A stretch of 64,000 nucleotides of DNA from an uncultured delta proteobacterium (GCA_963771175.1 CAVYSY010000002.1:107011-171010); one strand, 5' to 3'; positions 1-64,000 are shown, counted from the first letter of the stretch. The notes: a model not told the origin generated them from the sequence alone. Translations and numbers: made by a program.

Positions 1-1327
1 GGATGACGCCGGTGCCCGCCGTGGACACCGCCTCCAGGCCGTCCGCCGAGCCGCCCGCCGTGCCTCGCAGGGCCAGGTCCCCGCGGCTGCGCGTGCCCGC
101 CTGGTAGGACTGGTCCCTCAGCTCCTTGCGGATGACGGAGTCGTACCGCTTGGACTCCAGGCGCTGCGCGTAGTGCGCGAGCTGCTCCACCTCCTCGGCG
201 ATGTCATAGGAGGCCTTGTCGAGGTTGGCGGAGAGCTCGGCGATGACCTGCCGCAGCCGCTGCGAGGCGGAGGCGAGGTCTCCCTTGTCGGCGAACTCCA
301 CGGCCTGGTCCTTGACGCGCGCGATGCGCAGACGGTTCGTCTGGGCCAGCACGTTCTTGTCCGCCGACACGGCCGCCGACTCCGAGGCCGAGCCCAGGTT
401 GGCCACGATGGGCACCTCGCCGGAAATCTCCCGGACGGCCCCGTCCACCACCGTCTGCGCGCGGAACACCAGCGTGGCGAGCGTCACCGGACCGGTCGCG
501 GCTCCCGCCTCCACCGACAGCTCCGCGGCGAGCTGCCGCTCCTCGGTGGCGTACACGTCGCCCAGCCCCACCGCCACCTCCTGGCCCCGGGCCTCGAAGC
601 GGTAGCGGTTGAGCACGCTGGCCACCTTCACCGTGGGCGCCGGCTTGAGCGTCACCTCCAGGTTCTGCGCGACGAGCGAGCCGAGGCCCTCCATCTCGAT
701 GTTGAAGACGCCCTCGGCGTCCTCCGGCGTCTGGATGTAATAGAAGTGCCCCTCGCCGGCGTTGGCCATGCCGATGAGCAGGTCCTCGTTGAAGTTGGCC
801 CCGAAGCCGAGCGTGGTGGTGATGACGCCGGCCGCCGACTTCTCCCGCGCCGTGGAGATGAGCGCCTGCGCATCCGTGATGCCCGCGTTGGCCTGGCCGT
901 CCGTCAGCAGCAGCACGCGGTTGATGCGCTCCTGGGCCTTGTTGGTGCCCACGTGCTCCACGCCCTTGAGCCAGCCGCCGCTGAGGTTGGTACACCCGCC
1001 GGCGCGCACCTTGGAGAGCACCGAGCCGATGGCCGCCTTGTCCGTGACGCGCGTGGGCGCGAGCACGGTGGACACCGCGTCGTCATAGGTGACGATGGAG
1101 AGCCAGTCCTCGGAGCCCATCCGCTCCACGAGCTGTCGTGAAGCCTGCAGCGCATGCTTGAGCGGAACGCCCGCCATGGAGCCCGAGCGATCGATGACGA
1201 GACTCAGGTTGAGCGAGCGCCGCGCGGCCGCCGCCGGGGCATCGGCCTGGAACGTCACCAGCAGGTCGACCTTCGAGGAGGTACCAACAGGGAGCACCGG
1301 ACGGCTGAGCGTGTAGGAAGCCTTCAT
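1..1327 (-). CDS. VWA (von Willebrand factor A) domain protein, 3' end runs off the window
   Basis: Read by hand (absent from the ORF track because it has no stop in the window): ATG at 1327, MKASYTLSRPVLPVG...LNLSLVIDRSGSM (MIDAS DxSxS)...GGCTNLSGG...VLLLTDGQAN...LGFGANFNEDLL; open to position 1. Confidence 0.9.
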   Translation of the reverse strand, partial: MKASYTLSRPVLPVGTSSKVDLLVTFQADAPAAAARRSLNLSLVIDRSGSMAGVPLKHALQASRQLVERMGSEDWLSIVTYDDAVSTVLAPTRVTDKAAIGSVLSKVRAGGCTNLSGGWLKGVEHVGTNKAQERINRVLLLTDGQANAGITDAQALISTAREKSAAGVITTTLGFGANFNEDLLIGMANAGEGHFYYIQTPEDAEGVFNIEMEGLGSLVAQNLEVTLKPAPTVKVASVLNRYRFEARGQEVAVGLGDVYATEERQLAAELSVEAGAATGPVTLATLVFRAQTVVDGAVREISGEVPIVANLGSASESAAVSADKNVLAQTNRLRIARVKDQAVEFADKGDLASASQRLRQVIAELSANLDKASYDIAEEVEQLAHYAQRLESKRYDSVIRKELRDQSYQAGTRSRGDLALRGTAGGSADGLEAVSTAGTGVI

Positions 1328-1433
1328 GGGTAGGCCCTTTCGAGGAGTGCGCGCGAGAGCCTATGCTCTCCCTCTGTCATGCGTCACCTGGGGCCGACCC
1401 ACCCTGCCACGTCGGCCCCGCCAGGAGAAGGAG

Positions 1434-4400
1434 ATGGGGGGCCCAATGATCTGCCTGGCCTGTGCCGAGCTCCGCGCCGCGGACTCCGGCGCCCGTTGCC
1501 CGAACTGCGGCGAGCCGCTCCTCCCCGCCACACCCGAGTCCCTCGACACGCTCGTCCAGGAGAAGCTGCGGCGGCGGATCTCCGACTGGCGGGACACGCG
1601 GCTGCTCGATGAGCGCACCGCGTCCCAGCTCACCGAATCCCTCCTCACCGGCGCGCCCGCCGCGGCCGTCGCGGTGTCGCTGCTCGAGGACGCGAGCACC
1701 CTGGAACAGAAGGCGGATGCGCTCGCCGGGAAGCTGGAGCAGGTGGAGGACTGGCGTCCCGACTGGGGCAAGGCGTTCTTCCAGGCGCTGGAGAAGGCGG
1801 CGCGAGAGGAGCGCGAGGCCAGGCACGAGCACCGCGACGAGGGAGACGGAATCGGCCTCGCGTCGGACTCGGGACAGGCGCTCTTCCACCGCGCGGATGC
1901 GAGCGCGCTCGGCGGAGGGCTGGATGCCGTGGCGGCGCTCGATGACGCCACGGAAGGAGCGCGCGGCGAGAATCCCAAGCTGCACGAGTACGTCTGGTGG
2001 TTCCTCGGCGCGGTGCTGGTGCTCGGCGGCTCCCTCATGGGCGTGCGCGAGGCGTGGCGCGCGCTCGGGGGCGTTCCGCGCCAGTTGCTCGTCACCGGCG
2101 CGCTCTTCGCCTACCACGCGGCCTTCATCGGACTGGGGACGTTCCTCGCGCGGCGCTCGACCTCGGCGGGACGGGTGCTCGCGGGGATTGGCATCGCGCT
2201 GCTGCCCGTCGTCTTCGTCGCGCTGTCCGCCCTGGTGGGGCTGAACCCGGCCGATGGGCGTGCCCGTCGCGGCCGGGGTCGCCGGCCTGAGCCTGCTCAC
2301 CTTGAGGCTCACGGGGCGCCTGCTGCACGGGGCTTCCACGGTGTCGCTCGGGGTGGCGCTGCTGCCCTCGCTGCTGGCCGGACTGCCGCTGATGGCGCTG
2401 GGTGAGGAGCCCTGGGCGCGCACCCTCTGCGCCTTCGCGGGAGTGGCGGCGCTCGGAGCCTCGGCGTGGCGGGTCGGGAAGGAAGGTGCGAGCCGGGCCG
2501 GGCTCGCCGTCCTGACCACGAGTCTCTATGGGGCGGTCGCCCTCGCCGTGTTCTCGGTGGCCAGCGCCCCCTCGGGCTTCGATGCCCTCTCGCCGGGGAG
2601 CCCCACCTTCGCGGGGATGACGCTCTGGGCGGTGGCGCTCGCCACGGTGGTGGCGGGCGTGGCCACGCGGAGTCAGGCACGCGAGGCCCATCCCCAGGCG
2701 GCTCCCGTGGTGGAGACGCTCGCGCACGCGGTGGTGGCCTGCGGAGCGCTCGCCGGAGCCATCTCGGCCTTCGTCCTGCCTCCCGGGGTGGCACCGTGGG
2801 TGGACCTCGCCTCGGCCTTCACGCCGGTGGCGGCGGCGCTGGCCTTCTTCGTGCTCCAGCCCCGGCGCCGGGCGCTGGTCCACCCGGCCGTGCTCGCCCT
2901 GGCCCTCGCCGGCGTGCTGCTGGCCCGTCTGGGGATGCCGGACGAGCCCCGCTGGTGGATGGTGGGAGTCGCCGCCGTGGGAGCGGGCCTGCTGCTCGTG
3001 GCCCGCCTGAGCGGGAACGACTTCCTCCGCTTCTGGCTGCTCGGCTGGGGCGTGGTGCTCTCGCTGGCCTCGCTGGCGCTGTCCTCTCGCGTCTTCAATG
3101 ACTGGGGCCCGGACACGGGATGGCCCGAGGTCGCCGCGGGCGCGCTGGTCGCAGTGGCCGCGCACCTCGCGGGTGGCTACCGCTGGAGGGCGCTGCACTA
3201 CCTGGGAGGCCTCGCGGTCTTCGTCGGAGTGCTCGGTGGCGTCTTCGCCATGAACGTGAGCGCGCCTACCTGGACGAGCGTGGCCGGGCTCACCCTGGTG
3301 GCGGGCCTCTATGGCCTGACCGGGCTCCTCCAGGAAGCGTGGATGCGCCGCACGGGGAAGACGAGCGAACTCCTCCCCCTGGATGACCTCTCGCTGGCCA
3401 TGGCCGCGCTGGGCGTGCTGCGCGCCCAATACGGGCTGAACCCCGGCTTCCAAGGAGAGTACCTCCTGCCGCTCCCGCTCTTCACGGAGGTGTTCCTCGT
3501 GAATATCGGGATCGCCCAGGTGCCGCTCGTCCTCGCCTCGGTGCTCCTGCTGCTGCGCGCGAGGAGGGACCGCAGCCGGCTCGTCAGCACCTGGGCCGCC
3601 TGGGGCCTCGCGCTCCCCGTCGTGCAGTTCAGCTTCGAGGCCCCCACCGTCCTGGAGGGCTCCGGCTCCCGCGTCCTGCTCCTCGCGCTCCTCGCACTCG
3701 GCTTCTCCGTCATCGCGATGCCGCGTGGACGAGGGCTCGAGGGGCCCACTCCCGCCAGACGAGGCCGGAAGCTGCTCGGGTGGGTCCGGTTGCCCTTCCC
3801 CGAGTGGGGCCGCCCGCTCTACACCGACGGCTTCGCCACCGTGGCCCTCGTGGTGGCCGCGTTCGCCGCCCTCATCCTCGGGGCCTGGGTGGCGCTGCCG
3901 GTCGAGCCCGAGCGTCCCCGGGTGCGTGCTCGCGGGCGCGTTGCTCACGGGCAGTGCGCTGCTCGCCTTCCTCTCGCGAGGCTTCGTCGCGTGGCGCCTG
4001 CGCGGCGCGGTGGGGACACTCGCCGTCGGGGGGCTCCTCATCGCGCTCACCGCGGTGCTCAACCGGGTGGGACGCCCACTCCCGCCCGACGTGGTCGCCT
4101 TGCGACTCCCGCTCATCGGCGTCGGTCTCTGGCTGCTGGCGCTCGCCGCCCGACGCTTCGGCCCGTGGCTCGCGCGCCTCCTGGAGAACGAGCCCCAGGG
4201 CCGCTTCTACCACCTCGTCCCGCACGCGGGCGTCGCCGCACTGGGCGTGGTGCTCGCGGTGGATGCCTTCCTCTTCGGCGGGCCCGACCTCACCCGCGCG
4301 CTGACGGTGGTGCCGCCGCTCATGCCCCTGGGCGCCGCGCTCCTGGCGCTGCTGCTCGCCTTCTCCTTCCGGGCGCCGGGCCTCGCCCACCTGGGACTGC

Positions 4401-6491
4401 TCCTGGGACTCCCAGGGGCCATGCTGTGGGCCGTCCACGCAGACCGTGCTCGGCCATGCACTGGTGGCACTGGCGCCTCCGGGTGGACACTGGGTGCGCG
4501 CCGGAGATGCTGGAGACGGCTCGGGACCTCGGCTGGCTCGCGCGAGATGCCTGGCTCCGCGCTCGGAGAGACACGCCCCGACGTGTGGTACCGGGCCTTC
4601 GATGGGCCTCGCCGCCGCGGGGCTCGTGTATGCCGGTGCGGGGCTGGCGCTGGTCCTGGTGAGCGCACGGCTCGCCTTCGTGCGCGCCTTCCTGTCCTCC
4701 GAGTCCGACTTGTTCGGCCAGGAACTCAGGCGAGCGCTGCACCACTGGTCGGGCATCGCCGCGTGGCTCGTCTTCATGGCGGCGTTCTTCCAACCCGGGC
4801 TGGAGGCGGCGGTGCTCACCTTCGCGTCCGGATGCTGCTGCTGCTCTCGGGCGGGGCGCGGGCCCAGGGGCGGCTGGTGCCAGGGCTGGGTCTCCTCCTG
4901 GTCATCCACGCCCTGGCGCACCGCGAGCCCATCCTCGGCGCCTGGCCGGGGCCGGTGTTCGCCCTGGTGGGGTTGGCTGGTGGTGGCGCTCAGCCCGTGG
5001 GTGGCCCGCTGGCGAGGGCGCGATGAGAGCGCGGTCCGGGCCCGTGCCCAACTGGGCGCGCTGTTCTACGCCCTGGTCGCGGTGGTGTACGCCCTGGCCA
5101 GCGGCGGCGAATCCGACCCGGTGGTGGCGGTCCCGGTGCTGCTGTTCAGGGCGCTCAATGGCCTCGCGGGGTTCTGGATGCGGTCTTTCGCCCTGCCGGC
5201 GACCTCGGCCCTCGTCGCCATCACGCTGTTCATCGGCGCGTCCCAGTGGAAGGGCGCGCTGTCGAAGCTGGGAGCCGGGTGGGCCTCGATGCTGGCGGGC
5301 TTCGCCGCCGTGACCGGACTCGCGGTGTGGCTCATGGCGGGCGCGGTGGGTTTCCCAGGCAAACCGAGCTACGACGACCTCCTCTCGTTGCACGGCACGG
5401 CGCTGGCGCTCTGCACGGCGGGAGTGGCGGCGCTGGCGCACGTCGCCAGCCGGCAGGTGCGGCACGGGCGCGAGGACATCGCCCGGGGCCTCGGCTGGGG
5501 CAGGGATTTCTGGCTCATCACGACGGGTGGACTGCTCGCGCTGGTGGCGGCGCTCATGGATGCGCCGGATGAGCGGGCACTCCCGCTGGCGAGCGCGGCC
5601 ATCGGGCTGGCGGTCGTGGTGTCGCTCCACTGCGCCTGGCGCGAGCGGACCGGCCGGCACGTGTACTTCGTGCAGGTGGCGGTGGTGGGTGTGTACGCGC
5701 TCGTGCGAGCCCTGTACGCCCGGGGCCTGCGCCCCGAGCACGATGCGCTCTTCGCGCTGGCGCTCGGCTTCGTGCTGGTGGGAGTGACGGTGCTGGCACG
5801 CCGGGCGGGCATTCCCCCGGTGGAGCGAGCGACGCGCCGGTTCGCGGCGCTGCTCCCCGTGGGCATGGCCCTGGTGCTCCCCGGCGAGGCCACGGGCGAG
5901 GCGGCACTGCTCGCGGGTGGCTCGGGTCTCCTGTACGCGGCGCTGGGCGCGGTGGAGCGCAGCCGGTGGTTCGGCTCGCTCGCGGCCACCGCCTGCAACG
6001 TGGCGCTCCTCATCGGCGCGCTCTCGATGGACATGGAGGGACTGGAGATCTACCTGGCGCCGCTCGGACTGCTGCTGTTGATGCTCGGTCAGCTCTTCAC
6101 GGGCAGCCTGCCCCACGCGGCGAGGAACGCGGTGCGCATCGTGGGCGGCCTGCTGCTGTACGTGCCCGCGGCGGCGAAGCTGACGCTGCAGATTGGACTG
6201 GCGGCGGATGGGACGTATGCCTTCGTGTTCGGCGCGGCGTGCCTCCTGGGCGTGGCGACCGGAATGGCCCTGCACATCCGTGCCTACCTGGCGCTGGGGA
6301 CGCTGTTCCTCACGCTGGACGTGGCCGCCACCCTCGTCCATGCCGGCCTGAGGGACCACCGCATCGGCTTCCTGGTGATGACGCTCACCGGCCTCACCAT
6401 CGTGGGCGGCCGGGTGCTGGCCACCCTGCGTCGCCAGGAGCTGGAGCTGCTGACGCGGCGCGTGCGGGTCGCGCTCCGAGGCTGGGACTGA
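1434..6491 (+). CDS. Giant polytopic membrane protein (~1,680 aa) with N-terminal Zn ribbon, frameshifted
   Basis: Consecutive hydrophobic ORFs 1326..2405, 2254..4662, 3725..5026 and 4446..6491 join through frame switches near 2253, 3920, 4440, 4600, 4830 and 4970. N-terminus CLAC...CPNC, then dozens of TM-like segments; ends ...RRVRVALRGWD. Confidence 0.75.
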
Positions 6492-6712
6492 GCGCAGGGG
6501 GCCAGCCCGGGGAGACCACTCCATCGGAGAGGAATCCCCCAGGGAACGGACTGGGGTGTGAATCTGGCATGATGGGAACCGTCGTAAAGCTCGAATCCGG
6601 CTCTGAAAAACTTCAATGAGTCAGGGTGCTTGTGAGGGGCGGGGGCGTGGACACCCGTCGAATGCCCGTGCCATCGTCGTTCACTTCCAGCTGTCTTACA
6701 GGACCCTTGAAG

Positions 6713-7855
6713 ATGCAAACGCTTCTGCTCTCCCTCCTGCTTGCCACGGCTGCTGCCGACGCCACCACCGAACAACGGGTCTACGTCCTCGGCTCCTCCA
6801 TCAATCTCCGGAAGGAGCCCTCCGCGGAAGCGGAGATCCTGGAGAAGCTCCAGATTGGCACGGAGTGCCACGTCATCGAGAAGCTCGAGGGGGCGTGGTT
6901 GAAGGTCTGCTGCGGAAAGAAGGGCGGCTACGCGTCCGCGTCCCTGCTGGGGCCGGAGAAGCCCTCGGCCGAGAAGCTCAAGGCCGAGGCGCAGGACATG
7001 CGTCTCCCGCTCAAGCAGCGCGAAGAGAGTGCACTGCGCGCCGCGACCCTCTCCCCCGAGGATATCGAGCTGCAGACGCTACTGGGAAACCTCTTCTTCG
7101 AGCGGAACCTCGAGCTGATGGCTGACATCAAGAAGCCGACGACCCTGCGGACGTTCAACCACACGTGCTTCAACCAGAGTGACATCTCCTGCATCGGAGA
7201 TGCCGCTGGTGCAGGGGTGAAGAACGTGAAGATCCGGGCCGAGACGAAGGGGAACCTGTTCGTGGTGGCTCTCGGGAACGCCGAGCGAGTGGCCGTCTAT
7301 CGCGGCAGATATAATATCAACAAAACCCATGTGCTGACGGGGGAGGTCCTCGAGTCCACCGGCTTCGCCACGACCCCAGTGCTGGAGAAGGCGCTCTTCT
7401 TCGGCATCAAGCCGCGCAATTCCGGCAGGTGGGACCTGGTCCTCGGTCAATTCGCGCTGGACGAGGCCTCTCATGCAACCCTGGACGGGCTTCCCAGGGA
7501 GTGGGGCCGCCTGGAGCCGAGTCCCCCCGAGGGCTTCTTGATGATGCAGTGGAACGACTGCTTGAAGAGGCCTTTCCTGTTGAAGTTCAACCCGGACATT
7601 CACGGCCGGTGGCGTCTCTCGATCGAGACCGTTGGTACTGATAATGCTGCAGAGAACTACTGGATAGCTGCGGTGTCGAAACGCGGCAGTGACCTCGAGT
7701 TGACACTCGAGCGGTATTACGGGGGCACGAAGCGAGAGGTGTTCAAGCTTCCGGAAGGCCGCAAGGACATCGCCTACCTGGGGGACAAGGCGTATTCCTT
7801 CAAGCTCGACAGGTACGCAGAGGAGCATCACCGTTGCATTCAGGGCGGTCCCTAG
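6713..7855 (+). CDS. Secreted SH3b-domain protein (candidate immunity protein)
   Basis: ATG 6713, signal peptide MQTLLLSLLLATAAA, then VYVLGSSINLRKEPSAEAEILEKLQIGTECHVIEKLEGAWLKV...GYASASLL, the bacterial SH3 pattern NLR..P....W.KV....GY. Confidence 0.8.
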   Translation: MQTLLLSLLLATAAADATTEQRVYVLGSSINLRKEPSAEAEILEKLQIGTECHVIEKLEGAWLKVCCGKKGGYASASLLGPEKPSAEKLKAEAQDMRLPLKQREESALRAATLSPEDIELQTLLGNLFFERNLELMADIKKPTTLRTFNHTCFNQSDISCIGDAAGAGVKNVKIRAETKGNLFVVALGNAERVAVYRGRYNINKTHVLTGEVLESTGFATTPVLEKALFFGIKPRNSGRWDLVLGQFALDEASHATLDGLPREWGRLEPSPPEGFLMMQWNDCLKRPFLLKFNPDIHGRWRLSIETVGTDNAAENYWIAAVSKRGSDLELTLERYYGGTKREVFKLPEGRKDIAYLGDKAYSFKLDRYAEEHHRCIQGGP

Positions 7856-7879
7856 GCCGGATCCTCTTGAGGGCACGTC

Positions 7880-10800
7880 ATGAAAAAGAACAGCAGGTAT
7901 TGGCCAGACTGGAAGTACGAGCTGCCGGACAAGCTGTTGGCCGTGTTGGACGAATACCACATCCTCAAGGTCCCGCTCCTCGGACAACACTATCCGGGAG
8001 GACCCTCGGACTGGTGCGGACGAACGTCGTGCTCCATGGCGTTCAACTACTACCAGCTCGTGCAGGGCGGTGATGTCGAGTCGAAGTTCATCACGCACTG
8101 GGATGGAGGGCAGCAGGGGCGCTTCGTGGATCTCCGCTACCCGGGCGGCCAACGGGCATTCCACACCGAAGCCAGTCGCTGATCCTCAAAACGTCAATCT
8201 CGATGGGTATGCGGTTTCAGACCCCAACTACACGGCGGGCGATATCGCGGTGGTTACGCCACCGTCCGACTTCACGTCGGGGGCATTCAGCGCATCCCCC
8301 ATCCTGGGCTTCTCACGAGGCGTGGTGTTGCCCTACGACACGTCCAACCGGAAGGAACTGGCGGCCCGGATCGCGAACGACCCCTCCCTCATCGCATCGA
8401 AACTCGAAACCATCCTCGAGGCCGTCACCTCCAACAACCCGGTCATCTTCTACTCCGGGTTCTCCATGCGGGGCAGCGAGCCGATCCACCTCATCCTCAT
8501 CACCGGCTATGCCTATCTGAAGGACGACACGGGCCGGCACCTCTGGCTCGCGGTGGCAGATCCCGCGACTCATGAGAAGAAGATCAAGGCGGGCATGTAT
8601 TCGGTGCCCACGCCGGCGGCAACGCACGATCTGGATTCGCTTTCCCAACTCAGCGGAAAGCACAACATGATTCGTGTGATTCCCGGAAACTGGGAGGAGG
8701 CCAAGGCCCCGTTGGTGTTGATCCGGGCCCGGAGGCTCTTCGAGGAGAACACCCACAGCAGTGCCCGCGATGACCTGTACATGGACTACTGGGGAGGTGA
8801 CAACAAGGGCGGCACCTTCATCTATTCACACCGGTTCACACCCGCTCCTCCCGAGTGTGTCTTCACCAACGTGGCGTACTCCGTCGCCTACCCCGTGGAC
8901 GGCCGGAAGGAGCGCTTCCGCCCGGTCAACTGCTACGCGATGACGGAAGGGGCCGCGAAGGGCCTCTTCCCCCTGGGCAGCCACCGGAATCTCCACTCGG
9001 GGGTCCACCTGGAGCTCTCCAGCTTCTCGCGAACGCATCCACCGCCACCTCCACCCGAGGAGAAGAAGGAGCAGTCCGCGGCGAAGGGCTCGAAGACGAA
9101 GGCTCAGGAGCCCAAGAAGGCCGAGCCCGCCACCACCGAGGCGTCCAAGTCTACGCCCACCCCGCAGGTCCTCCACAGAGAGGTGCGCTGTCTCGCGCCG
9201 GGATACATCGTGGCCGTCCGGCTGGCGAACGCCCTTCCTGAATCCAAGCCACAGGCGGCGGTGGGCACCGAGCCGGCCGCGGAGAACGAGCTGGCCGAGC
9301 TGGCGAAGAAGGCGCTCGAAAAGAACCAGTTGTCCAAGGAGTTCGCGGGAAATCACAACTCCTTCATCCTGGTCCGCCACGACGTCGAGGAGCTCATCCC
9401 GAAGAAGGAGCAGCAGCCGGACGGAGGAGAGGCGAAGCGCTTCACCTTCTACAGCCTCTACATGCACCTGGTTCCCCCTGACTGGAAGAAGGCGGGGACG
9501 TACCAGGACGTGGCCTGGCTCAAGATTCTCGCGCGCCGCGAGGGCTCTCTGACCGTGCTCGATCCACAGCACGAGGCGTTCCAGCAGGTCCGGTGGCTCC
9601 AGGGCGCGTTGGAGGGCGCTGGCAACGAGGCGGACATCGTCCCGAAGGTGGGCGGCACCTTCACCACGATCGGTTCGGACTCTCTCCAAGCCCCAGACGT
9701 TCCAACTCGGCGACGAGGAGGGGGACGGGACTACATCCGCGCGGTCTTCAAGAAGCCGGAGAGAGACCTGGCCGAGCTTCACAAGGCCCTCATCGGCGGC
9801 GAGGTCGTCACCCTGTGCCATCCCTATCTCAAGGTCCGGGCCGGCGAGTTGATCGGCTATCTCGACGACAAGAGCGAGGCGGTGGGCGACGGCTTCCTCC
9901 ACTGGGAGATCCTCGCGCCCAGTGAACAGGGCCAGCTCGAGCAGTTCCTGAAGTTCGCGGAGGAGAAGCTCGGGCTGTCGAGCGGCGGCAAGCCCTTCTT
10001 CGAGTTCTTCGAGGAGACAGGACCAGAACAACGTCTTCGATCCTCCCGCGCTGCAGACCGGCTCCAAGCGCGAGGGCGAGCTCGATTCCCTGCTGAAGCT
10101 CGCGCCCGTGTTGGAGCAGGCGGGTGACGACGAGAAGCGGCTCCTCGCCAGCTTCCTGGACACCTACAGCCAGGGCAAGCTCCGACAGCTCCTGGGCTCC
10201 TCCCGCGCGTTGCCGTTCTATGCTCCAAAGCCCGAGGACAAGCCCGCCGAGGAGAAGGTCCTCAGCTATCCCGTCGATGTTCTCCTCGAGAACTACAAGG
10301 ACTGCCTGCCCGCGGGGTCCTACAAGCTCCGGTTCACCTTCGAGCCGTCGTCCTGCCCGCCACAGGAGGTCGAGTACGACGGGCAGAAGACCCACGTTCG
10401 CATCTACGTGCCCGCGGGGGCGCGGAAGATCTTCGTGCAGCCAGCGACGCCGGGGAGCCTCTTCCTCCAGTCCGGAGGCTACCCGGGCAAGGAGGAGAGC
10501 CTGAAGAAGGATGTCGAGCACTTCAGGACCCTGGCCTCCGTGCGCTGGCGCAACGTCGTCCTCCGGCACCTCAATGACTGGAGTCCCGAAGGCATCGAGA
10601 AGCAGATGCTGGAGCATCTGAAGACCCGCACCGAAGATGGCGCTCGGCTCGGACACCCTGGACTCCACGAACGAGCAGCAGGCGAAGGAGCTCATCCAGA
10701 AGTACGCGGATGCCATCGGCTGGTGGGCAAACAATGAGAAACCGGTGCTGGGTCCCAAGGGGGACGAGAAGCCCCTGTTCGCCGACAATCCGGACAGCGA

Positions 10801-12874
10801 GCAGTTGCCCAAGAACACCTTTCAGGACAACCCACACCCTGTCACCTTCGCCTGGCTGTTGATGCTCCTGACCCGGCACAACTTCATCCAGTTCACCGAC
10901 GTGCCGCTCTGGCATTCGGAGGAGCTAAAGGAGATTGCCGCGCTCGGGTGGTTGCCGGCGCGGGAGCGGTATGAGCCCCGGCGCATCGGCGAGCTCCTCT
11001 ACGTCGGCGCGGTGCAGCGGGGCCATGGCAAGGACAAGGTGTCCTTGCATGTCTCATTGGCGAAACCCGAGGCGTGGCGGCTCGAGATCGCCGCGGGGAC
11101 TTTCAACGAAGGGGTGTTCGCCCAGCCCGTGGAGGTGCCCGGATGGGGCGAGTGGAGCCTCGACGAGCCCGGCGCGCAGGCGCTCGGCGAGCTGAAGCTC
11201 CAGGGGCTCGAGCCCGTCTTCCTGAAGCCCTCCAGTCCACCCGGAGAGAATCGGCTCGCTCCCCATCGTTCCCGATGCGGCGCTGTCCAGTGGGAAGGAC
11301 GGAACCTTCTCCTGGCGGCTCGCGTTCCGGGCGAATTGTCCGAGGATCCTCCGCGGCTGGGTCCTCATCCGCAAATGGAAGGGCCGGGCGGCCGACGAAA
11401 TTCCGAAGGATGCCTCTGTTTTCGAGACCGCCGAGGTGGCGATCCCCGTCGTCGCGCGGGAGGACACGGCCATCAAGGAGGAGGCGGGCTTCGCGGTCGT
11501 CGATGGCTTCATCAAAAAGGGCAACGTCAAGGACGTCAGCACCTACGTCACGCAGCACTTCACGTACAAGCAGTTCCTCGACGCGGCCAAGGGGCAGAAG
11601 CTCGCCGCGGGCGCCGAGCCCCTGATTACCTGGGACCTCGTCGAGGCGGTGGAGCGCATCCGGAGCGGGTATGCGGCACGCCAGCCCGTGACCCTGCTCG
11701 GACTCTCCGAGGACGGGCTCTCCATCCAACTCCGGGCGGTCAACCTGGAGAAGCTGCGCGAGGTCGTGGCAAAGGCGAAGGAGGATGGCTGGATCGACGA
11801 TGCCGAGGAGGCGGGAAAAGGCGAGATCCGCATCCGGGTGAAAGCGCCGCGGGAGAGCAAGCACCCCGGTGAGCTCGTGGTGGAGCTCGATGCAAACGAG
11901 GCCTTCAGCGAGCTGCGCAAGGGGATGACCCACGAAGAGCAGCTGGCCGTGCAGTTCGGATGCTTCTTCCCGAACGGAGGCAGCGCGCAGGACGGACGGC
12001 TCCTGGCGTCGGACACGATCGGGAAGAGATATGAAGCGGTGAAGGTGGAGGATCTGAAGAGCCTGGCCCGGGGCGGACACCTGGAGCATTGGTCGACGGC
12101 GGTCGCGGAGGTGTTGCACAGCCCCATGTTCGGAGAGCCCGAGGTCCAGCTCACCAGCAAGGGCGCCCAGGTCTGCGTGCCGCTCCTGGGCGGCACCGCG
12201 AGCTTCTGGAACGCGGCTGGGCCGAGCATCAGCTTCGGGAAGGAGGAGCTCGACAAGAAGGCGACGTCGACCATCCTGCCCAATCCACTGCGCGTCGTGC
12301 GGGCATTGGACTTCAGCGACAAGAAATTGAAGGGCAAGCAGCTCGTGATCTCGGCATCCGTCAAGAAGAAGGACGTGACCCTGAAGACCGAGCGAATCGA
12401 CGTCCAGCCCTCGAGGAGAATCCAATACGACATGGAGCCGAGCGCCGAACTCGAGGCGCAACCGGCGCTGTACGACCCGTTCGTCCTGACGCTCTCCCTG
12501 CGCACGAACGCGGTCCCCGCCAGCAAGGGCTTCAAGATCGAGATCGCCAATGCCTCGGGGACGCTCCTGACCCTCCCGAAGGACTGCATCTCCTACGAGC
12601 TGCGGACCAAGGAAGGGGGCATCACGGATTCGAAGGGCGTCTTCCGCGCCAAGGTGGATGTGAGCGACATCGCGGAAGCGCTCAAGGGAGAGAAGGAGTA
12701 CGAGGTTCGTGTCGAGCCCGTGAACAAGGCGGACAAGGATTGGCCAGCAGCAAGAAACTCACCGTCCCCGACCCGCTTCAGCAGGAAGAGGCAGTGGACG
12801 TGATGGGCGATTTCCCGGGCATGTGGCCGGACGGACTGAGCGTGCCCATGAAGGGTGAGAGGGTCTGGAGATGA
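7880..12874 (+). CDS. ~1,660-aa multidomain putative effector: C39-like peptidase + M23-like effector backbone + degenerate M15A-like fold + beta-rich module, frameshifted
   Basis: ORFs 7880..8182, 8070..10127, 10108..10737, 10637..11872, 11436..12803 and 12089..12874 chain by frame switches. Motifs: VPLLGQ...WCGRTSCSM, HLILITGY, ADPA; GLFPLGSHRNLHSGVHL, VRCLAPGYIVAVRL, FYSLYMHL, VRAGELIGYL, FLHWEI; IGWW...HPVTF. Confidence 0.7.
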
Positions 12875-15358
12875 CGGACACCGCGCAGGTTGCTCCACCT
12901 CTCGAAGCTGAGGCTCGAACCAGGCGCTGAGGGGGTCATCCGCCTCGTGGCCGTGGCCCCCACCCGCCTCGAGCTCACCCTCTCCCCGGCGGATGTCCGG
13001 CAGGAAGGGCCCAAATACAAGCTCAAGCTACGGGGCACGCAGAAGAACCTGCCCAAGGACGCGACGTGCCGCGTGTTGATCAAGGCGGAGTCGCTCGGAG
13101 AGGTGCGGGACTCCGAACTCGGCGCGCAGCCCCTGCGGATCAACGGGGAGTCCTGCACCCTTGAGCTGGAGATCGACACCTTCGCTTCGGGCCTCTTCGG
13201 GAAGGGCAAGGCCCATTTCTCCGTCATCCCGGACTTTCCCTTCGCGACACCATGTGTCGTCTCCACTCCGGTGGAGTTCAACAACCCGTTGGATATCGAG
13301 GGAGCCAGCCCTGGCAAGGTACTGCTCGGCAAGCGGCTCGAGCTCACGCCGGTGTTCAGCGACAAGTTCGAGAAAGCGACGCTCAAGCTCTCCGTCTTCC
13401 ACGGGGGAGCGATCGAATCGGGCAAGCTCTCGGACTCACTGGCCTGGTCCATCTTCGAGTGGACCGCGGACGACGACGACACGAAGGAGTGGCGCGTTGG
13501 CTGCGCACAGAGCGGCGGCGAGTACCTGTTGACCTACCTCGAGAGGCACCAGGCCGAGTACAGCTATGACCTCCAGCTCGAGGTCATCCAGGAGTCCGAG
13601 GGGCAGGAGGTGAGCTACGTCGTCTGGAAGAGGCCCAACGCCGTCTCCTTCCCGAAACCGAAGCTGACGAGCTTCGAGATTGGCACTGGAAGCGCCCTCG
13701 CGAAGGTGGAGAACGTCAGTCCCGGCTTCAGGCTGCCACTGGAGCTGACGCTCTGGCAGTACGGACTCCAGGATCTGGATCCCGTCGTCCGGACCCTGAT
13801 GATGAATCCCATCTCACGGCCGGCATTGGCCGAGGCTTCGTCCTCGGAGTATTTCTGGCAGCTGCTCGTCCCCGATGTGTTGATGGAAAAGGTGCAGCTC
13901 TTCGCCCTGCTGCGCATTCCCAAGACGCTGTCGGGCACCGATACCTATGTGCCGGTCAGCGCGGTGATGGATTACGACGCGTCGAAGTTCCTCACCTTCG
14001 ATGACGACCAGCTCTGGCTCGAGCCCCCCGCGAAGAAGGGGACCAAGAAGTCCAAGCAGCACAAGACGCCGAAGGACCTGGCGACCGCGATTGCATCCCA
14101 GGAACTGAAGGATATTCCGACGCGAGCCCCTCACTTCGGCTCGATCTCGACGGGAGTGCGCGAAGACAATCTGCTCGTATCCATCAAGCTCGTGGGGGAT
14201 AGCGGTTACTGGAAGGCCGCCGAGCCCGTCTTCTCCCTCTACGACGAGGCCGGTCAGACCGAGCTCGCCAAACTCAAAACCCAGCCATCGGCGCAAAACC
14301 CCCGGCTCCACGAGGCGCTCATCCCCCTGGAGGACCCGAACCTCCTCGGCAAGAAGGTGCGCATCCGCGGCCAAGTCACCAATCCGGATGCGAACCTCTG
14401 GGGTGAGCTGGTCGCCGCCCCGCCGGCATTCTCCGTCGCCTATGAAGGCGTTCCCCGCTTCAGCGGGCTGACGATGCGCACCGTGGAGCTCACCGATGCC
14501 ACGTCCTATGTGCAGGTGAGATGTCAGGCCCACCATGTCCCGAACGGAAAGAAGGGCAGCACGCTCGGGTTCCGCATCTACGAGCTCTTCGCGGGCGTGA
14601 GGGAGCCGATCCTGCTCTCGCAGATGCCGTTCCGGTACGACGTCTCCAAGGGAGCGGGAGGCCAGTGCGACTCCCAGGGGCGACTGGTGGCTCGAATCAC
14701 GGACCAGGACATGGTCAAGAAGCTGCTGGGCCAGGGCAAGTACAGGCTCGAAGCATGCGTGCTAGACAAGGAGGGCAAGGTCTTGTCCTACGAGGTCCGT
14801 TCCACCTTCACGGAATTCGGGCCGTCGCCGCGGAAACTCGAGGGCACGATGGTCTGGGGAGCGAAAGTGCCGGCTGAGTTCAGGATGAAGGTGCTGGCCA
14901 TCTGCAACCTCTTGAAGCTCAAGGCGGATGACCTGATGGCCTGCATGGCCTTCGAGACGGGATGTACGTTCTCGGCCAAGAAGCAGAACAACGCGGGTCA
15001 TAACGCATACGGACTCATCCAGTTCACCAAGAGCGGCGCGGAGGGCCTTGGGAAGTCGGTGGACGAATTGAAGGGAATGACCGAGGTCGAGCAGCTCGAT
15101 TACGTCTACAAGTACATGGCCCGCTGCATCGAGCGGAAGGGTCCGCTCAACACGCGGAGCGACGTCTACATGGCCATCATCTGTCCCGAAGCCGTGGGTA
15201 AACCGGAGAGCTACGTCTGCTACTCGAGGGCGAACAGTCCGGTGGCGTACGAGGCAAACAAGGGGCTGGATCGAGGCAAGAAGGGATTCATCACCAAGGC
15301 CGACGCGACGGTGCCCGTGGATGAGCGCTACAACGAGGGGCAGAGCTTCCGGCTGTGA
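12871..15358 (+). CDS. ~830-aa protein with C-terminal lysozyme-like/lytic transglycosylase domain
   Basis: ATG 12871 overlaps the upstream TGA (ATGA); one extra base near 12889 separates it from ORF 12890..15358. C-terminus WGAKVPAEFRMKV...LMACMAFETGCTFS...GLIQFT...EQLDYVYKY...DVYMAI...AYEANKGLD is a phage-endolysin/SLT-like pattern (catalytic E, GLIQF). Confidence 0.8.
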
Positions 15359-15397
15359 TTCACCATGCTCGAGGGCAGGGACTGAGCCCGCCTCGGG

Positions 15398-15853
15398 TCA
15401 TGCCTGTCGCGGGAACTCCCCGAGGATGACGCACGAGCGGCCCTCCATGGGGAGGGTGTGCTCCTCCACCGAGGGGAAGCCGAGCTCACGCGCCAGGTCC
15501 GCCAGGTACCGGCGCCACGGGTTGTACGGCATGCTGTTGTCCGAGCAGCACGGCACCACGGCGAAGGGCAGCCGGTGCTTCGCCGCGTACTCGATGATGA
15601 TCCGCGTGGCCCCGTCCGGGTGCATGCCCACGAGCAGGTCGCACTCGCACGGCTCCTCCAGCGTGAACATGCGCTGCTCGTAGCGCACGGGCAGGTGCTT
15701 GTGACGCAGGTCGAAGGTGGTGACCGTGCGCCCCAGCCGCGAGAGGGCCTCGTTCAAGCGCCCCTGCCCTCCCGCGATGTCGAAGACGCGCGGGGCGGGG
15801 AAGCGCTCGGTGATGAACTGGGCGAAGAGGTCGAAGCGGCGCTTGTCGGCCAT
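15398..15853 (-). CDS. Small class I SAM-dependent methyltransferase-like protein
   Basis: VFDIAGGQGRL (SAM-binding motif I), LVGMHPDGAT and FAVVPCC motifs. Confidence 0.7.
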   Translation of the reverse strand: MADKRRFDLFAQFITERFPAPRVFDIAGGQGRLNEALSRLGRTVTTFDLRHKHLPVRYEQRMFTLEEPCECDLLVGMHPDGATRIIIEYAAKHRLPFAVVPCCSDNSMPYNPWRRYLADLARELGFPSVEEHTLPMEGRSCVILGEFPRQA

Positions 15854-16125
15854 GCAGCCTCTCTACAACAGGTCCGGCCCTCTCGATTCCCGTCCGATGT
15901 CCCCCGGCCCCGCCGGGGAGGGCGGCCCAGGAGACGGATGACCGGTATTTCCTGGAGTTCCAGCAATTCAGAGCCAGAGAATGGCGCGGCCCGCCATGGC
16001 AGGTGTTGCTCCCGGTCATCTCGCGCCCAAGGGGATTCCCCGCCCAGGGTCAGGACTGGTATCAAGAACTGAGGAAACCGGGCCTCGGTCCCACGGTCGG
16101 GGGGTATGGAGGAAGGAGCTGACCC

Positions 16126-17436
16126 ATGAGCGTCATCGTCATCGGTGGAGGACTCAGCGGGATGGCGGTCGCCTTCCACCTGCAACAGCGGGGCGTCCCC
16201 GTGGTGCTGCTGGAGCGCGCGCCCCGGCTGGGCGGCAACATCCAGACGCACGTCCGTCAGGGCTTCTTCCTGGAGAATGGGCCCAACAGCTTCTTCGATC
16301 GCGAGCCCTCCATGCGCGCACTGGCGCGGAGCCTGGGGGTCGAGGACCTCATCCAGCCGGCCACCGCCGCGACGGCCCGGAAGCGCTACGTCTACACCCG
16401 GGGCCGGCTGCGTGCCCTGCCTCGCACCCCGCCCGCCTTCTTCGGCTCGAACCTCCTGCCGCTGCTCTCCCGCCTGCGTGTGCTGGGAGAGCTGTTCAGC
16501 AGCCGAGCCTCCGGGAAGGAGGACGAGTCGCTCGCCCGCTTCGGCCGCCGGCACTTCGGGCAGACCGCCACGTCCGTGCTGCTCGACGCGGTGCAGAGCA
16601 CTCTCTTCGCGGGAGACCTGGAGTCCCTGAGCGAGCCGCTCTCCGGCGCGCTGTGCTCCTTCAAGGGAGGACTGCAGCGGCTGGTGGACGCCCTCGCCCG
16701 GCGGCTGGCGACCGTGGCTCGCACGCGAGCCCACGTGGAGCGGCTCACCCGCGAACCGGACGGCTGGCGCGTGGTGGTGCGAGAGCAGGAAGCGCGCTCG
16801 GAGCTGCACGCCACCCAGGTGGCGGTGTGTACTCCGGCGAATGCGGCGGCCCACCTGCTGCGCGAGGTCGACCCGGAGCTGGGGGGCCTGCTGGAGGGCA
16901 TCACCTATGCCCCGGTGGCGGTGGTGCACATGGGCTTCGCTCCCGAGTCCGTGCCCAGGCCGGACGGGGCCGGCTTCCTCGTGCCCGCCAGCGAGAAGCG
17001 GCGCATCCTCGGAGCCATCCACGCCTCCACCCTCTTCCCCTGGCGAGCAGAGGGCAAGCGGGTGCTCTACACGTGCATGGTGGGCGGGACGCGACAGCCG
17101 GAGCTGGCCATGCTGCCCGCGGAGGAGCTCGTCTCGCTGGTGCGCGAGGAGCTCGCGGACATCGCCGGGGTGCGCGCCGAGCCCGTGGTGACCGACGTGG
17201 TGCGCTGGCCGTGCGCCCTGCCCCAGTACACCGTGGGCCATGCCGAGCGCCTGTCCTCCATCGACCAGGCCGTGGCCCGCTGGCCGGGGCTGCACCTCAC
17301 CGGCAATGCCTACCGAGGCATCAACATGGTGGACTGCGTGCGCAACGCCGCCGCGCTCGCGGAGCAGCTCGCGCTCGGGGCCCGCCCCGCGCCTTCGGAT
17401 GGGGCCACGGGACTCGGACCGGAACAGCGGGCCTGA
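16126..17436 (+). CDS. hemY: Protoporphyrinogen oxidase (HemY type), with apparent internal deletion
   Basis: VIVIGGGLSG FAD motif, LGGNIQT, ENGPNSF, GFLVP, PQYTVGH, GNAYRGI..DC; RBS AAGGAG upstream. Confidence 0.9.
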   Translation: MSVIVIGGGLSGMAVAFHLQQRGVPVVLLERAPRLGGNIQTHVRQGFFLENGPNSFFDREPSMRALARSLGVEDLIQPATAATARKRYVYTRGRLRALPRTPPAFFGSNLLPLLSRLRVLGELFSSRASGKEDESLARFGRRHFGQTATSVLLDAVQSTLFAGDLESLSEPLSGALCSFKGGLQRLVDALARRLATVARTRAHVERLTREPDGWRVVVREQEARSELHATQVAVCTPANAAAHLLREVDPELGGLLEGITYAPVAVVHMGFAPESVPRPDGAGFLVPASEKRRILGAIHASTLFPWRAEGKRVLYTCMVGGTRQPELAMLPAEELVSLVREELADIAGVRAEPVVTDVVRWPCALPQYTVGHAERLSSIDQAVARWPGLHLTGNAYRGINMVDCVRNAAALAEQLALGARPAPSDGATGLGPEQRA

Positions 17437-17470
17437 ACCTCACCCTATCCCTCTCATAGTGGGAGAGCGG
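17436..17470. repeat. Degenerate REP-like palindrome
   Basis: aacctcaccctatccctctcatagtgggagagcgg resembles the CCCTCACCC..CCCTCTCCC..GGGAGAGGG extragenic palindrome family. Confidence 0.5.
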
Positions 17471-17667
17471 CGGCGTTCCTCTGTCCTTTCGGACACTTGG
17501 CAGCCACCGGACCGGCGGATGTAGTGGATTCTGTAGTTACGGGCCGTGACTTGAGCGAGCGGGCGAGCGTAGCCGCATTTCCCGTGACCACCAGGCCCCC
17601 ACCAACCCGCCCCGCTCCGGGCCCGCTGTAGCCGCCCGGCAACCGAGCGCCTGTTGCTGGGCCGCCT

Positions 17668-18270
17668 CTATTCTCCCGACCCTTTCTGCTCTCTCTTCTT
17701 CTGTCGCGCATGGAGCCGCTCGACAATCGAGAAGGGGAACATGGCACGGTGATTGATGTTCCGGTAGTACACCGCCAGGTAATGCTCCCCACCAATCTGA
17801 ATGACGGTTTGAGCTGGCGGCTCGGTCTGGCTGTTGAACCAGGCGTCTGCCTCCTCGCGAGTATTGAACGTAGCCACCGCCGGAGGGAGGCCGTCTTTCG
17901 TCATCTCCTCGATGTGGTATTCAAGTCCGGAGTCTGGGACGAGTGAGCGGCGGCTACGGTCACGAGAAGACAGGACGCCGTAGTATTCGTCAGCGATCAA
18001 CACACAGGCCAAATCAGGTGGCTCAGGTTGCGCACTGAGCCAAGCCTCCGCCTCGTCCCGCGTGTTGAATGAGGCAATTACTCGGGGGGGGGCCTCGGAC
18101 TCGACGTCTTTGCGATAGCTCTCGAACTCATACGACTGGCCATTCCGCCAGACGAACCAGAGCGCGTCGATGGCGAGGAGAAACAACTCTTTTTCCTCGG
18201 GAGACTGAGCATGTTCTCGGTTCTTCCCGAGGAACGCCTGCGCTTCGATGATGCGGTCGAAAATCGTCAC
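17668..18270 (-). CDS. Myxobacterial hypothetical protein with internal duplication (candidate immunity protein)
   Basis: GTG 18270 overlaps the upstream TGA (GTGA); repeats ASFNTRDEAEAWLSAQPEPP and ATFNTREEADAWFNSQTEPP. Confidence 0.75.
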   Translation of the reverse strand: MTIFDRIIEAQAFLGKNREHAQSPEEKELFLLAIDALWFVWRNGQSYEFESYRKDVESEAPPRVIASFNTRDEAEAWLSAQPEPPDLACVLIADEYYGVLSSRDRSRRSLVPDSGLEYHIEEMTKDGLPPAVATFNTREEADAWFNSQTEPPAQTVIQIGGEHYLAVYYRNINHRAMFPFSIVERLHARQKKREQKGSGE

Positions 18271-18950
18271 GGCGCCACCGCTGCGATGTAGGGCTCGCAG
18301 ACAGCTTCCGATGAAGCCAGAGCTGCCAATGGAATCAAGGCAATGAGCGCCCCGGGAGGGAAGGCCACGACGAAGACAACTCCTGCAACTACGACAATAC
18401 TTCCCACCAGAACCTCGGTGCGATTGCGCTTCAACCAATCAACCGCTCGAGCCGTGGCCGAGAACTCAAGAGGGCGACGTCCCTGCAACTCTTCGCAATC
18501 AAGGTACGGCTGCCAGCACCCCTCCTTGCAGTAGCCGTGCTTGGCGCCACGAGACATGTGCGAATAGTCCTCAGAAAGAGGTCGGTCCATACACGTGTCG
18601 ATGCAATTATTGAGTTCCTCATGACAATCTCGCTGGCGAGCAGCCGCAAGCACGATACGCCCGTACGTCCTCTCCGCGCGAGGCTGGAGCCTGAATCGCG
18701 AAAGGTCAAACTCCTCCACGGGGCGCCAACTGTGAGTGACGTGAGCGCTGGGGGACTCCTGGATGACGAGCACGTACCGGTCGAGTTCTTCGACGGCCGG
18801 AGAAAAGGTGCCGCCGCTCATCCCCACGGACTCACGGGTGCTCGCGTCTTCGGTCGGACCCAGAGTAGCCGGTCCCGATGCACAGCCCGATACGAGCACT
18901 CCCAAGAGGGCCGCTACCCCTAGGATCAAGGCGCAATTCGCGCTTTTCAT
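18267..18950 (-). CDS. Cys-rich lipoprotein with hydrophobic C-terminal hairpin (candidate toxin)
   Basis: MKSANCALILGVAALLGVLVSG-C lipobox; CHEELNNCIDTC...CKEGCWQPYLDC; tail VLVGSIVVVAGVVFVVAFPPGALIALIPLAALAS. Confidence 0.75.
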   Translation of the reverse strand: MKSANCALILGVAALLGVLVSGCASGPATLGPTEDASTRESVGMSGGTFSPAVEELDRYVLVIQESPSAHVTHSWRPVEEFDLSRFRLQPRAERTYGRIVLAAARQRDCHEELNNCIDTCMDRPLSEDYSHMSRGAKHGYCKEGCWQPYLDCEELQGRRPLEFSATARAVDWLKRNRTEVLVGSIVVVAGVVFVVAFPPGALIALIPLAALASSEAVCEPYIAAVAP

Positions 18951-18987
18951 GTGGACAAAGCTAGGCCGGTGATGTGGGCATCGCAAG

Positions 18988-19188
18988 TTGCGCCTCAGCC
19001 GGCCCACCGAGGCCAACGGCGTCTTCGCATCCCTCCCGGCCGAGCTCATTCCCCGGATGCAGGAGCACACCTTCTTCTACGTCTGGGACGAGGCCACCTC
19101 CGAGGTGCGCTGGATGACGTCCTTCGACACCACCGAGGAGGACGTGCGCGGCTTCGCCGCCAGACTGCGAGAGCTGGTGGGCGGCTGA
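18988..19188 (+). pseudogene. ltaE: 3' remnant of low-specificity L-threonine aldolase
   Basis: PTEANGVFASLP...FYVWDEATSEVRWMTSFDTTEEDV..F matches the threonine aldolase C-terminus; no upstream part in the window. Confidence 0.7.
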
Positions 19189-19304
19189 GCGCCTCCGCCA
19201 GCGGCGTGCGGACCCCAACAGAGGGTGCAATGGCGGATTGACTCGTGCGTAGGGATGCGGCGGCATTGCCGCATCCGCGCTCGGACCCACGGAGCCACGT
19301 ACCC

Positions 19305-20429
19305 ATGAGACGCCCTCGTGGCTTGAGGATTGCCCTCGCCTGCAGCCTCGCGCTGCACCTGGGCCTCCTGTGGTGGCTGTGGCTCCTCCCACCCTCGGCT
19401 CGACAACCCTCTCCGCCCTCGCCGCCCTCCACTCCGGTGGAGGTGCTCGTCGTCGACCTCTCCCCTGCCCGCCCCACCCCGCCTCCTCCGCCACCCCGTG
19501 GCCCGAAGACGCGGACGCGCGGTGGGGGACGGAGCGAGGCCAGGCCCCCCGCGGACGCGCCCGCCGAGCCTCCCGCGCCCGTTCCCCTGGCCAGCGATCT
19601 GCCCCGTGTGGAGACGAGCCCCGAGAGACCCTCGCTCCTTCCGAGCGCTGATTCGGTGGCGCTCCTGCCCCACGGACCCCTCCCCGTGCCCCCGCCCGAA
19701 GAACCGGGGCCACCCGGGACTCGCCTGCGAGCGCCCGCGCACCCGGCGTCCCCCCAGGAGCTCGTGGACGGAATCGCCCGCGACAGCCTGGCGAAGGCGC
19801 GCGTCGAGAGCGGCCTGACGCCCACGTACTTCAGCGATGTGGGCCAGGCGCTCCTGAAGCGCTTCCGCCTGACCCAGGGGGATGCCGAGCGAGAGCAGAA
19901 GCTCGGGGAGAAGGTGGTCGAGAAGGCACGTGACGTCACGAGCGTGCTCTCCCGCTCCGGGAAGATGGAGGACCCGCTCGCGCACCCCCGCCGGGTCGAC
20001 CCCCTCGCGAGCGCGGCCTCGCTGCATCCCGTGGTCGAGGAGTCCATGAAGAATCTGGCCTACTCACTGCCCCAGGACTGGACGCGCTCCGCGGGCACGG
20101 TGGTGGTGCGACTCACGCAATCCGGTGCCGGGCAGGTGCTCTCCGTCGAGCTCCTCGGCTCCTCGGGAAACCGCGGACTGGACCAGGCGGCCGTGGCGGC
20201 CGTCCAGGCGCTCGGCGAGGAGCTGCCGCCCCCTCCTCCAGACGTGCTGAAGGGCCGCGACTCGGTGGTGAGCGAGTGGAAGTTCGAGCTGCTGCGAACC
20301 GTCGCGGGCCCGGCGGCCCTGGGCCTGGGGCTCGTCGGCACCTTCGACATTGGCACCGACCTTCCGGAGGCCCGCCCCACCTTCGCCGCCAAGAGCCAGG
20401 TCCGGGTGACCCTGGTGGCGTACTACTGA
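19305..20429 (+). CDS. TonB C-terminal domain protein (energy-transducer-like)
   Basis: N-terminal TM with SLALH, Pro-rich linker, then VVVRLTQSGAGQVLSVELLGSSGNRGLDQAAVAAV (TonB_C SSG..LD.AA). Confidence 0.8.
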   Translation: MRRPRGLRIALACSLALHLGLLWWLWLLPPSARQPSPPSPPSTPVEVLVVDLSPARPTPPPPPPRGPKTRTRGGGRSEARPPADAPAEPPAPVPLASDLPRVETSPERPSLLPSADSVALLPHGPLPVPPPEEPGPPGTRLRAPAHPASPQELVDGIARDSLAKARVESGLTPTYFSDVGQALLKRFRLTQGDAEREQKLGEKVVEKARDVTSVLSRSGKMEDPLAHPRRVDPLASAASLHPVVEESMKNLAYSLPQDWTRSAGTVVVRLTQSGAGQVLSVELLGSSGNRGLDQAAVAAVQALGEELPPPPPDVLKGRDSVVSEWKFELLRTVAGPAALGLGLVGTFDIGTDLPEARPTFAAKSQVRVTLVAYY

Positions 20430-20507
20430 GCGCGCCCTCGCTTCTCCGTGCCAGAGGGACGTGGCATATCGCGGCTCGTGACATCCACTCCGAAGAGGGG
20501 AGGCTCC

Positions 20508-21953
20508 GTGCAGTCCTGTGTTTCGAGAATCCTTTCCAGCTGTCTGGCCGTGTGCCTCACGCTCGCCGTGCTGCTGCCCGTGCCCGCCCTCGCGATGGAC
20601 GGTGCGGCCTTCGAGCAGCTCCACACGCGCGTGCAGAAGGAGGACCTCTCCGACGCGAAGCTCTCGGTCCTGAAGACAGCGGCCTCCACCAATACCTTCA
20701 CCTGCGCGCAGGTGGCGCGTCTGATCGAGCAGTTCTCCTTCGGTGATGACAAGCTCGAGACGCTCTCGGCGCTCAAGGGCCACATCGAGGATCCGGAGAA
20801 CAAGGGCAAGCTCGTCGCCCTCTTCAGCTTCGACGACGAGAAGGAGAAGGCCAGGCAGTTCCTGGCCGGCATCCAGAGGGCCACGCCCGCCGCCCCCAAC
20901 ACCGCGCCGGCCACCGGCAGCGAGCCCACCCGCATCAGCGCGGCCACCCGCGGCCGCACCGGCGAGACGACGCCGCTGCTGGTGAACCAGGTGGGCGCCT
21001 GGCCGAGCGCGGACGTCGCCGCGCTCGTCGCGGCACTCGAGAAGGAGAGCTTCACCGAGGGGAAGATGAGCGTGCTCAAGACCGCCATCTCCAGTCGTCC
21101 CGAGGGCTTCACCTCCGCGCACATCCAGCAGATCGTCCCAATCCTCACCTACTGCGACGACATGGTGGAGGCGGTGAAGCTGATGGATGAGCACATGCTC
21201 GGCATGACGTCGCGCGAGGTGCTCGGGGTGCTGGACACGTACTCCTTCAACGACGACAAGCTGAAGGTGCTGCGCGTAATCAAGGACGCCATCACCGACG
21301 CGGAGAACAAGTTCATCATCCTCGACGGGTTCACCTTCGGTGACCACAAGGAGGAGGCGCGCAAGATTCTCGAGACCATCAAGTCGCGCAGCCCGGTGTA
21401 CGGCACCATCCGCAGCAAGCGCGTCATCTTCGTGGTGGATGTCTCCGGCAGCATGAAGGCGCGCTTCACCACCAACCGCGGCGAGACGCTCAACCGGCTC
21501 CAGTTCGTGCAGCGCGAGCTGCAATCCGTGCTGAAGGAGCAGCTCCCGGCGGGCGCGAAGTTCAACCTCGTCATCTTCTCCTCGGGCGTGCAGGCGTGGA
21601 AGCCCGGGCTCGTCCCGGCCACTCCGCAGTCGGTGCAGGAGGCGGTGCAGTACGTGAGCGGGCTGCGCGAGCACGGCGGCACCAACATCCACGGCGCGCT
21701 GGAGAAGGCGTTCGCCGACTCCGAGGCGGACTCCATCTACTTCCTCACCGATGGCATGCCGTCGGAGGGCAAGAAGAAGGCCACCGCGGACATCCTCCAG
21801 GACGTGGCCGCCTGGAACGCCCAACGCAAGGTGGTGGTGAACACCGTCGCGTTCCTGATGGGCAGCATCAAGGGTGACAACAAGTCCAAGTCGCGCGAGC
21901 TGATGCTCGAGCTGGCCAAGGCCACCGACGGCGTCTACCGCTCCATCGAGTAG
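20508..21953 (+). CDS. Secreted protein with two DUF4476-like repeats and a C-terminal VWA domain
   Basis: Signal peptide; FTCAQVARLIEQFSFGDDKL...DPEN...FSFDDEKEKA repeated as YSFNDDKL...DAEN...FTFGDHKEEA; VIFVVDVSGSM, GGTNI, YFLTDGMP. Confidence 0.8.
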   Translation: MQSCVSRILSSCLAVCLTLAVLLPVPALAMDGAAFEQLHTRVQKEDLSDAKLSVLKTAASTNTFTCAQVARLIEQFSFGDDKLETLSALKGHIEDPENKGKLVALFSFDDEKEKARQFLAGIQRATPAAPNTAPATGSEPTRISAATRGRTGETTPLLVNQVGAWPSADVAALVAALEKESFTEGKMSVLKTAISSRPEGFTSAHIQQIVPILTYCDDMVEAVKLMDEHMLGMTSREVLGVLDTYSFNDDKLKVLRVIKDAITDAENKFIILDGFTFGDHKEEARKILETIKSRSPVYGTIRSKRVIFVVDVSGSMKARFTTNRGETLNRLQFVQRELQSVLKEQLPAGAKFNLVIFSSGVQAWKPGLVPATPQSVQEAVQYVSGLREHGGTNIHGALEKAFADSEADSIYFLTDGMPSEGKKKATADILQDVAAWNAQRKVVVNTVAFLMGSIKGDNKSKSRELMLELAKATDGVYRSIE

Positions 21954-22025
21954 GACGCGCTCCGCTGCCTCCCCGGGCGGCGCGAGCTCTCACGAGGCCG
22001 CGCCGCGCCATCTGCTCGAGGGAGC

Positions 22026-24971
22026 TCAGGAGAAGAGCTCGAGCAGGTCCTCGCGGGTGATGGCCGTCGCGGCCGAGGCCTCGCTCAGCGCCGCCTCGAA
22101 GAGGGCGCGCTTCTTCTCCTGGAGCCCGAGGATGCGCTCCTCGACCGTGCCCTGCGACACCAGCCGGTACACCATCACCGGCCGCTCCTGGCCGATGCGG
22201 TGGGCGCGATCCGCCGCCTGCGCCTCCACCGCCGGGTTCCACCACGGGTCCACCAGGAACACGTGGTCCGCCGCGGTGAGGTTGAGCCCCGTGCCACCCG
22301 CCTTGAGCGACATCAGCATCACCGGCGCGCCCTCGGGTGACTGGAAGCGCGAGGTGACCTCGCCACGATTGGCTGTCGCTCCGTCCAGGCGCTCGAAGGC
22401 AATCCCGGACTTCTTGAGCTGCGGCTCGATCAGGTCCAGCAGCGAGGTCCACTGCGAGAACACCAGCGCCTTGTGACCGTCCGACACGGCGGTGTCGAGG
22501 GCCTCCACCAGGGTCTGCACCTTCGACGACGAGGTGGCCTGCTGGCCCGGGACGAGCGCGGGGTGGCAGGCCGCCTGACGCAGTCGGAGCAGGGCCTCGA
22601 GCGCCTTGAGCACGCTGCCCCCTTCGTTCAGCAGGGCGACCACTTCCGCGCGAGTCGCCGCCATCACCGCGTCGTAGACGGCGCGCTCCCGCTCATCCAG
22701 CGACACGTGCATCACGGACTCGGTGCGCGGCGGCAGCTCGGGCGCGACATCCCGCTTGAGGCGCCGCAGGACGAAGGGCCGGATGCGCTTGCGCAACCGC
22801 TCCGCCGCCCCCGCCTGCCCATCGGCGATCGGCTGGGTCACCCGCTCGTCGAACTGTCTCCGCCCCCCGAGCAGGCCCGGGTTGGTGAAGTGCATCAGGC
22901 TCCAGAGCTCCTCCAGCCGGTTCTCCAGCGGCGTGCCGCTGAGCGCCAGACGGAAGTTCGCCTTGAGCCCGAAGGCCGAGCGCGCCACCTGGCTCTCGGG
23001 ATTCTTGATGGCCTGGGCCTCGTCCAGCACCACCGCGTCCCAGGTACGGCCCCCGAGCACGGCCGCGTCCAGCCGGAGGATGGAGTACGTGGTGAGCGTC
23101 ACATCGGCGGCCTCGTCCAGGGCACGACCGGGCCCGTGATACACGCAGACCTTGAGCGACGGACGGAAGCGCTTGAGCTCCGCGACCCAGTTCGGAAGCA
23201 CGCTGGTGGGGCAGACGACGAGGGAGCGCGGGCCCAGCACGCAGATCGTCTGGAGCGTCTTTCCGAGGCCCATGTCGTCGGCGAGGATGCCGCCAAGGCC
23301 CGCGCCCTGGAGGAAGCGGAGCCAGCTCACGCCCTGCTGCTGGTAGTGGCGCAGCGTGGCGGTGAGGTCCTCCGGAAGGGCCGGAGGCGGGAGCTTCTCG
23401 AAGCCCTCGACCAACGGGGCCAGCCGGTCGAGTCCCGGCGGAGGCGGCTGCTCGAGCGTCTCACACAGCGCGCTCAACTCCGGCAGGGCGTGATTGGAGA
23501 CCCGGCCATCCGCCTGACGCGCGGCCAGGAGGTCCGCGACGCGCTGGCCGTTCTTGTCCAACCAGGCCCGCGGCAGAGGCGCCCAACCGCCTCCGTCGAG
23601 GGGAACGAGTCCCAGCCCTTCCGTCCACGCCCGGATGACCGCCGCCGCGTCCACGGACTGCGTCTCGCCCTTGCCGCCCTCCACCTGGAACTCGAGCGTG
23701 AAGCGCACGTTGGGAATGCCCGTCCCATCGGCGGACTCCACCCGGAGCAGGGGCCGGAGCTGGACGTCCGGGCTCACGATGCTCGCGGCATCTCCGGAGA
23801 GGTCCCCTCGCCAGCGCCGGAGCTTGTCCGCCCAGCGCACCATCTCCTGCCCCTGCACCGTCAGCCGTCGGCCGGGGACCAGGTTCAGCTCATCGCGGAG
23901 CTGATGGATGAGGCGTTGTTCGGCCGCCTCGTCGCGCAGGGGCACCGCCCCGCGCAGGTAGACCATCCGGCCGTTGTCGATCCGCACCGACGGAGGCGCC
24001 CCGTACACGAGGGTGGGCAGCACGGACAGCCCGGACTCGAGCTGGTTGAGCTCCATCAAGATGCGCGGCTTCAGCTCGCGATCGATGGGCGGCAGGCGCC
24101 GGCTGCGGACCACGACGGGCATGCGGCGGCCCAGCTCCGGGAGCACCTTCGAGGAGATCTCCCCCATCTGCTCGGGCGCGAAGGTGCGGACCACGGGAAG
24201 GTTCTGGAGCCACGCTCCGGTCATCGACGTCTCGCCCAGCCGGGCCAGCGCATCGGTGAGCAACGCGACCCCCGGGCTCACGACCTCGACGATGCGGGGA
24301 TCTCGCGTCACCGTCACGACAATCTGCCCGCCCCGGTCCTCGACGAGGGCCCTCGGGGCGACGACCTCCTCCGCCACCGCGACGGGCCGCCCGTCGAGCA
24401 GGACGTTGCGCGCCTGCTGGAGCACCTGGAGCAGTGCGTCCAGGCGCTCGGGAGGGAGTGCCCCGCGCGTGCGGCGCTCCAGGAGACGGTCCGCGAGGAG
24501 GTCCGACTGCTCGACCTGCAGCATCGCGGCCTTCGCCGGCTTCGCGAGCAGGGAGGCAAGGGTGTCCTCGAGGGGCTCCTCCTGACCATCCGCGTGCACG
24601 AGCGCCCGGTGGAGCTCCAGCCCGCCGGGGACGCGCGTGAACCGATACACCACGCGGGACCACTTGTTCGCGATCGACTCCAGCGGCTTGTCCTGCTTCT
24701 CCGCCTGCTGGACGAAGAGAGCCCCGGCCACGACGTGCTCGCACGGGTCCACCCGACTGGGGCAGTCGCACTCCCAGGCCTCGTCGCCGGGGTACAGAAT
24801 GACCGTGAGGGCCACCGGGCGCCCCGCTGCCTTCACCCTCAGTTCAATCTCATTCGACTTCTGAGCCTGGACCGAGACGGCACCGGCACGGGAGAGGTTC
24901 ACCCCATTGGACCAGATTCCAGGGCGAGCTTCCTTGCGAACGGCTTCGAGCAGTTGAGCGAGCGCGGACAT
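22026..24971 (-). CDS. SWIM zinc finger-SNF2 family helicase
   Basis: [12 protein letters not shown] (SWIM), [50 protein letters not shown]. Confidence 0.95.
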
Positions 24972-25113
24972 GGGAGATGCGAATCCCTACGCTCCGCGAG
25001 GGCGCCGCGCAACGCCGATGTGCCTACACCGGGCGCGGAAGATCAGCCGTCAACGGCTCCTTCCCCCTTGGACGTCCGGGAAGCAGGGGGCGGCACACAA
25101 GGCGTGGACCTGG

Positions 25114-25476
25114 TCAGCGGCCCTGGATGCGAGTCCGCAGCTCGGAGATGAGTGACTCGTAGCGCAGCGGCTTGCCCAGCACCCGACACGCCCCCAGCGA
25201 CAAGGCGGCCTCGCTGGCCAGCGAGTTCACGTGCCCTGTCACCACCAGCACCGGCGCTCCCGGTCGGGACAGGCGCGCAGCGCGCACCACGTCCAGTCCT
25301 CGGCCCCCGGGCAGATCCACGTCGGTGATGACCGCGTCGAAGACCTCGTTGCGCAGGCGTTGGATGGCGTCCTGGGTCGCGCACAGGCCCACGGCCGTAT
25401 AGCCATCCATCGACAGGAGATCGCACAGCGCTCCCGTGGCCACCGGCTCACCGTCCACCACCAGGATGCGCTTCAT
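25114..25476 (-). CDS. Single-domain response regulator receiver
   Basis: MKRILVVDGE...VITDVDLPGGRG...VLVVTG...KP. Confidence 0.85.
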   Translation of the reverse strand: MKRILVVDGEPVATGALCDLLSMDGYTAVGLCATQDAIQRLRNEVFDAVITDVDLPGGRGLDVVRAARLSRPGAPVLVVTGHVNSLASEAALSLGACRVLGKPLRYESLISELRTRIQGR

Positions 25477-25481
25477 GGTGC

Positions 25482-26068
25482 TCACCACCCGCCCCACGGT
25501 TGCGCTCTCCCGCCACTCACCCGGCGCGCCGGGGCGGCCGGCAGGGGAAAGGCCAGCTCCAGCGCATCCGCCGCGTCGGCCAGCGAGCCGTGCGCGGCCT
25601 CGATGCGCGCGAACTTCGCCCGGACCCGCTCCATCTCGTCCACTGGGAGCAGCCGCCTCACCATCGGGAAGAAGCGCCCCTCCTCCGCCTCCGTGTGGCC
25701 CCGGTGCAGGCGCACGTACCGCGCCGAGAGCGTGTACAGCTCCGCGGGCTCACTCTCACCTCGCGCCACGGCCCGTGCCACCTCGCGCAGCTCCTCCGCC
25801 ACCTCTCGTCCCAGCGAATGCTGCCCGGAGAGTGCCGCCAGCACGCCCGCGCCCAGCGGCAGCCCCCGCGCGGTAATGGCCTGGAAGACCTCGTCCTCCT
25901 TCGCGTCGTGGCTGCCATCCACGAAGTTGATGAGGAAGTGCGCGGCCCGCTCGAACAGCACCGGGGAGACGCTCCCCCCGCGCGCCCGTGCTCCACGGCC
26001 CGCTCGAGCACGTCCATGACGCGCTCGATGGAGCGATGCTCGTTCATCAGGATGTCGATGGCGTCCAT
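25482..26068 (-). CDS. Hemerythrin-domain protein (one frameshift near 25975)
   Basis: MDAIDILMNEHRSI...HDAKEDEVF...QH...HTEAEEGRFFP (H, HxxxE, H, HxxxE). Confidence 0.85.
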
Positions 26069-26070
26069 GT

Positions 26071-27441
26071 TCACACCGTCCGAGAGAAGCGGGGCCGCTC
26101 GGCCCGGCGCAGGTACGTGTCGAACACCATCGCCACGTTGCGTACGAACAGCCGCCCCATGGGGGTCACCTCGAGCTGGCTCCCCTCCCGGCGCACCAGC
26201 CCGTCGTCTTCCAGCGGCTTGAGCCGCTCCAACTCGAGCGCGAAGTCGCGCGTGCCGTCCTCGCCCAGGTCCACCCAGAAGTTGCACATGAGCTGGGTGA
26301 TGACGGCACGGCGGCGGCGGTCGTCCTCGGACAGCCGCATGCCGCGCTCGGTGGCGAAGCCGCCCGCGCGGACCCGCTCGTAGTAGTACGGCAGGGCGCG
26401 GACGTTCTGCGCGTACGCGCCCCCCACGTCGCTGATGCCCGTGGCGCCGAGCGCCACCACGTCCGAGGCCGCCTTCACCGTGTAGCCCTGGAAGTTGCGT
26501 CCCAGCGCGCGCCGCTCCTGGGCGAGGGCCAGCTCGTCCTCGGGGAGGGCGAAGTGGTCCATGCCGATGGGCCGGTAGCCCGCGCCCGTGAAGAAGGCCC
26601 ACGCCGAGCGGAACAGCTCCATCTTCGTCCGGGCGTCCGGCAGGGCCTCGGCCGGCATGCGCTTCTGGTGCTTCAGCACGTCCGGCATGAAGGCGAACGA
26701 GTAGACGGCGAGCCGGTCCGGCCGCAGCAACAGCACCTGCTCCAGCGTGCGCCCCCAGCTCTCCGGTGTCTGGTGCGGCAGCCCGTAGATGAGATCGAAG
26801 TTCACCCCGGAGAAGCCCAGGGTGCGCGCGTGCTCCAGCAGCGCCCGCGTCTGCTCGAAGGGCTGGAGGCGGTTGGTCACCTCCTGCACCTTCGGATCGA
26901 AGTCCTGCAGCCCCATGGAGACGCGGTTGAAGCCGAGCTGCCGCAGCAGGGAGAGCTGCTCCGGCGTGGTGCTGGCCGGGTGGACCTCGATGGCCACCTC
27001 CGCGTCCGGCAGCGGGGAGAGGTGCCGGGTGAGCCCGCTCCACAGGCGCTCCATCTGCGCCTCGGAGAGGAAGGTGGGCGTGCCGCCGCCCCAGTGGAGC
27101 TGCGCCAGCTTGCGCCGGGGCCCGAGCCGACCCACCACCAGCTCCAACTCCAGGAGGAGGTGGTCGATGTAGAGGTCCGCCGCGCCCCGGTCCTTGGAGA
27201 CGACCACGTTGCACCCGCAGTACCAGCACAGGCTGCGGCAGAACGGTAGGTGGACGTACAGGGAGAGGGGCTCATCGGCCCCAGCGGTTCGGGCCGCCTC
27301 GAGCCGGTCGGCGTAGTCCTCCGTGCCGAAGTCGGGCCTCCACTCGGGGGCGGTGGGGTAGCTGGTGTAGCGAGGGCCGGCGACGTTGTAACGCCGCATG
27401 AGCTCCTCGGAAGGCGTGGGGATTTGCTGGGACGCAACCAT
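26071..27441 (-). CDS. hemN: Oxygen-independent coproporphyrinogen III oxidase
   Basis: GPRYTSYPTA, HLPFCRSLCWYCGCN radical-SAM motif, HWGGGTPT, IGMDHFALP, RNFQGY. Confidence 0.96.
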   Translation of the reverse strand: MVASQQIPTPSEELMRRYNVAGPRYTSYPTAPEWRPDFGTEDYADRLEAARTAGADEPLSLYVHLPFCRSLCWYCGCNVVVSKDRGAADLYIDHLLLELELVVGRLGPRRKLAQLHWGGGTPTFLSEAQMERLWSGLTRHLSPLPDAEVAIEVHPASTTPEQLSLLRQLGFNRVSMGLQDFDPKVQEVTNRLQPFEQTRALLEHARTLGFSGVNFDLIYGLPHQTPESWGRTLEQVLLLRPDRLAVYSFAFMPDVLKHQKRMPAEALPDARTKMELFRSAWAFFTGAGYRPIGMDHFALPEDELALAQERRALGRNFQGYTVKAASDVVALGATGISDVGGAYAQNVRALPYYYERVRAGGFATERGMRLSEDDRRRRAVITQLMCNFWVDLGEDGTRDFALELERLKPLEDDGLVRREGSQLEVTPMGRLFVRNVAMVFDTYLRRAERPRFSRTV

Positions 27442-27455
27442 CGGGTTCTTGCCAA

Positions 27456-27471
27456 TCCAAGCACCGTGCCA
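27456..27471 (-). promoter_or_regulatory. Putative sigma54 -24/-12 promoter for hemN
   Basis: Minus strand TGGCACG-GTGC-TTGGA versus consensus TGGCACG-N4-TTGC(A/T); one mismatch at -12. Confidence 0.5.
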
Positions 27472-27513
27472 ACGTCGGCCCCCCGCAAACCCCCGTCCGG
27501 ACTGCCCTTCCGA

Positions 27514-27547
27514 GCGCAAGCGCTGCGCCCGGACGCAAGGGTTGCGC
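27514..27547. promoter_or_regulatory. Tandem GCGCA-N5-TGCGC inverted-repeat boxes (NmpR-like activator sites)
   Basis: GCGCA-AGCGC-TGCGC at 27514..27528 and ACGCA-AGGGT-TGCGC at 27533..27547, upstream of the sigma54 motif. Confidence 0.6.
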
Positions 27548-27568
27548 TTCAGGGTCCCATCGACCCGG

Positions 27569-28985
27569 CTACCGGCCCGGAGAGGGCGGCCCCAGGAAAC
27601 GCCCCTCCAGCCGCTTCACCTCCCCGGAGGCCTGGTCGGTGACCTCGAGCTGGAAGGTGAAGGGAACGCGCTGGGTCCGCTCCACGGTGATGAAGAGAGG
27701 CACCCGGAAGCTCTCCAGGGAGCCGAGCTTCACCTCCTGCTGTGGCACCACCACCGAGGCCGGCACCGGGCTGTCCACACGTATGGTGAAGGTGGACTCA
27801 GTGGGATTCTTGTTCACCAGGTGCAGCTCGAACTGGTTGCGCAGCGTGGTGCCCTCCATGAGGTAGGGCATGCCCTGGAAGCGCAGCAGGTTGGCCTCGA
27901 AGGGCTTGCGGCCCACCAGGGCCACCGTGAGCGCGACCCCGGAGATCAGCAGGAGGGCCCCGTAAAGGAACAGACGCGAACGGAGGACCCGGCGCGGCTG
28001 GCCCGCCAATCCGTTGAGCGAGTCGTAGCGGACGAGGCCCCTGGGACGCCCCAGCTTGTCCATCACCTCGTCGCAGGCGTCCACGCACTGCGCGCAGGCG
28101 ATGCAGTCCATCTGCAGGCCGTCGCGGATGTCGATGCCGGTGGGGCAGGCGGTGACGCACTTGCGGCAGTCCACGCAGTCGCCCTGGCGCGGAGCCTCGG
28201 GCAGGGACTGCTTCGCCTTCACCAGCCGGCCCCGGGGCTCGCCGCGACCGAGGTCGTAGCCGATGATGAGCGAGTCCCTGTCCTGCATCGCCGACTGCAG
28301 GCGCCCGTAGGGGCAGAGCACCACGCAGAGCTGCTCGCGGAACCAGGCGAAGTTGAAGTACAGCGCGCCCGTGACGACCATGGCCCAGGCGAAGGGCACG
28401 CCGTGACCGCCCGGCCCCTCGCGCACCATGGTGACCAGGTCCTTCACGGAGACGAAGAACGCCAGCGCCACGTGCGCCAGCAGCCAGCGACACGAGCAGG
28501 TAGGCCCCGTGCTTCGTCACCCCGCGCAGCACCCGCTGCGGCGTCCACGGCCCGGCCGCCATCTTCAGCCGGCGCTCGCGCGGGCCGTCGATCCACCGTT
28601 CGATGCTGGCGGTAGACGCCCTCGAGGAACACCGTCTGCGGACAGCGCCCAGCCGCACCACACGCGGCCGAGCCACGCCGTGGCGAAGAGCAGGGAGAAG
28701 CCCGCGGTGGTGAGCAGGAGGAGGACGAGCCAGAAGTCCTGCGCGTTGAAGGTGCGCGCCGAAGAGGTAGAAGTGGCGCGCCGCGATGTCCAGGTGGATG
28801 GCGGGATGGCCCCCCACCCGGACGAACGGCATCACCACGTAGATGGCGATCAACACCACGTAGACGAGGCGCCGCCAGCGGATGAAGCGGCCATGCACGT
28901 CCGAGGGGTGGATGCCCAGCCGGGACCCATCCGGCCGAATGGAGGCGAGATGCCCGGTGCCTGGCCCTGGAGCTTGCGGCTGCAT
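27569..28985 (-). CDS. ccoG: cbb3 oxidase accessory 4Fe-4S protein, frameshifted
   Basis: REQLCVVLCPYGRLQS, CVDCRKCVTACPTGIDIRDGLQMDCIACAQCVDACD. Confidence 0.92.
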
Positions 28986-28995
28986 ACGTCCTCCC

Positions 28996-29554
28996 TTACT
29001 GCGCCGGCTCGCCCTGAGGGGCCTTGCCGGGCACGTCCGTGTTCTTGAGCGTCAGCACGTAGGCGACGATGGCGCGCACGCGCTGGGCGCCCAGCGTGCT
29101 GCTCCCAGCCGGGCATGCCCTTGGCCACCACGCCCTCGGCGATCGTCTTCTGGATCTCCGTCGGCTTGCCGCCGTGCAGCCAGAACTTGTCCGTCAGGTT
29201 GGGGCCGATGAGCCCCTCGCCCTTCTGCGCCGTGACAGGCCGCGCACACCTGCGTGAACTGGGTCTTGCCCTGCTCCACCACCGCCGGCGTCGTTGACCA
29301 ACGCGAGCAGCGTCTCGTCGCCCGTGGGCGGCGGCTTGTTGGCGGCGGCGATGCGCGCGGCCTCGGCTGCCTCGGCCTTGTACACCTCGAGCGAGCCCGG
29401 GCCCTTGCCGCGTCACATGGTAGTAGTACCAGTAGCCGAAGCCGAAGACGATGGTGGTCCAGAGGATGAGCAGCCACCAGTTGGGCAGGTGGTTGTCCAT
29501 CTCCTCGATGCCGTCGTAGACGTGGAGAATTCCCGGCTTGTCACTCGAGCTCAT
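28996..29554 (-). CDS. ccoP: cbb3 cytochrome c oxidase subunit III (monoheme), frameshifted
   Basis: HVYDGIEEMDNHLPNWW N-terminus, CAACHG, GPNLTDKFWLHGG, KGMPGW. Confidence 0.88.
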
Positions 29555-29753
29555 GGTGGGTCCTCGCGCCGCGGGAGTCGGAAGTCACCGCGCCTGACTC
29601 GGCCAGCGGCAGCCGGGAGAGCGCGTCGTAGTCCTGGCCCCGCCGCGCGAGGAACACCCACGCGACCACGCCGAGGAACACAGCGAAGAAGAGAAGCAGG
29701 GTGAAGAGCGGGAGCTGGGTCAGCTCCATCCCCTCGTAGAATTGTTTCCACAT
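29551..29753 (-). CDS. ccoQ: cbb3 oxidase small subunit (CcoQ-like)
   Basis: [34 protein letters not shown]...YDALSRLPL, lying between ccoNO and ccoP. Confidence 0.8.
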
Positions 29754-32106
29754 CAGGGAGTCCCTCCCGCCGAGACGGCGCATCAGGCCCAGCTCGGCGC
29801 CTTCGGCAGATCCTGGGGCCCGCGCCCCAGCCGCTGCAGGTAGGAGATGATGGCGACCATCTCCGAGTCCCACGCCACCTGGACGCCCTGGGCGGCCAGG
29901 TCCGCGGTGATGGCCTCCGCCTGGGCCTTCTGGCGCGCCTCGGCCCCGTCGACGTCCGTGTTGGTGTAGGGCACGCCGAGCTTCTGCATCAGCGCAGCTT
30001 CTTGGGCGCCAGCTTCACGTCGATGCTTGTTCTCCGCGAGCCACGGGTACGGCGGCATGTTGGAGCCGGGGCTGGTGGCGCGCGGATCCATCAGGTGCGT
30101 GTAGTGCCAGAGGTTGGGGTACTTGCCGCCCACGCGGTGCAGGTCCGGCCCGGTGCGCTTGCTGCCCCACTGGAACGGGTGGTCGTAGATGAACTCCTCG
30201 GCGCGGGACACGTCGCCGTAGCGCTGCGACTCGGCGATGAACGGGCGGATCATCTGCGAGTGGCAGATGTAGCAGCCCTCGCGGACGTAGAGGTCGCGGC
30301 CCTGGAGCTCCAGCGGGCGAGTACGGCAGCTGGGCCTCGCCGTGCGCCGGCACCGCCTGCTTGATGAGGATGGTGGGCAGCAGCTCCGCCACGCCGCCGA
30401 TGAGGATGGCGATCAGGGTGAGCACGGTGAAGGCCAGCGGGCGGCCCTCGATGAGGGCGAACCACGTGGGCCGGCCGGCCTCACGGTCGCGCCGGGCCAC
30501 GATCCAGGCGATCTGCGCCCAGGGCCACGATGATGCCCATGATGACGATGGCACGCATCGGGCTGGCCCAGCCGAGGAAGATGCGTGACGCCGAGGATGG
30601 CCAGGCGCGAACAGCAGCGGCCAGCCGGTGAGCATGGCCACCCAGGCGGGCTTGCCGGGCACCACGGGCACGGGCGCCAGCTCCTCCACCACGACCGTGG
30701 TCTCGCCGTTCACCGCCTTGCCGGAGCGCGCCGTCTTCCAGAGGTTCCACGCCATCAGGAGGAAGCCGAGCAGGTAGAGCGTGCCGCCGACGAAGCGGAG
30801 CGATGTACATGGGCCGGATGGCGAGCAGCGTCTCGACGAAGTTCGGGTAGAGCAGCGTGCCGTCCGGGTTGGTGGCGCGCCACATCAGGCCCTGGTTGAT
30901 GCCCGAGACCCACATGGCGACGATGTAGAGCAGGATGCCGACGGTGCCGATCCAGAAGTGCAGGTCCGCCGCGCTTCGACGAGTGCAGCTTCGTGCCGTA
31001 CAGCCGCGGCACCAGCCAGTAGAACATGCCGGCCGCCATGAAGCCGTTCCAGCCCAGGGCGCCGCCGTGCACGTGGCCGATGATCCAGTCGGTGTAGTGC
31101 GCGAGCGCGCTCACGCTCTTGATGGAGAGCAGCGGGCCCTCGAACGTCGCCATGCCGTAGAAGGTGACGCCGGCGACGAAGAACTTGAGGACGGGGTCCT
31201 CGCGCAGCTTGTCCCAGGCGCCGCGCAGGGTGAGCAGGCCGTTGAGCATGCCGCCCCAGGAGGGCGCCCACAGCATCACGCTGAACACCATGCCCAGCGA
31301 CTGCGCCCAGTCCGGCAGCGCGGTGTAGAGCAGGTGGTGCGGACCGGCCCAGATGTAGATGAAGACCAGCGCCCAGAAGTGGATGATGGAGAGCCGGTAC
31401 GAGTAGACCGGGCCGCTCCGCCGCCTTGGGCAGGAAGTAGTACATGATGCCCAGGATGGGCGTGGTCAGGAAGAAGGCGACGGCGTTGTGGCCGTACCAC
31501 CACTGCACCAGCGCGTCCTGCACGCCGGCGAAGATCGAGTAGCTCTTCAGCGGGCTGAGCGGCAGCGCCAGGCTGTTGACGATGTGCAGCACCGCCACGG
31601 TGACGATGGTGGCGATGTAGAACCAGATGGCGACGTAGAGGTTCTTCTCGTTGCGCTTCGCCAGCGTCCAGAAGAAGTTGATGGCGAAGACCACCCAGAC
31701 CAGCGCGATGGCGATGTCGATGGGCCACTCCAGCTCGGCGTACTCCTTGGAGGTGGTGATGCCGAGCGGCAGCGTGATGGCCGCCGCGACGATGATGGCC
31801 TGCCAGCCCCAGAAGTGGATCTTGGAGAGCAGGTCGCGACGCCATGCGCGCCTTCAGCAGGCGCTGGGTGGAGTAGTAGATGCCGGCGAACATCATGTTG
31901 CCCACGAACGCGAAGATGACCGCGTTGGTGTGCAGCGGGCGCAGGCGCCAGAAGGTCAGGTAGGGGACGCCGAAGTTGAGCTGCCACCAGGCGAGCTGGG
32001 CGGCGACGAGCAGCCCACCAGCATGCCCACGACGCCGAACACGATCGAGGCGGTGATGAAGTGCCGTGTCGGTGGTGTCGTCGTAGACGATGCGTTGCTG
32101 TTGCAC
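29753..32106 (-). CDS. ccoNO: Fused cbb3 oxidase subunits I/II, heavily frameshifted
   Basis: [48 protein letters not shown], then [15 protein letters not shown] and [17 protein letters not shown]. Confidence 0.93.
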
Positions 32107-32127
32107 GGACGATCACCTCGTGGGAAT

Positions 32128-32313
32128 TCACTGCTGCGGCTTGGACTCGGACGACTCGACCGGACTGGGGCGGGCGGTGTCGTCCTCGAGCGGGATGAGG
32201 GACAGTCGATCGGCGTGCTCGTGGTCGCGGTGCCGTACGCTGAAGGCGAAGAGCAGCACCGAGCCCGCCACGAGCATCAGGCTGACGAAGACCTGGAGGA
32301 CGATGACGTTCAC
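32128..32313 (-). CDS. ccoS: cbb3 oxidase maturation protein (CcoS-like)
   Basis: VNVIVLQVFVSLMLVAGSVLLFAFSVRHRDHEHADRLSLIPLEDD; position between ccoI and ccoN. Confidence 0.75.
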   Translation of the reverse strand: MNVIVLQVFVSLMLVAGSVLLFAFSVRHRDHEHADRLSLIPLEDDTARPSPVESSESKPQQ

Positions 32314-34763
32314 GCGGGCACCTCCTTGCAGCTCCCTCTGCGACTCCCCGGCCGGAGACGAGCGGCGGGCGGAGAGGCTGCGAGGGTGAAGAGGATGAGG
32401 GAGAGGGAGCTGAGCGGCATGACCACCGCCGCGCGCAGCGGCGTCATCCAGCCCGGCGAGGCACACGGCCACCGCCAGCACGTTGTAGGCGAGCGCGATG
32501 CCGAGCACGCGGCGCACCACGTGGCGCAGCTTGCGCGAGAGCGCCAGCGCCTCGCGGATGGCCGAGAGTCCCTCGCCCAGGAGGAAGAAGTCGGACTTGC
32601 CCGGCATCACCGGCCGGTCGATGGCCGGCGTGCCCGCGCAGAGGGCGCGCTCGAAGGCGAGGCTGTCGTTGACGCCGTCGCCCAGGTAGAGCGTGTCCGC
32701 CTGGTCGATGCGCGCGCACCGCCTGCGGCCTTGTCCTCGGGGCGCTGGCCGCCGAGCGCGTGCTCCACCGGGACGCCCAGCGCGCTCGGCCATGACGCGC
32801 ACCCGCTGCGGGCGCATCGCCGGAGATGAGCCACACGCCCATGCCCGCCTCGCGCAGCGCCTGCGATTTCGCGGCGCGCGTCGGCGCGCACGGACTCACG
32901 CAGGACGAAGGTGGCCACGGGCTGGCCATTCCGGGCGAGCACGGTCCCCGTCCCCTCCGGAGGCGCCGAGGTGCGCGGCCCACGCTGGGGCACCCAGCCG
33001 CCAGCACTCCATCCTCTCGGACCAGCTCCAGCCCCAGCCCGGGGTGCTCCGCCACTGCGAGCGCCGGCGGAGAAGCGCGCGCCAGCGCGAGCCAGCGCCG
33101 CGGCGAGGCACCGGCTCACCGGGTGGTTGCTGCGCGCGACCATGTCGAAGGCCACGTCGCGCGCCTCGGGCGCGAGCGCGTCCACGCGCCTCGCGGTCCA
33201 CCAGCTCCAGCCGCCCGAGCGTGAGCGTGCCCGTCTTGTCGAAGAGCACCTTGCGCACGCGGGGCAGGCGGTCGAGCAGGTCCGCGCGCTGCGCACGAAG
33301 AGGCCGACGCGGCGCAGCCGCGCCTGGGCGAGCTCGTAGGCGAGCGGCACGGCGATGCCGATGCGCACAGGGGCACGTCACGACGAGCAGCGCCACGGCC
33401 ACCTGCGAGCGCGCGTTGTCCGGCCCCGCGGGCCACCAGAGGGCGAGCCCCAGCGCGGCAGATCGGCGAGCACGGCCAGCGCACCCACCGGCGCGAGACA
33501 CGCGTTCCAGAAGCGCGCGTGGGCGGGCACGCGCGCCGGAGCGCGGTCGGGCGCCTGGCGCAGCAGGGCCACCAGCGGCGAGTCCGGGAAGTCCGTCAGG
33601 GCGCGCACGTGCACCGCGCGGCCGGGCCGCGTTGAAGGCGCCGGCCGGCACCTGCTCCCCCTGCGGCGCACCGCGCGCGCGTCCGGCTCGCCGGTGATCC
33701 AGTCGGTGGAGAAGCGGCGCCCGCGCTCGAGCAGCTCGGCGTCCACGGGCACCAGGTCGCCCGGGGCGATGACGAGCACGTCGCCCGCGCGCAGCTCGGG
33801 GGCGCGCACGGTGACGAGCCGCGTCGCCCTCCTGCGCGGCGCACGAAGAGGCCGTCCGCGCCGTCGTCCTCGAGGAGGAAGCGGCGGTTGCGCTCGAGGA
33901 CGCGCTGCTGCAGCCAGCGCCCCACCAGCATCAGGGTGACGAAGGTGTTGAGGGTGTCGAAGTAGGCGAGGTCGCCCCGCCCGTCCGCGCGCCTTGAGCA
34001 GGCGAGGTGCGCGTAGACGAGCAGGATGCCCAGGGCGATGGGCAGGTCCAGGTGGAGCACGCCGCTGCGCAGCGCCCTGCCACGGCCGAGCGGAAGAAGG
34101 GCCAGCCGCCCACCAGCACCACCGCGGTGGACAGCGCCACGGCTGAGCCGGCTGAAGAGGCGGAAGAGCTCGCCCTCGGCCGGGGTGAGCCCCACGTAGA
34201 AGCTCGACGGAGAAGAGCATCACGTTCATCGTGAGGGCGGCGCAGATGCCGAGCCGGATGGGCAGATCCAGCGAGGCGGCCTCGGGGCGCTTGCGGCTGG
34301 GGCCGAAGAGGTAGCCGAAGCGCCTCGACCTCGCGGAGGAAGCGCGCCACGTCGAACGGCGCCCCGCGCTCCAGCGCAGCCGCACCTTGCCGAGCGCCGG
34401 GTTCACCGTGACGGAGGCGCCGCCGGCCTGCCGGCGGAACAGCTCGTTCATCAGCCAGACGCAGGCGGCGCAGTGGATGCCCTGCACGTCCAGCTCGAGC
34501 GCGCACAGCTCCGGGCCCGCGGCCTCGGCGCGAGCCAGCAGCGGCTCGAGCCAGGCGTGGCTGCGGTCCGGCTTGGGCTCGGGGACGGGGGTCACCTTGC
34601 CATCGGCCAGCGCGTAGTAGCGGGTGAGGCCCTGCTCCACGAGGAGGCCGTGGACGGCCTCGCAGCCCGCGCAGCAGAAGCTCGCCGGACGACGAGCCCT
34701 CGGGACGGGGCTCCCGCAGTGAAGGCAGGAGGCCGCTGACGGTTTTTGCGCTGGGAGGGACAT
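32310..34763 (-). CDS. ccoI: Heavy-metal P1B-type ATPase for cbb3 maturation, heavily frameshifted
   Basis: CLHCGSPV..FCCAGC, GIHCAACVWL, ITGEP, VVTCPCA, FDKTGTLT, LGDGVND. Confidence 0.9.
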
Positions 34764-34781
34764 GCATGGGCGCGGCCCCAT

Positions 34782-34797
34782 TGCGAACGGCATGCCC
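34782..34797 (-). promoter_or_regulatory. Putative sigma54 promoter for ccoI-S-NO-Q-P-G
   Basis: Minus strand GGGCATG-CCGT-TCGCA (GG-N10-GC spacing) about 20 nt upstream of the ccoI ATG. Confidence 0.4.
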
Positions 34798-34817
34798 ATT
34801 GCGAGGAGGCCGAGGGC

Positions 34818-35531
34818 ATGGACCTCTCGACCTCCTCCGTCTGCTCGATGACGCTCCTCACCTGGAGTGCTCGCGGGCGCGCTCGGCGCGCTGATGGTGG
34901 GCGTCACGGGCAGCGTGCACTGCCTCCTCATGTGCGGGCCGCTGGCCTGCGCGAGCCTGCCGGCGCGTGCAGGGCCCGCGAGCGGCGCCGCGCGGTGCTC
35001 GCCTACCAGGAGGGCGCGCGTGGGCGCGATACGCCTTGATGGGCGGGCTGCTGGGGGCGCTGGGCGGCGGCGTGACGCGAGCGCTCGCGGTCGCGCACGC
35101 CGCCTACCTGCCCTGGATGATGGCGGCGGCGCTGGTGGCCTCGGCGCTGGAGCTGGGAAAGCGGCTGCGCCCTTGCCCGGGCTGTCGCACGCTGGCGGGC
35201 GCCGTCTCGCGGGTCGGGCGCAAAGTTTTCGCTGGTGGGCAGAGCGGGCGCAATGGGTGCGGTGACGCCGCTGCTGCCGTGCGGGCTGCTGTACGGCGTG
35301 TACGCGGCGGCGCTCGACCAGCAGTTCCTTTGGAGGAGGCGCGCTGGTGATGGGAGCCTTCGCGCTGGGTGGGCTCCCGGCACTGCTGGGCGCGCAGCTC
35401 CAGACGGGGCTATGGCGGCACGACCCCGCGTCGCCACCGTTCGTGCTCCAACGAGCGGTGCCGCTGCGGCGGCGGCGGTGCTCATCTACCGGACGGTGGG
35501 CGTCACGGCAGGGCAGCCGAGCTGCCACTGA
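34818..35531 (+). CDS. DsbD_2/TauE-like cytochrome biogenesis membrane protein, frameshifted
   Basis: GSVHCLLMCGPL and LLPCGLLYG motifs; usual partner of cbb3 clusters. Confidence 0.8.
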
Positions 35532-35558
35532 GCGCGGGGAGATAGACTCGATGCGGCC

Positions 35559-36659
35559 ATGGGTCTCATCACGCTATCCATCCCCCTCTTCTTCCTCCTG
35601 ATAGGCATCGAGTGGCTGTGCGGGCGCATCCGGGGCCGGCGAGTGTTCCGAGGCCCGGATGTCTTCACCAACCTCTCCCTGGGCTCCGCGCAGACGGTCT
35701 TCAACACCGTGGCCGTGGGCCTGCTGGCCGGTGCCTACCTGGCCCTCTATCAATTCCGGCTCTTCGACATCCCCGCGTCCTCGGCACTGGCCTGGGCGGG
35801 ACTGATGCTCGGCGTGGACTTCTGTTACTACTGGTTCCACCGCGCCTCACACCGCGTGCACCTCGCGTGGGCGGCGCACGCCCCGCACCACCAGAGCGAG
35901 GACTACAACCTGACCGTGGCCCTCCGGCAGGGGCCCATCCAGCCACTCGTCTCACGCGTCTTCTACCTGCCGCTGGCCCTGCTCGGCTTTCCGCTGACCA
36001 TGTTCGCCGCGGCGGTGGCGCTCAACACGCTCTACCAGTTCTGGGTGCACACCGAGCTGATCGGCAAGCTCGGGCCCCTCGAGTGGGTCCTCGTGACGCC
36101 CTCGCACCACCGCGTGCACCATGCCTGCAACGGTCGCTACCTGGACAAGAACCACGGCGGCATGTTGATCGTCTGGGACCGGCTGTTCGGCACCTTCGAG
36201 CCCGAGGCGGAGCCGATCACCTACGGCACCGTCAAACCGGTCCGCACGTTCAACCCGCTGGTGGCAGCCCTGGCCCCCTTCCGCGAGCTCGCGGCCCTCA
36301 CCCGCGAGACGCCCCGGTTGATGGACAAGCTCAAGGTCTGGGTCATGCCGCCCGAGTGGCTCCCCGAGGGAGTGGCGGCACGGGCTCCGGAGGTCGTGCC
36401 GGGCCGGCCCCGGTTCGACGTGAGCACCTCGCGCCGGGTGGCGCTCTACGTCGGCGTGGTGGGCGTGCTGACGCTGCTCGTCACGGTGCTGTTCCTGGTC
36501 CGGAGTGCCTCGTTGGCGCTGCCCGTGAAGCTCGCGTTCGCGGCCTGGTTCCTCGCCTCGATGGGAGGGCTGGGCGGGGTGCTGGAAGGCAGGCGGTGGG
36601 GACCCGTGGTCGAGGCGGCGCGGCTCGTGGCGGCGCCGCTTGTCGTCGCGGCAATGTAA
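35559..36659 (+). CDS. Sterol desaturase/fatty acid hydroxylase family protein (alkylglycerol monooxygenase-like)
   Basis: His boxes YYWFHRASH, HAPHHQSE, YQFWVHTE, PSHHRVHH, DKNHGG...WDRLFGTF. Confidence 0.9.
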   Translation: MGLITLSIPLFFLLIGIEWLCGRIRGRRVFRGPDVFTNLSLGSAQTVFNTVAVGLLAGAYLALYQFRLFDIPASSALAWAGLMLGVDFCYYWFHRASHRVHLAWAAHAPHHQSEDYNLTVALRQGPIQPLVSRVFYLPLALLGFPLTMFAAAVALNTLYQFWVHTELIGKLGPLEWVLVTPSHHRVHHACNGRYLDKNHGGMLIVWDRLFGTFEPEAEPITYGTVKPVRTFNPLVAALAPFRELAALTRETPRLMDKLKVWVMPPEWLPEGVAARAPEVVPGRPRFDVSTSRRVALYVGVVGVLTLLVTVLFLVRSASLALPVKLAFAAWFLASMGGLGGVLEGRRWGPVVEAARLVAAPLVVAAM

Positions 36660-36666
36660 AAACAAC

Positions 36667-36706
36667 GGGCCAGGACCACCCCCGAGGAGGAGGGTGATCC
36701 TGGCCC
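36667..36706. terminator. Hairpin between convergent genes
   Basis: GGGCCAGGACCACCC...GGGTGATCCTGGCCC inverted repeat. Confidence 0.6.
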
Positions 36707-36738
36707 TACGGCCCGCGTATCCCCCGATGCGCGAGGCA

Positions 36739-37918
36739 CTACGTGTGGTGGTGCAGGCTCTCCACCAGATACGGATCATTGCGAGGAATCAGCGGCACCG
36801 CGCCCACCGTCCGCGTCACCGTCAGCACGAACAGCGCGCCCAGGCCGAGCAGGCCCGCCACGTCCCACACGCCGATGCCGGTGTACGCGGGCATGTTGGA
36901 CGGGGCGATCATCAGGTGCAGATCCAACCACCGCCCCGCCAGCATGACGCCGGCGACGAACAGCAGGTGCGACGCGTTGCGCTTGGCCGGCCGGGGCAGC
37001 AGCAGCAAGAACGGCAGCGCCCAGTTGAGCGCGACGTTCAGCGTAGAACGGCACCGCCCAGCCGCCGTGCGTCCGCGTGGATGAAGTACGACGGTCTCCT
37101 CGGGGATGTTCGCGTACCAGATGAGCAGGAACTGGGAGAACCACAGGTAGGCCCACAGCGTGGCGAAGCCGAACATCAGCTTGCCCAGGTCGTGCAGGTG
37201 GCTCGTGTTGATCTCCGGCATCAGCCCCCGAGCGGCTGCAGCAGGATGACGGCCACGGTGAGCGCGGCACACGCTCGACGCCAGCAGCCCGGCGATGTTG
37301 TAGAGCCCGTAGATGGTGCTGAACCAGTGCGGCTCCAGGCTCATCAGCCAGTCGAAGCTGGCCAGGCAGAACGTGCAGCGCGAACACGCACCAGGAAGAG
37401 CGCGGAGGTGGCCACGTTGCGCCTCGTGGGCGCCGACGGAGGGCTCCGTGTCCTGCGCCAGCGAGTTGCGCCGCAGCACGCCACGCGAAGGCGACCCACA
37501 GGCCGAGCATCACCACCATGCGGACGGCGAAGACCGGCGCGTTGAGGAAGGCCGCCTTCTGGTGCAGCAGGTGGTCCGTCTCCATGACGCCGGGGCGCGC
37601 CCACAGGTACAGCGCGCGCAGGCCCGCGAGCAGGAGCAGCAGGCTCGCCGCGCCCACCGGCACGTAGGCGGCGAAGGCCTCGGGGATGCGCTTGAAGACG
37701 GTGTACCAGCCCGCGTTGGCCACGTACATCGAGCGCGAGGAACACCGCGCCGCCCAGCGCGAGCGTGAGGAAGAAGAAGCCGTTGGTGAGCAGGCTGGAG
37801 AAGCCGCGGGTGGGCTCCAGCGACCATGCCCGCGCCCAGCCCGAGCAGGCCGAGCGCCGCCACGCCCATGCTGACCCGGCGGAGGTCGGGGCCGACGACG
37901 AATCCCGAGGCAGCTCAT
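36739..37918 (-). CDS. actF: Alternative complex III subunit F, frameshifted
   Basis: SFDWLMSLEPHWFSTIYG, HLHDLGKLMFGF, QFLLIWYANIPEET. Confidence 0.88.
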
Positions 37919-38498
37919 GGCATCTCCTTCTGCGCGGTCGCGCAGTCTGCGGAGGCTGCAGGCGACCGGAGGTAGTGGACGATCTTCCAGCGGTCCTCCG
38001 GCGCCACCTGCGAGCCGTGGGCCGGCATCAGCCCCTGTCCGTGGGTGATGATGTGGAAGAGCTGCCCGTCCGGCAGGCCGCGGGCGTGCTCGGCCAGCAG
38101 CGACGGAGGCCTGGGGAAGCGCGCGGTCACCAGGCCGTCCCCGAGCCCGCCCGCGCCGTGGCAGTGCGAGCAGTAGCGCGTTGAAGGCCACCTTGCCTGC
38201 GCGACAGCACCGCCGCCGAGGACCGGGTAGGGGTTCTTCAGCTCCGCGGCCGGCGCGCGTCGGCCTCCTCGGGGCCCGGGCCGTAGTGGAGCGGCGAGTA
38301 GCCCCGCGGGAATGCTGCCCGGCGCGGGCGTCATCAGCGTCTTGCCGTCGCGCGTGTTGGGGTTGGGCGCGAAGCTGTCGTACGGCACGGAGCTGCACCA
38401 TGTCCGGCGCGTACTCCAGGTTGGGCTGGGACACGTCCCGCTCGCAGCCCGAGGCCACGCGGCGAGCACCGCGGCGACCACCCAGGAGCGCGCTTCAC
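37915..38498 (-). CDS. actE: Alternative complex III monoheme lipoprotein subunit E, frameshifted
   Basis: SG-CERDVSQPNLEYAPDM, YCSHCHG..GLGDG, DGQLFHIITHGQGLMP, EDRWKIVHYLR. Confidence 0.85.
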
Positions 38499-39014
38499 GA
38501 CGCCACCTCCATCTGCGTCCAGTCTCCACCGCGCCGTGGCGCGAGCATGCTCCGGCACCTTCGCGTCCGAGCCCGTCCGCGCGCGAGCGCCAGGACGAAG
38601 CGGTCGTCCGTCACCCGGGGCAGCGCCTCGCGCTTGCTGCCGGGGAAGGCTTCGTGCGCAGCAGGAAGGCCGCCACGGTGACGAGGCCCGCGAACAGCAC
38701 GGTGAGCTCGAAGGCCACGGGGATGAAGGCCGGGCAGCGAGTTGAAGGGCTTGCCGCCCACGTTGAGCGGCCAGCTCACCACCGACGTGTAGCACTGGAG
38801 CGACAGCGCCGAGCGTGCAGCCCAGCAGCCCCGCCCCGAAGCACACCCAGGTGAGGCGCGAGGGCTTCAGGCCCATGGCCTCGTCCATGCCGTGCACGGC
38901 GTACGGGCGTGTACACGTCATGCACCGCGTAGCCCGGCCTCGCGCAGCGGCCCGGGTGGCGTCGAGGACCTGCTCCTCGCTCGTCGAAGTAGCCGAGGAG
39001 GACGGACGGCTCAT
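38495..39014 (-). CDS. actD: Alternative complex III subunit D (DUF3341), frameshifted
   Basis: PYAVHGMDEAMGL, WPLNVGGKPFNSLP, FELTVLFA. Confidence 0.85.
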
Positions 39015-40519
39015 ACCGGCACGTCCTTTCGCGCCGCTGCCGCGAGAGCCGGGCGGGCATGGTCACGGGCTGCCGGCGCGGGCGCTCGTGCGGAGCTCGG
39101 CGCCGTGGGCCGGGTGGACGGCGTGCGCCGTGGCTGGCGCCCGCGCGAAGGCCAGCACGCTCTTCACCTCGCCGATGGCGATGATCGGGCAGGCAGCCGG
39201 ATGAAGAGCAGGAACAGGGTGAAGAAGAGGCCGAAGGTGCCGATGAAGGTGCCGACCTCGACGACGCGTGGGCGTGTACATGGCCCAGCTCGACGGCAGG
39301 AAGTCGCGGTGCAGCGACGGTCACGATGATGACGAAGCGCTCGAACCACATGCCCACGTTGATCGACGAGCGACAGCACGAAGATCGCCGGCGGCGCTGG
39401 TGCGGATCTTCTTGAACCAGAAGAGCTGCGGCGACGACCACGTTGCAGCGTCACCATCGTCCAGTACGCCCAGGCGTACGGGCCGAACGCGCGGTTGAGG
39501 AACGCGAAGCGCTCGTACGGGTTGCCCGCAGTACCAGGCGATGAAGAACTCCATCGCGTAGGCGCAGCCGACGATGCCGCCCGGTGACGAGGATGATCTT
39601 GTTCATGTTCTCGAGGTGGCGCGATGGTGATGAGGTCCTCGAAGCCCGAGCACCTTGCGGGCGATGATCATCAGCGTCAGCACCATGGCGAAGCCGCAGA
39701 AGATCGCGCCGGCCACGAAGTAGGGCGGGAAGATGGTGGTGTGCCAGCCGGGGATGACGCGAGGTGGCGAAGTCGAAGGACACGATGGTGTGCACCGAGA
39801 GCACCAGCGGCGTCGCGAGGCCGGCGAGCAGCAGGTACACCATCTCGTAGCGCTGCCAGGTGCGCGTGCGAGCCGCGTCCAGCCCGAGCGACAGCACGCC
39901 GAAGATGGCCTGCTGCAGCCCGCTCTTCGCCCGGTCGCGCAGCGGTGGCCAGGTCGGGGATCAGGCCGACGTACCAGAACACCAGCGAGATGGTGAAGTA
40001 GGTGCTGATGGCGAACACGTCCCACAGCAGCGGCGAGCGGAAGTTCACCCACAGGCTGCCGCGCGTGTTCGGGTACGGGAAGCACCCAGAAGGCGAGCCA
40101 GGGCCGGCCCATGTGGATGAGCGGGAAGATGCGCCGCGCACATGACGGCGAAGATCGTCATCGCCTCGGCGGCGCGGTTGATGCTGGTGCGCCACTTCTG
40201 CCGGAAGAGGAAGAGGATGGCGGAGATGAGCGTGCCGGCGTGGCCGATGCCGACCCAGAACACGAAGTTGGTGATGTCGAAGGCCCAGCCGACCGTCTTG
40301 TTCAGGCCCCAGACGCCGATGCCGGTGGCGACCTGGTAGGCGACCATGCCCACGCCGAGCCCGAGCGTGGCGACGCGCCAGGGCGAAGGCCACCCACCAG
40401 GCCTGGCGGTGGGCTGGCGCTCCATGGGCGGCGCAGATCTCCTCGGTGATCTGACCGAGGCGTGCGCTCCTCGCTGACGAGCGGCTCGCGCAGCGGTGGA
40501 GCGTGTGCTGGTTGCTCAT
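39011..40519 (-). CDS. actC: Alternative complex III subunit C (NrfD family), frameshifted
   Basis: [84 protein letters not shown]. Confidence 0.92.
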
Positions 40520-43506
40520 GCCGCGCTCCCGCTTCCGGTGTTGCGGACCTTCGCGAGGTACGTGACGGCCGGCCCGATGTTGAGCTCCTCGAGCACCCGG
40601 TAGGCGCGCCCGCTCTTCGCCAGCTTCGCCACGTCGCTCTTCGGGTCGTTCAGGTCGCCGAAGGGATGGCCTCCGCCGGGCAGCTCTGCTGGCAGGCGGT
40701 GCGGATCTCGCCGTCGCGCGACCGCCCGGCCCTCGCGCTTCGCCGCGGCCTTGCCCTCCTGGATGCGCTGCACGCAGCAGCGAGCACTTCTCCATCACGC
40801 CGCGCGTGCGCACCGTCACGTCCGGGTTGAGCACCATGCGCTCGAGCGGGCTCGTCGTGCTTGTAGTCGAACCAGTTGAAGCGGCGGACCTTGTAGGGGC
40901 AGTTGTTGGCGCAGTAGCGGGTGCCGACGCAGCGGTTGTAGACCTGCTGGTTGAGGCCCTCGCTCGCGTGCACCGTGGCGAGCACCGGGCAGACCGTCTC
41001 GCACGGGCGCGTTCTCGCAGTGCTGGCACATCATCGGCTGGTGCACCACCTCGGGGCTCGTCCGGCTCGCCCGCGTAGTAGCGGTCGATGCGCATCCAGT
41101 GCATCTCGCGGCTGCGGCGCACCTCGTCCTCGCCCACGACCGGGATGTTGTTCTCCGCCTGGCAGGCGACCACGCACGCCGAGCAGCCCGTGCAGGCGCT
41201 CAGGTCGACCGCCATGCCCCAGCGGTGGCCCTTGTACTCGTGACCGGACCAGATGGAGAGCGGGTGACCACCGCCATGCCCCTCGTCCGCCTCGTTGCCC
41301 GCGCGCGGGTTGGCGAGGAACGCCGCCAGCTCGGCCTCGCGCACGAGCGGACGGCCCTCCATCGAGGCGTGCGTCTGGGAGAGGGCGAGCTGCCGGTGCT
41401 CGGGCGTCACCTGGAGCTTGCACCCCGTGCGCCGTGCGGCGCACCTTCCCGTCGACAACAGAGGCCAGGCCGAAGGCGTTCTCCCCCACTGCGTTCGCCG
41501 ATACGTCCCGACCTTCGTGCGGCCGTAACCCATGGCCAGGCCCAGCGCCCGCGGATGCGTGCCCGGCTGCACCAGCGCCGGCACCGCCGAGCGTCTTCTC
41601 CCCGGCGCGCACCTGCACCACCTGCCCGTCGCTGATGCCCAGCTTCGAGGCGCGTGGAAGGCGCCACACAGAGGTAGTTGCCCCAGGTGGCCTTGGTGAT
41701 CGGGTCCGGCATTTCCTGCAGCCAGCCGTTGTTGGCCAGCGCGCCGTCCCTCAGGGCCACCTTTTGATACAGAACCAGTTCGTACTCACCCGCCGCCGCG
41801 GCCGTGCCCGCCAGCGCCGCCGCCACGCTCTCGGGGCGGAACGCGGGGGCCTCGTGGTCGCGGGCTGAGGCAGCACCACCACCACGCCCTGGCGCACGGC
41901 CTCGTCCCAGAAGGACTGGAAGCCCGTGGCCACGTTCGCGCGAGGGAAGACCTCGGCCTCCCAGCGGGCGCGCAGGAAGTCGTAGTGCGACTGCTCCACC
42001 CCCGCCCACTTCGAGCAGGGACTCCACCGCGCCGCGCGTGTCGTGCAGCGGGGACACCGCCGGCTGGCGCAGGCTCAGCACTCCGCGCCGGGGCTCGGCA
42101 TCGCCCCAGGACTCCAGCGAGGTGTGGTCCGGCGCGAGGAAGCGCACCAGCGAGGCCGTCTCGTCGAGCCGGTCGCTCGTGGCCACCGTCAGCGCCACGT
42201 CCTTCGAGCAGGCCCGCCAGCGCCTCGCCCTGGGGATGCGCGTAGGCCGGGTTGACGCCGTGGAAGAGGACGGCGCCCACCTGCTTCGCCTCCAGCTCGG
42301 CGAGCAGCTCGCCGAAGGTCATCGCCGCCTCGTCCAGGGTGAGGCCCCCCGACACGGAGACGGTGGTGCCCGCGTTGCCGAGCAGCTCGTTGGCCAGGTT
42401 GGCGAGCACCTGGGCGGCGGGCTCGTCGCCGCCACACACCACCAGGGCCTTGCTCCTGCGCGGCCCACAGCGTCGCGGCCAGCGTCGTCCAGCACTTCGG
42501 CGGCGAGCTCCGGGGCGGGCTCTCCTCCGAGGCCCACCACGGAGCGGCCAGCCATCCCCGCCAGCCGGCGCACCAGCCCGGCCAGCGCGGGCACCACATC
42601 CGACGGAGCCACCGGCACGCGCTTGTCGGCGCTCGAGCCCGTCAGCGTCATCAGCGGCTCGAACTGCCAGTGCCGCGACATCTCGCGCTTGCCGGCCGCG
42701 TTGCGGCCCTCGGTGTACTGGCGGGTGAAGGCCACCGGAGACACCCAGGTCCCCAGGAAGTCCGCGCCGAAGCTGGCGATGACCTTCGCGTTGTCGAAGC
42801 GGTAGTCCGGCACCACGCGCACGCCGTGCGTGAGGCGGTGGGCCTCGGCGATGGCCTCCAGCTCGCCGGTGGAGTCGAAGCGCACCGTGCGCGCGGTGGG
42901 GAAGGCGGCCAGGAAGCGCGCCACGGCGGCCTCGGCGGTGGGCCCCAGCACCCACGGGAGGACGAGCCGGATGGCCTTCCCCTCCTCCGCCACCTTGCGC
43001 AGCCCCTCCGTCACGGCCTTGTCCAGGTCCGCCCACGCGGCCTTCGTCCCGCCCACGGCCGGCCCGCGCGAGCGGTTGGCGTCATAGAGGGACAGCACGG
43101 AGGCCTGGCCCATGGCGCACACGCCACCGCGAGAGAGCGGGTGCTCCTCGTTGCCCTCCACCTTGATGGGGCGACCGTCGCGAGTCTTCAGCAGCACGCC
43201 ACAGCCGGCACTGCACGCACCACAGGTGGACGCGTACCAGAGGGAGAGGCCCGGGGTGAGCTCGTCCGGCTTCGCGATGAAGGGCATCGCCTTCTGCACG
43301 GGGGCGCGCTGGCAGGCCACCATGGCCGCCGCGGCGCTCAGGCCCATCACCTTGAAGAAGTCACGGCGCGAGCTCTGGTCGGGCGCCTGGGCCGCCACGC
43401 CCACGGGGAGCTCCTCGGCGAACTCGTTGCGGGACTGCTCGAGCAGGGCCGGCTCTCCGGCACGCGCGGCCAGGCTCTGCCAGTACTTGGGTGTCGTCTC
43501 GGACAT
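40516..43506 (-). CDS. actB: Alternative complex III subunit B (molybdopterin-oxidoreductase-like + FeS), frameshifted
   Basis: [16 protein letters not shown]at-variant signal, [62 protein letters not shown]. Confidence 0.93.
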
Positions 43507-43518
43507 GGTGCGCGTTCC

Positions 43519-44146
43519 TCAGCGGTGGCAGCCGGAGCAGTCGGTGGGGGGAGTCAGGGTGCGAGGTGCCGGAGCGACGGGCGCGGTGGCCGAGGGCACT
43601 CCCGACGCGGAGGCCATCAGCACACCGGATGCCAACGGCGGCACGGGGGCCTTCGCCTGCGACTCCTCCGTCTTGCGGTGGCAGTCCAGGCACCAGCCCA
43701 TCGTCATCGGCTCCACCTGCTCCAGCCGCACCATCTCCTGCACCGGGCCGTGGCACGTCTGGCACTCCAGCCCCGCGGTGACGTGGTTCGCGTGGTTGAA
43801 GTACGCATGGTCCGGCAGCCGGTGGACCCTCACCCACTCGATGGGCTTGCTCTCCTTCACGGCCTTGGCGAGCTTCTGAATCTCCGGCGAGTCCGTCTTC
43901 ACCTGGGTGTGGCAGTTCATGCACACGCCCGCGTGGCGGAATGCCGGCATGCCGACTCTTCTCCGCGCCCACGTGGCAGTACTGGCAGTCGATCTCGTAG
44001 TGGCCCGCGTGCACCGCGTGCGAGAACGCGATGGGCTGCTCGGGCGTGTAGTTCTGGTTGTTGTTCACCGGCGTGGTGTCACAGCCGCCCATCGCGAGGG
44101 CGGCCAGCACGCCGGAGAGCAGCGAGGCTCGGGTCGAGTCGATCAT
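43519..44146 (-). CDS. actA: Alternative complex III pentaheme cytochrome c subunit A, frameshifted
   Basis: QPIAFSHAVHAG, CQYCH, CMNCH, CQTCH, MGWCLDCH, CSGCH. Confidence 0.9.
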
Positions 44147-44150
44147 CGAG

Positions 44151-44801
44151 TCAAATCCCGCCTTGGCCGGCGGTCTCCTCTCGGGTGGACACGAGGGTGG
44201 GCGCGGACTCGGCGGAGGCCAGCCAGCGGGTGAGCGGCCAGGCGAGCAACAGCGCGAGCACGCCGAAGAGGTGCATCCGCACGGTGAGCGGGAGCTGGGC
44301 GATGAGCGTCGCGTCCGGCTGGAGCATCACCAACGAGCGCAGGTACGGCACCACCACGCTCACGTACCAGGCGGAGGCCCAGCGGTACTCCACGGCGATG
44401 TAGAGGCCGTTGAGCACCTCGGCCAGCAGCAGCACCTGGAAGGCCAGCCACGCCCGAGCGCCGGTCGCACGGCTCGACAGCTTCCGGGAGATGCTCGCCA
44501 ACAGGCCCCAGGCCAGCATCATCCCGCCGATGAGGCCCACCAACTCCAGGAAGAAGAGGCGCGCGGGCGAGCGGATGAAGAGCCCCACCGGTTGCGGCAG
44601 GAGGAAACAGGCCGCGTGCCACAGCAGCATGATGGCGGCGCCCAACACCAGGGCCACGGCGGCCGAGCCGGTGCCCTCGCGCTCCACCCACCGCATCACC
44701 CAGGCGGAGGCGCGCTCACGGTTGCGCAGCAAGGCCGGCACGCCGAGGGCGAGGACCAGCACCACGTACGGAAGGGAATCGTAGAGGAACGTGTCGCTCA
44801 C
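44151..44801 (-). CDS. NarI-like (nitrate reductase gamma) membrane cytochrome b
   Basis: FLYDSLPYVVL, LLWH, RWASAWY..VVPYLRSL..LQPD, VRMH...WPLTR; five TM-like segments. Confidence 0.75.
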   Translation of the reverse strand: MSDTFLYDSLPYVVLVLALGVPALLRNRERASAWVMRWVEREGTGSAAVALVLGAAIMLLWHAACFLLPQPVGLFIRSPARLFFLELVGLIGGMMLAWGLLASISRKLSSRATGARAWLAFQVLLLAEVLNGLYIAVEYRWASAWYVSVVVPYLRSLVMLQPDATLIAQLPLTVRMHLFGVLALLLAWPLTRWLASAESAPTLVSTREETAGQGGI

Positions 44802-45646
44802 TTGTCGCCTCGCTCTCCGTCCTTCGAGCGACCACGGCCGCCCAGGACGATGCCGATGAACCCCAGCGCGACGCCCAGCCCCACGAAGCCCAGGTAGAAG
44901 AAGTCCCGGTCCTTGCGCGGCGGCGTGCCGTCACGCGAGACGTTCGCCAGGTACGCCTTGAGGTCGTACTGCTCCGCGTCCGTCAGCGGCGCCTTCTCGT
45001 AGAGCTCCTTCATCAGGGGGAAGGACATCTCCTTGAGAGCGGGCGTCATCTTCCGCTCGCCCAGCCGCGCGAAGGAGAAGGTCAGGTCGCGCGCCAGCGT
45101 GCCGCCGCCCACCACGCCGATGCCGCGCACGTTGTGGCAGCCGATGCACGCCGGGCCGCCATTGGCCAGTGCCACCTGCCCCTCGAAGAGCCGCCGGCCG
45201 TGCTCGATCTCCTCGGGCGTGGCGTCCAACGCCAGCTTCGGCCCGGTGGCTCCCGGCTGGCAGCTCCCCTTCTCGGTACATTCACGGAAGTAGGCGAACA
45301 GGCCCGCGCGCTCGGCGTCGGAGAGCTGCTGGTCCGGCATCCGGATGCCGTTGAACTTCTGGAGGAGCTCGTTGGCCACCGGATCGCCACCGTCGATCAT
45401 GGCGCCCGGGCTCTTGAGGAACTCGGTGACCCAGGACTCCTCGCGGCGAGTCAGCACGCCCATCAGGTCCGGGCCCACCCGGTCTCCCTGACCCACGGTG
45501 TGGCAGCTCGCGCACCGCTGGGTGAAGAGCTGCGCCCCCTCGGTCACGCCCTGCGCGGCCGCGGGCAGGCCAACGAGCAGCGCCAGCAAGGCGGGAACGG
45601 CGACCGGTGTTCGCATCCGGCGTCGGCTCGGGACGTGTGTACGCAT
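44798..45646 (-). CDS. Diheme cytochrome c with C-terminal membrane anchor
   Basis: Signal peptide, CASCH..G.GDRVGPDL, CIGCH, C-terminal TM FFYLGFVGLGVALGFIGIV. Confidence 0.88.
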   Translation of the reverse strand: MRTHVPSRRRMRTPVAVPALLALLVGLPAAAQGVTEGAQLFTQRCASCHTVGQGDRVGPDLMGVLTRREESWVTEFLKSPGAMIDGGDPVANELLQKFNGIRMPDQQLSDAERAGLFAYFRECTEKGSCQPGATGPKLALDATPEEIEHGRRLFEGQVALANGGPACIGCHNVRGIGVVGGGTLARDLTFSFARLGERKMTPALKEMSFPLMKELYEKAPLTDAEQYDLKAYLANVSRDGTPPRKDRDFFYLGFVGLGVALGFIGIVLGGRGRSKDGERGDK

Positions 45647-45707
45647 CGCGGCGTGCCCCTCCGTGAGACAAGAGCCCGGACACCTCGTCCGGCGCGCCGC
45701 GCCGCAT

Positions 45708-45723
45708 TGCAACCACAGGGCCA
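45708..45723 (-). promoter_or_regulatory. Putative sigma54 promoter for the cyt c-NarI-like-actABCDEF operon
   Basis: Minus strand TGGCCCT-GTGG-TTGCA. Confidence 0.65.
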
Positions 45724-45779
45724 GCAGCCGGGCGGACACGCCCCAGAGGGAACGCGTTCACCCTCGCGAAGTGTCAGCT

Positions 45780-45825
45780 GCGCAGCATTTGCGCCGCTCC
45801 GCCCACCAGCGCGCAGCATTTACCG
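45780..45825. promoter_or_regulatory. GCGCA-N5-TGCGC box plus a second partial copy (NmpR-like activator sites)
   Basis: GCGCA-GCATT-TGCGC at 45780..45794; GCGCAGCATTT repeated at 45811..45821, 31 bp downstream. Confidence 0.6.
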
Positions 45826-45894
45826 CGCGCTCCCTCGGGACGCAGGGGGCGCATCGCTTGCAGAGCGCCGGGCCTCACAAGGACCTCCACTTTT

Positions 45895-47854
45895 ATGAGC
45901 ACGCACCCCCGCCCGGACTCTTCTTCGCCCGCATCTTCTAGATCTCGGCGCCCTCTTCCTGGGCCCCAAGGGAGAGAACGCCGACATCTTCGAGCGCCTG
46001 TTGCTCGAGGCCTTCCGCGACCACGTCTTCTGGCGGCGCAACCTCCATCCCGAGGATGGCTTCTTGATTCAAGAAGCGGAGAAGCGCGCACCGGGCTACG
46101 AGGACTCGCTCTCGGTGCTCTCGCAGGAGCTGATGGGGCTGCTGGGCCAGCTCAAGGGAGGCGTGCCCTTCTTCAGCCCCCGCTACATCGGGCACATGTG
46201 CTCGGACCTCACGATGGCGAGCCTCATCGGCTACTTCGCCACGATGCTCTACAACCCCAACAACGTGTCGGCGGAGGCCTCGCCGGTGACGACGCGGTTG
46301 GAGCTGGAGGTGGCCGAGCAGCTCGCGCGGATGGTGGGCTACGCGCCGGAGCGGCAGTGGGGGCACCTCACCTCGGGCGGCACGGTGGCCAACTTCGAGG
46401 CCCTCTGGGTCGCGCGCAACGTGAAGTACCTCCCGGTGGCGCTGCGGCACGCCGCGGCGGAGGCGGGCCTGAAGGGGTTGGAGGTGCGGCTGCCGGATGG
46501 ACGGGAGACGAACCTGCGCGAGCTGAGCCTGTGGCAGCTCCTCAATGTGGCCCCCGAGGCCGCGCTGGATGCGCTGGACCAATTCCGGGTCCAGGTGGGG
46601 GACGCGGGCCGGGCCCTGGAGCTGGTGACGCGTCACTCGCTGGCGGGGCTGGGCTACCAGGAGTTCGGCCTGCGGCTGGCGTCCGAGTTCAAGGATGCCC
46701 TGCCACCTGGCGTGGTGCTGGTGCCGTCCACGGCGCACTACTCGTGGGAGAAGACGTGCCGGACGCTGGGCATCGGGGCGAGGCAGCTCATCCACGTGCC
46801 GGTGGACACGCACTTCCGCATGTCGCCCGCGGCGCTGGAGGACACGCTGCGCACGCTGGCGGTGCGTCGGCAGCCGGTCATCGCCTGCGTGGCCGTGATG
46901 GGCTCCACCGAGGAGAGCGCGGTGGACCGGTTGGATCTGCTCGCGGAGCTGCGGGAGCGGCTGGGCCGGGAGCTGGGGCTGGCGTTCCACCTGCACGCGG
47001 ACGCGGCCTGGGGCGGCTACGCGGCCTCCATCACCCGGAGGGCGGACGGCGAGCGCCGCACCTATGAGGAGACGCTCGCGGACTACGCGCCGGAGGCGTG
47101 GCCCACGGAGGGCGTGTACCGCGCCCTGTGCGCGCTGGAGCGGACGGACTCGGTCACCATTGATCCGCACAAGCTGGGCTACATGCCCTACCCGGCGGGC
47201 AGCATCACGTTCCGGGACAAGCGGGTGCGGGAGTTGGTGTCGGTGGAGGCGCCGTACCTCTTCCACGCGGGCGGGCACGAGAGCGCCTACCTGGGCCGCT
47301 CCATCTTCGAGGGCTCCAAGCCGGGCGCGGCGGCGGCGGGCGTGTGGATGAGCCACAAGGTCCTGCCCCTGAACGCCAGTGGGTACGGGCGGCTGGTGGG
47401 CGAGACGGCGAAGGGGACCATGGCCTTGCACCGGCGCATCGCCAGTGGGGACTGGGCGCCCTTCAAGGTGGTGTCGCTACCGCCGTCGGACCTGAACATC
47501 GTCTGCTTCGCGGTGGGGCACCCGTCGCTGGAGACGTTGGAGCGGACCAATGACTTCATGGACCGCATCTACCGGGCGCTGAGCGTGGGCCCGGACACCC
47601 TGAAGCGCCCGGACTACTACGTGACGAAGACGGTGCTGCGCGCGAACGAGTACGGACGCGCGGCCCTGCCCACGGTGGAGGGGCTCGGCTTCACCCACGC
47701 GGACTACGACCGGGCCGGCGGGGTGGCCGTGCTGCGTTGCACGGTGATGGACCCGTTCCTGGCCTCGCGCCGAGGGAAGGTGGACTACATCCGCGGCTTC
47801 ATCCAGACGCTGGGCGAGGTGATGCGAACGGAACTGGAGACCACCCGCCGCTGA
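45895..47854 (+). CDS. Group II PLP-dependent decarboxylase (tyrosine decarboxylase-like), frameshift near 5' end
   Basis: FLGPKGEN, PRYIGHM, YNPNNV, GGTVANFEALW, HADAAWGGY, SVTIDPHKLGY (PLP lysine). Confidence 0.9.
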
Positions 47855-47938
47855 GCGGCTGACAATGGGAGCCGCCCCAGGGGGGCAACAGGCTGCTGCC
47901 CCTCCTCTTCTGGCAACCAGGGACCGCGTTCCCCGCGG

Positions 47939-48334
47939 TCAGAGATAGACGCCGCTCAACAGGCCACGGCCGATGGCGAAGATGCCGCCAGCGATCAGCA
48001 GCAGCGCCCCGCCCACTCCAATGAGGGGCAGCACGTAACCGGGGTTGGGGCTCTTACGGTTCTTCACCAGCAGCACGTGGGCCAGAGCAGTAGCCAGCAC
48101 CATCATCACGATGTGCCCGATGAGCGCCGGGTAGTAGCGGCCCATGGCCACGGCGATGATGCCGAGCAGGATCTGCGTGTCGAGCAGGCCCGCGAAGCTG
48201 GAGCCCAGGATGCGGACGGACTTGTCCACCGGCCGCTTCGTGGCGAGCCCGAAGGCGAACCAGGCGACGGCGACGACGCCCACGAGCAGCACGAGATAGC
48301 GCAGGTACGAATGGATGGAGAGAAGGGTGTTCAT
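47939..48334 (-). CDS. Small 4-TM membrane protein
   Basis: HSYLRYLVL, DTQILLG, GHIVMMVLA..AH; hydrophobic throughout. Confidence 0.75.
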   Translation of the reverse strand: MNTLLSIHSYLRYLVLLVGVVAVAWFAFGLATKRPVDKSVRILGSSFAGLLDTQILLGIIAVAMGRYYPALIGHIVMMVLATALAHVLLVKNRKSPNPGYVLPLIGVGGALLLIAGGIFAIGRGLLSGVYL

Positions 48335-48377
48335 GGACCCCCTCTCCTAGCGCCCCCCTGGCCGGGAGGCGAGAGCT

Positions 48378-49487
48378 TTACGTCGGATCCGGCTTCGGGG
48401 TGGTGCGCGTGCTCGGCGGGAGCTCGGGAGCCGAGACCAGCCCGTCCCCGGGCAGCTCGCCGGTGAGGCTCTTGAGGAAGGCCACGATGTCGTCCACCTC
48501 GGCGTCGGAGAAGCTCATGCCGAGCTGGTGCTTCGCCATGAGGCGCACGGCCTCGGGCAGCTCCTTGACGGAGCCGTCGTGGAACCAGGGCCCCGTCTTC
48601 TCCACGTTGCGCAGGGTGGGCACGCGGAACTTGTGCAGGTCCTCCTCGTTCTTCGTCACCTCGAAGCGGCCCTTGTCCTCGGTGGGGTAGTCCTCGATGA
48701 CGCCCAGCTTCTGGAAGGAGGTACCACCCACCGCCGGCCCGTTGTGGCACGTCGTGCAGCCCGAGGAGGCGAAGAGCTCCAACCCGCGCCGCTCCTGCTC
48801 GGTGAGGGCCGTCTGGTCCCCCGCGAGGAACTTGTCGAAGCGCGAGCTGGTGAGGAGCTTGCGCTCGAAGGCGGCGATGGCGCGCGCGGCGTTGCCCACG
48901 CTGACGGGCTTCTTGTCACTGGGGAAGGCCGCCTTGAACTCGTTCACGTACTGCGGCATGGAGTTGAGCGTGGCCAGGACGAGCTTCTCGCCCGGCATGG
49001 CCATCTCCACCGGGTTCATCATCGGGCCCTAGGCCTGCTCCTCGAGCGTGGCGGCGCGCCCGTCCCAGAACTGGGCCACGTGGCCCGCGGCGTGGAAGAC
49101 GGTGGGGGCGTTGCGGCTGCCCTTCTGGCCCTTGTGGCCCTCGGAGGTGGCCTTGCCATCCACGCCGAAGGTCGCCAGGTCATGGCAGCTGTTGCAGGAG
49201 ATGTCGTGGTTCTTCGACAGCCGCTTCTCGAAGAAGAGCTTGTGCCCGAGCGTCACCTGCTCCGCGGTGTCCGCCGGCCTGGCGGCAGCCTTGGCGGCGG
49301 CGGGCAGGCGGAAGAAGGAGACGATCTTCTCGTAGCCCATGGTGGGCTTCGGCGGCTCCGGCGCGGCGGCGGGCTCGGGCGCGGCCGGAGCGGCGGCGGT
49401 GGGCGCGGGCGGCGGAGACTCGCGGCTGCAGGAGAAGGTGCCCAGGGACAGCAGTCCGAGACCGAGCAAGAGCCGATTCCGCGTCAT
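48378..49487 (-). pseudogene. Diheme cytochrome c peroxidase (lipoprotein), interrupted by in-frame TAG at 49029..49031
   Basis: [67 protein letters not shown]. Confidence 0.8.
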
Positions 49488-50048
49488 CTACCAACCTCCC
49501 AGGAGGAGCAACGTCACGGACGAGGTCCTACCACCACCGAGCCTCCCTTGTGGAATTGCCCTCCCCTCCGCGGAAAGGGCCAGGGTGAGACGCATCTCGA
49601 CAGGGAGCCCTGCCCCGCCCTGCTGGAAAGCAGGCTCCCGGGCGAGCCCCACCGCTCCGAACCCCGTGGAAGCGGGCGCCTCCCGGTGGAAGAAGAGCCG
49701 GTCGACGGCCCAGGACAGGCCGAGCCCGGTGGCCGTCCCCACCACGTCCCAGGTGAGGTCCTTGAAGGAGAAGAAGCTCCCGCGCCCGGCGTCGTAGAGT
49801 TCCTTCCCAATCCCCGCCCCGAGCGCCACCCCGGCGCCGGTGAGCCAGCGTGTCCCGGGCGCGTCGAAGAGCAGGGCCCCACCGGCATACCCCGCGCCGG
49901 CCAGGCCCGCGCTGACGCCGAAGTGCAGCGCCTTGTCCTGGGCGAACCAGTCGTCCCGGGAGGCAATCTCGGGCTCCTCGCCCCGGGCGGAGAGCGGCGC
50001 GAGCAAACACAGGCACAGCACGGCCAGGAGGTTTTCACGGGAAGTCAT
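49488..50048 (-). CDS. YfiM-like (DUF2279-related) protein
   Basis: DDWFAQDKALHFGVSA...GIGKELYD....FSFKDLTWDVVG. Confidence 0.75.
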   Translation of the reverse strand: MTSRENLLAVLCLCLLAPLSARGEEPEIASRDDWFAQDKALHFGVSAGLAGAGYAGGALLFDAPGTRWLTGAGVALGAGIGKELYDAGRGSFFSFKDLTWDVVGTATGLGLSWAVDRLFFHREAPASTGFGAVGLAREPAFQQGGAGLPVEMRLTLALSAEGRAIPQGRLGGGRTSSVTLLLLGGW

Positions 50049-50169
50049 GAAAAACCATGACAGCACCTCGTGCCCCCCGCGTCACCCACGGAGGCGCGGG
50101 CCCCCCGAGCCGGCCCCCGTCCCGGCAGTTCTTAGACGAGCGGCTCGCCTGCACGTATGCTCGGGACTC

Positions 50170-51285
50170 GTGACCCGACCTGGCACTTCGCTTTTCGACC
50201 TTGGCAGGCCCTCCTCCCGCCATCCCGGACTCGACGGGGCACGAGGATTGGCCGTGGTGGCGATGGTGTTGGGGCACACGCTGGACGCGCTGCTCGCCCC
50301 CGAGGTGCGCGCCTACCCGTGGGTGCAGCGCTACTGGGAGCTGCGCGGCATCACCGCGCCCCTCTTCCTCCTGGTGGCCGGCTTCGCGGTGGTGGCCGCG
50401 CTCGGCACCGCGAAGCAGAGCGCGGGCGAGTCCTTCGGCCGCCGCGCGCGGAGGGCGACGCTGCTGCTCTTCCTCGGCTACCTCATACACTGGCCGGGCT
50501 GGGACACCGTCCACGCACTCGGCTGGGGCGTGGAGCTGCGCTCGCGCCTCTTCGCCTTCGACGCGCTGCAGAGCATCGCCGTGAGCCTGCTGGTGGGCGC
50601 GGCCGTGCTCGTGCTGGCGCGCGGCACCTGGACGCGGGCCATGGTGCTCGCCCTGCTGGCCGTGGGCATCCCCCTGGCTAGCCCCTGGATGTGGAACGCC
50701 GCCACGGCCTGGCCCGTGGAGCTGCAGCAGGCGGTGGGCGTACCGGGCTCGCGCTTCCCGCTCTTCCCGTGGGCGGGCTTCTTCTTCGCCGGGGCGCTCG
50801 CGGCCCATCTGATGCGGCTGCTCAGGCCCGGCGGGCCCCAGGGCCTGGCCCTGCTGGCGCTCGGTGGGGGGCTGATGCTGCTCATCCAGCGGCTGCCCTC
50901 GGACTGGAGCCCCACCAGCGCGTGGCTCGTGGCCTTCCGCGTGGGCGAGGGCCTCCTGGTGCTGGGCGTGGTCAATCTGCTGCCCCAGGTGCTCACCCGG
51001 CCGCTGGCGCCGCTGGGCCGCGCCTCCCTGTGGCTCTACGTGCTGCACCTGCCGGTGGTGTACGGCTGGGCCGGTATAGCGGGCCTGGCCGGGCGCGTGG
51101 GCCCCACGCTGGGGCTGCTGCCCGCCCTGGCGATTGGCTTCGGGCTGCTCGCGGTGTGCTTCGCCATCGCCCGCCTGGTGCGGATGGTGCGCGGGGAGGG
51201 CCGCCGCCCCGCGGACGCCCCGGCGTGGCGCGCCCGTCCCGTGCCGATGAACGGGGCCACGCTGCGCTCTGGCCAGCGCATCTGA
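50170..51285 (+). CDS. Membrane acyltransferase-like protein (DUF1624/HGSNAT-like)
   Basis: LDGARGLAVVAMVLGH, APLFLLVAG, FDALQSI, FPLFPWAGF, LGRASLWLYVLH. Confidence 0.8.
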   Translation: MTRPGTSLFDLGRPSSRHPGLDGARGLAVVAMVLGHTLDALLAPEVRAYPWVQRYWELRGITAPLFLLVAGFAVVAALGTAKQSAGESFGRRARRATLLLFLGYLIHWPGWDTVHALGWGVELRSRLFAFDALQSIAVSLLVGAAVLVLARGTWTRAMVLALLAVGIPLASPWMWNAATAWPVELQQAVGVPGSRFPLFPWAGFFFAGALAAHLMRLLRPGGPQGLALLALGGGLMLLIQRLPSDWSPTSAWLVAFRVGEGLLVLGVVNLLPQVLTRPLAPLGRASLWLYVLHLPVVYGWAGIAGLAGRVGPTLGLLPALAIGFGLLAVCFAIARLVRMVRGEGRRPADAPAWRARPVPMNGATLRSGQRI

Positions 51286-51364
51286 GAAACATTTTTACTT
51301 CAGTCATCCAGGCGGGCTAGATGCGCGGCGCTTACTTTCCTACTGGCAGTTCAAGCGAGGAATC

Positions 51365-51703
51365 ATGAACAAGCTCCGCAAGCTGTCCGTCGTTGCCCTC
51401 CTCTCCATCGGTGCCAGCAGCCTGTCCGGCTGCGCGGGCATCGCCTTCCCCGGTGCGGTCGGCTTCTCCAGCCTCTACGCCAACACCTCCGGCTACGCGT
51501 TCGTGAACGAGCAGACCAAGCTCGGCTCGAAGTCGGGCGAGGGCTGCGTCACGTCCATCCTCGGCATCGTCGCCACCGGTGACGCCGGCGTGAACGAGAC
51601 GGCGCGCAAGGCCAACATCAGCCGCGTGACCCACATCGACTACCACTTCGAGAACATCCTCGGCCTGTACGCGAAGTACTGCGCCGTGGTGTACGGAGAG
51701 TAA
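51365..51703 (+). CDS. TRL-like family lipoprotein
   Basis: LSG-C lipobox; KSGEGCVTSILGIVATGDAG...I..V..ID....ILGLY...C.VVYGE. Confidence 0.8.
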   Translation: MNKLRKLSVVALLSIGASSLSGCAGIAFPGAVGFSSLYANTSGYAFVNEQTKLGSKSGEGCVTSILGIVATGDAGVNETARKANISRVTHIDYHFENILGLYAKYCAVVYGE

Positions 51704-51715
51704 CTTCACTCCCGG

Positions 51716-51755
51716 TGCCGCGTCCCCGCTCCGTCGAGCCGAGGGACGCGGTGCG
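51716..51755 (+). terminator. Hairpin after the TRL lipoprotein gene
   Basis: GCCGCGTCCC...GGGACGCGGT followed by a T-containing tract. Confidence 0.5.
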
Positions 51756-51873
51756 TCGTCTCTGTTTCCCCCAAACTCTTGGGGCTGCTAGCTTTCCTGT
51801 CTCGGCTTCCGGACTCCCCTACCCAGGCCCGCAACGGGCCCCGGCCGTGAAGCACAGTGAAAGAGCAGACTCC

Positions 51874-52954
51874 ATGCGACTCAAGACCCTCGTTCGTCCC
51901 CTGTTCCTGATCGCCGCCACCGCGGTGACGCCGGTCTTCGCGCAAGCGGCCAAACCGGCCGCTCCCGCCACCCCGGCCACGGCCACCCAGAAGGCCGTCA
52001 TCGACCGGGCCATGCTCAACGTGTTCAAGGCGCTCCCGGCCCGCTTCGAGGACCCGAAGAACCCCATCACCCCGGAGAAGGTCGAGCTGGGGCGCATGCT
52101 GTACTTCGAGAACCGCCTCTCGAAGAACCAGGACGTCTCCTGCAACAGCTGCCACGACCTGAACAAGTACGGCGTGGACGGCAAGCCCTTCTCGCCGGGC
52201 CACAAGAAGCAGCTCGGCGGCCGCAACTCGCCCACCGTGTACAACGCCGGTGGCCACACCGTGCAGTTCTGGGACGGCCGCGCGCCCACCCTCGAGGAGC
52301 AGGCCAAGGGCCCCATCCTCAACCCGGTCGAGATGGCCATGCCCAGCGAGGCGAGCGTCATCGAGACGCTCAAGTCCATCCCCGGCTACGTCACGGCCTT
52401 CAAGAAGGCCTTCCCCGGCGAGGCCGACGCGGTGACGTACGACAACGTGGGCAAGGCGATCGGCGCCTTCGAGCGCCAGCTCGTCACCCCCTCGCGCTTC
52501 GACAAGTTCCTGGCCGGCGACGAGAAGGCGCTCACCGACGCGGAGAAGGTCGGCCTGAGCAAGTTCCTCGAGCAGGGCTGCCAGACCTGCCACAACGGCG
52601 CCGCCATGGGCGGCTCGCTGCAGAAGCTCGGCATGGTGGTCTCCCTACCAGTCCAAGGACCAGGGCCGCTTCGACGTCACCAAGAACGAGGCGGACAGGA
52701 TGATCTTCCGGGTGCCCACCCTGCGCAACGTGACGAAGACCGCGCCGTACTTCCACGACGGCTCGGTGAAGGACGTGCAGACGGCCGTGAAGCTCATGGC
52801 CCAGCACCAGTTCGGCAAGCAGATCAGCGACGCGGACGTGAAGCACGTCGTCACGTTCCTCGACGCGCTCACCGGCGAGCTGCCCAAGAAGTACATCGCC
52901 AAGCCGAAGCTGCCGGCCAGCGGCCCGAAGACCCCGAAGCCGGATCCGTCGTGA
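51874..52954 (+). CDS. Diheme cytochrome c peroxidase, one frameshift near 52645
   Basis: [71 protein letters not shown]. Confidence 0.9.
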
Positions 52955-53021
52955 CGTGAAGTCCCGGCCTCCGCGCACCCACAGGTGACGCGGGGGCCGT
53001 CGCCTCCGCCCGGGAGGATGG

Positions 53022-54198
53022 CTACGACGCCATCTTCTGCCGGGGCGGGGGCTCGGTGGCCCGGCCCCGCGCGTCGAGCGCCCGGACCACGGCCTCCAGG
53101 GCCGCGATGCGCCGCCCGGCGCGCCCCTGGGCCCACTGCGCGGGAAGACTCGCGCCCAACAACTCCACCCCCTGCTCCACCCCGCCCGTCTTCTGCTTGA
53201 GCGCCCGCGCGCACGCGAGCCGCACGTTCACCGCCTCGGGCACCGGGAAGCCGTCGCGGCGCAGCAAGTCCAGTGCGAACGTCGTCCACACCGCGAGCTT
53301 GTCACCCGGGCGCAGGAAGGCCTGGAAGCGCGCGAGGCCCACCTCGAGCGACTCGCCCGCCAGCAGCGCCTCCTCCGACAGCTCCACGTGCAGCGGCGTG
53401 CTGCGGGCCATCGGCTGCCTCGGGGCGAGCACGCTCTCGAAGCGCTCGCCCGAGGAGGGGCGCATCGCCACGAGGTGCACCAGCTCGGAGGGGATGTTCT
53501 GCTCCAGGGGGTGCGCGTTGGCCTCGGCGTAGAGGAGCACGAGGTGCTCGAAGTCCTCGGCGATGGAGCGCAGTTCCTGGGGCGGCTGCCACGCGGACTT
53601 GAAGATGCGCCGACGCGGCGGATCCGTCCGCTTCTCCTGGCAGTCGAGCTGCGTGTCCACCATGTGCACGAAGGGGCGCAGCATGGCGTCAAAGCGCTCC
53701 TGGTCTCCCTCGAGCGCCCCCAGTACTTCCACCACCGCCTCGATGGTGGAGACGCAGTGCTCCGCCGGCTCGGCACGGATGCGGTAGTTGCTCGGGCGGC
53801 GCGGGACAAAGCCGATGCGCGGCAGCCCCGCCAGCAGCGGGTTCGTCTTCACCACCTTGCGCGCCAGCGGCCAGGTGCCGTCCACCACGATGAGCGTCTC
53901 GGGCGGATGCATCCGGGCCTCCTCCAGGGGGATGGCCTCCTCGCCCGGGAAGAGGACGGCCACGCGCTCGGGGCGGGCCGCGAGCTCCTCCAGCCGCGAG
54001 TGGCCGGAGAAGTCCACGCCGACGTAGCAGCTCGGAGTTGGGCAGCGACAGGTGCGCCATGCGGGCCGTGCCGATGGCCACCCGCCGCTCACGGGGATGC
54101 TGCAGGAAGACGACCCGCGTGCGCGAGTCCACCTGGGGCACGCGCGCGCAGTAGCACGTGGACTCGGGACGAAGGCAGCGGACACAGAGAGAACGCAC
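53022..54198 (-). CDS. DTW-domain tRNA aminocarboxypropyltransferase-like protein with C-terminal extension, frameshift near 54028
   Basis: CVRCLRP...CYC, FLQHPRE....GTA, VLFPG, IVVDGTW..ARK, SNYRIR, STIEA. Confidence 0.88.
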
Positions 54199-54454
54199 CC
54201 CGCCGCTTTAACGGCACCCCGGGGGGGCGGGCAAGGACTGGCCGCGTGAAGAAGGAAGCGGGGTGCGAGCAAGGCTCGGCAGCCTGGAGGGAGTCAGGGG
54301 AGCCTTGGCTCGCTTCGACCTCTCTCGTTGTCACGGGGTTGCTGCGCGGTGCGTCAGAGTTGACTCCCGCGCGCTGCCTGCCTCCCCGGCTGGTTTCAGG
54401 GTCCAGGCATGTGACAACCTCGTGGATCGGGAGAAACCCGCCCCGAGGTGATTC

Positions 54455-55021
54455 ATGCCCCCTGTCACCGCAGTCTCCTCGCCCCACCCCGCTCCCCGGC
54501 GGATGCGTTACGCCCCCCTGGAAGGCCTGCTGCGAGGCCTGGGCATCCCCGAGCGCTCCCCCGAGATGCAGGAGCTCATCCGGCTGAGTGGAGGGACCGA
54601 TTACGTTCCCGCGGAGATTCCGGTGGAGCGCTTCGCCGAGATGCTCCACTTCCTGGCACGCCAGCACTTCGAGACCCTGCCCCCGTCCGAGGCGCTCTTC
54701 CGCGTGGGCGCGTGCCTCTTCGACGGCTACCGCAAGACGGTGCTGGGGCAGATCCAGCTCGCCGCGCTGCACCTGCTCGGCCCGGAGCGGCTGATGCGCA
54801 AGGTTCCCGAGTTCGTGGGCCGCAGCAGCAACTTCGGCGAGCGCACGACGGAGCGGCTCGGGCCGAACGACTGGCGGGTGTACTTCCGAGGCGTGCCGCT
54901 GCCCGGTGACTACTACAGCGGCATCCTCCACGCCGCCTTGCGCGTCACCGGCGTCGAGGCGCCCCAGACTCGCTGGGAGCAGACCGGCCCCGAGGACATG
55001 ACGTTCGAGGTGCGCTGGTAG
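54455..55021 (+). CDS. DUF2378 family (Myxococcales-restricted) protein
   Basis: LEGLLRGL, EALFRVG..LFDGYRKTVLG, LGPERLMR, SNFGER, YYSGIL. Confidence 0.75.
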   Translation: MPPVTAVSSPHPAPRRMRYAPLEGLLRGLGIPERSPEMQELIRLSGGTDYVPAEIPVERFAEMLHFLARQHFETLPPSEALFRVGACLFDGYRKTVLGQIQLAALHLLGPERLMRKVPEFVGRSSNFGERTTERLGPNDWRVYFRGVPLPGDYYSGILHAALRVTGVEAPQTRWEQTGPEDMTFEVRW

Positions 55022-55176
55022 GCGCTATCGCCGCTCGACGCGCGACGGGAGCCCCCCGCGTCCCACCCTGGCGAATTCGCCTTTCCTCTAGAATCCCCCG
55101 GTTGTCTACTATTGCGGCTTTACGCTAGACCTGTCGGACGAGGTGCGCTCGTCATGACACCGGGGAGAAGAATCCT

Positions 55177-56322
55177 ATGTTGAAGAAGTTCGAGGGCGCG
55201 CTGGGCGTCCTGGTCATGGTGCTCACGCTGGCGGCGTGCCAGCCGAACGAGGCGCGGCAGCAGTCCAACGAGGGTGAGGCGCAGGTGACGGTGCGCGGGT
55301 TGTCCGCGTACGCCATCGACAGGATGGTCATCACCGCGCAGCCCGCAAACGTCACCCTGACGCTGGATAGCGCGGGCAACGGCGCCTTCACCGGCCGCCT
55401 GTTGCTGCCCGCGGGGGATCAGACCCTGACGGCCCAGGGCTATTCCTCCTACTACGTGCCGGACAGCGGCGTGTCGGACGGCGGCTACGCGGACGCGGGC
55501 TCGTCGCTGGACGCGGGTCCGTCGTCGGATGGCGGCGGCCCGAGCGGCGGCGCCCTGGTGGCCACCGGCTCCGTGACCGTCACCATCGTGGCCGGCACCA
55601 GCACCGCGGTGACCCTGCGCATCTATGACATCACGCCGCCGCCGTCGCAGGGTGACATCGGGCCCCTCATCCGCTCGCTCAAGTCCTCCAAGACGGACAT
55701 CACCACCGCCGGCTCCACCCTGCTCGAGGTGGATGCGGTGGATCTGGATGGGGATGCGCTGTCGTACGCCTGGTCGAGCTCCTGCCCGAGCGGCTTCTTC
55801 ACCAACCCCTTCTCCGCCTCCACCAGCTGGTCCAGCAGCTCCCCGGGAGTGTGCAGGATCTCGGTGACGGTCTCCTCCCGCGGCCAGAGCGTCACGGAGA
55901 TGATCGAGGTGACGGTCTTCTCGGCGCCAGTGGATGGTGGCCCGGTTGAGGGCAGCATCCAGGTGAATGGCGAGTACATCGCCCGCCCCGTCATCAACTC
56001 CATCAGCGTCTCGGGCCCGACTGGCGGGTACGTGTATCGCACCGCCCCCAACGCCACCCTGCCCAACATGCAGCCGGGGGTGACGTACTACGTCGAGATG
56101 CAGGTGGATTACGGCACGCGCTTCGGGACCTTCGAGAACAGCCTGGAGTCCGACTGCGGCGGCACCTGGACGAGGTCCTGGGACAGCTGCGGGAGCGGTG
56201 GCAACTGCAACTCGAGCTTCAACTGGACCACGCCCCCCGTCGGGACGGTCTGCAAGCTGACCGCGCGGGCCGCCAACAGCCCCCTCACCGACAGCTTCTC
56301 CGTCGGCGTCGTCATCCGCTGA
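55177..56322 (+). CDS. Lipoprotein with Ig/PKD-like beta domains
   Basis: LAA-C lipobox; AVDLDGDALSYAWSSSC.G.F, Ser/Gly linker, Cys pairs. Confidence 0.8.
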   Translation: MLKKFEGALGVLVMVLTLAACQPNEARQQSNEGEAQVTVRGLSAYAIDRMVITAQPANVTLTLDSAGNGAFTGRLLLPAGDQTLTAQGYSSYYVPDSGVSDGGYADAGSSLDAGPSSDGGGPSGGALVATGSVTVTIVAGTSTAVTLRIYDITPPPSQGDIGPLIRSLKSSKTDITTAGSTLLEVDAVDLDGDALSYAWSSSCPSGFFTNPFSASTSWSSSSPGVCRISVTVSSRGQSVTEMIEVTVFSAPVDGGPVEGSIQVNGEYIARPVINSISVSGPTGGYVYRTAPNATLPNMQPGVTYYVEMQVDYGTRFGTFENSLESDCGGTWTRSWDSCGSGGNCNSSFNWTTPPVGTVCKLTARAANSPLTDSFSVGVVIR

Positions 56323-56505
56323 CGCGGGTGCCCTCCTCCAGCCCCTGGGGTGCATTCCCGGGGCTGGAGGTCGCTGAAGGATTTCCGTCCACCACGTAAA
56401 AAGTGGCGTCGCATCAAAAATCCCAGACTATCGCACCGAAGGGTGTGACCGTTTTCTGCTATTCGTGGTCACTCAGGGGGGGGCTGATAACCAGGGAATT
56501 CTTGA

Positions 56506-57400
56506 ATGTTTCGAGGTCCTACCAGGAGCTCCTCTTCCTCTCGCGCCCCGCAGGTATTCCTCCTGCTGCTGGGGGTGTGCCTCCTGCCAGCGAGGGCCTT
56601 GGCCACGGACGTCCAGGGGGTGCTGTCCACCCACACCGTGTGGACGAAGCGTGGCAGCCCCTACGTGCTCACGGGGGACGTGACGGTGGGCTGGGGCGTG
56701 GAGCTGGTCATCCAGCCCGGAGTACGCGTCATCGCCGCCTCGGAGGACGCGCTGCGGTCCGGGGTGGACTCGCGGCGGGTGGAGCTCATCGTGGATGGCA
56801 CCCTGGTGGTGAAGGGCACCGAGGCACGTCCGGTGGAGCTCACCGCCCAGGGGGAGCGCGGCTCCTGGTACGGCCTCCGGGTGAGGGGTGGCCGGGGCAC
56901 GGTCATTAAAGGAGCGCTCATCTCGCGGGCACTCCAGGGACTGTCGCTGGACACGAGCGCGGAGGTGAGGAACACGTCGGTGAGCGACACCCTGCGGGAC
57001 TGCGTGCGGGTGAGCTGGGGCCGGGCGACGCTGGTGGGCAACCAGTTGAGCGGGTGTGGGGAGAACGGGCTGAGTGTGGAGGTGGGGGCGAGCGCGCGGA
57101 TGGAGCGGACGGTGGTGACGGGCAGTGGTGCCCACGGCGTCGAGTTGCACGGCGGGGGCGAGCTGTTGAACAACACCCTCCGCGACAACGCGGCCTCGGG
57201 CGTGATGCTGCTGGGTGAGACCGAGGCTCCGGTGGTGCGGGACTGTCTCATCGCCGCCAACGGTGGTCATGGCGTGTACAGGGCGGGCTCGGCCCGGGGC
57301 GAGCTGCTCGACAATGACGTCCGGGACAATGTGGCCGGCGACTACGGGGGCCTGGCACTCGCGGGGCGCCATGTGTCCGGCCCGACTCGTGCCCCTGCTC
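56506..57400 (+). CDS. Secreted right-handed beta-helix protein, probably truncated (ORF reads on to 58023 through unrelated sequence)
   Basis: TVWTKRGSPYVLTGDVTV..L.IQPGV, G.L...GT...PV.LT, repeated N..G beta-helix turns; pattern is lost after about 57360. Confidence 0.6.
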
Positions 57401-57625
57401 ACGCCCTGCTGGCCAGGGCCAGCGTCCGTGGCAGGCCGGTCCTTCCCGCGTCCGTGGAGGGGAGCGGACGCGTCGTCGCCCGAGCGTCGCCCATCGAGCG
57501 ACGACAGGTGGAGGAGCACCGGATGAAGGGGCCGGATCGCGAGCAGGAGGTATCGGGCACCCGATTCTCGCGGTCGGGTCCGAAAACGGCCAGGCAGGGG
57601 CGCTCATCCGGGCTCCGAAATCCGC

Positions 57626-57850
57626 ATGAGGCAGACGCTGGAAGCCGAGCGCGGCTACCGGGCTTTGTCCGCGCGGGACCGGCGCTTGGATGGGCTCTTC
57701 TTCGTGGGCGTGTCGACGACGGGCAACTACTTCCGCCCGGTGTGCACGGCGAGGACGCCCCGCCAGGAGCGGTGCGCGTTCTACCGCACGGCCGCCGAGG
57801 CCGAGCGGGCGGGATTCCGCGCCTGCCTCGTGTGCCGCCCCGAACAGGCC
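57626..57850 (+). pseudogene. N-terminal Ada/AlkA metal-binding domain fragment
   Basis: YRALSARDRRLDGLFFVGVSTTGNYFRPVC.AR.P...FY...AE.AGFRACLVCRPE; the usual YCRP Cys is replaced by Phe and no HTH/glycosylase part follows. Confidence 0.8.
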
Positions 57851-58042
57851 CTGGGCAGCGCGATCTCCACCACGGCGTTGTCCCAGCAGTTGCCCTTGCG
57901 CGACATGCTGCAGCCGGGAAGGTGTCAAAGGATGCGAACGGCACCTTCTCCGGTGCTCCCCCAGAATCAGCAGAGGGGAGTAGCGAGGTCGCCTCGCTAC
58001 TCCCCTGTCACACCACCGGATAGGCGGGTCCGCATCCGGCGG

Positions 58043-58089
58043 CTCCATGCCAATGACAGGCAAGGGCTGGAGCGGCTGTGCCGCTACGG
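58043..58089 (+). mobile_element. 47-bp IS91-family transposase remnant
   Basis: Encodes [16 protein letters not shown]; 43/47 identical to 60210..60256. Confidence 0.8.
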
Positions 58090-58130
58090 AGAGAGCCTCG
58101 GGGCCAGGTTCGTGGGGCTCGACACCCTCA

Positions 58131-59603
58131 CTACGGGAAGATGACGCCCAGCGGCGGCTCCTCGCTGGTGAGGAAGCGGGGGAAGGTGGCCGTGTACCGG
58201 GTCGTGTCGACGATGAGGTAGTTGTTCTCGAAGCGCATGCCCAGCAGGCCGGTGCTGCCCCGGTAGGTGCCGAGTACGAACGAGCGCTCGGTGTCCAGCG
58301 TCTTCAGATCGACGGAGATGACCCGGGTGTGGACGAGCCCCGAGCCGCTCAGGGTCCACTTCACCTGGTGGGCGATCGCGAGGCCCTGGCTCTCATTCGC
58401 CAGCGCGTAGACGTTTCCCCAGGTGTTGTAGGTCTCGTCGATGACCTTGCTCTCTCCCTTGCAGTGCTGCGAGGGAATCCGGGTGAGGGTATAGCGGGTG
58501 CGAAACGGCGGCCAGCCGACTGTCTTCCCAGAGATGACGTACCAGCACCCGCGCACCCGGTGTGGCCGGGCGGCCAGCGCGCTGAGCGTCTCCGGCTCGT
58601 TGGCGCGCAGGTACTGCAGGGCCTCGAGCTCCGTGAGGCCATCATCGACGAACGCGGGCTCGGGCTCCACGGGGGCTGTCTTGGCCGGGGATTGCTGGCC
58701 GACGGAGGCAAGCGCCGCCCGCGTCTCCTCCAGCGCCGCGGCCTCCAGGGCCCGTCCCTGCTCGTCGAGCAGCATCAGCTCCTCGGTCAGCGCCGCGTCG
58801 CCGTGAGGAACGGTGGGGACGGAGAAGTCCGCCGCGGGATAGGCGAAGAGGGAGGGCGCGTCCTGGCTGACGAAGAAGCGGGGGAAGGTGGCCACGAAGG
58901 CATCTCCAGAGCCGACCTCGCCGGGGAGGGGTCCGGTCTTGGAGCCGTGGACGATGAGGCGGTTACCCTCGAGGGTCATCGACGTGGCCCGGGTATCCAT
59001 GCTCATGGACGAGCCGATGAGGGCCTGTCGCACCACCGCCAGGGTCTCCGGATCCACGTGGTACAGGCGCAGGTGGGACGGGCCCGTGGGGGACTGCATG
59101 GACGGGAAGGCGAGCGCGAGGCCCTGGTGCTCCACGGCAATCATGCGGGGCGGGCCGTTCACATACGAGCTGTCGATCCCCCGAATCTCCGCCACGCACC
59201 CGGTGGAGGGCAGCCGCTGGACACGGAGCATCCAGCGGAGGCCCACGTCCGGCCGGTACCAGCCGCCGGACGAGGCCACGTACCAGCAGCCCTTCAGCTT
59301 GAGGGGCTCGCTGTACTGCTCGGGGACCGCCGAGGCGTTCAGGAGCGCCTCCTCCGCGGTGAGGTCCGGCTCGAGGGGGGGTGACGCCGCGTCCGTCGTG
59401 CTCGCCCCCTCCTGGGCGGGGGGCAGGGCGTCGGGCGAGACGCCCACCAGCGCGCTCAGCGCGGCTTCGTCCCACGCCTGCTGCTGCTGGTCGTACTCGT
59501 CCGTCCAGGGGGTGAGGGGCTCCACGAGGGGCGTCGCGGCCTGCGCCGCACCGGTGAGCAACAGGGTGGTCACCAAGGGGAACCGCTGCTTCGTCTTCCG
59601 CAT
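58131..59603 (-). CDS. Secreted protein with two tandem Cys-containing domains
   Basis: Signal MRKTKQRFPLVTTLLLTGAAQA; repeat motifs GCWYV...R.PS..C...ID.[ST]Y...GLA.A...VD..TL...LIV...ATFPRF..S..P occur twice. Confidence 0.8.
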   Translation of the reverse strand: MRKTKQRFPLVTTLLLTGAAQAATPLVEPLTPWTDEYDQQQQAWDEAALSALVGVSPDALPPAQEGASTTDAASPPLEPDLTAEEALLNASAVPEQYSEPLKLKGCWYVASSGGWYRPDVGLRWMLRVQRLPSTGCVAEIRGIDSSYVNGPPRMIAVEHQGLALAFPSMQSPTGPSHLRLYHVDPETLAVVRQALIGSSMSMDTRATSMTLEGNRLIVHGSKTGPLPGEVGSGDAFVATFPRFFVSQDAPSLFAYPAADFSVPTVPHGDAALTEELMLLDEQGRALEAAALEETRAALASVGQQSPAKTAPVEPEPAFVDDGLTELEALQYLRANEPETLSALAARPHRVRGCWYVISGKTVGWPPFRTRYTLTRIPSQHCKGESKVIDETYNTWGNVYALANESQGLAIAHQVKWTLSGSGLVHTRVISVDLKTLDTERSFVLGTYRGSTGLLGMRFENNYLIVDTTRYTATFPRFLTSEEPPLGVIFP

Positions 59604-59804
59604 GTCTTCTCTCGTCGAAGGTGAAGGGACAGGGTCGCTGCGGGACTTCCTGGATTTCATACTATACCGGACTGACGAGTATCGAGCCCAGGGGCCCTGC
59701 CCCACTCGAAGCGGCCCTCCCTCACTCCCGCGCGGGACCCCGGCGACTCCGTGAGTTTCGTCACATCCGCCCACGGCCCGCTCCTTCAAAGGCCGGCGAC
59801 TCCT

Positions 59805-59853
59805 GTGGCCACGGATACGGCTGAGCGCCTCGGGGGTAATGCCGAGGAGCTGC
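59805..59853 (-). pseudogene. Crp/Fnr-type HTH C-terminal remnant
   Basis: LLGITPEALSRIR resembles the Crp-family (IASY)LGITPE.LSRIR end; no upstream part is present. Confidence 0.45.
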
Positions 59854-59933
59854 CCGCCGTGTCCCCGTGAATCACTTCCGTGAAGCGCGGGTAGCCTCTC
59901 CAGCGGGAGAGGAGTGGTATGCACGGTGGCGCC

Positions 59934-60155
59934 GTGAATCTGCTCCTCCTCCTAGACTCCGATTTCCTCCCCGACGGCACCGTCCAGATGACCGGCCGCC
60001 GGGCCCAGCACGCCCGTGAGGTGCTCCGTGCCGAGCCCGGGGAGACACTCCGCGTGGGCCGGCTCGGTGGGCTCGTGGGCACCGGCGAGGTGCTGGAGAA
60101 CACCCCCGGCCTGCTCCGCCTGCGCATCTCCCTCACCGATCCGCCCCCTCCCCGA
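59934..60155 (+). pseudogene. rsmE: 5' fragment of 16S rRNA m3U1498 methyltransferase, fused in frame to a transposase remnant
   Basis: [11 protein letters not shown]...[29 protein letters not shown]...L....PPPP, an RsmE N-terminal domain pattern. Confidence 0.7.
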
Positions 60156-60911
60156 AAGCAGCCCCGGTGCGCCTTCCTGGAGGGCTTCTCCCTGCACGCC
60201 AACACGCACCTGCACGCCAACGACAGGCAGGGGCTGGAGCGGCTGTGCCGCTACGGGGCGCGTGGCGCGCTGGCTCTGGAGCGTTTGTCACGAGCGGAGG
60301 ACGGCCGTATCGCCTGGCGGATGAAGCGCCCGCTGCCTGACGGCACCACGCACCTCTTCTTCACCGGGCTGGAACTATTACGGCGTGTGGCGTCCCTGGT
60401 TCCCCCACCCAAGCTGAACCTCACCCGCTTCCATGGCGTCTTTGCTCCGGGCGCGAAGCTGCGGCCATTTCTGGTCCCCCAAGCGGGAGCGGAGGAGGAG
60501 AGCGAAGCGCCCCAGGCAGAGGCGAGGAAGGAAGCGAGGAAGGAGCGGACAGCGAGAGTGGACCAGGCAGGGCTGCTACAAAGGACCTTCGCGGTGGATG
60601 TGTTCGCCTGCGTGAGATGTGGAGGCAGGCGGCGAGTGCTGGCGTACGTGAAGGAAGTGGGAGGGGTGCGCGCGATTCTGGAGCACCTGCGTCTGCCCAC
60701 GGCAAGTGCGAGCCTGGCCGCAGCGCGAGGGCCACCCCAGTCCGCGTGGTGTTGAGGCTCGAGCCGCCCCAGCCAACAGAACCCCTGCCGCGCCCCTTCT
60801 GGGCGGGCGGCCTGGGCCGGCGTGTACCCCAAGGGGGCTGCGCGGCCTCTGCACCGGCCGGGCTCTCAACTCGGGCGGCCTCCATCAACAGGCCTTCAAT
60901 CCGTCCTATGC
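60156..60911 (+). mobile_element. IS91/ISCR-family rolling-circle element remnant (transposase C-terminus plus putative oriIS end)
   Basis: GFSLHA...[50 protein letters not shown]....ILEHL; stop at 60755; downstream GCCTTCAATCCGTCCTATGC resembles the ISCR oriIS (...TTCCTATAC). Confidence 0.85.
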
Positions 60912-61012
60912 TCCAATAAAATTGACGCTGGGCAGTTTCGTACATTTTACTCCAGGTGCGGCCCATGGGGGCTGATGGGTATTCACGTAACAACACAACA
61001 ACAGGAGTCGCT

Positions 61013-61456
61013 ATGTCGAAAGCATGCAAGGCTGTCTTCCAAAACTGGATCCTCGCCCTCGGTGTCATGTCACTGACCGCCTGTGGCGGGACGGAGGCCC
61101 TTGATGAGACGCAGGAGAAGCAGACCGTGCAGGCGGATCCACAGACGTGTTACCAGGAAGCAAGGGCCGAGTACGGAGAGTCCGCCGCTCTCTCCTGCTT
61201 GTACCAAGCCCCTGTCGATGAGCAGGGGAACTCTGCTGGCTCGCTGGCGGCGTCGCAGGTGGAAGCAATGGCCGTCAACTGCGAGGACCCCGCCAACTAC
61301 AGAGACTACCATGGTCCCTGCACCAGCTGGGGCGGCTGCTCTGTCGCGACGGGAGAGGGTTATTCGCATACAGCGTGCGGCAGTTGGCTCTACGCATGGC
61401 TCCGGATTTGCGATGGCCGCCCGGTCGGCTGGGGCTATGGCGCCTGCGCGTGGTAA
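61013..61456 (+). CDS. Small Cys-rich lipoprotein
   Basis: RBS AGGAG; LTA-CGG lipobox; acidic linker; 6-Cys C-terminal core ending GACAW. Confidence 0.8.
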   Translation: MSKACKAVFQNWILALGVMSLTACGGTEALDETQEKQTVQADPQTCYQEARAEYGESAALSCLYQAPVDEQGNSAGSLAASQVEAMAVNCEDPANYRDYHGPCTSWGGCSVATGEGYSHTACGSWLYAWLRICDGRPVGWGYGACAW

Positions 61457-61814
61457 CTGGCATCAAGAACTCCTTTCACAACCGGTGAAGGGACGGCTGC
61501 TCCGAGGGAGTAGGCCCGCCCAGATGGGGTTGTGAAGGGAACTCTAAGTTCGAGTTTCGCAGTTTCAGGCGGCCTGGAGGAGCGAGCGGCGGATGCGCTG
61601 GTGGGCTGAGTAGCCCTCGCTCCCGGTGGCGCCTTGCAGCCTGCCTGAAGATGGCGCAGAGGAGCGACAGTGGAGCGCGCATCGACAGGACATTAGAGGT
61701 CATGCAGGAGAAGCGCATGAGAGCGGTGGGCTGATGAAGCCGGGGCCAGCACCGCCTTGGCCAACAGAAGGCCCGCCATGATGCCCCCCTGTGTCAGGGT
61801 AGTTGACGGTTGGA

Positions 61815-61915
61815 GTCACCTCCTGGATGGGACACAGCAGCAGCCATCCCTGGAAGCATCTGGACGTGACGAAGTAGCAACCCTCTTCCTGGAATATCCT
61901 CAGCGGCCAGCCCAT
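61815..61915 (-). mobile_element. Y1 (IS200/RAYT-like) transposase N-terminal remnant
   Basis: MGWPLRIFQEEGCYFVTSRCFQG.LLL resembles the Y1-transposase start (R.....YxVTxR); no HUH motif follows. Confidence 0.55.
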
Positions 61916-62074
61916 CGCCTCCCCTCCGCACACTCCGCGAGGCCGAATGCACTCCACGGGCCAGTCGCAAGCCCTCGGAAAGACTGGGAGACCAGTAGGT
62001 TCACCCGTCCATACCAAGTCCATACCGAGTCTTGTTCGTGTTCGGGTTCAGCGTATCGAGTTCTTTGATACCGT

Positions 62075-62300
62075 CGGGGGAGCCAGGATGAGGCCCTGCC
62101 ACTCCGTCTCGAAGAGGAACTCACACGGCCTCGTCAGGTCGACGAGCGAGAAGTCCCCCGGCTCCAATCCAATACGCCTCGGAGCCCTGTCGCACCGTGC
62201 TGGTCCCGGCAAACTGGAGGTTGACAAAGCAGGCGCCCGGAGACAGGCGGGGAATGTCGCGAGCGTCGCGACACACCCGCTGTGCTTCGGAACTGTGCGC
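62075..62300 (-). pseudogene. AraC-family regulator ligand-binding domain fragment, frameshifted
   Basis: AQRVCR..RDI...CFVNLQFAGTSTVRQG followed in another frame by LEPGDFSLVDLTRP.EF.F. Confidence 0.6.
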
Positions 62301-62406
62301 ATCCCGGTCTCGGGTTGGCATTCCAGTGTCTGCCTGGAATTTCATACCAGCCCGATGCCCAGTGCTCTCCGACAGACCCCTGAAAAGACAAAGCCCGGAG
62401 GACAAA

Positions 62407-63081
62407 TCACCACAAGCAGTAGCTTGTCCCAGTGTACGACGGGGATTCGACGGCCGCCGTCCCGATGAAATTCCCATTCGCATCGACGTTTACGATGCCG
62501 CACACCACGACCCATGGGAACCCGTTCCAATCGGTGGCGGATGCGGACTGGTCAGGAAGACTCGGATTCGTGAAGTCCACCGTCACTGTGCGCGCCCTGG
62601 GCTTCGGATTCCAGGGCCAGGTGCTGCCCGTGCACTCCCCATCGAAGTGCCGGCACACCGACCGCTGCCTGCACACGGAGGTCGGGCCATAGCATGCGTA
62701 GTACGAGCCCCTCCACACGCACTTACCGACGCCCTGTCCCTCACAGTTATACCGGCAGAGGTCCAGCTCGTGGGAGCCGTACGTCGCGAGATCACCATTC
62801 AAATAGGAGGTGCACCCCTTGTCCTCGATCCAGTCGTTGTTCAGGTCTGGCCCCACGCTGGTGATGAGGTCGCTGAACGGCCCCTGGTCGTAGTAGGAGA
62901 TGAGCGGCAACTGCTGCGCCGACACGGACCCCTCATCCGCTAACGGCTCGGTCTGGGCGACCTTAGGAACGCCCGGCGTCTCGGGCGCCGCGCCTATGTC
63001 CTCCACGGGACCACCACAGCCTGCGAGCCACACCGCACCAGCCACCACGGACAACTTCACGAATAACCGACTCCACATCAC
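62407..63081 (-). CDS. Cys-rich lipoprotein
   Basis: WLAG-CGG lipobox, acidic/Pro linker ending VSAQ, 10-Cys mature region ending SYCLW. Confidence 0.8.
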   Translation of the reverse strand: MMWSRLFVKLSVVAGAVWLAGCGGPVEDIGAAPETPGVPKVAQTEPLADEGSVSAQQLPLISYYDQGPFSDLITSVGPDLNNDWIEDKGCTSYLNGDLATYGSHELDLCRYNCEGQGVGKCVWRGSYYACYGPTSVCRQRSVCRHFDGECTGSTWPWNPKPRARTVTVDFTNPSLPDQSASATDWNGFPWVVVCGIVNVDANGNFIGTAAVESPSYTGTSYCLW

Positions 63082-63169
63082 GTTCCACTCCGAGCTGTTT
63101 GGGATAAAACGCTCTCCCGAGACATGGGACAGCGACGGCCCCAGGTTTACTCGAAAGCGCTACTGGCAT

Positions 63170-63455
63170 CTAGGAGCGTGTCGGGGAATCGGCCAGAGGG
63201 ACAGTGGCGCATAGCAGGCGCCATATGGCGCTACAGGCCCAGTGGTCATGAGGGGCGGACGAAGCGACTACTCGTCGTGCCGCCTCGCGGCGACCTCGCC
63301 GCTACGCGGCCTGCGCGGCCAAGCTGGGTAGCTCCCAACCCTGCTTCCACATCTTCTTGAGGTTGTGGACGGCGCACGCCAGCGAGAATTCTCCTCGCAC
63401 CTTGCTCAGCCCCCGCAGCGAGAAGCGTGGCAGGACTGTGTTCTTCACCTGCCCA
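63170..63455 (-). mobile_element. IS1182-like element right end (transposase tail plus putative terminal IR)
   Basis: GQVK....RFSLRGLSKVRGEFSLACAVHNLKKM tail; GAGCGTGTCGGGGA at 63174..63187 abutting CTAG. Confidence 0.7.
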
Positions 63456-63999
63456 ATTTTGATTCGTGGCCAGTCGCGTCTGAGCCATGCTTCCACCAGC
63501 GACTCATTCCTCTCGAGCGCCCGTGCGCGGGGCTGCTGCGGAGAGAAGCCCAGGCGGTGCAGTGGCTCGGCCAGGTAGTTGGGGTTGTAGACGACACCAA
63601 AGTGGCCCCGGATGAGGAGGGCGACTCGCTTCAGCGTCCACCGCTCTGTTGGGAAGCCCGCTGCGACGGCCCCTGCCTTCAGCAGTCCTCCCAACTCCTT
63701 CCATTGTTGCTGGGTCAGCTTGGAGGGGCGACCGGTGCGTGGCCGAGCTCTCAGTCCCGCCACGCCCTCTTGCTTCAACTTCCTGGACCATTCGCACACG
63801 GTGCCGGGGCTCACCCCCAGCCTCCGGGCTACCTCGCCCTGCGAATGGCGGCCGCTGCGCAGCAGCCGGGCCGCTGCCTTGCGCCGCTCCTCCATCTGCT
63901 CGACCGTCAGCTTCCTGGGCTGCCACGCCATGAGAAGTCTTCCATCTCCCCTATGGCGTAACCTCCGCTACCCTTCGGCAACTTCCCTGAAGGGGGTTA
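63456..63999 (-). mobile_element. IS630-family element left part (HTH ORF only)
   Basis: MEERR..AARLL..G.SQ.EVARRLGVS..TV..W, GRPSKL, WTLKRV..LI...FGV.Y, LGFS.Q.P..RA.ERNE.....W....WPRIK; TA at 63998..63999 is a plausible end. Confidence 0.85.
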
Positions 64000-64000
64000 G

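Follow-up and report, generated by a model that had tools for sequence, protein, structure and literature searches.

What kind of system is encoded by three adjacent genes near one end of a 64,000-nucleotide stretch of DNA from an uncultured delta proteobacterium, a soil myxobacterium (GCA_963771175.1 CAVYSY010000002.1:107011-171010; hereafter the window), and how would its products reach their target? A preliminary description, made from the sequence alone, had proposed an undescribed cell-wall-attacking system; its observations are confirmed in part, and its interpretation is supported in part. The reading we favour, at slightly better than even confidence, is that the trio is an orphan antibacterial cassette of effector and immunity genes found in Myxococcaceae/Archangiaceae, related to the 'double-blade' WHIX effectors of type VI secretion (T6SS) but giant and split, and most likely delivered by a T6SS.

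The genes (g1, g2 and g3) and their domains are listed in Table 1. An unbroken plus-strand coding signal extends across 6713-15358 in a GC3 frame plot. The stop of g1 at 7855 is separated from the ATG of g2 at 7880 by a 24-bp gap, and the ATG of g3 (12871-12873) overlaps the TGA stop of g2 (12872-12874) in an ATGA, by which g3 is translationally coupled to g2. The co-orientation and tight spacing reported earlier are therefore retained, with the amendment that g2 and the start of g3 are frame-broken in the window: g2 comprises five successive frame stretches (7880-8182, 8070-10127, 9952-10737, 10622-11872 and 11226-12803), plus a final one ending at 12874. As first described, the cassette is richer in A/T and in Lys than its surroundings, with a G+C content of 0.634 compared to 0.698 in the remaining window, and a Lys content of 6.8-7.5% in g1 and g3 compared to 1.1-3.0% in three flanking proteins.

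Table 1. Coordinates of the cassette genes and of their domains in the window.
Feature	Position	Strand	Basis or remark
g1, exported SH3b protein, 380 aa	6713..7855	+	ORF
SH3b domain of g1	6794..6949	+	residues 28-79; Pfam SH3_3
g2, giant effector gene	7880..12874	+	orthologues 1614-1759 aa; frame-broken in window
g2, putative C39-like (papain-fold) Cys peptidase domain	7880..8870	+	
g2, WHIX-like domain (the part first described as 'M23-like')	8913..9986	+	
g2, C-terminal ~960 aa beta-sandwich (Ig/macroglobulin-like) chain with small alpha/beta inserts	9987..12865	+	
g2, module common to g3	12114..12751	+	L009 residues 1412-1626; hhalign
g3, partner protein gene	12871..15358	+	orthologues 819-866 aa
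g3, module homologous to g2 C-terminus	14120..14794	+	hhalign
g3, putative lytic transglycosylase domain (phage-type, lysozyme-like)	14825..15355	+	PDB profile match

Intact orthologues of g2 (1614-1759 aa) and g3 (~830 aa) are known from Archangium, Cystobacter, Hyalangium, Pyxidicoccus and Myxococcus, and among named records the cassette is confined to fruiting myxobacteria. Co-occurrence of the trio in other genomes had been set as a test of the proposal, and the three genes indeed stand in identical order at 12 of the 13 myxobacterial loci with enough sequence, the exception being L033, which is without g1. Among these 13 loci, orthologues share 65-85% nucleotide identity across the whole cassette whereas the flanks are unrelated; because the identity spans the cassette and nothing beside it, its conservation exceeds chance. 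Paralogous cassette pairs are present in two genomes (L001/L010 and L009/L011). G+C lies under that of the flanks at 12 of the 13 loci, likewise in the window, and, together with the unrelated flanks, this gives the three coupled genes the look of an acquired island, as had been supposed. An extra gene (Y), encoding a LysM domain, lies beside 7 of the 13 cassettes, and the L015 cassette adjoins TsiV and Imm52 immunity genes.

Relative to the intact orthologues at L009 and L001, the window carries single-base insertions near 8166, 9681, 10018, 10630, 11252 and 12908, and single-base losses near 9722 and 12738. The insertion near 12908 is the one indel in g3, where it shifts the opening 12 codons relative to the reading frame of the remainder, and 9681 and 9722 form a compensating +1/-1 pair in g2. 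These indels had been half seen before, with advice to repair them, and eight are now placed. The intact L009 and L001 proteins map contiguously over the g2 and g3 frames (tblastn on the window), in agreement with the GC3 frame switches. If the indels were real, the locus would here be a decaying pseudogene, which has stopped producing g2, perhaps g3 too, and retains g1 as an orphan immunity gene. Toxin systems often contain such orphans, and decay would fit both the clustering of the indels (eight within 4.7 kb, from g2 to the beginning of g3, zero in g1 or in the last 2.4 kb of g3) and their position outside long homopolymers. We nevertheless consider it unlikely. Genes of a housekeeping type are broken in the window as well, with ccoN split into 4 frames, ccoP into 2 and an in-frame TAG inside the cytochrome c peroxidase gene, and the eight indels are for this reason most likely assembly errors. 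Once corrected, the g2 frames contain no in-frame stops or larger deletions, and the dN/dS of g2 against L009 (0.236) equals that of intact pairs (0.246 between two intact orthologues). Between the +1/-1 pair, 41 nt apart, the original frame of the DNA still codes for the orthologous peptide, and a similar fragmentation occurs in L015, which comes from a single 12-Mb contig.

For g2, a C39-like Cys peptidase had been proposed, and this assignment holds for its N-terminus. Pfam Peptidase_C39_2 (PF13529) matches 12 of 12 g2 homologues (best E 2.8e-7), L009 itself scoring 22.5 bits, under the 24-bit cut-off, and the g2 fragments of the window giving no match to it at E 0.01; 25 of 29 database relatives carry a precomputed PF13529 annotation. 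The residues Q35, C45, H204 and D228 are invariant in the alignment of g2 homologues, and their counterparts are kept in the window (Gln 7985, Cys 8015, His 8487 and Asp 8559). In the AF2 model, residues 1-330 reach a pLDDT of ~70-94, and the Foldseek PDB list for this part is dominated by papain-clan proteases (3pw3, calpains, SERA5, UfSP and cathepsin L), the kind of fold that structure searches had been expected to return, but with a best E of 0.064 and no match at E <= 0.001. Judged by its sequence, the N-terminus of g2 is thus a papain-like (C39-like) Cys peptidase. By eye, neither g2 nor g3 bears an N-terminal signal peptide, as had been stated for both large proteins.

The adjoining stretch of g2 had been called M23-like. 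A true peptidase M23/LytM was not found here: 12 homologues give no Pfam M23 match at E <= 5, and their motifs are HxxxH and (F)LHWE, not HxxxD/HxH. Instead, the region is homologous to WHxxxH-bearing proteins with the look of WHIX effectors. A profile built on it finds 334 proteins at E <= 1e-3 among 1.84 billion proteins searched; WHGG[IV]H is present at residues 40-54 in 14 of the 15 small matches checked, and several small matches end in muramidase, GH19, VgrG3-like-C or Ntox44 domains, a motif and a domain layout that agree with the published account of WHIX. In hhalign comparison of g2 with a WHIX-type profile, the 10 comparison proteins being called WHIX by motif and architecture and not by the accessions of the WHIX paper, region 1 is matched at 99.4% (E 1.1e-21, spanning comparison-profile positions 30-147), and region 2 weakly, at 71% (E 3.7e-5, 52 columns; HMMER domain E-values 0.006-26). 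The reciprocal HMM matches the window ORF 7884-10124 (E 6.7e-17) and all 14 g2 sequences, and nothing further, whether in the window or at the myxobacterial loci. Throughout the g2 family (12/12 homologues) the motif reads (N)LHSGxH, e.g., LHSGVH, with Trp changed to Leu and both His invariant, and the window keeps His 8994, His 9006, His 9465, His 9900 and Glu 9906. A Pro/Lys/Glu-rich insert lies inside the domain (~9012-9185), and AF2 confidence is low in this part, g2 residues 332-429 being below 50. Taken together, these profile matches identify the core of g2 as a domain homologous to proteins resembling WHIX T6SS effectors. A distant M23 link of the region is possible, with weak to good Pfam M23 matches in 8 of 49 small matches of the profile. 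Among 29 distant giants, C39_2 is found in 7, Amidase_2 in 3, M15_4 in 4, M23 in 4 and none of these in 13, C39_2 and M23 occurring together in two; N-terminal domains are swapped among these giants, so that the family is polymorphic. Owing to the homology to WHIX-looking proteins, the system is not wholly undescribed, contrary to the first proposal, although the cassette family is uncharacterized, and export by a T6SS can be proposed.

The C-terminal ~960 aa of g2, modeled by AF2 at a mean pLDDT of 71.7, match no Pfam family in the window or in homologues. Foldseek against the PDB returns IgE, complement C3, E. coli alpha-2-macroglobulin and PrgB Ig domains (E 3e-8 to 2e-5, TM 0.08-0.13), and the BFVD matches are phage fibre, Big-1 and FN3 arrays (TM 0.08-0.14). 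An M15A peptidase, named in the first description, is not supported: there is no Pfam match, only H1226 and D1278 are near-invariant in the suspected stretch, without a third ligand to complete a conserved H/D/H, and the fold is missing from the top 50 Foldseek matches of the g2 C-terminus, a list dominated by Ig-like arrays. Of the several wall-hydrolase families announced, the C39-like and lytic transglycosylase domains thus stand, whereas these ~960 aa are Ig-like and not enzymes. Part of the array recurs in g3, the g2-family and g3-family modules aligning at 97.9% (hhalign, E 4.8e-13), with a faint tblastn echo. As a separate observation, Peptidase_M15_4 replaces C39 at the N-terminus of some distant relatives of g2.

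That g3 is a coupled, lysozyme-like partner is borne out by its C-terminal domain as well as by the ATGA overlap. Against PDB profiles, the domain matches the 'lytic transglycosidase' 9udh_A (E 3.3e-51, 165 positions) and also the phage 'Internal protein' 9k2v_E (E 9.5e-15), while Pfam Phage_lysozyme2 matches weakly (E 0.009). In 281 phage records, a 'putative lytic transglycosylase' is 41-47% identical to the last 170 aa, and the rest of g3 is unmatched there. A catalytic-type Glu is invariant in 21 sequences and is kept in the window at 14954-14956. By homology, g3 therefore ends in a phage-type lytic transglycosylase.

The upstream gene g1 had been put forward as a periplasmic immunity protein. 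Six Cys are invariant among 14 homologues, which also share a hydrophobic, signal-like stretch at the N-terminus; 12 of the 13 cassettes have g1 directly 5' of g2, tandem copies occur in L011 (three) and L015 (two), and dN/dS against L009 is 0.25. Pfam SH3_3 scores 24.5 bits on g1 of the window, under the 27-bit cut-off, and 28.7 bits, over it, on the L009 orthologue; the SH3b domain reaches E 0.093 against PDB profiles, and the Atlas leads, to be taken as leads only, are SH3 proteins (scores <=0.81). A complex prediction of g1 with the enzyme domain, of the kind suggested earlier, gives weak support: the predicted complex with the g2 peptidase has a median score of 0.44 (runs 0.09, 0.77 and 0.44) against 0.09 for the best control, and the score falls to 0.09 once the g2 peptidase is replaced. 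At least 61% of contacts are common to the runs, with a partner pLDDT of at least 83. Of 157 solved complexes, 116 pass the mark applied, as do 2 of 215 mismatched pairs, but only 18 of the 157, and both passing mismatches, do so at scores <=0.60; the calibration differs for g1, which was predicted in a three-chain job with custom alignments. No downstream signal-peptide gene is conserved 3' of the cassette, and in the clade of the window no immunity candidate against the g3 transglycosylase was found. From its signal peptide, Cys pattern, tandem copies and weakly predicted binding, g1 is probably the immunity protein, albeit unlike typical small immunity proteins with its 380 aa and SH3b domain, and missing from L033, where g2 and g3 are present.

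How, then, would two large proteins leave the cell? As noted at first, no vgrG, PAAR or adaptor gene is adjacent; these, Hcp and eCIS genes adjoin none of the 13 cassettes (scan of 57 out of the 72 ORFs predicted in the flanks), and the 64-kb window contains no vgrG, PAAR, Hcp, adaptor or other T6SS gene. The absence of an adjacent T6SS gene still stands, but the export route is no longer without explanation, since the resemblance of the g2 core to the WHIX loading domain suggests one. The WHIX domain, which loads effectors for the T6SS, was reported in 2025 (Fridman et al., PLoS Biol 2025, PMC12135965). According to this paper, the domain is bipartite (aa 31-126, region 1, and 271-476 of the reference effector) and sufficient for T6SS secretion, in which WHIX effectors cap the C-terminal tail of VgrG, and more than 98% of WHIX effectors are encoded in T6SS-bearing genomes. 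Its S2 Dataset includes three Archangium, two Pyxidicoccus and one Polyangium genomes, in which 10-11 of the 11 core T6SS COGs are present and VgrG hits number 5-42, and the Archangium strain MIWBW listed there is the source of L001 and L010 (PMC12135965). As summarized in a review, M. xanthus has one T6SS cluster, with effector-immunity loci scattered round the chromosome as the rule, and in myxobacteria the T6SS is used for discriminating kin more than for preying on other cells. The original notion of an antibacterial or predation weapon is accordingly kept as regards the cell wall and loses ground as regards predation. Delivery by a T6SS is the most likely route in our analysis. In such a scheme, g2 and g3 would be made in the cytoplasm and then associate, and a VgrG whose gene lies at some other place in the genome would receive the WHIX-like cavity of g2 on its C-terminal tail. 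The T6SS would fire the complex into the periplasm of a neighbour, where the g2 peptidase may cut peptide stems or cross-links and the g3 transglycosylase the glycan strands. Sister cells would be shielded by g1, whose SH3b domain might hold their own peptidoglycan, blocking at least the g2 peptidase.

An unlikely alternative, in our estimate, is a cell-wall toxin of two proteins with g1 as immunity, used in predation on other species and exported by other means, such as a Tad-like Kil system, a needle-less T3SS, vesicles or lysis of the producer. The WHIX-like part would then be a peptide-binding or catalytic M23-derived domain, for which its invariant His/His/His/His/Glu set could be a metal site, in keeping with the weak M23 matches among its small relatives; the 13 loci devoid of adjacent T6SS genes would also fit, and the review describes the Kil and T3SS* effectors as unidentified. 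Set against this are the homology of g2 to proteins of WHIX motif and architecture, the sufficiency of WHIX for secretion and the scattered effector-immunity loci of M. xanthus cited above, and no positive tie connects the cassette to Kil or T3SS*.

Far less probable is a complex for remodelling the producer's own cell wall, in spore formation or envelope-machine insertion, with g1 as periplasmic regulator. Domains that bind or cleave peptidoglycan, including SH3b in g1 and LysM in gene Y, and the restriction of named records to fruiting myxobacteria would suit it, but neither g2 nor g3 has a signal peptide, the distribution is patchy, with varying locations, paralogous copies and low G+C, and polymorphic N-terminal domains, tandem g1 arrays and the TsiV and Imm52 neighbours of L015 argue against it. 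A phage remnant, in which tail or internal-virion proteins bearing lytic domains were domesticated, as the g3 transglycosylase with its 'Internal protein' match and the fibre-like fold of the Ig-like array might suggest, is the least probable of all, as the phage similarity is limited to the 170-aa g3 domain, g2 has zero matches among 50,697 phage and 72,556 plasmid records, no phage gene flanks any of the 13 cassettes and the fold matches are to generic Ig/FN3 arrays (TM 0.08-0.14).

Among the systems described so far, WHIX effectors such as Awe1 of Aeromonas jandaei, with its immunities AwiU and AwiD, come closest (PMC12135965). Compared with these effectors as presented there, g2 is alike in its central domain homologous to WHxxxH proteins, in a putative peptidoglycan-targeting domain N-terminal to it (C39-like in g2), in an upstream signal-peptide gene (g1), in a second candidate peptidoglycan hydrolase at the opposite end (here g3) and in polymorphic N-terminal domains among its relatives, as in WHIX subclass II. 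WHIX proteins that lack a toxin at the C-terminus are reported to sit 5' of a gene for a peptidoglycan-degrading enzyme (PMC12135965). In contrast, g2 is twice as long (1614-1759 aa compared to ~860), continues beyond the WHIX-like part with Ig-like repeats of ~960 aa, has LHxxxH in place of WHxxxH and matches region 2 weakly; the second blade is a separate, coupled protein of ~830 aa sharing a module with g2, and the C39-like blade is outside the types in Table 2 of PMC12135965. In addition, no vgrG is adjacent, the clade of the window has no downstream immunity gene, and the host belongs to the Myxococcota, which are named 0 times in the main text of that paper.

Compared by description and not by sequence, Tse4 of Acinetobacter baumannii delivers a lytic transglycosylase and an endopeptidase together by T6SS, with one immunity protein, as is proposed for the cassette, but combines both activities in one far smaller protein. 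The phage-type lytic transglycosylases (9udh, endolysin-like or internal-virion enzymes) resemble the last 170 aa of g3, including the invariant Glu, whereas g3 has 650 extra N-terminal residues with no phage match and no phage context. At 4 of the 7 non-myxobacterial loci examined, a transglycosylase-domain protein lacking a signal peptide is followed by a DUF5991 protein that has one, an arrangement with the appearance of an effector-immunity pair; in the literature searched, no mention of DUF5991 was found. These pairs (Vibrio, Photobacterium and Hahella) share the g3-type domain at 40-47% identity, and differ in a PG_binding_1-like N-terminus, in having DUF5991 and not g1 as neighbour and in lacking a giant partner. 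On the reading favoured here, the cassette would be a giant two-protein weapon that probably cuts the cell walls of rival bacteria, together with its likely antidote.

Three co-oriented genes, g1 (encoding an SH3b protein), g2 (a giant C39-like and WHIX-like protein) and g3 (a partner ending in a lytic transglycosylase), are best read as a myxobacterial member, so far uncharacterised, of the WHIX class of T6SS effectors which target peptidoglycan, or as an offshoot of that class (Fridman et al., 2025). The effector is of giant size and is divided between two coupled genes, with a C39-like domain as its first blade and a phage-type transglycosylase as its second. The preliminary description, made from the sequence alone, had proposed an SH3b immunity protein, a giant C39/M23/M15A-like effector and a lysozyme-like partner, an interpretation which holds in part. 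The gene layout it gave, with a 24-bp gap between g1 and g2 and a g2 stop codon overlapping the g3 start, was recovered, and its observation of the cassette is real, with the caveat that single-base indels break g2 and the start of g3. The G+C content of the window, about 0.70-0.75, falls to 0.60-0.66 in a patch at about 6.6-15.4 kb, and by GC3 frame plot the + strand is coding throughout 6713-15358, the frame changing near 8100, 9960, 10540, 11200 and 12750. A scan for promoters and terminators gave no excess over shuffled controls. A second low-G+C patch in the window holds two ORFs which match no Pfam family, and transposase fragments lie at two other places in the window.

Coordinates of the cassette genes, of other features of the window and of features at homologous loci (L numbers, loci in other genomes)
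Feature	Location	Strand	Remarks
g1	window 6713-7855	+	ORF
g2	window, start ATG 7880, stop TGA 12872-12874	+	24-bp gap after g1
g3	window, ATG 12871, end 15358	+	start overlaps g2 stop
Second low-G+C patch	window 17500-19100	-	G+C 0.60; ORFs 17671-18438 and 18270-19070
cbb3 oxidase operon	window 28850-32112	-	ccoN, ccoO, ccoQ, ccoP, then FixG
Molybdopterin oxidoreductase	window 39162-43518		Fe4S4 domain in ORF 42322-43518
Di-haem cytochrome c peroxidase	window 48381-49487	-	Pfam CCP_MauG; in-frame TAG at 49029-49031
Transposase fragments	window 59895-60752 and 63305-63967		Y2_Tnp; HTH + DDE_Tnp_1_6
g1, three tandem copies	L011 408-4516		second cassette of Archangium minus
g1, two tandem copies	L015 2467-4901		Cystobacter fuscus; frame-broken
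TsiV and Imm52 genes	L015 12658-14626		directly downstream of the cassette
X (g1 paralogue)	L007 12613-14100		
X	L010 12472-13869		
X	L008 1964-3487	-	
Y (LysM gene)	L006 2919-3902		
Y	L007 14079-15122		
Y	L008 12529-13485		
Y	L010 13895-14926		
Y	L012 11306-12271		
Y	L013 11153-12118		
Y	L033 11524-12435		
Transglycosylase-DUF5991 pair	L016, L018, L022, L057, about 9460-11050 each		Vibrio, Photobacterium, Hahella

The cassette is conserved and mobile. Homologous loci were found by blastn in Archangium, Cystobacter, Hyalangium, Pyxidicoccus, Myxococcus and other Myxococcaceae (13 in all); at these loci homology begins at 6600-6713 and stops exactly at 15358, with unrelated flanks. The order g1-g2-g3 is kept in 12 of the 13 cassettes, the most distant one (L033, 28-31% identity) carrying g2 and g3 only, and cassette G+C lies below that of the flanks at 12 of the 13 loci. 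Two genomes each hold two paralogous cassettes. Relatives with organism names are annotated as 'hypothetical protein' or by their SLT domain alone, and g2 found no match among plasmids and phages by tblastn. A survey of the homologues' neighbourhoods, proposed in the preliminary description, revealed no T6SS structural, eCIS or phage genes among 57 of 72 predicted flanking ORFs scanned at the 13 loci. Genes for TsiV, a T6SS immunity protein, and Imm52 directly follow the cassette of Cystobacter fuscus. A recurrent gene, Y, which is absent from the window and encodes a protein of about 320 aa with CarboxypepD_reg-like and LysM domains and without a signal peptide, adjoins seven of the 13 cassettes; like the g1 paralogue X, it accompanies the more distant ones.

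According to the WHIX paper, WHIX is a bipartite domain which suffices for secretion by the T6SS, and its proposed role is to cap a VgrG at the C-terminal tail; subclass II 'double-blade' effectors carry a second peptidoglycan-targeting domain at the N-terminus, and the immunity genes on their flanks encode signal peptides (PMC12135965). A profile of residues 345-705 of the intact g2 protein of Archangium minus (L009), searched against 1.84 billion proteins, gave 334 matches at E <= 1e-3, of which 100 reached E <= 1e-10; they split into two groups. The first consists of giants of 1400-2100 aa with the WHIX-like domain behind a variable N-terminal domain: among 29 scanned against Pfam, this was Peptidase_C39_2 in seven, Amidase_2 in three, Peptidase_M15_4 in four and canonical Peptidase_M23 in four (two of them also with C39_2), and 13 had no Pfam domain there. 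Proteins P0057-P0149 from this search represent a large superfamily in which C39_2, Amidase_2, M15_4 and M23 are interchangeable in front of the WHIX-like domain; a further search from one protein, P0112, returned only metagenome proteins and two Pyxidicoccus proteins. The second group comprises proteins of 200-1100 aa with the WHIX-like domain at the extreme N-terminus. Some of the 49 scanned end in VgrG3-like-C, N-acetylmuramidase, GH19 or Ntox44 domains, 12 have Amidase_2 and two M15_4 in front, and eight match Pfam M23; the motif WHGG[IV]H stands at residues 40-54 in 14 of the 15 proteins checked. In motif, position and C-terminal peptidoglycan-targeting domains, these proteins correspond to WHIX proteins as characterised by Fridman et al. 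(2025).

When the g2 region was compared, profile against profile, with ten of these WHIX-type proteins, region 1 matched at 99.4% (E 1.1e-21) and part of region 2 at 71% (E 3.7e-5). An HMM of the ten recovered all 14 g2 sequences collected, including the window ORF 7884-10124 (E 6.7e-17), and, across the window and the myxobacterial loci, nothing besides g2. The g2 family has LHSGxH where WHIX has WHGGxH, and the blocks following the motif are nearly identical in the two consensus sequences. The M23 motifs noted earlier in g2 are therefore real residues which belong to the WHIX-like domain; their M23 identity did not stand, as Pfam M23 found no match in g2 even at E 5. The WHIX-like domain, for which the AF2 model is poor, may itself be M23-derived.

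In front of this domain, at the g2 N-terminus, the C39-like peptidase proposed for g2 was borne out. Pfam Peptidase_C39_2 matches 12 of 12 g2 homologues (best E 2.8e-7), and Gln35, Cys45, His204 and Asp228 are invariant and kept in the window. The window's own g2 pieces matched no Pfam family at E 0.01. AF2 modelled residues 1-330 confidently, and the top Foldseek matches of the N-terminal model are all papain-clan proteases, at E 0.06 or worse. A profile search of the g2 family against the PDB yielded a chance histone match alone (E 0.88), and the ESM Atlas gave no usable match to g2. Residues 706-1665 are modelled as consecutive beta-sandwiches, among them a few small alpha/beta inserts (AF2, mean pLDDT 71.7). 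The C-terminal model found only Ig, macroglobulin and FN3 arrays in the PDB and BFVD, matches so generic that enzyme folds can be neither assigned nor excluded domain by domain. The M15A peptidase suggested for g2 was rejected, the C-terminal stretch probably meant having neither a Pfam match nor a conserved metal triad.

The last 170 aa of g3 are, by sequence comparison, a phage-type lytic transglycosylase, in agreement with the lysozyme-like partner first proposed. They match PDB entry 9udh (E 3.3e-51) and a phage 'Internal protein' (E 9.5e-15), and are 41-47% identical to enzymes in 281 phage records; the catalytic-type Glu of the transglycosylase is invariant and kept in the window. The g2 C-terminus has a homologous counterpart in g3, at residues 425-649 (97.9%, E 4.8e-13), and this common module fits two proteins which may dock with one another or with a shared third protein. 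At four of seven non-myxobacterial loci examined, a transglycosylase protein that lacks a signal peptide precedes a DUF5991 protein that has a signal peptide. The arrangement follows the effector-immunity pattern, and the two look like an unreported effector-immunity pair; a literature search found neither 'DUF5991' nor '9UDH'.

The first gene, g1, probably encodes an SH3b-bearing immunity protein. Its product has a hydrophobic, signal-like N-terminal segment and six invariant Cys residues; the SH3b match scores 24.5 bits in the window and 28.7 bits in the L009 orthologue, against a cut-off of 27, and the rest of the protein, a C-terminal part of 290 aa, belongs to no known family. Profile search against the PDB gave nothing below E 0.09, and the ESM Atlas gave SH3 leads only, with scores under 0.9. 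A complex of g1 minus its signal peptide with the g2 peptidase (residues 1-335) and the g3 transglycosylase was predicted weakly, at a median score of 0.44 (runs 0.09, 0.77 and 0.44; best control 0.09), from three chains and custom alignments, in both of which the calibration differed. In that calibration, 116 of 157 solved complexes passed, as did two of 215 mismatched pairs; those which passed with a score of 0.60 or under were only 18 of the 157 solved complexes, but both of the mismatches. The g1 runs had at least 61% of contacts in common, with partner pLDDT of at least 83, and replacing the g2 peptidase lowered the score to 0.09. If g1 binds anything in this prediction, it would be the g2 peptidase. 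Tandem copies of g1 occur in Archangium minus and Cystobacter fuscus. Its paralogue X, found at three of the 13 cassettes and absent from the window, has the SH3b domain and helical N-terminus of g1, but its C-terminal domain, Cys-rich and about 350 aa long, is a different one, which suggests that X and g1 form a modular family of SH3b-anchored inhibitors.

In the window, the coding sequence of g2 switches between several frames, and g3 begins with 12 codons in a frame other than that of its remainder. Intact orthologues measure 1665 aa (g2) and 836 aa (g3) in Archangium minus (L009), and 1628 and 829 aa in A. lansingense (L001); these proteins map contiguously onto the window across its frames, 78-92% identical and free of internal stops (tblastn). 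Nucleotide alignment places extra single bases near 8166, 9681, 10018, 10630, 11252 and 12908, and missing ones near 9722 and 12738. Assembly error is the strongly favoured explanation, because other genes are broken as well, g2 evolves like an intact gene (dN/dS 0.236 against L009; 0.246 between the two intact orthologues), and the cassette in the 12-Mb single-contig assembly of L015 is fragmented in like manner. In the cbb3 oxidase operon, housekeeping ccoN is divided among four frames and ccoP between two, a sign that indel errors are frequent, or decay is real, beyond the cassette too. The di-haem cytochrome c peroxidase gene is interrupted by an in-frame TAG, the halves on either side matching profile positions 2-78 and 80-148. 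The molybdopterin oxidoreductase region, in which the Fe4S4 domain alone was found, may likewise hold a gene disrupted by frame errors; its part at 39162-41221 is 71-78% identical to L015 19288-21329. Real, recent decay of the cassette is a possible, less probable explanation, since the indels are clustered. A programmed frameshift or alternative genetic code was rejected, as the sites have no common motif and housekeeping genes are broken too. A count of GC3 frame switches over the window did not separate frameshifts from gene borders.

The identities of the domains and the conservation of the cassette stand on the comparisons above; we infer from them that g2 and g3 form a complex and are delivered by a T6SS, and that g1 confers immunity. 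The 64-kb window holds no T6SS genes. A review describes a single T6SS cluster in Myxococcus xanthus with effector-immunity loci scattered round the chromosome, a system serving mainly kin discrimination, and mentions a nuclease toxin of the T6SS and nuclease toxins of the OME type (PMC10433427). Myxococcota go unmentioned in the main text of the WHIX paper; its S2 Dataset of genomes with WHIX homologues includes three Archangium, two Pyxidicoccus and one Polyangium, one of the Archangium being strain MIWBW, from which L001 and L010 come. In these genomes, 10-11 of the 11 core COGs of the T6SS are present, and VgrG hits number 5-42 (PMC12135965). The listing of Archangium and Pyxidicoccus suggests that the paper's catalogue already includes some g2 homologues, or that these genomes hold other WHIX proteins.

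A bolder reading, which we hold to be improbable, is that the cassette founds a class of giant WHIX-derived weapons. The loading domain would be followed by an Ig-like arm of roughly 1000 aa, on which the separately encoded second enzyme would dock via the common module; the resulting hetero-complex of about 280 kDa would deliver two or three wall-cutting activities in one shot, and an inhibitor tethered by its SH3b domain to the wall of the producer itself would neutralise it. Under the same low probability, the complex would alternatively be cargo of a machine which myxobacteria use in predation, Kil or T3SS*.

If the assignment of the cassette to the WHIX class or an offshoot of it is true, WHIX-type effectors reach Myxococcota in a far larger, two-gene form, a C39-like 'blade' joins the known peptidoglycan-targeting toxin domains, and myxobacteria would possess a cell wall-directed effector for kin discrimination or competition. 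The polymorphic superfamily of giants (100 cluster representatives at E <= 1e-10) is a large source, yet to be explored, of enzymes active on the wall and of SH3b-anchored inhibitors.
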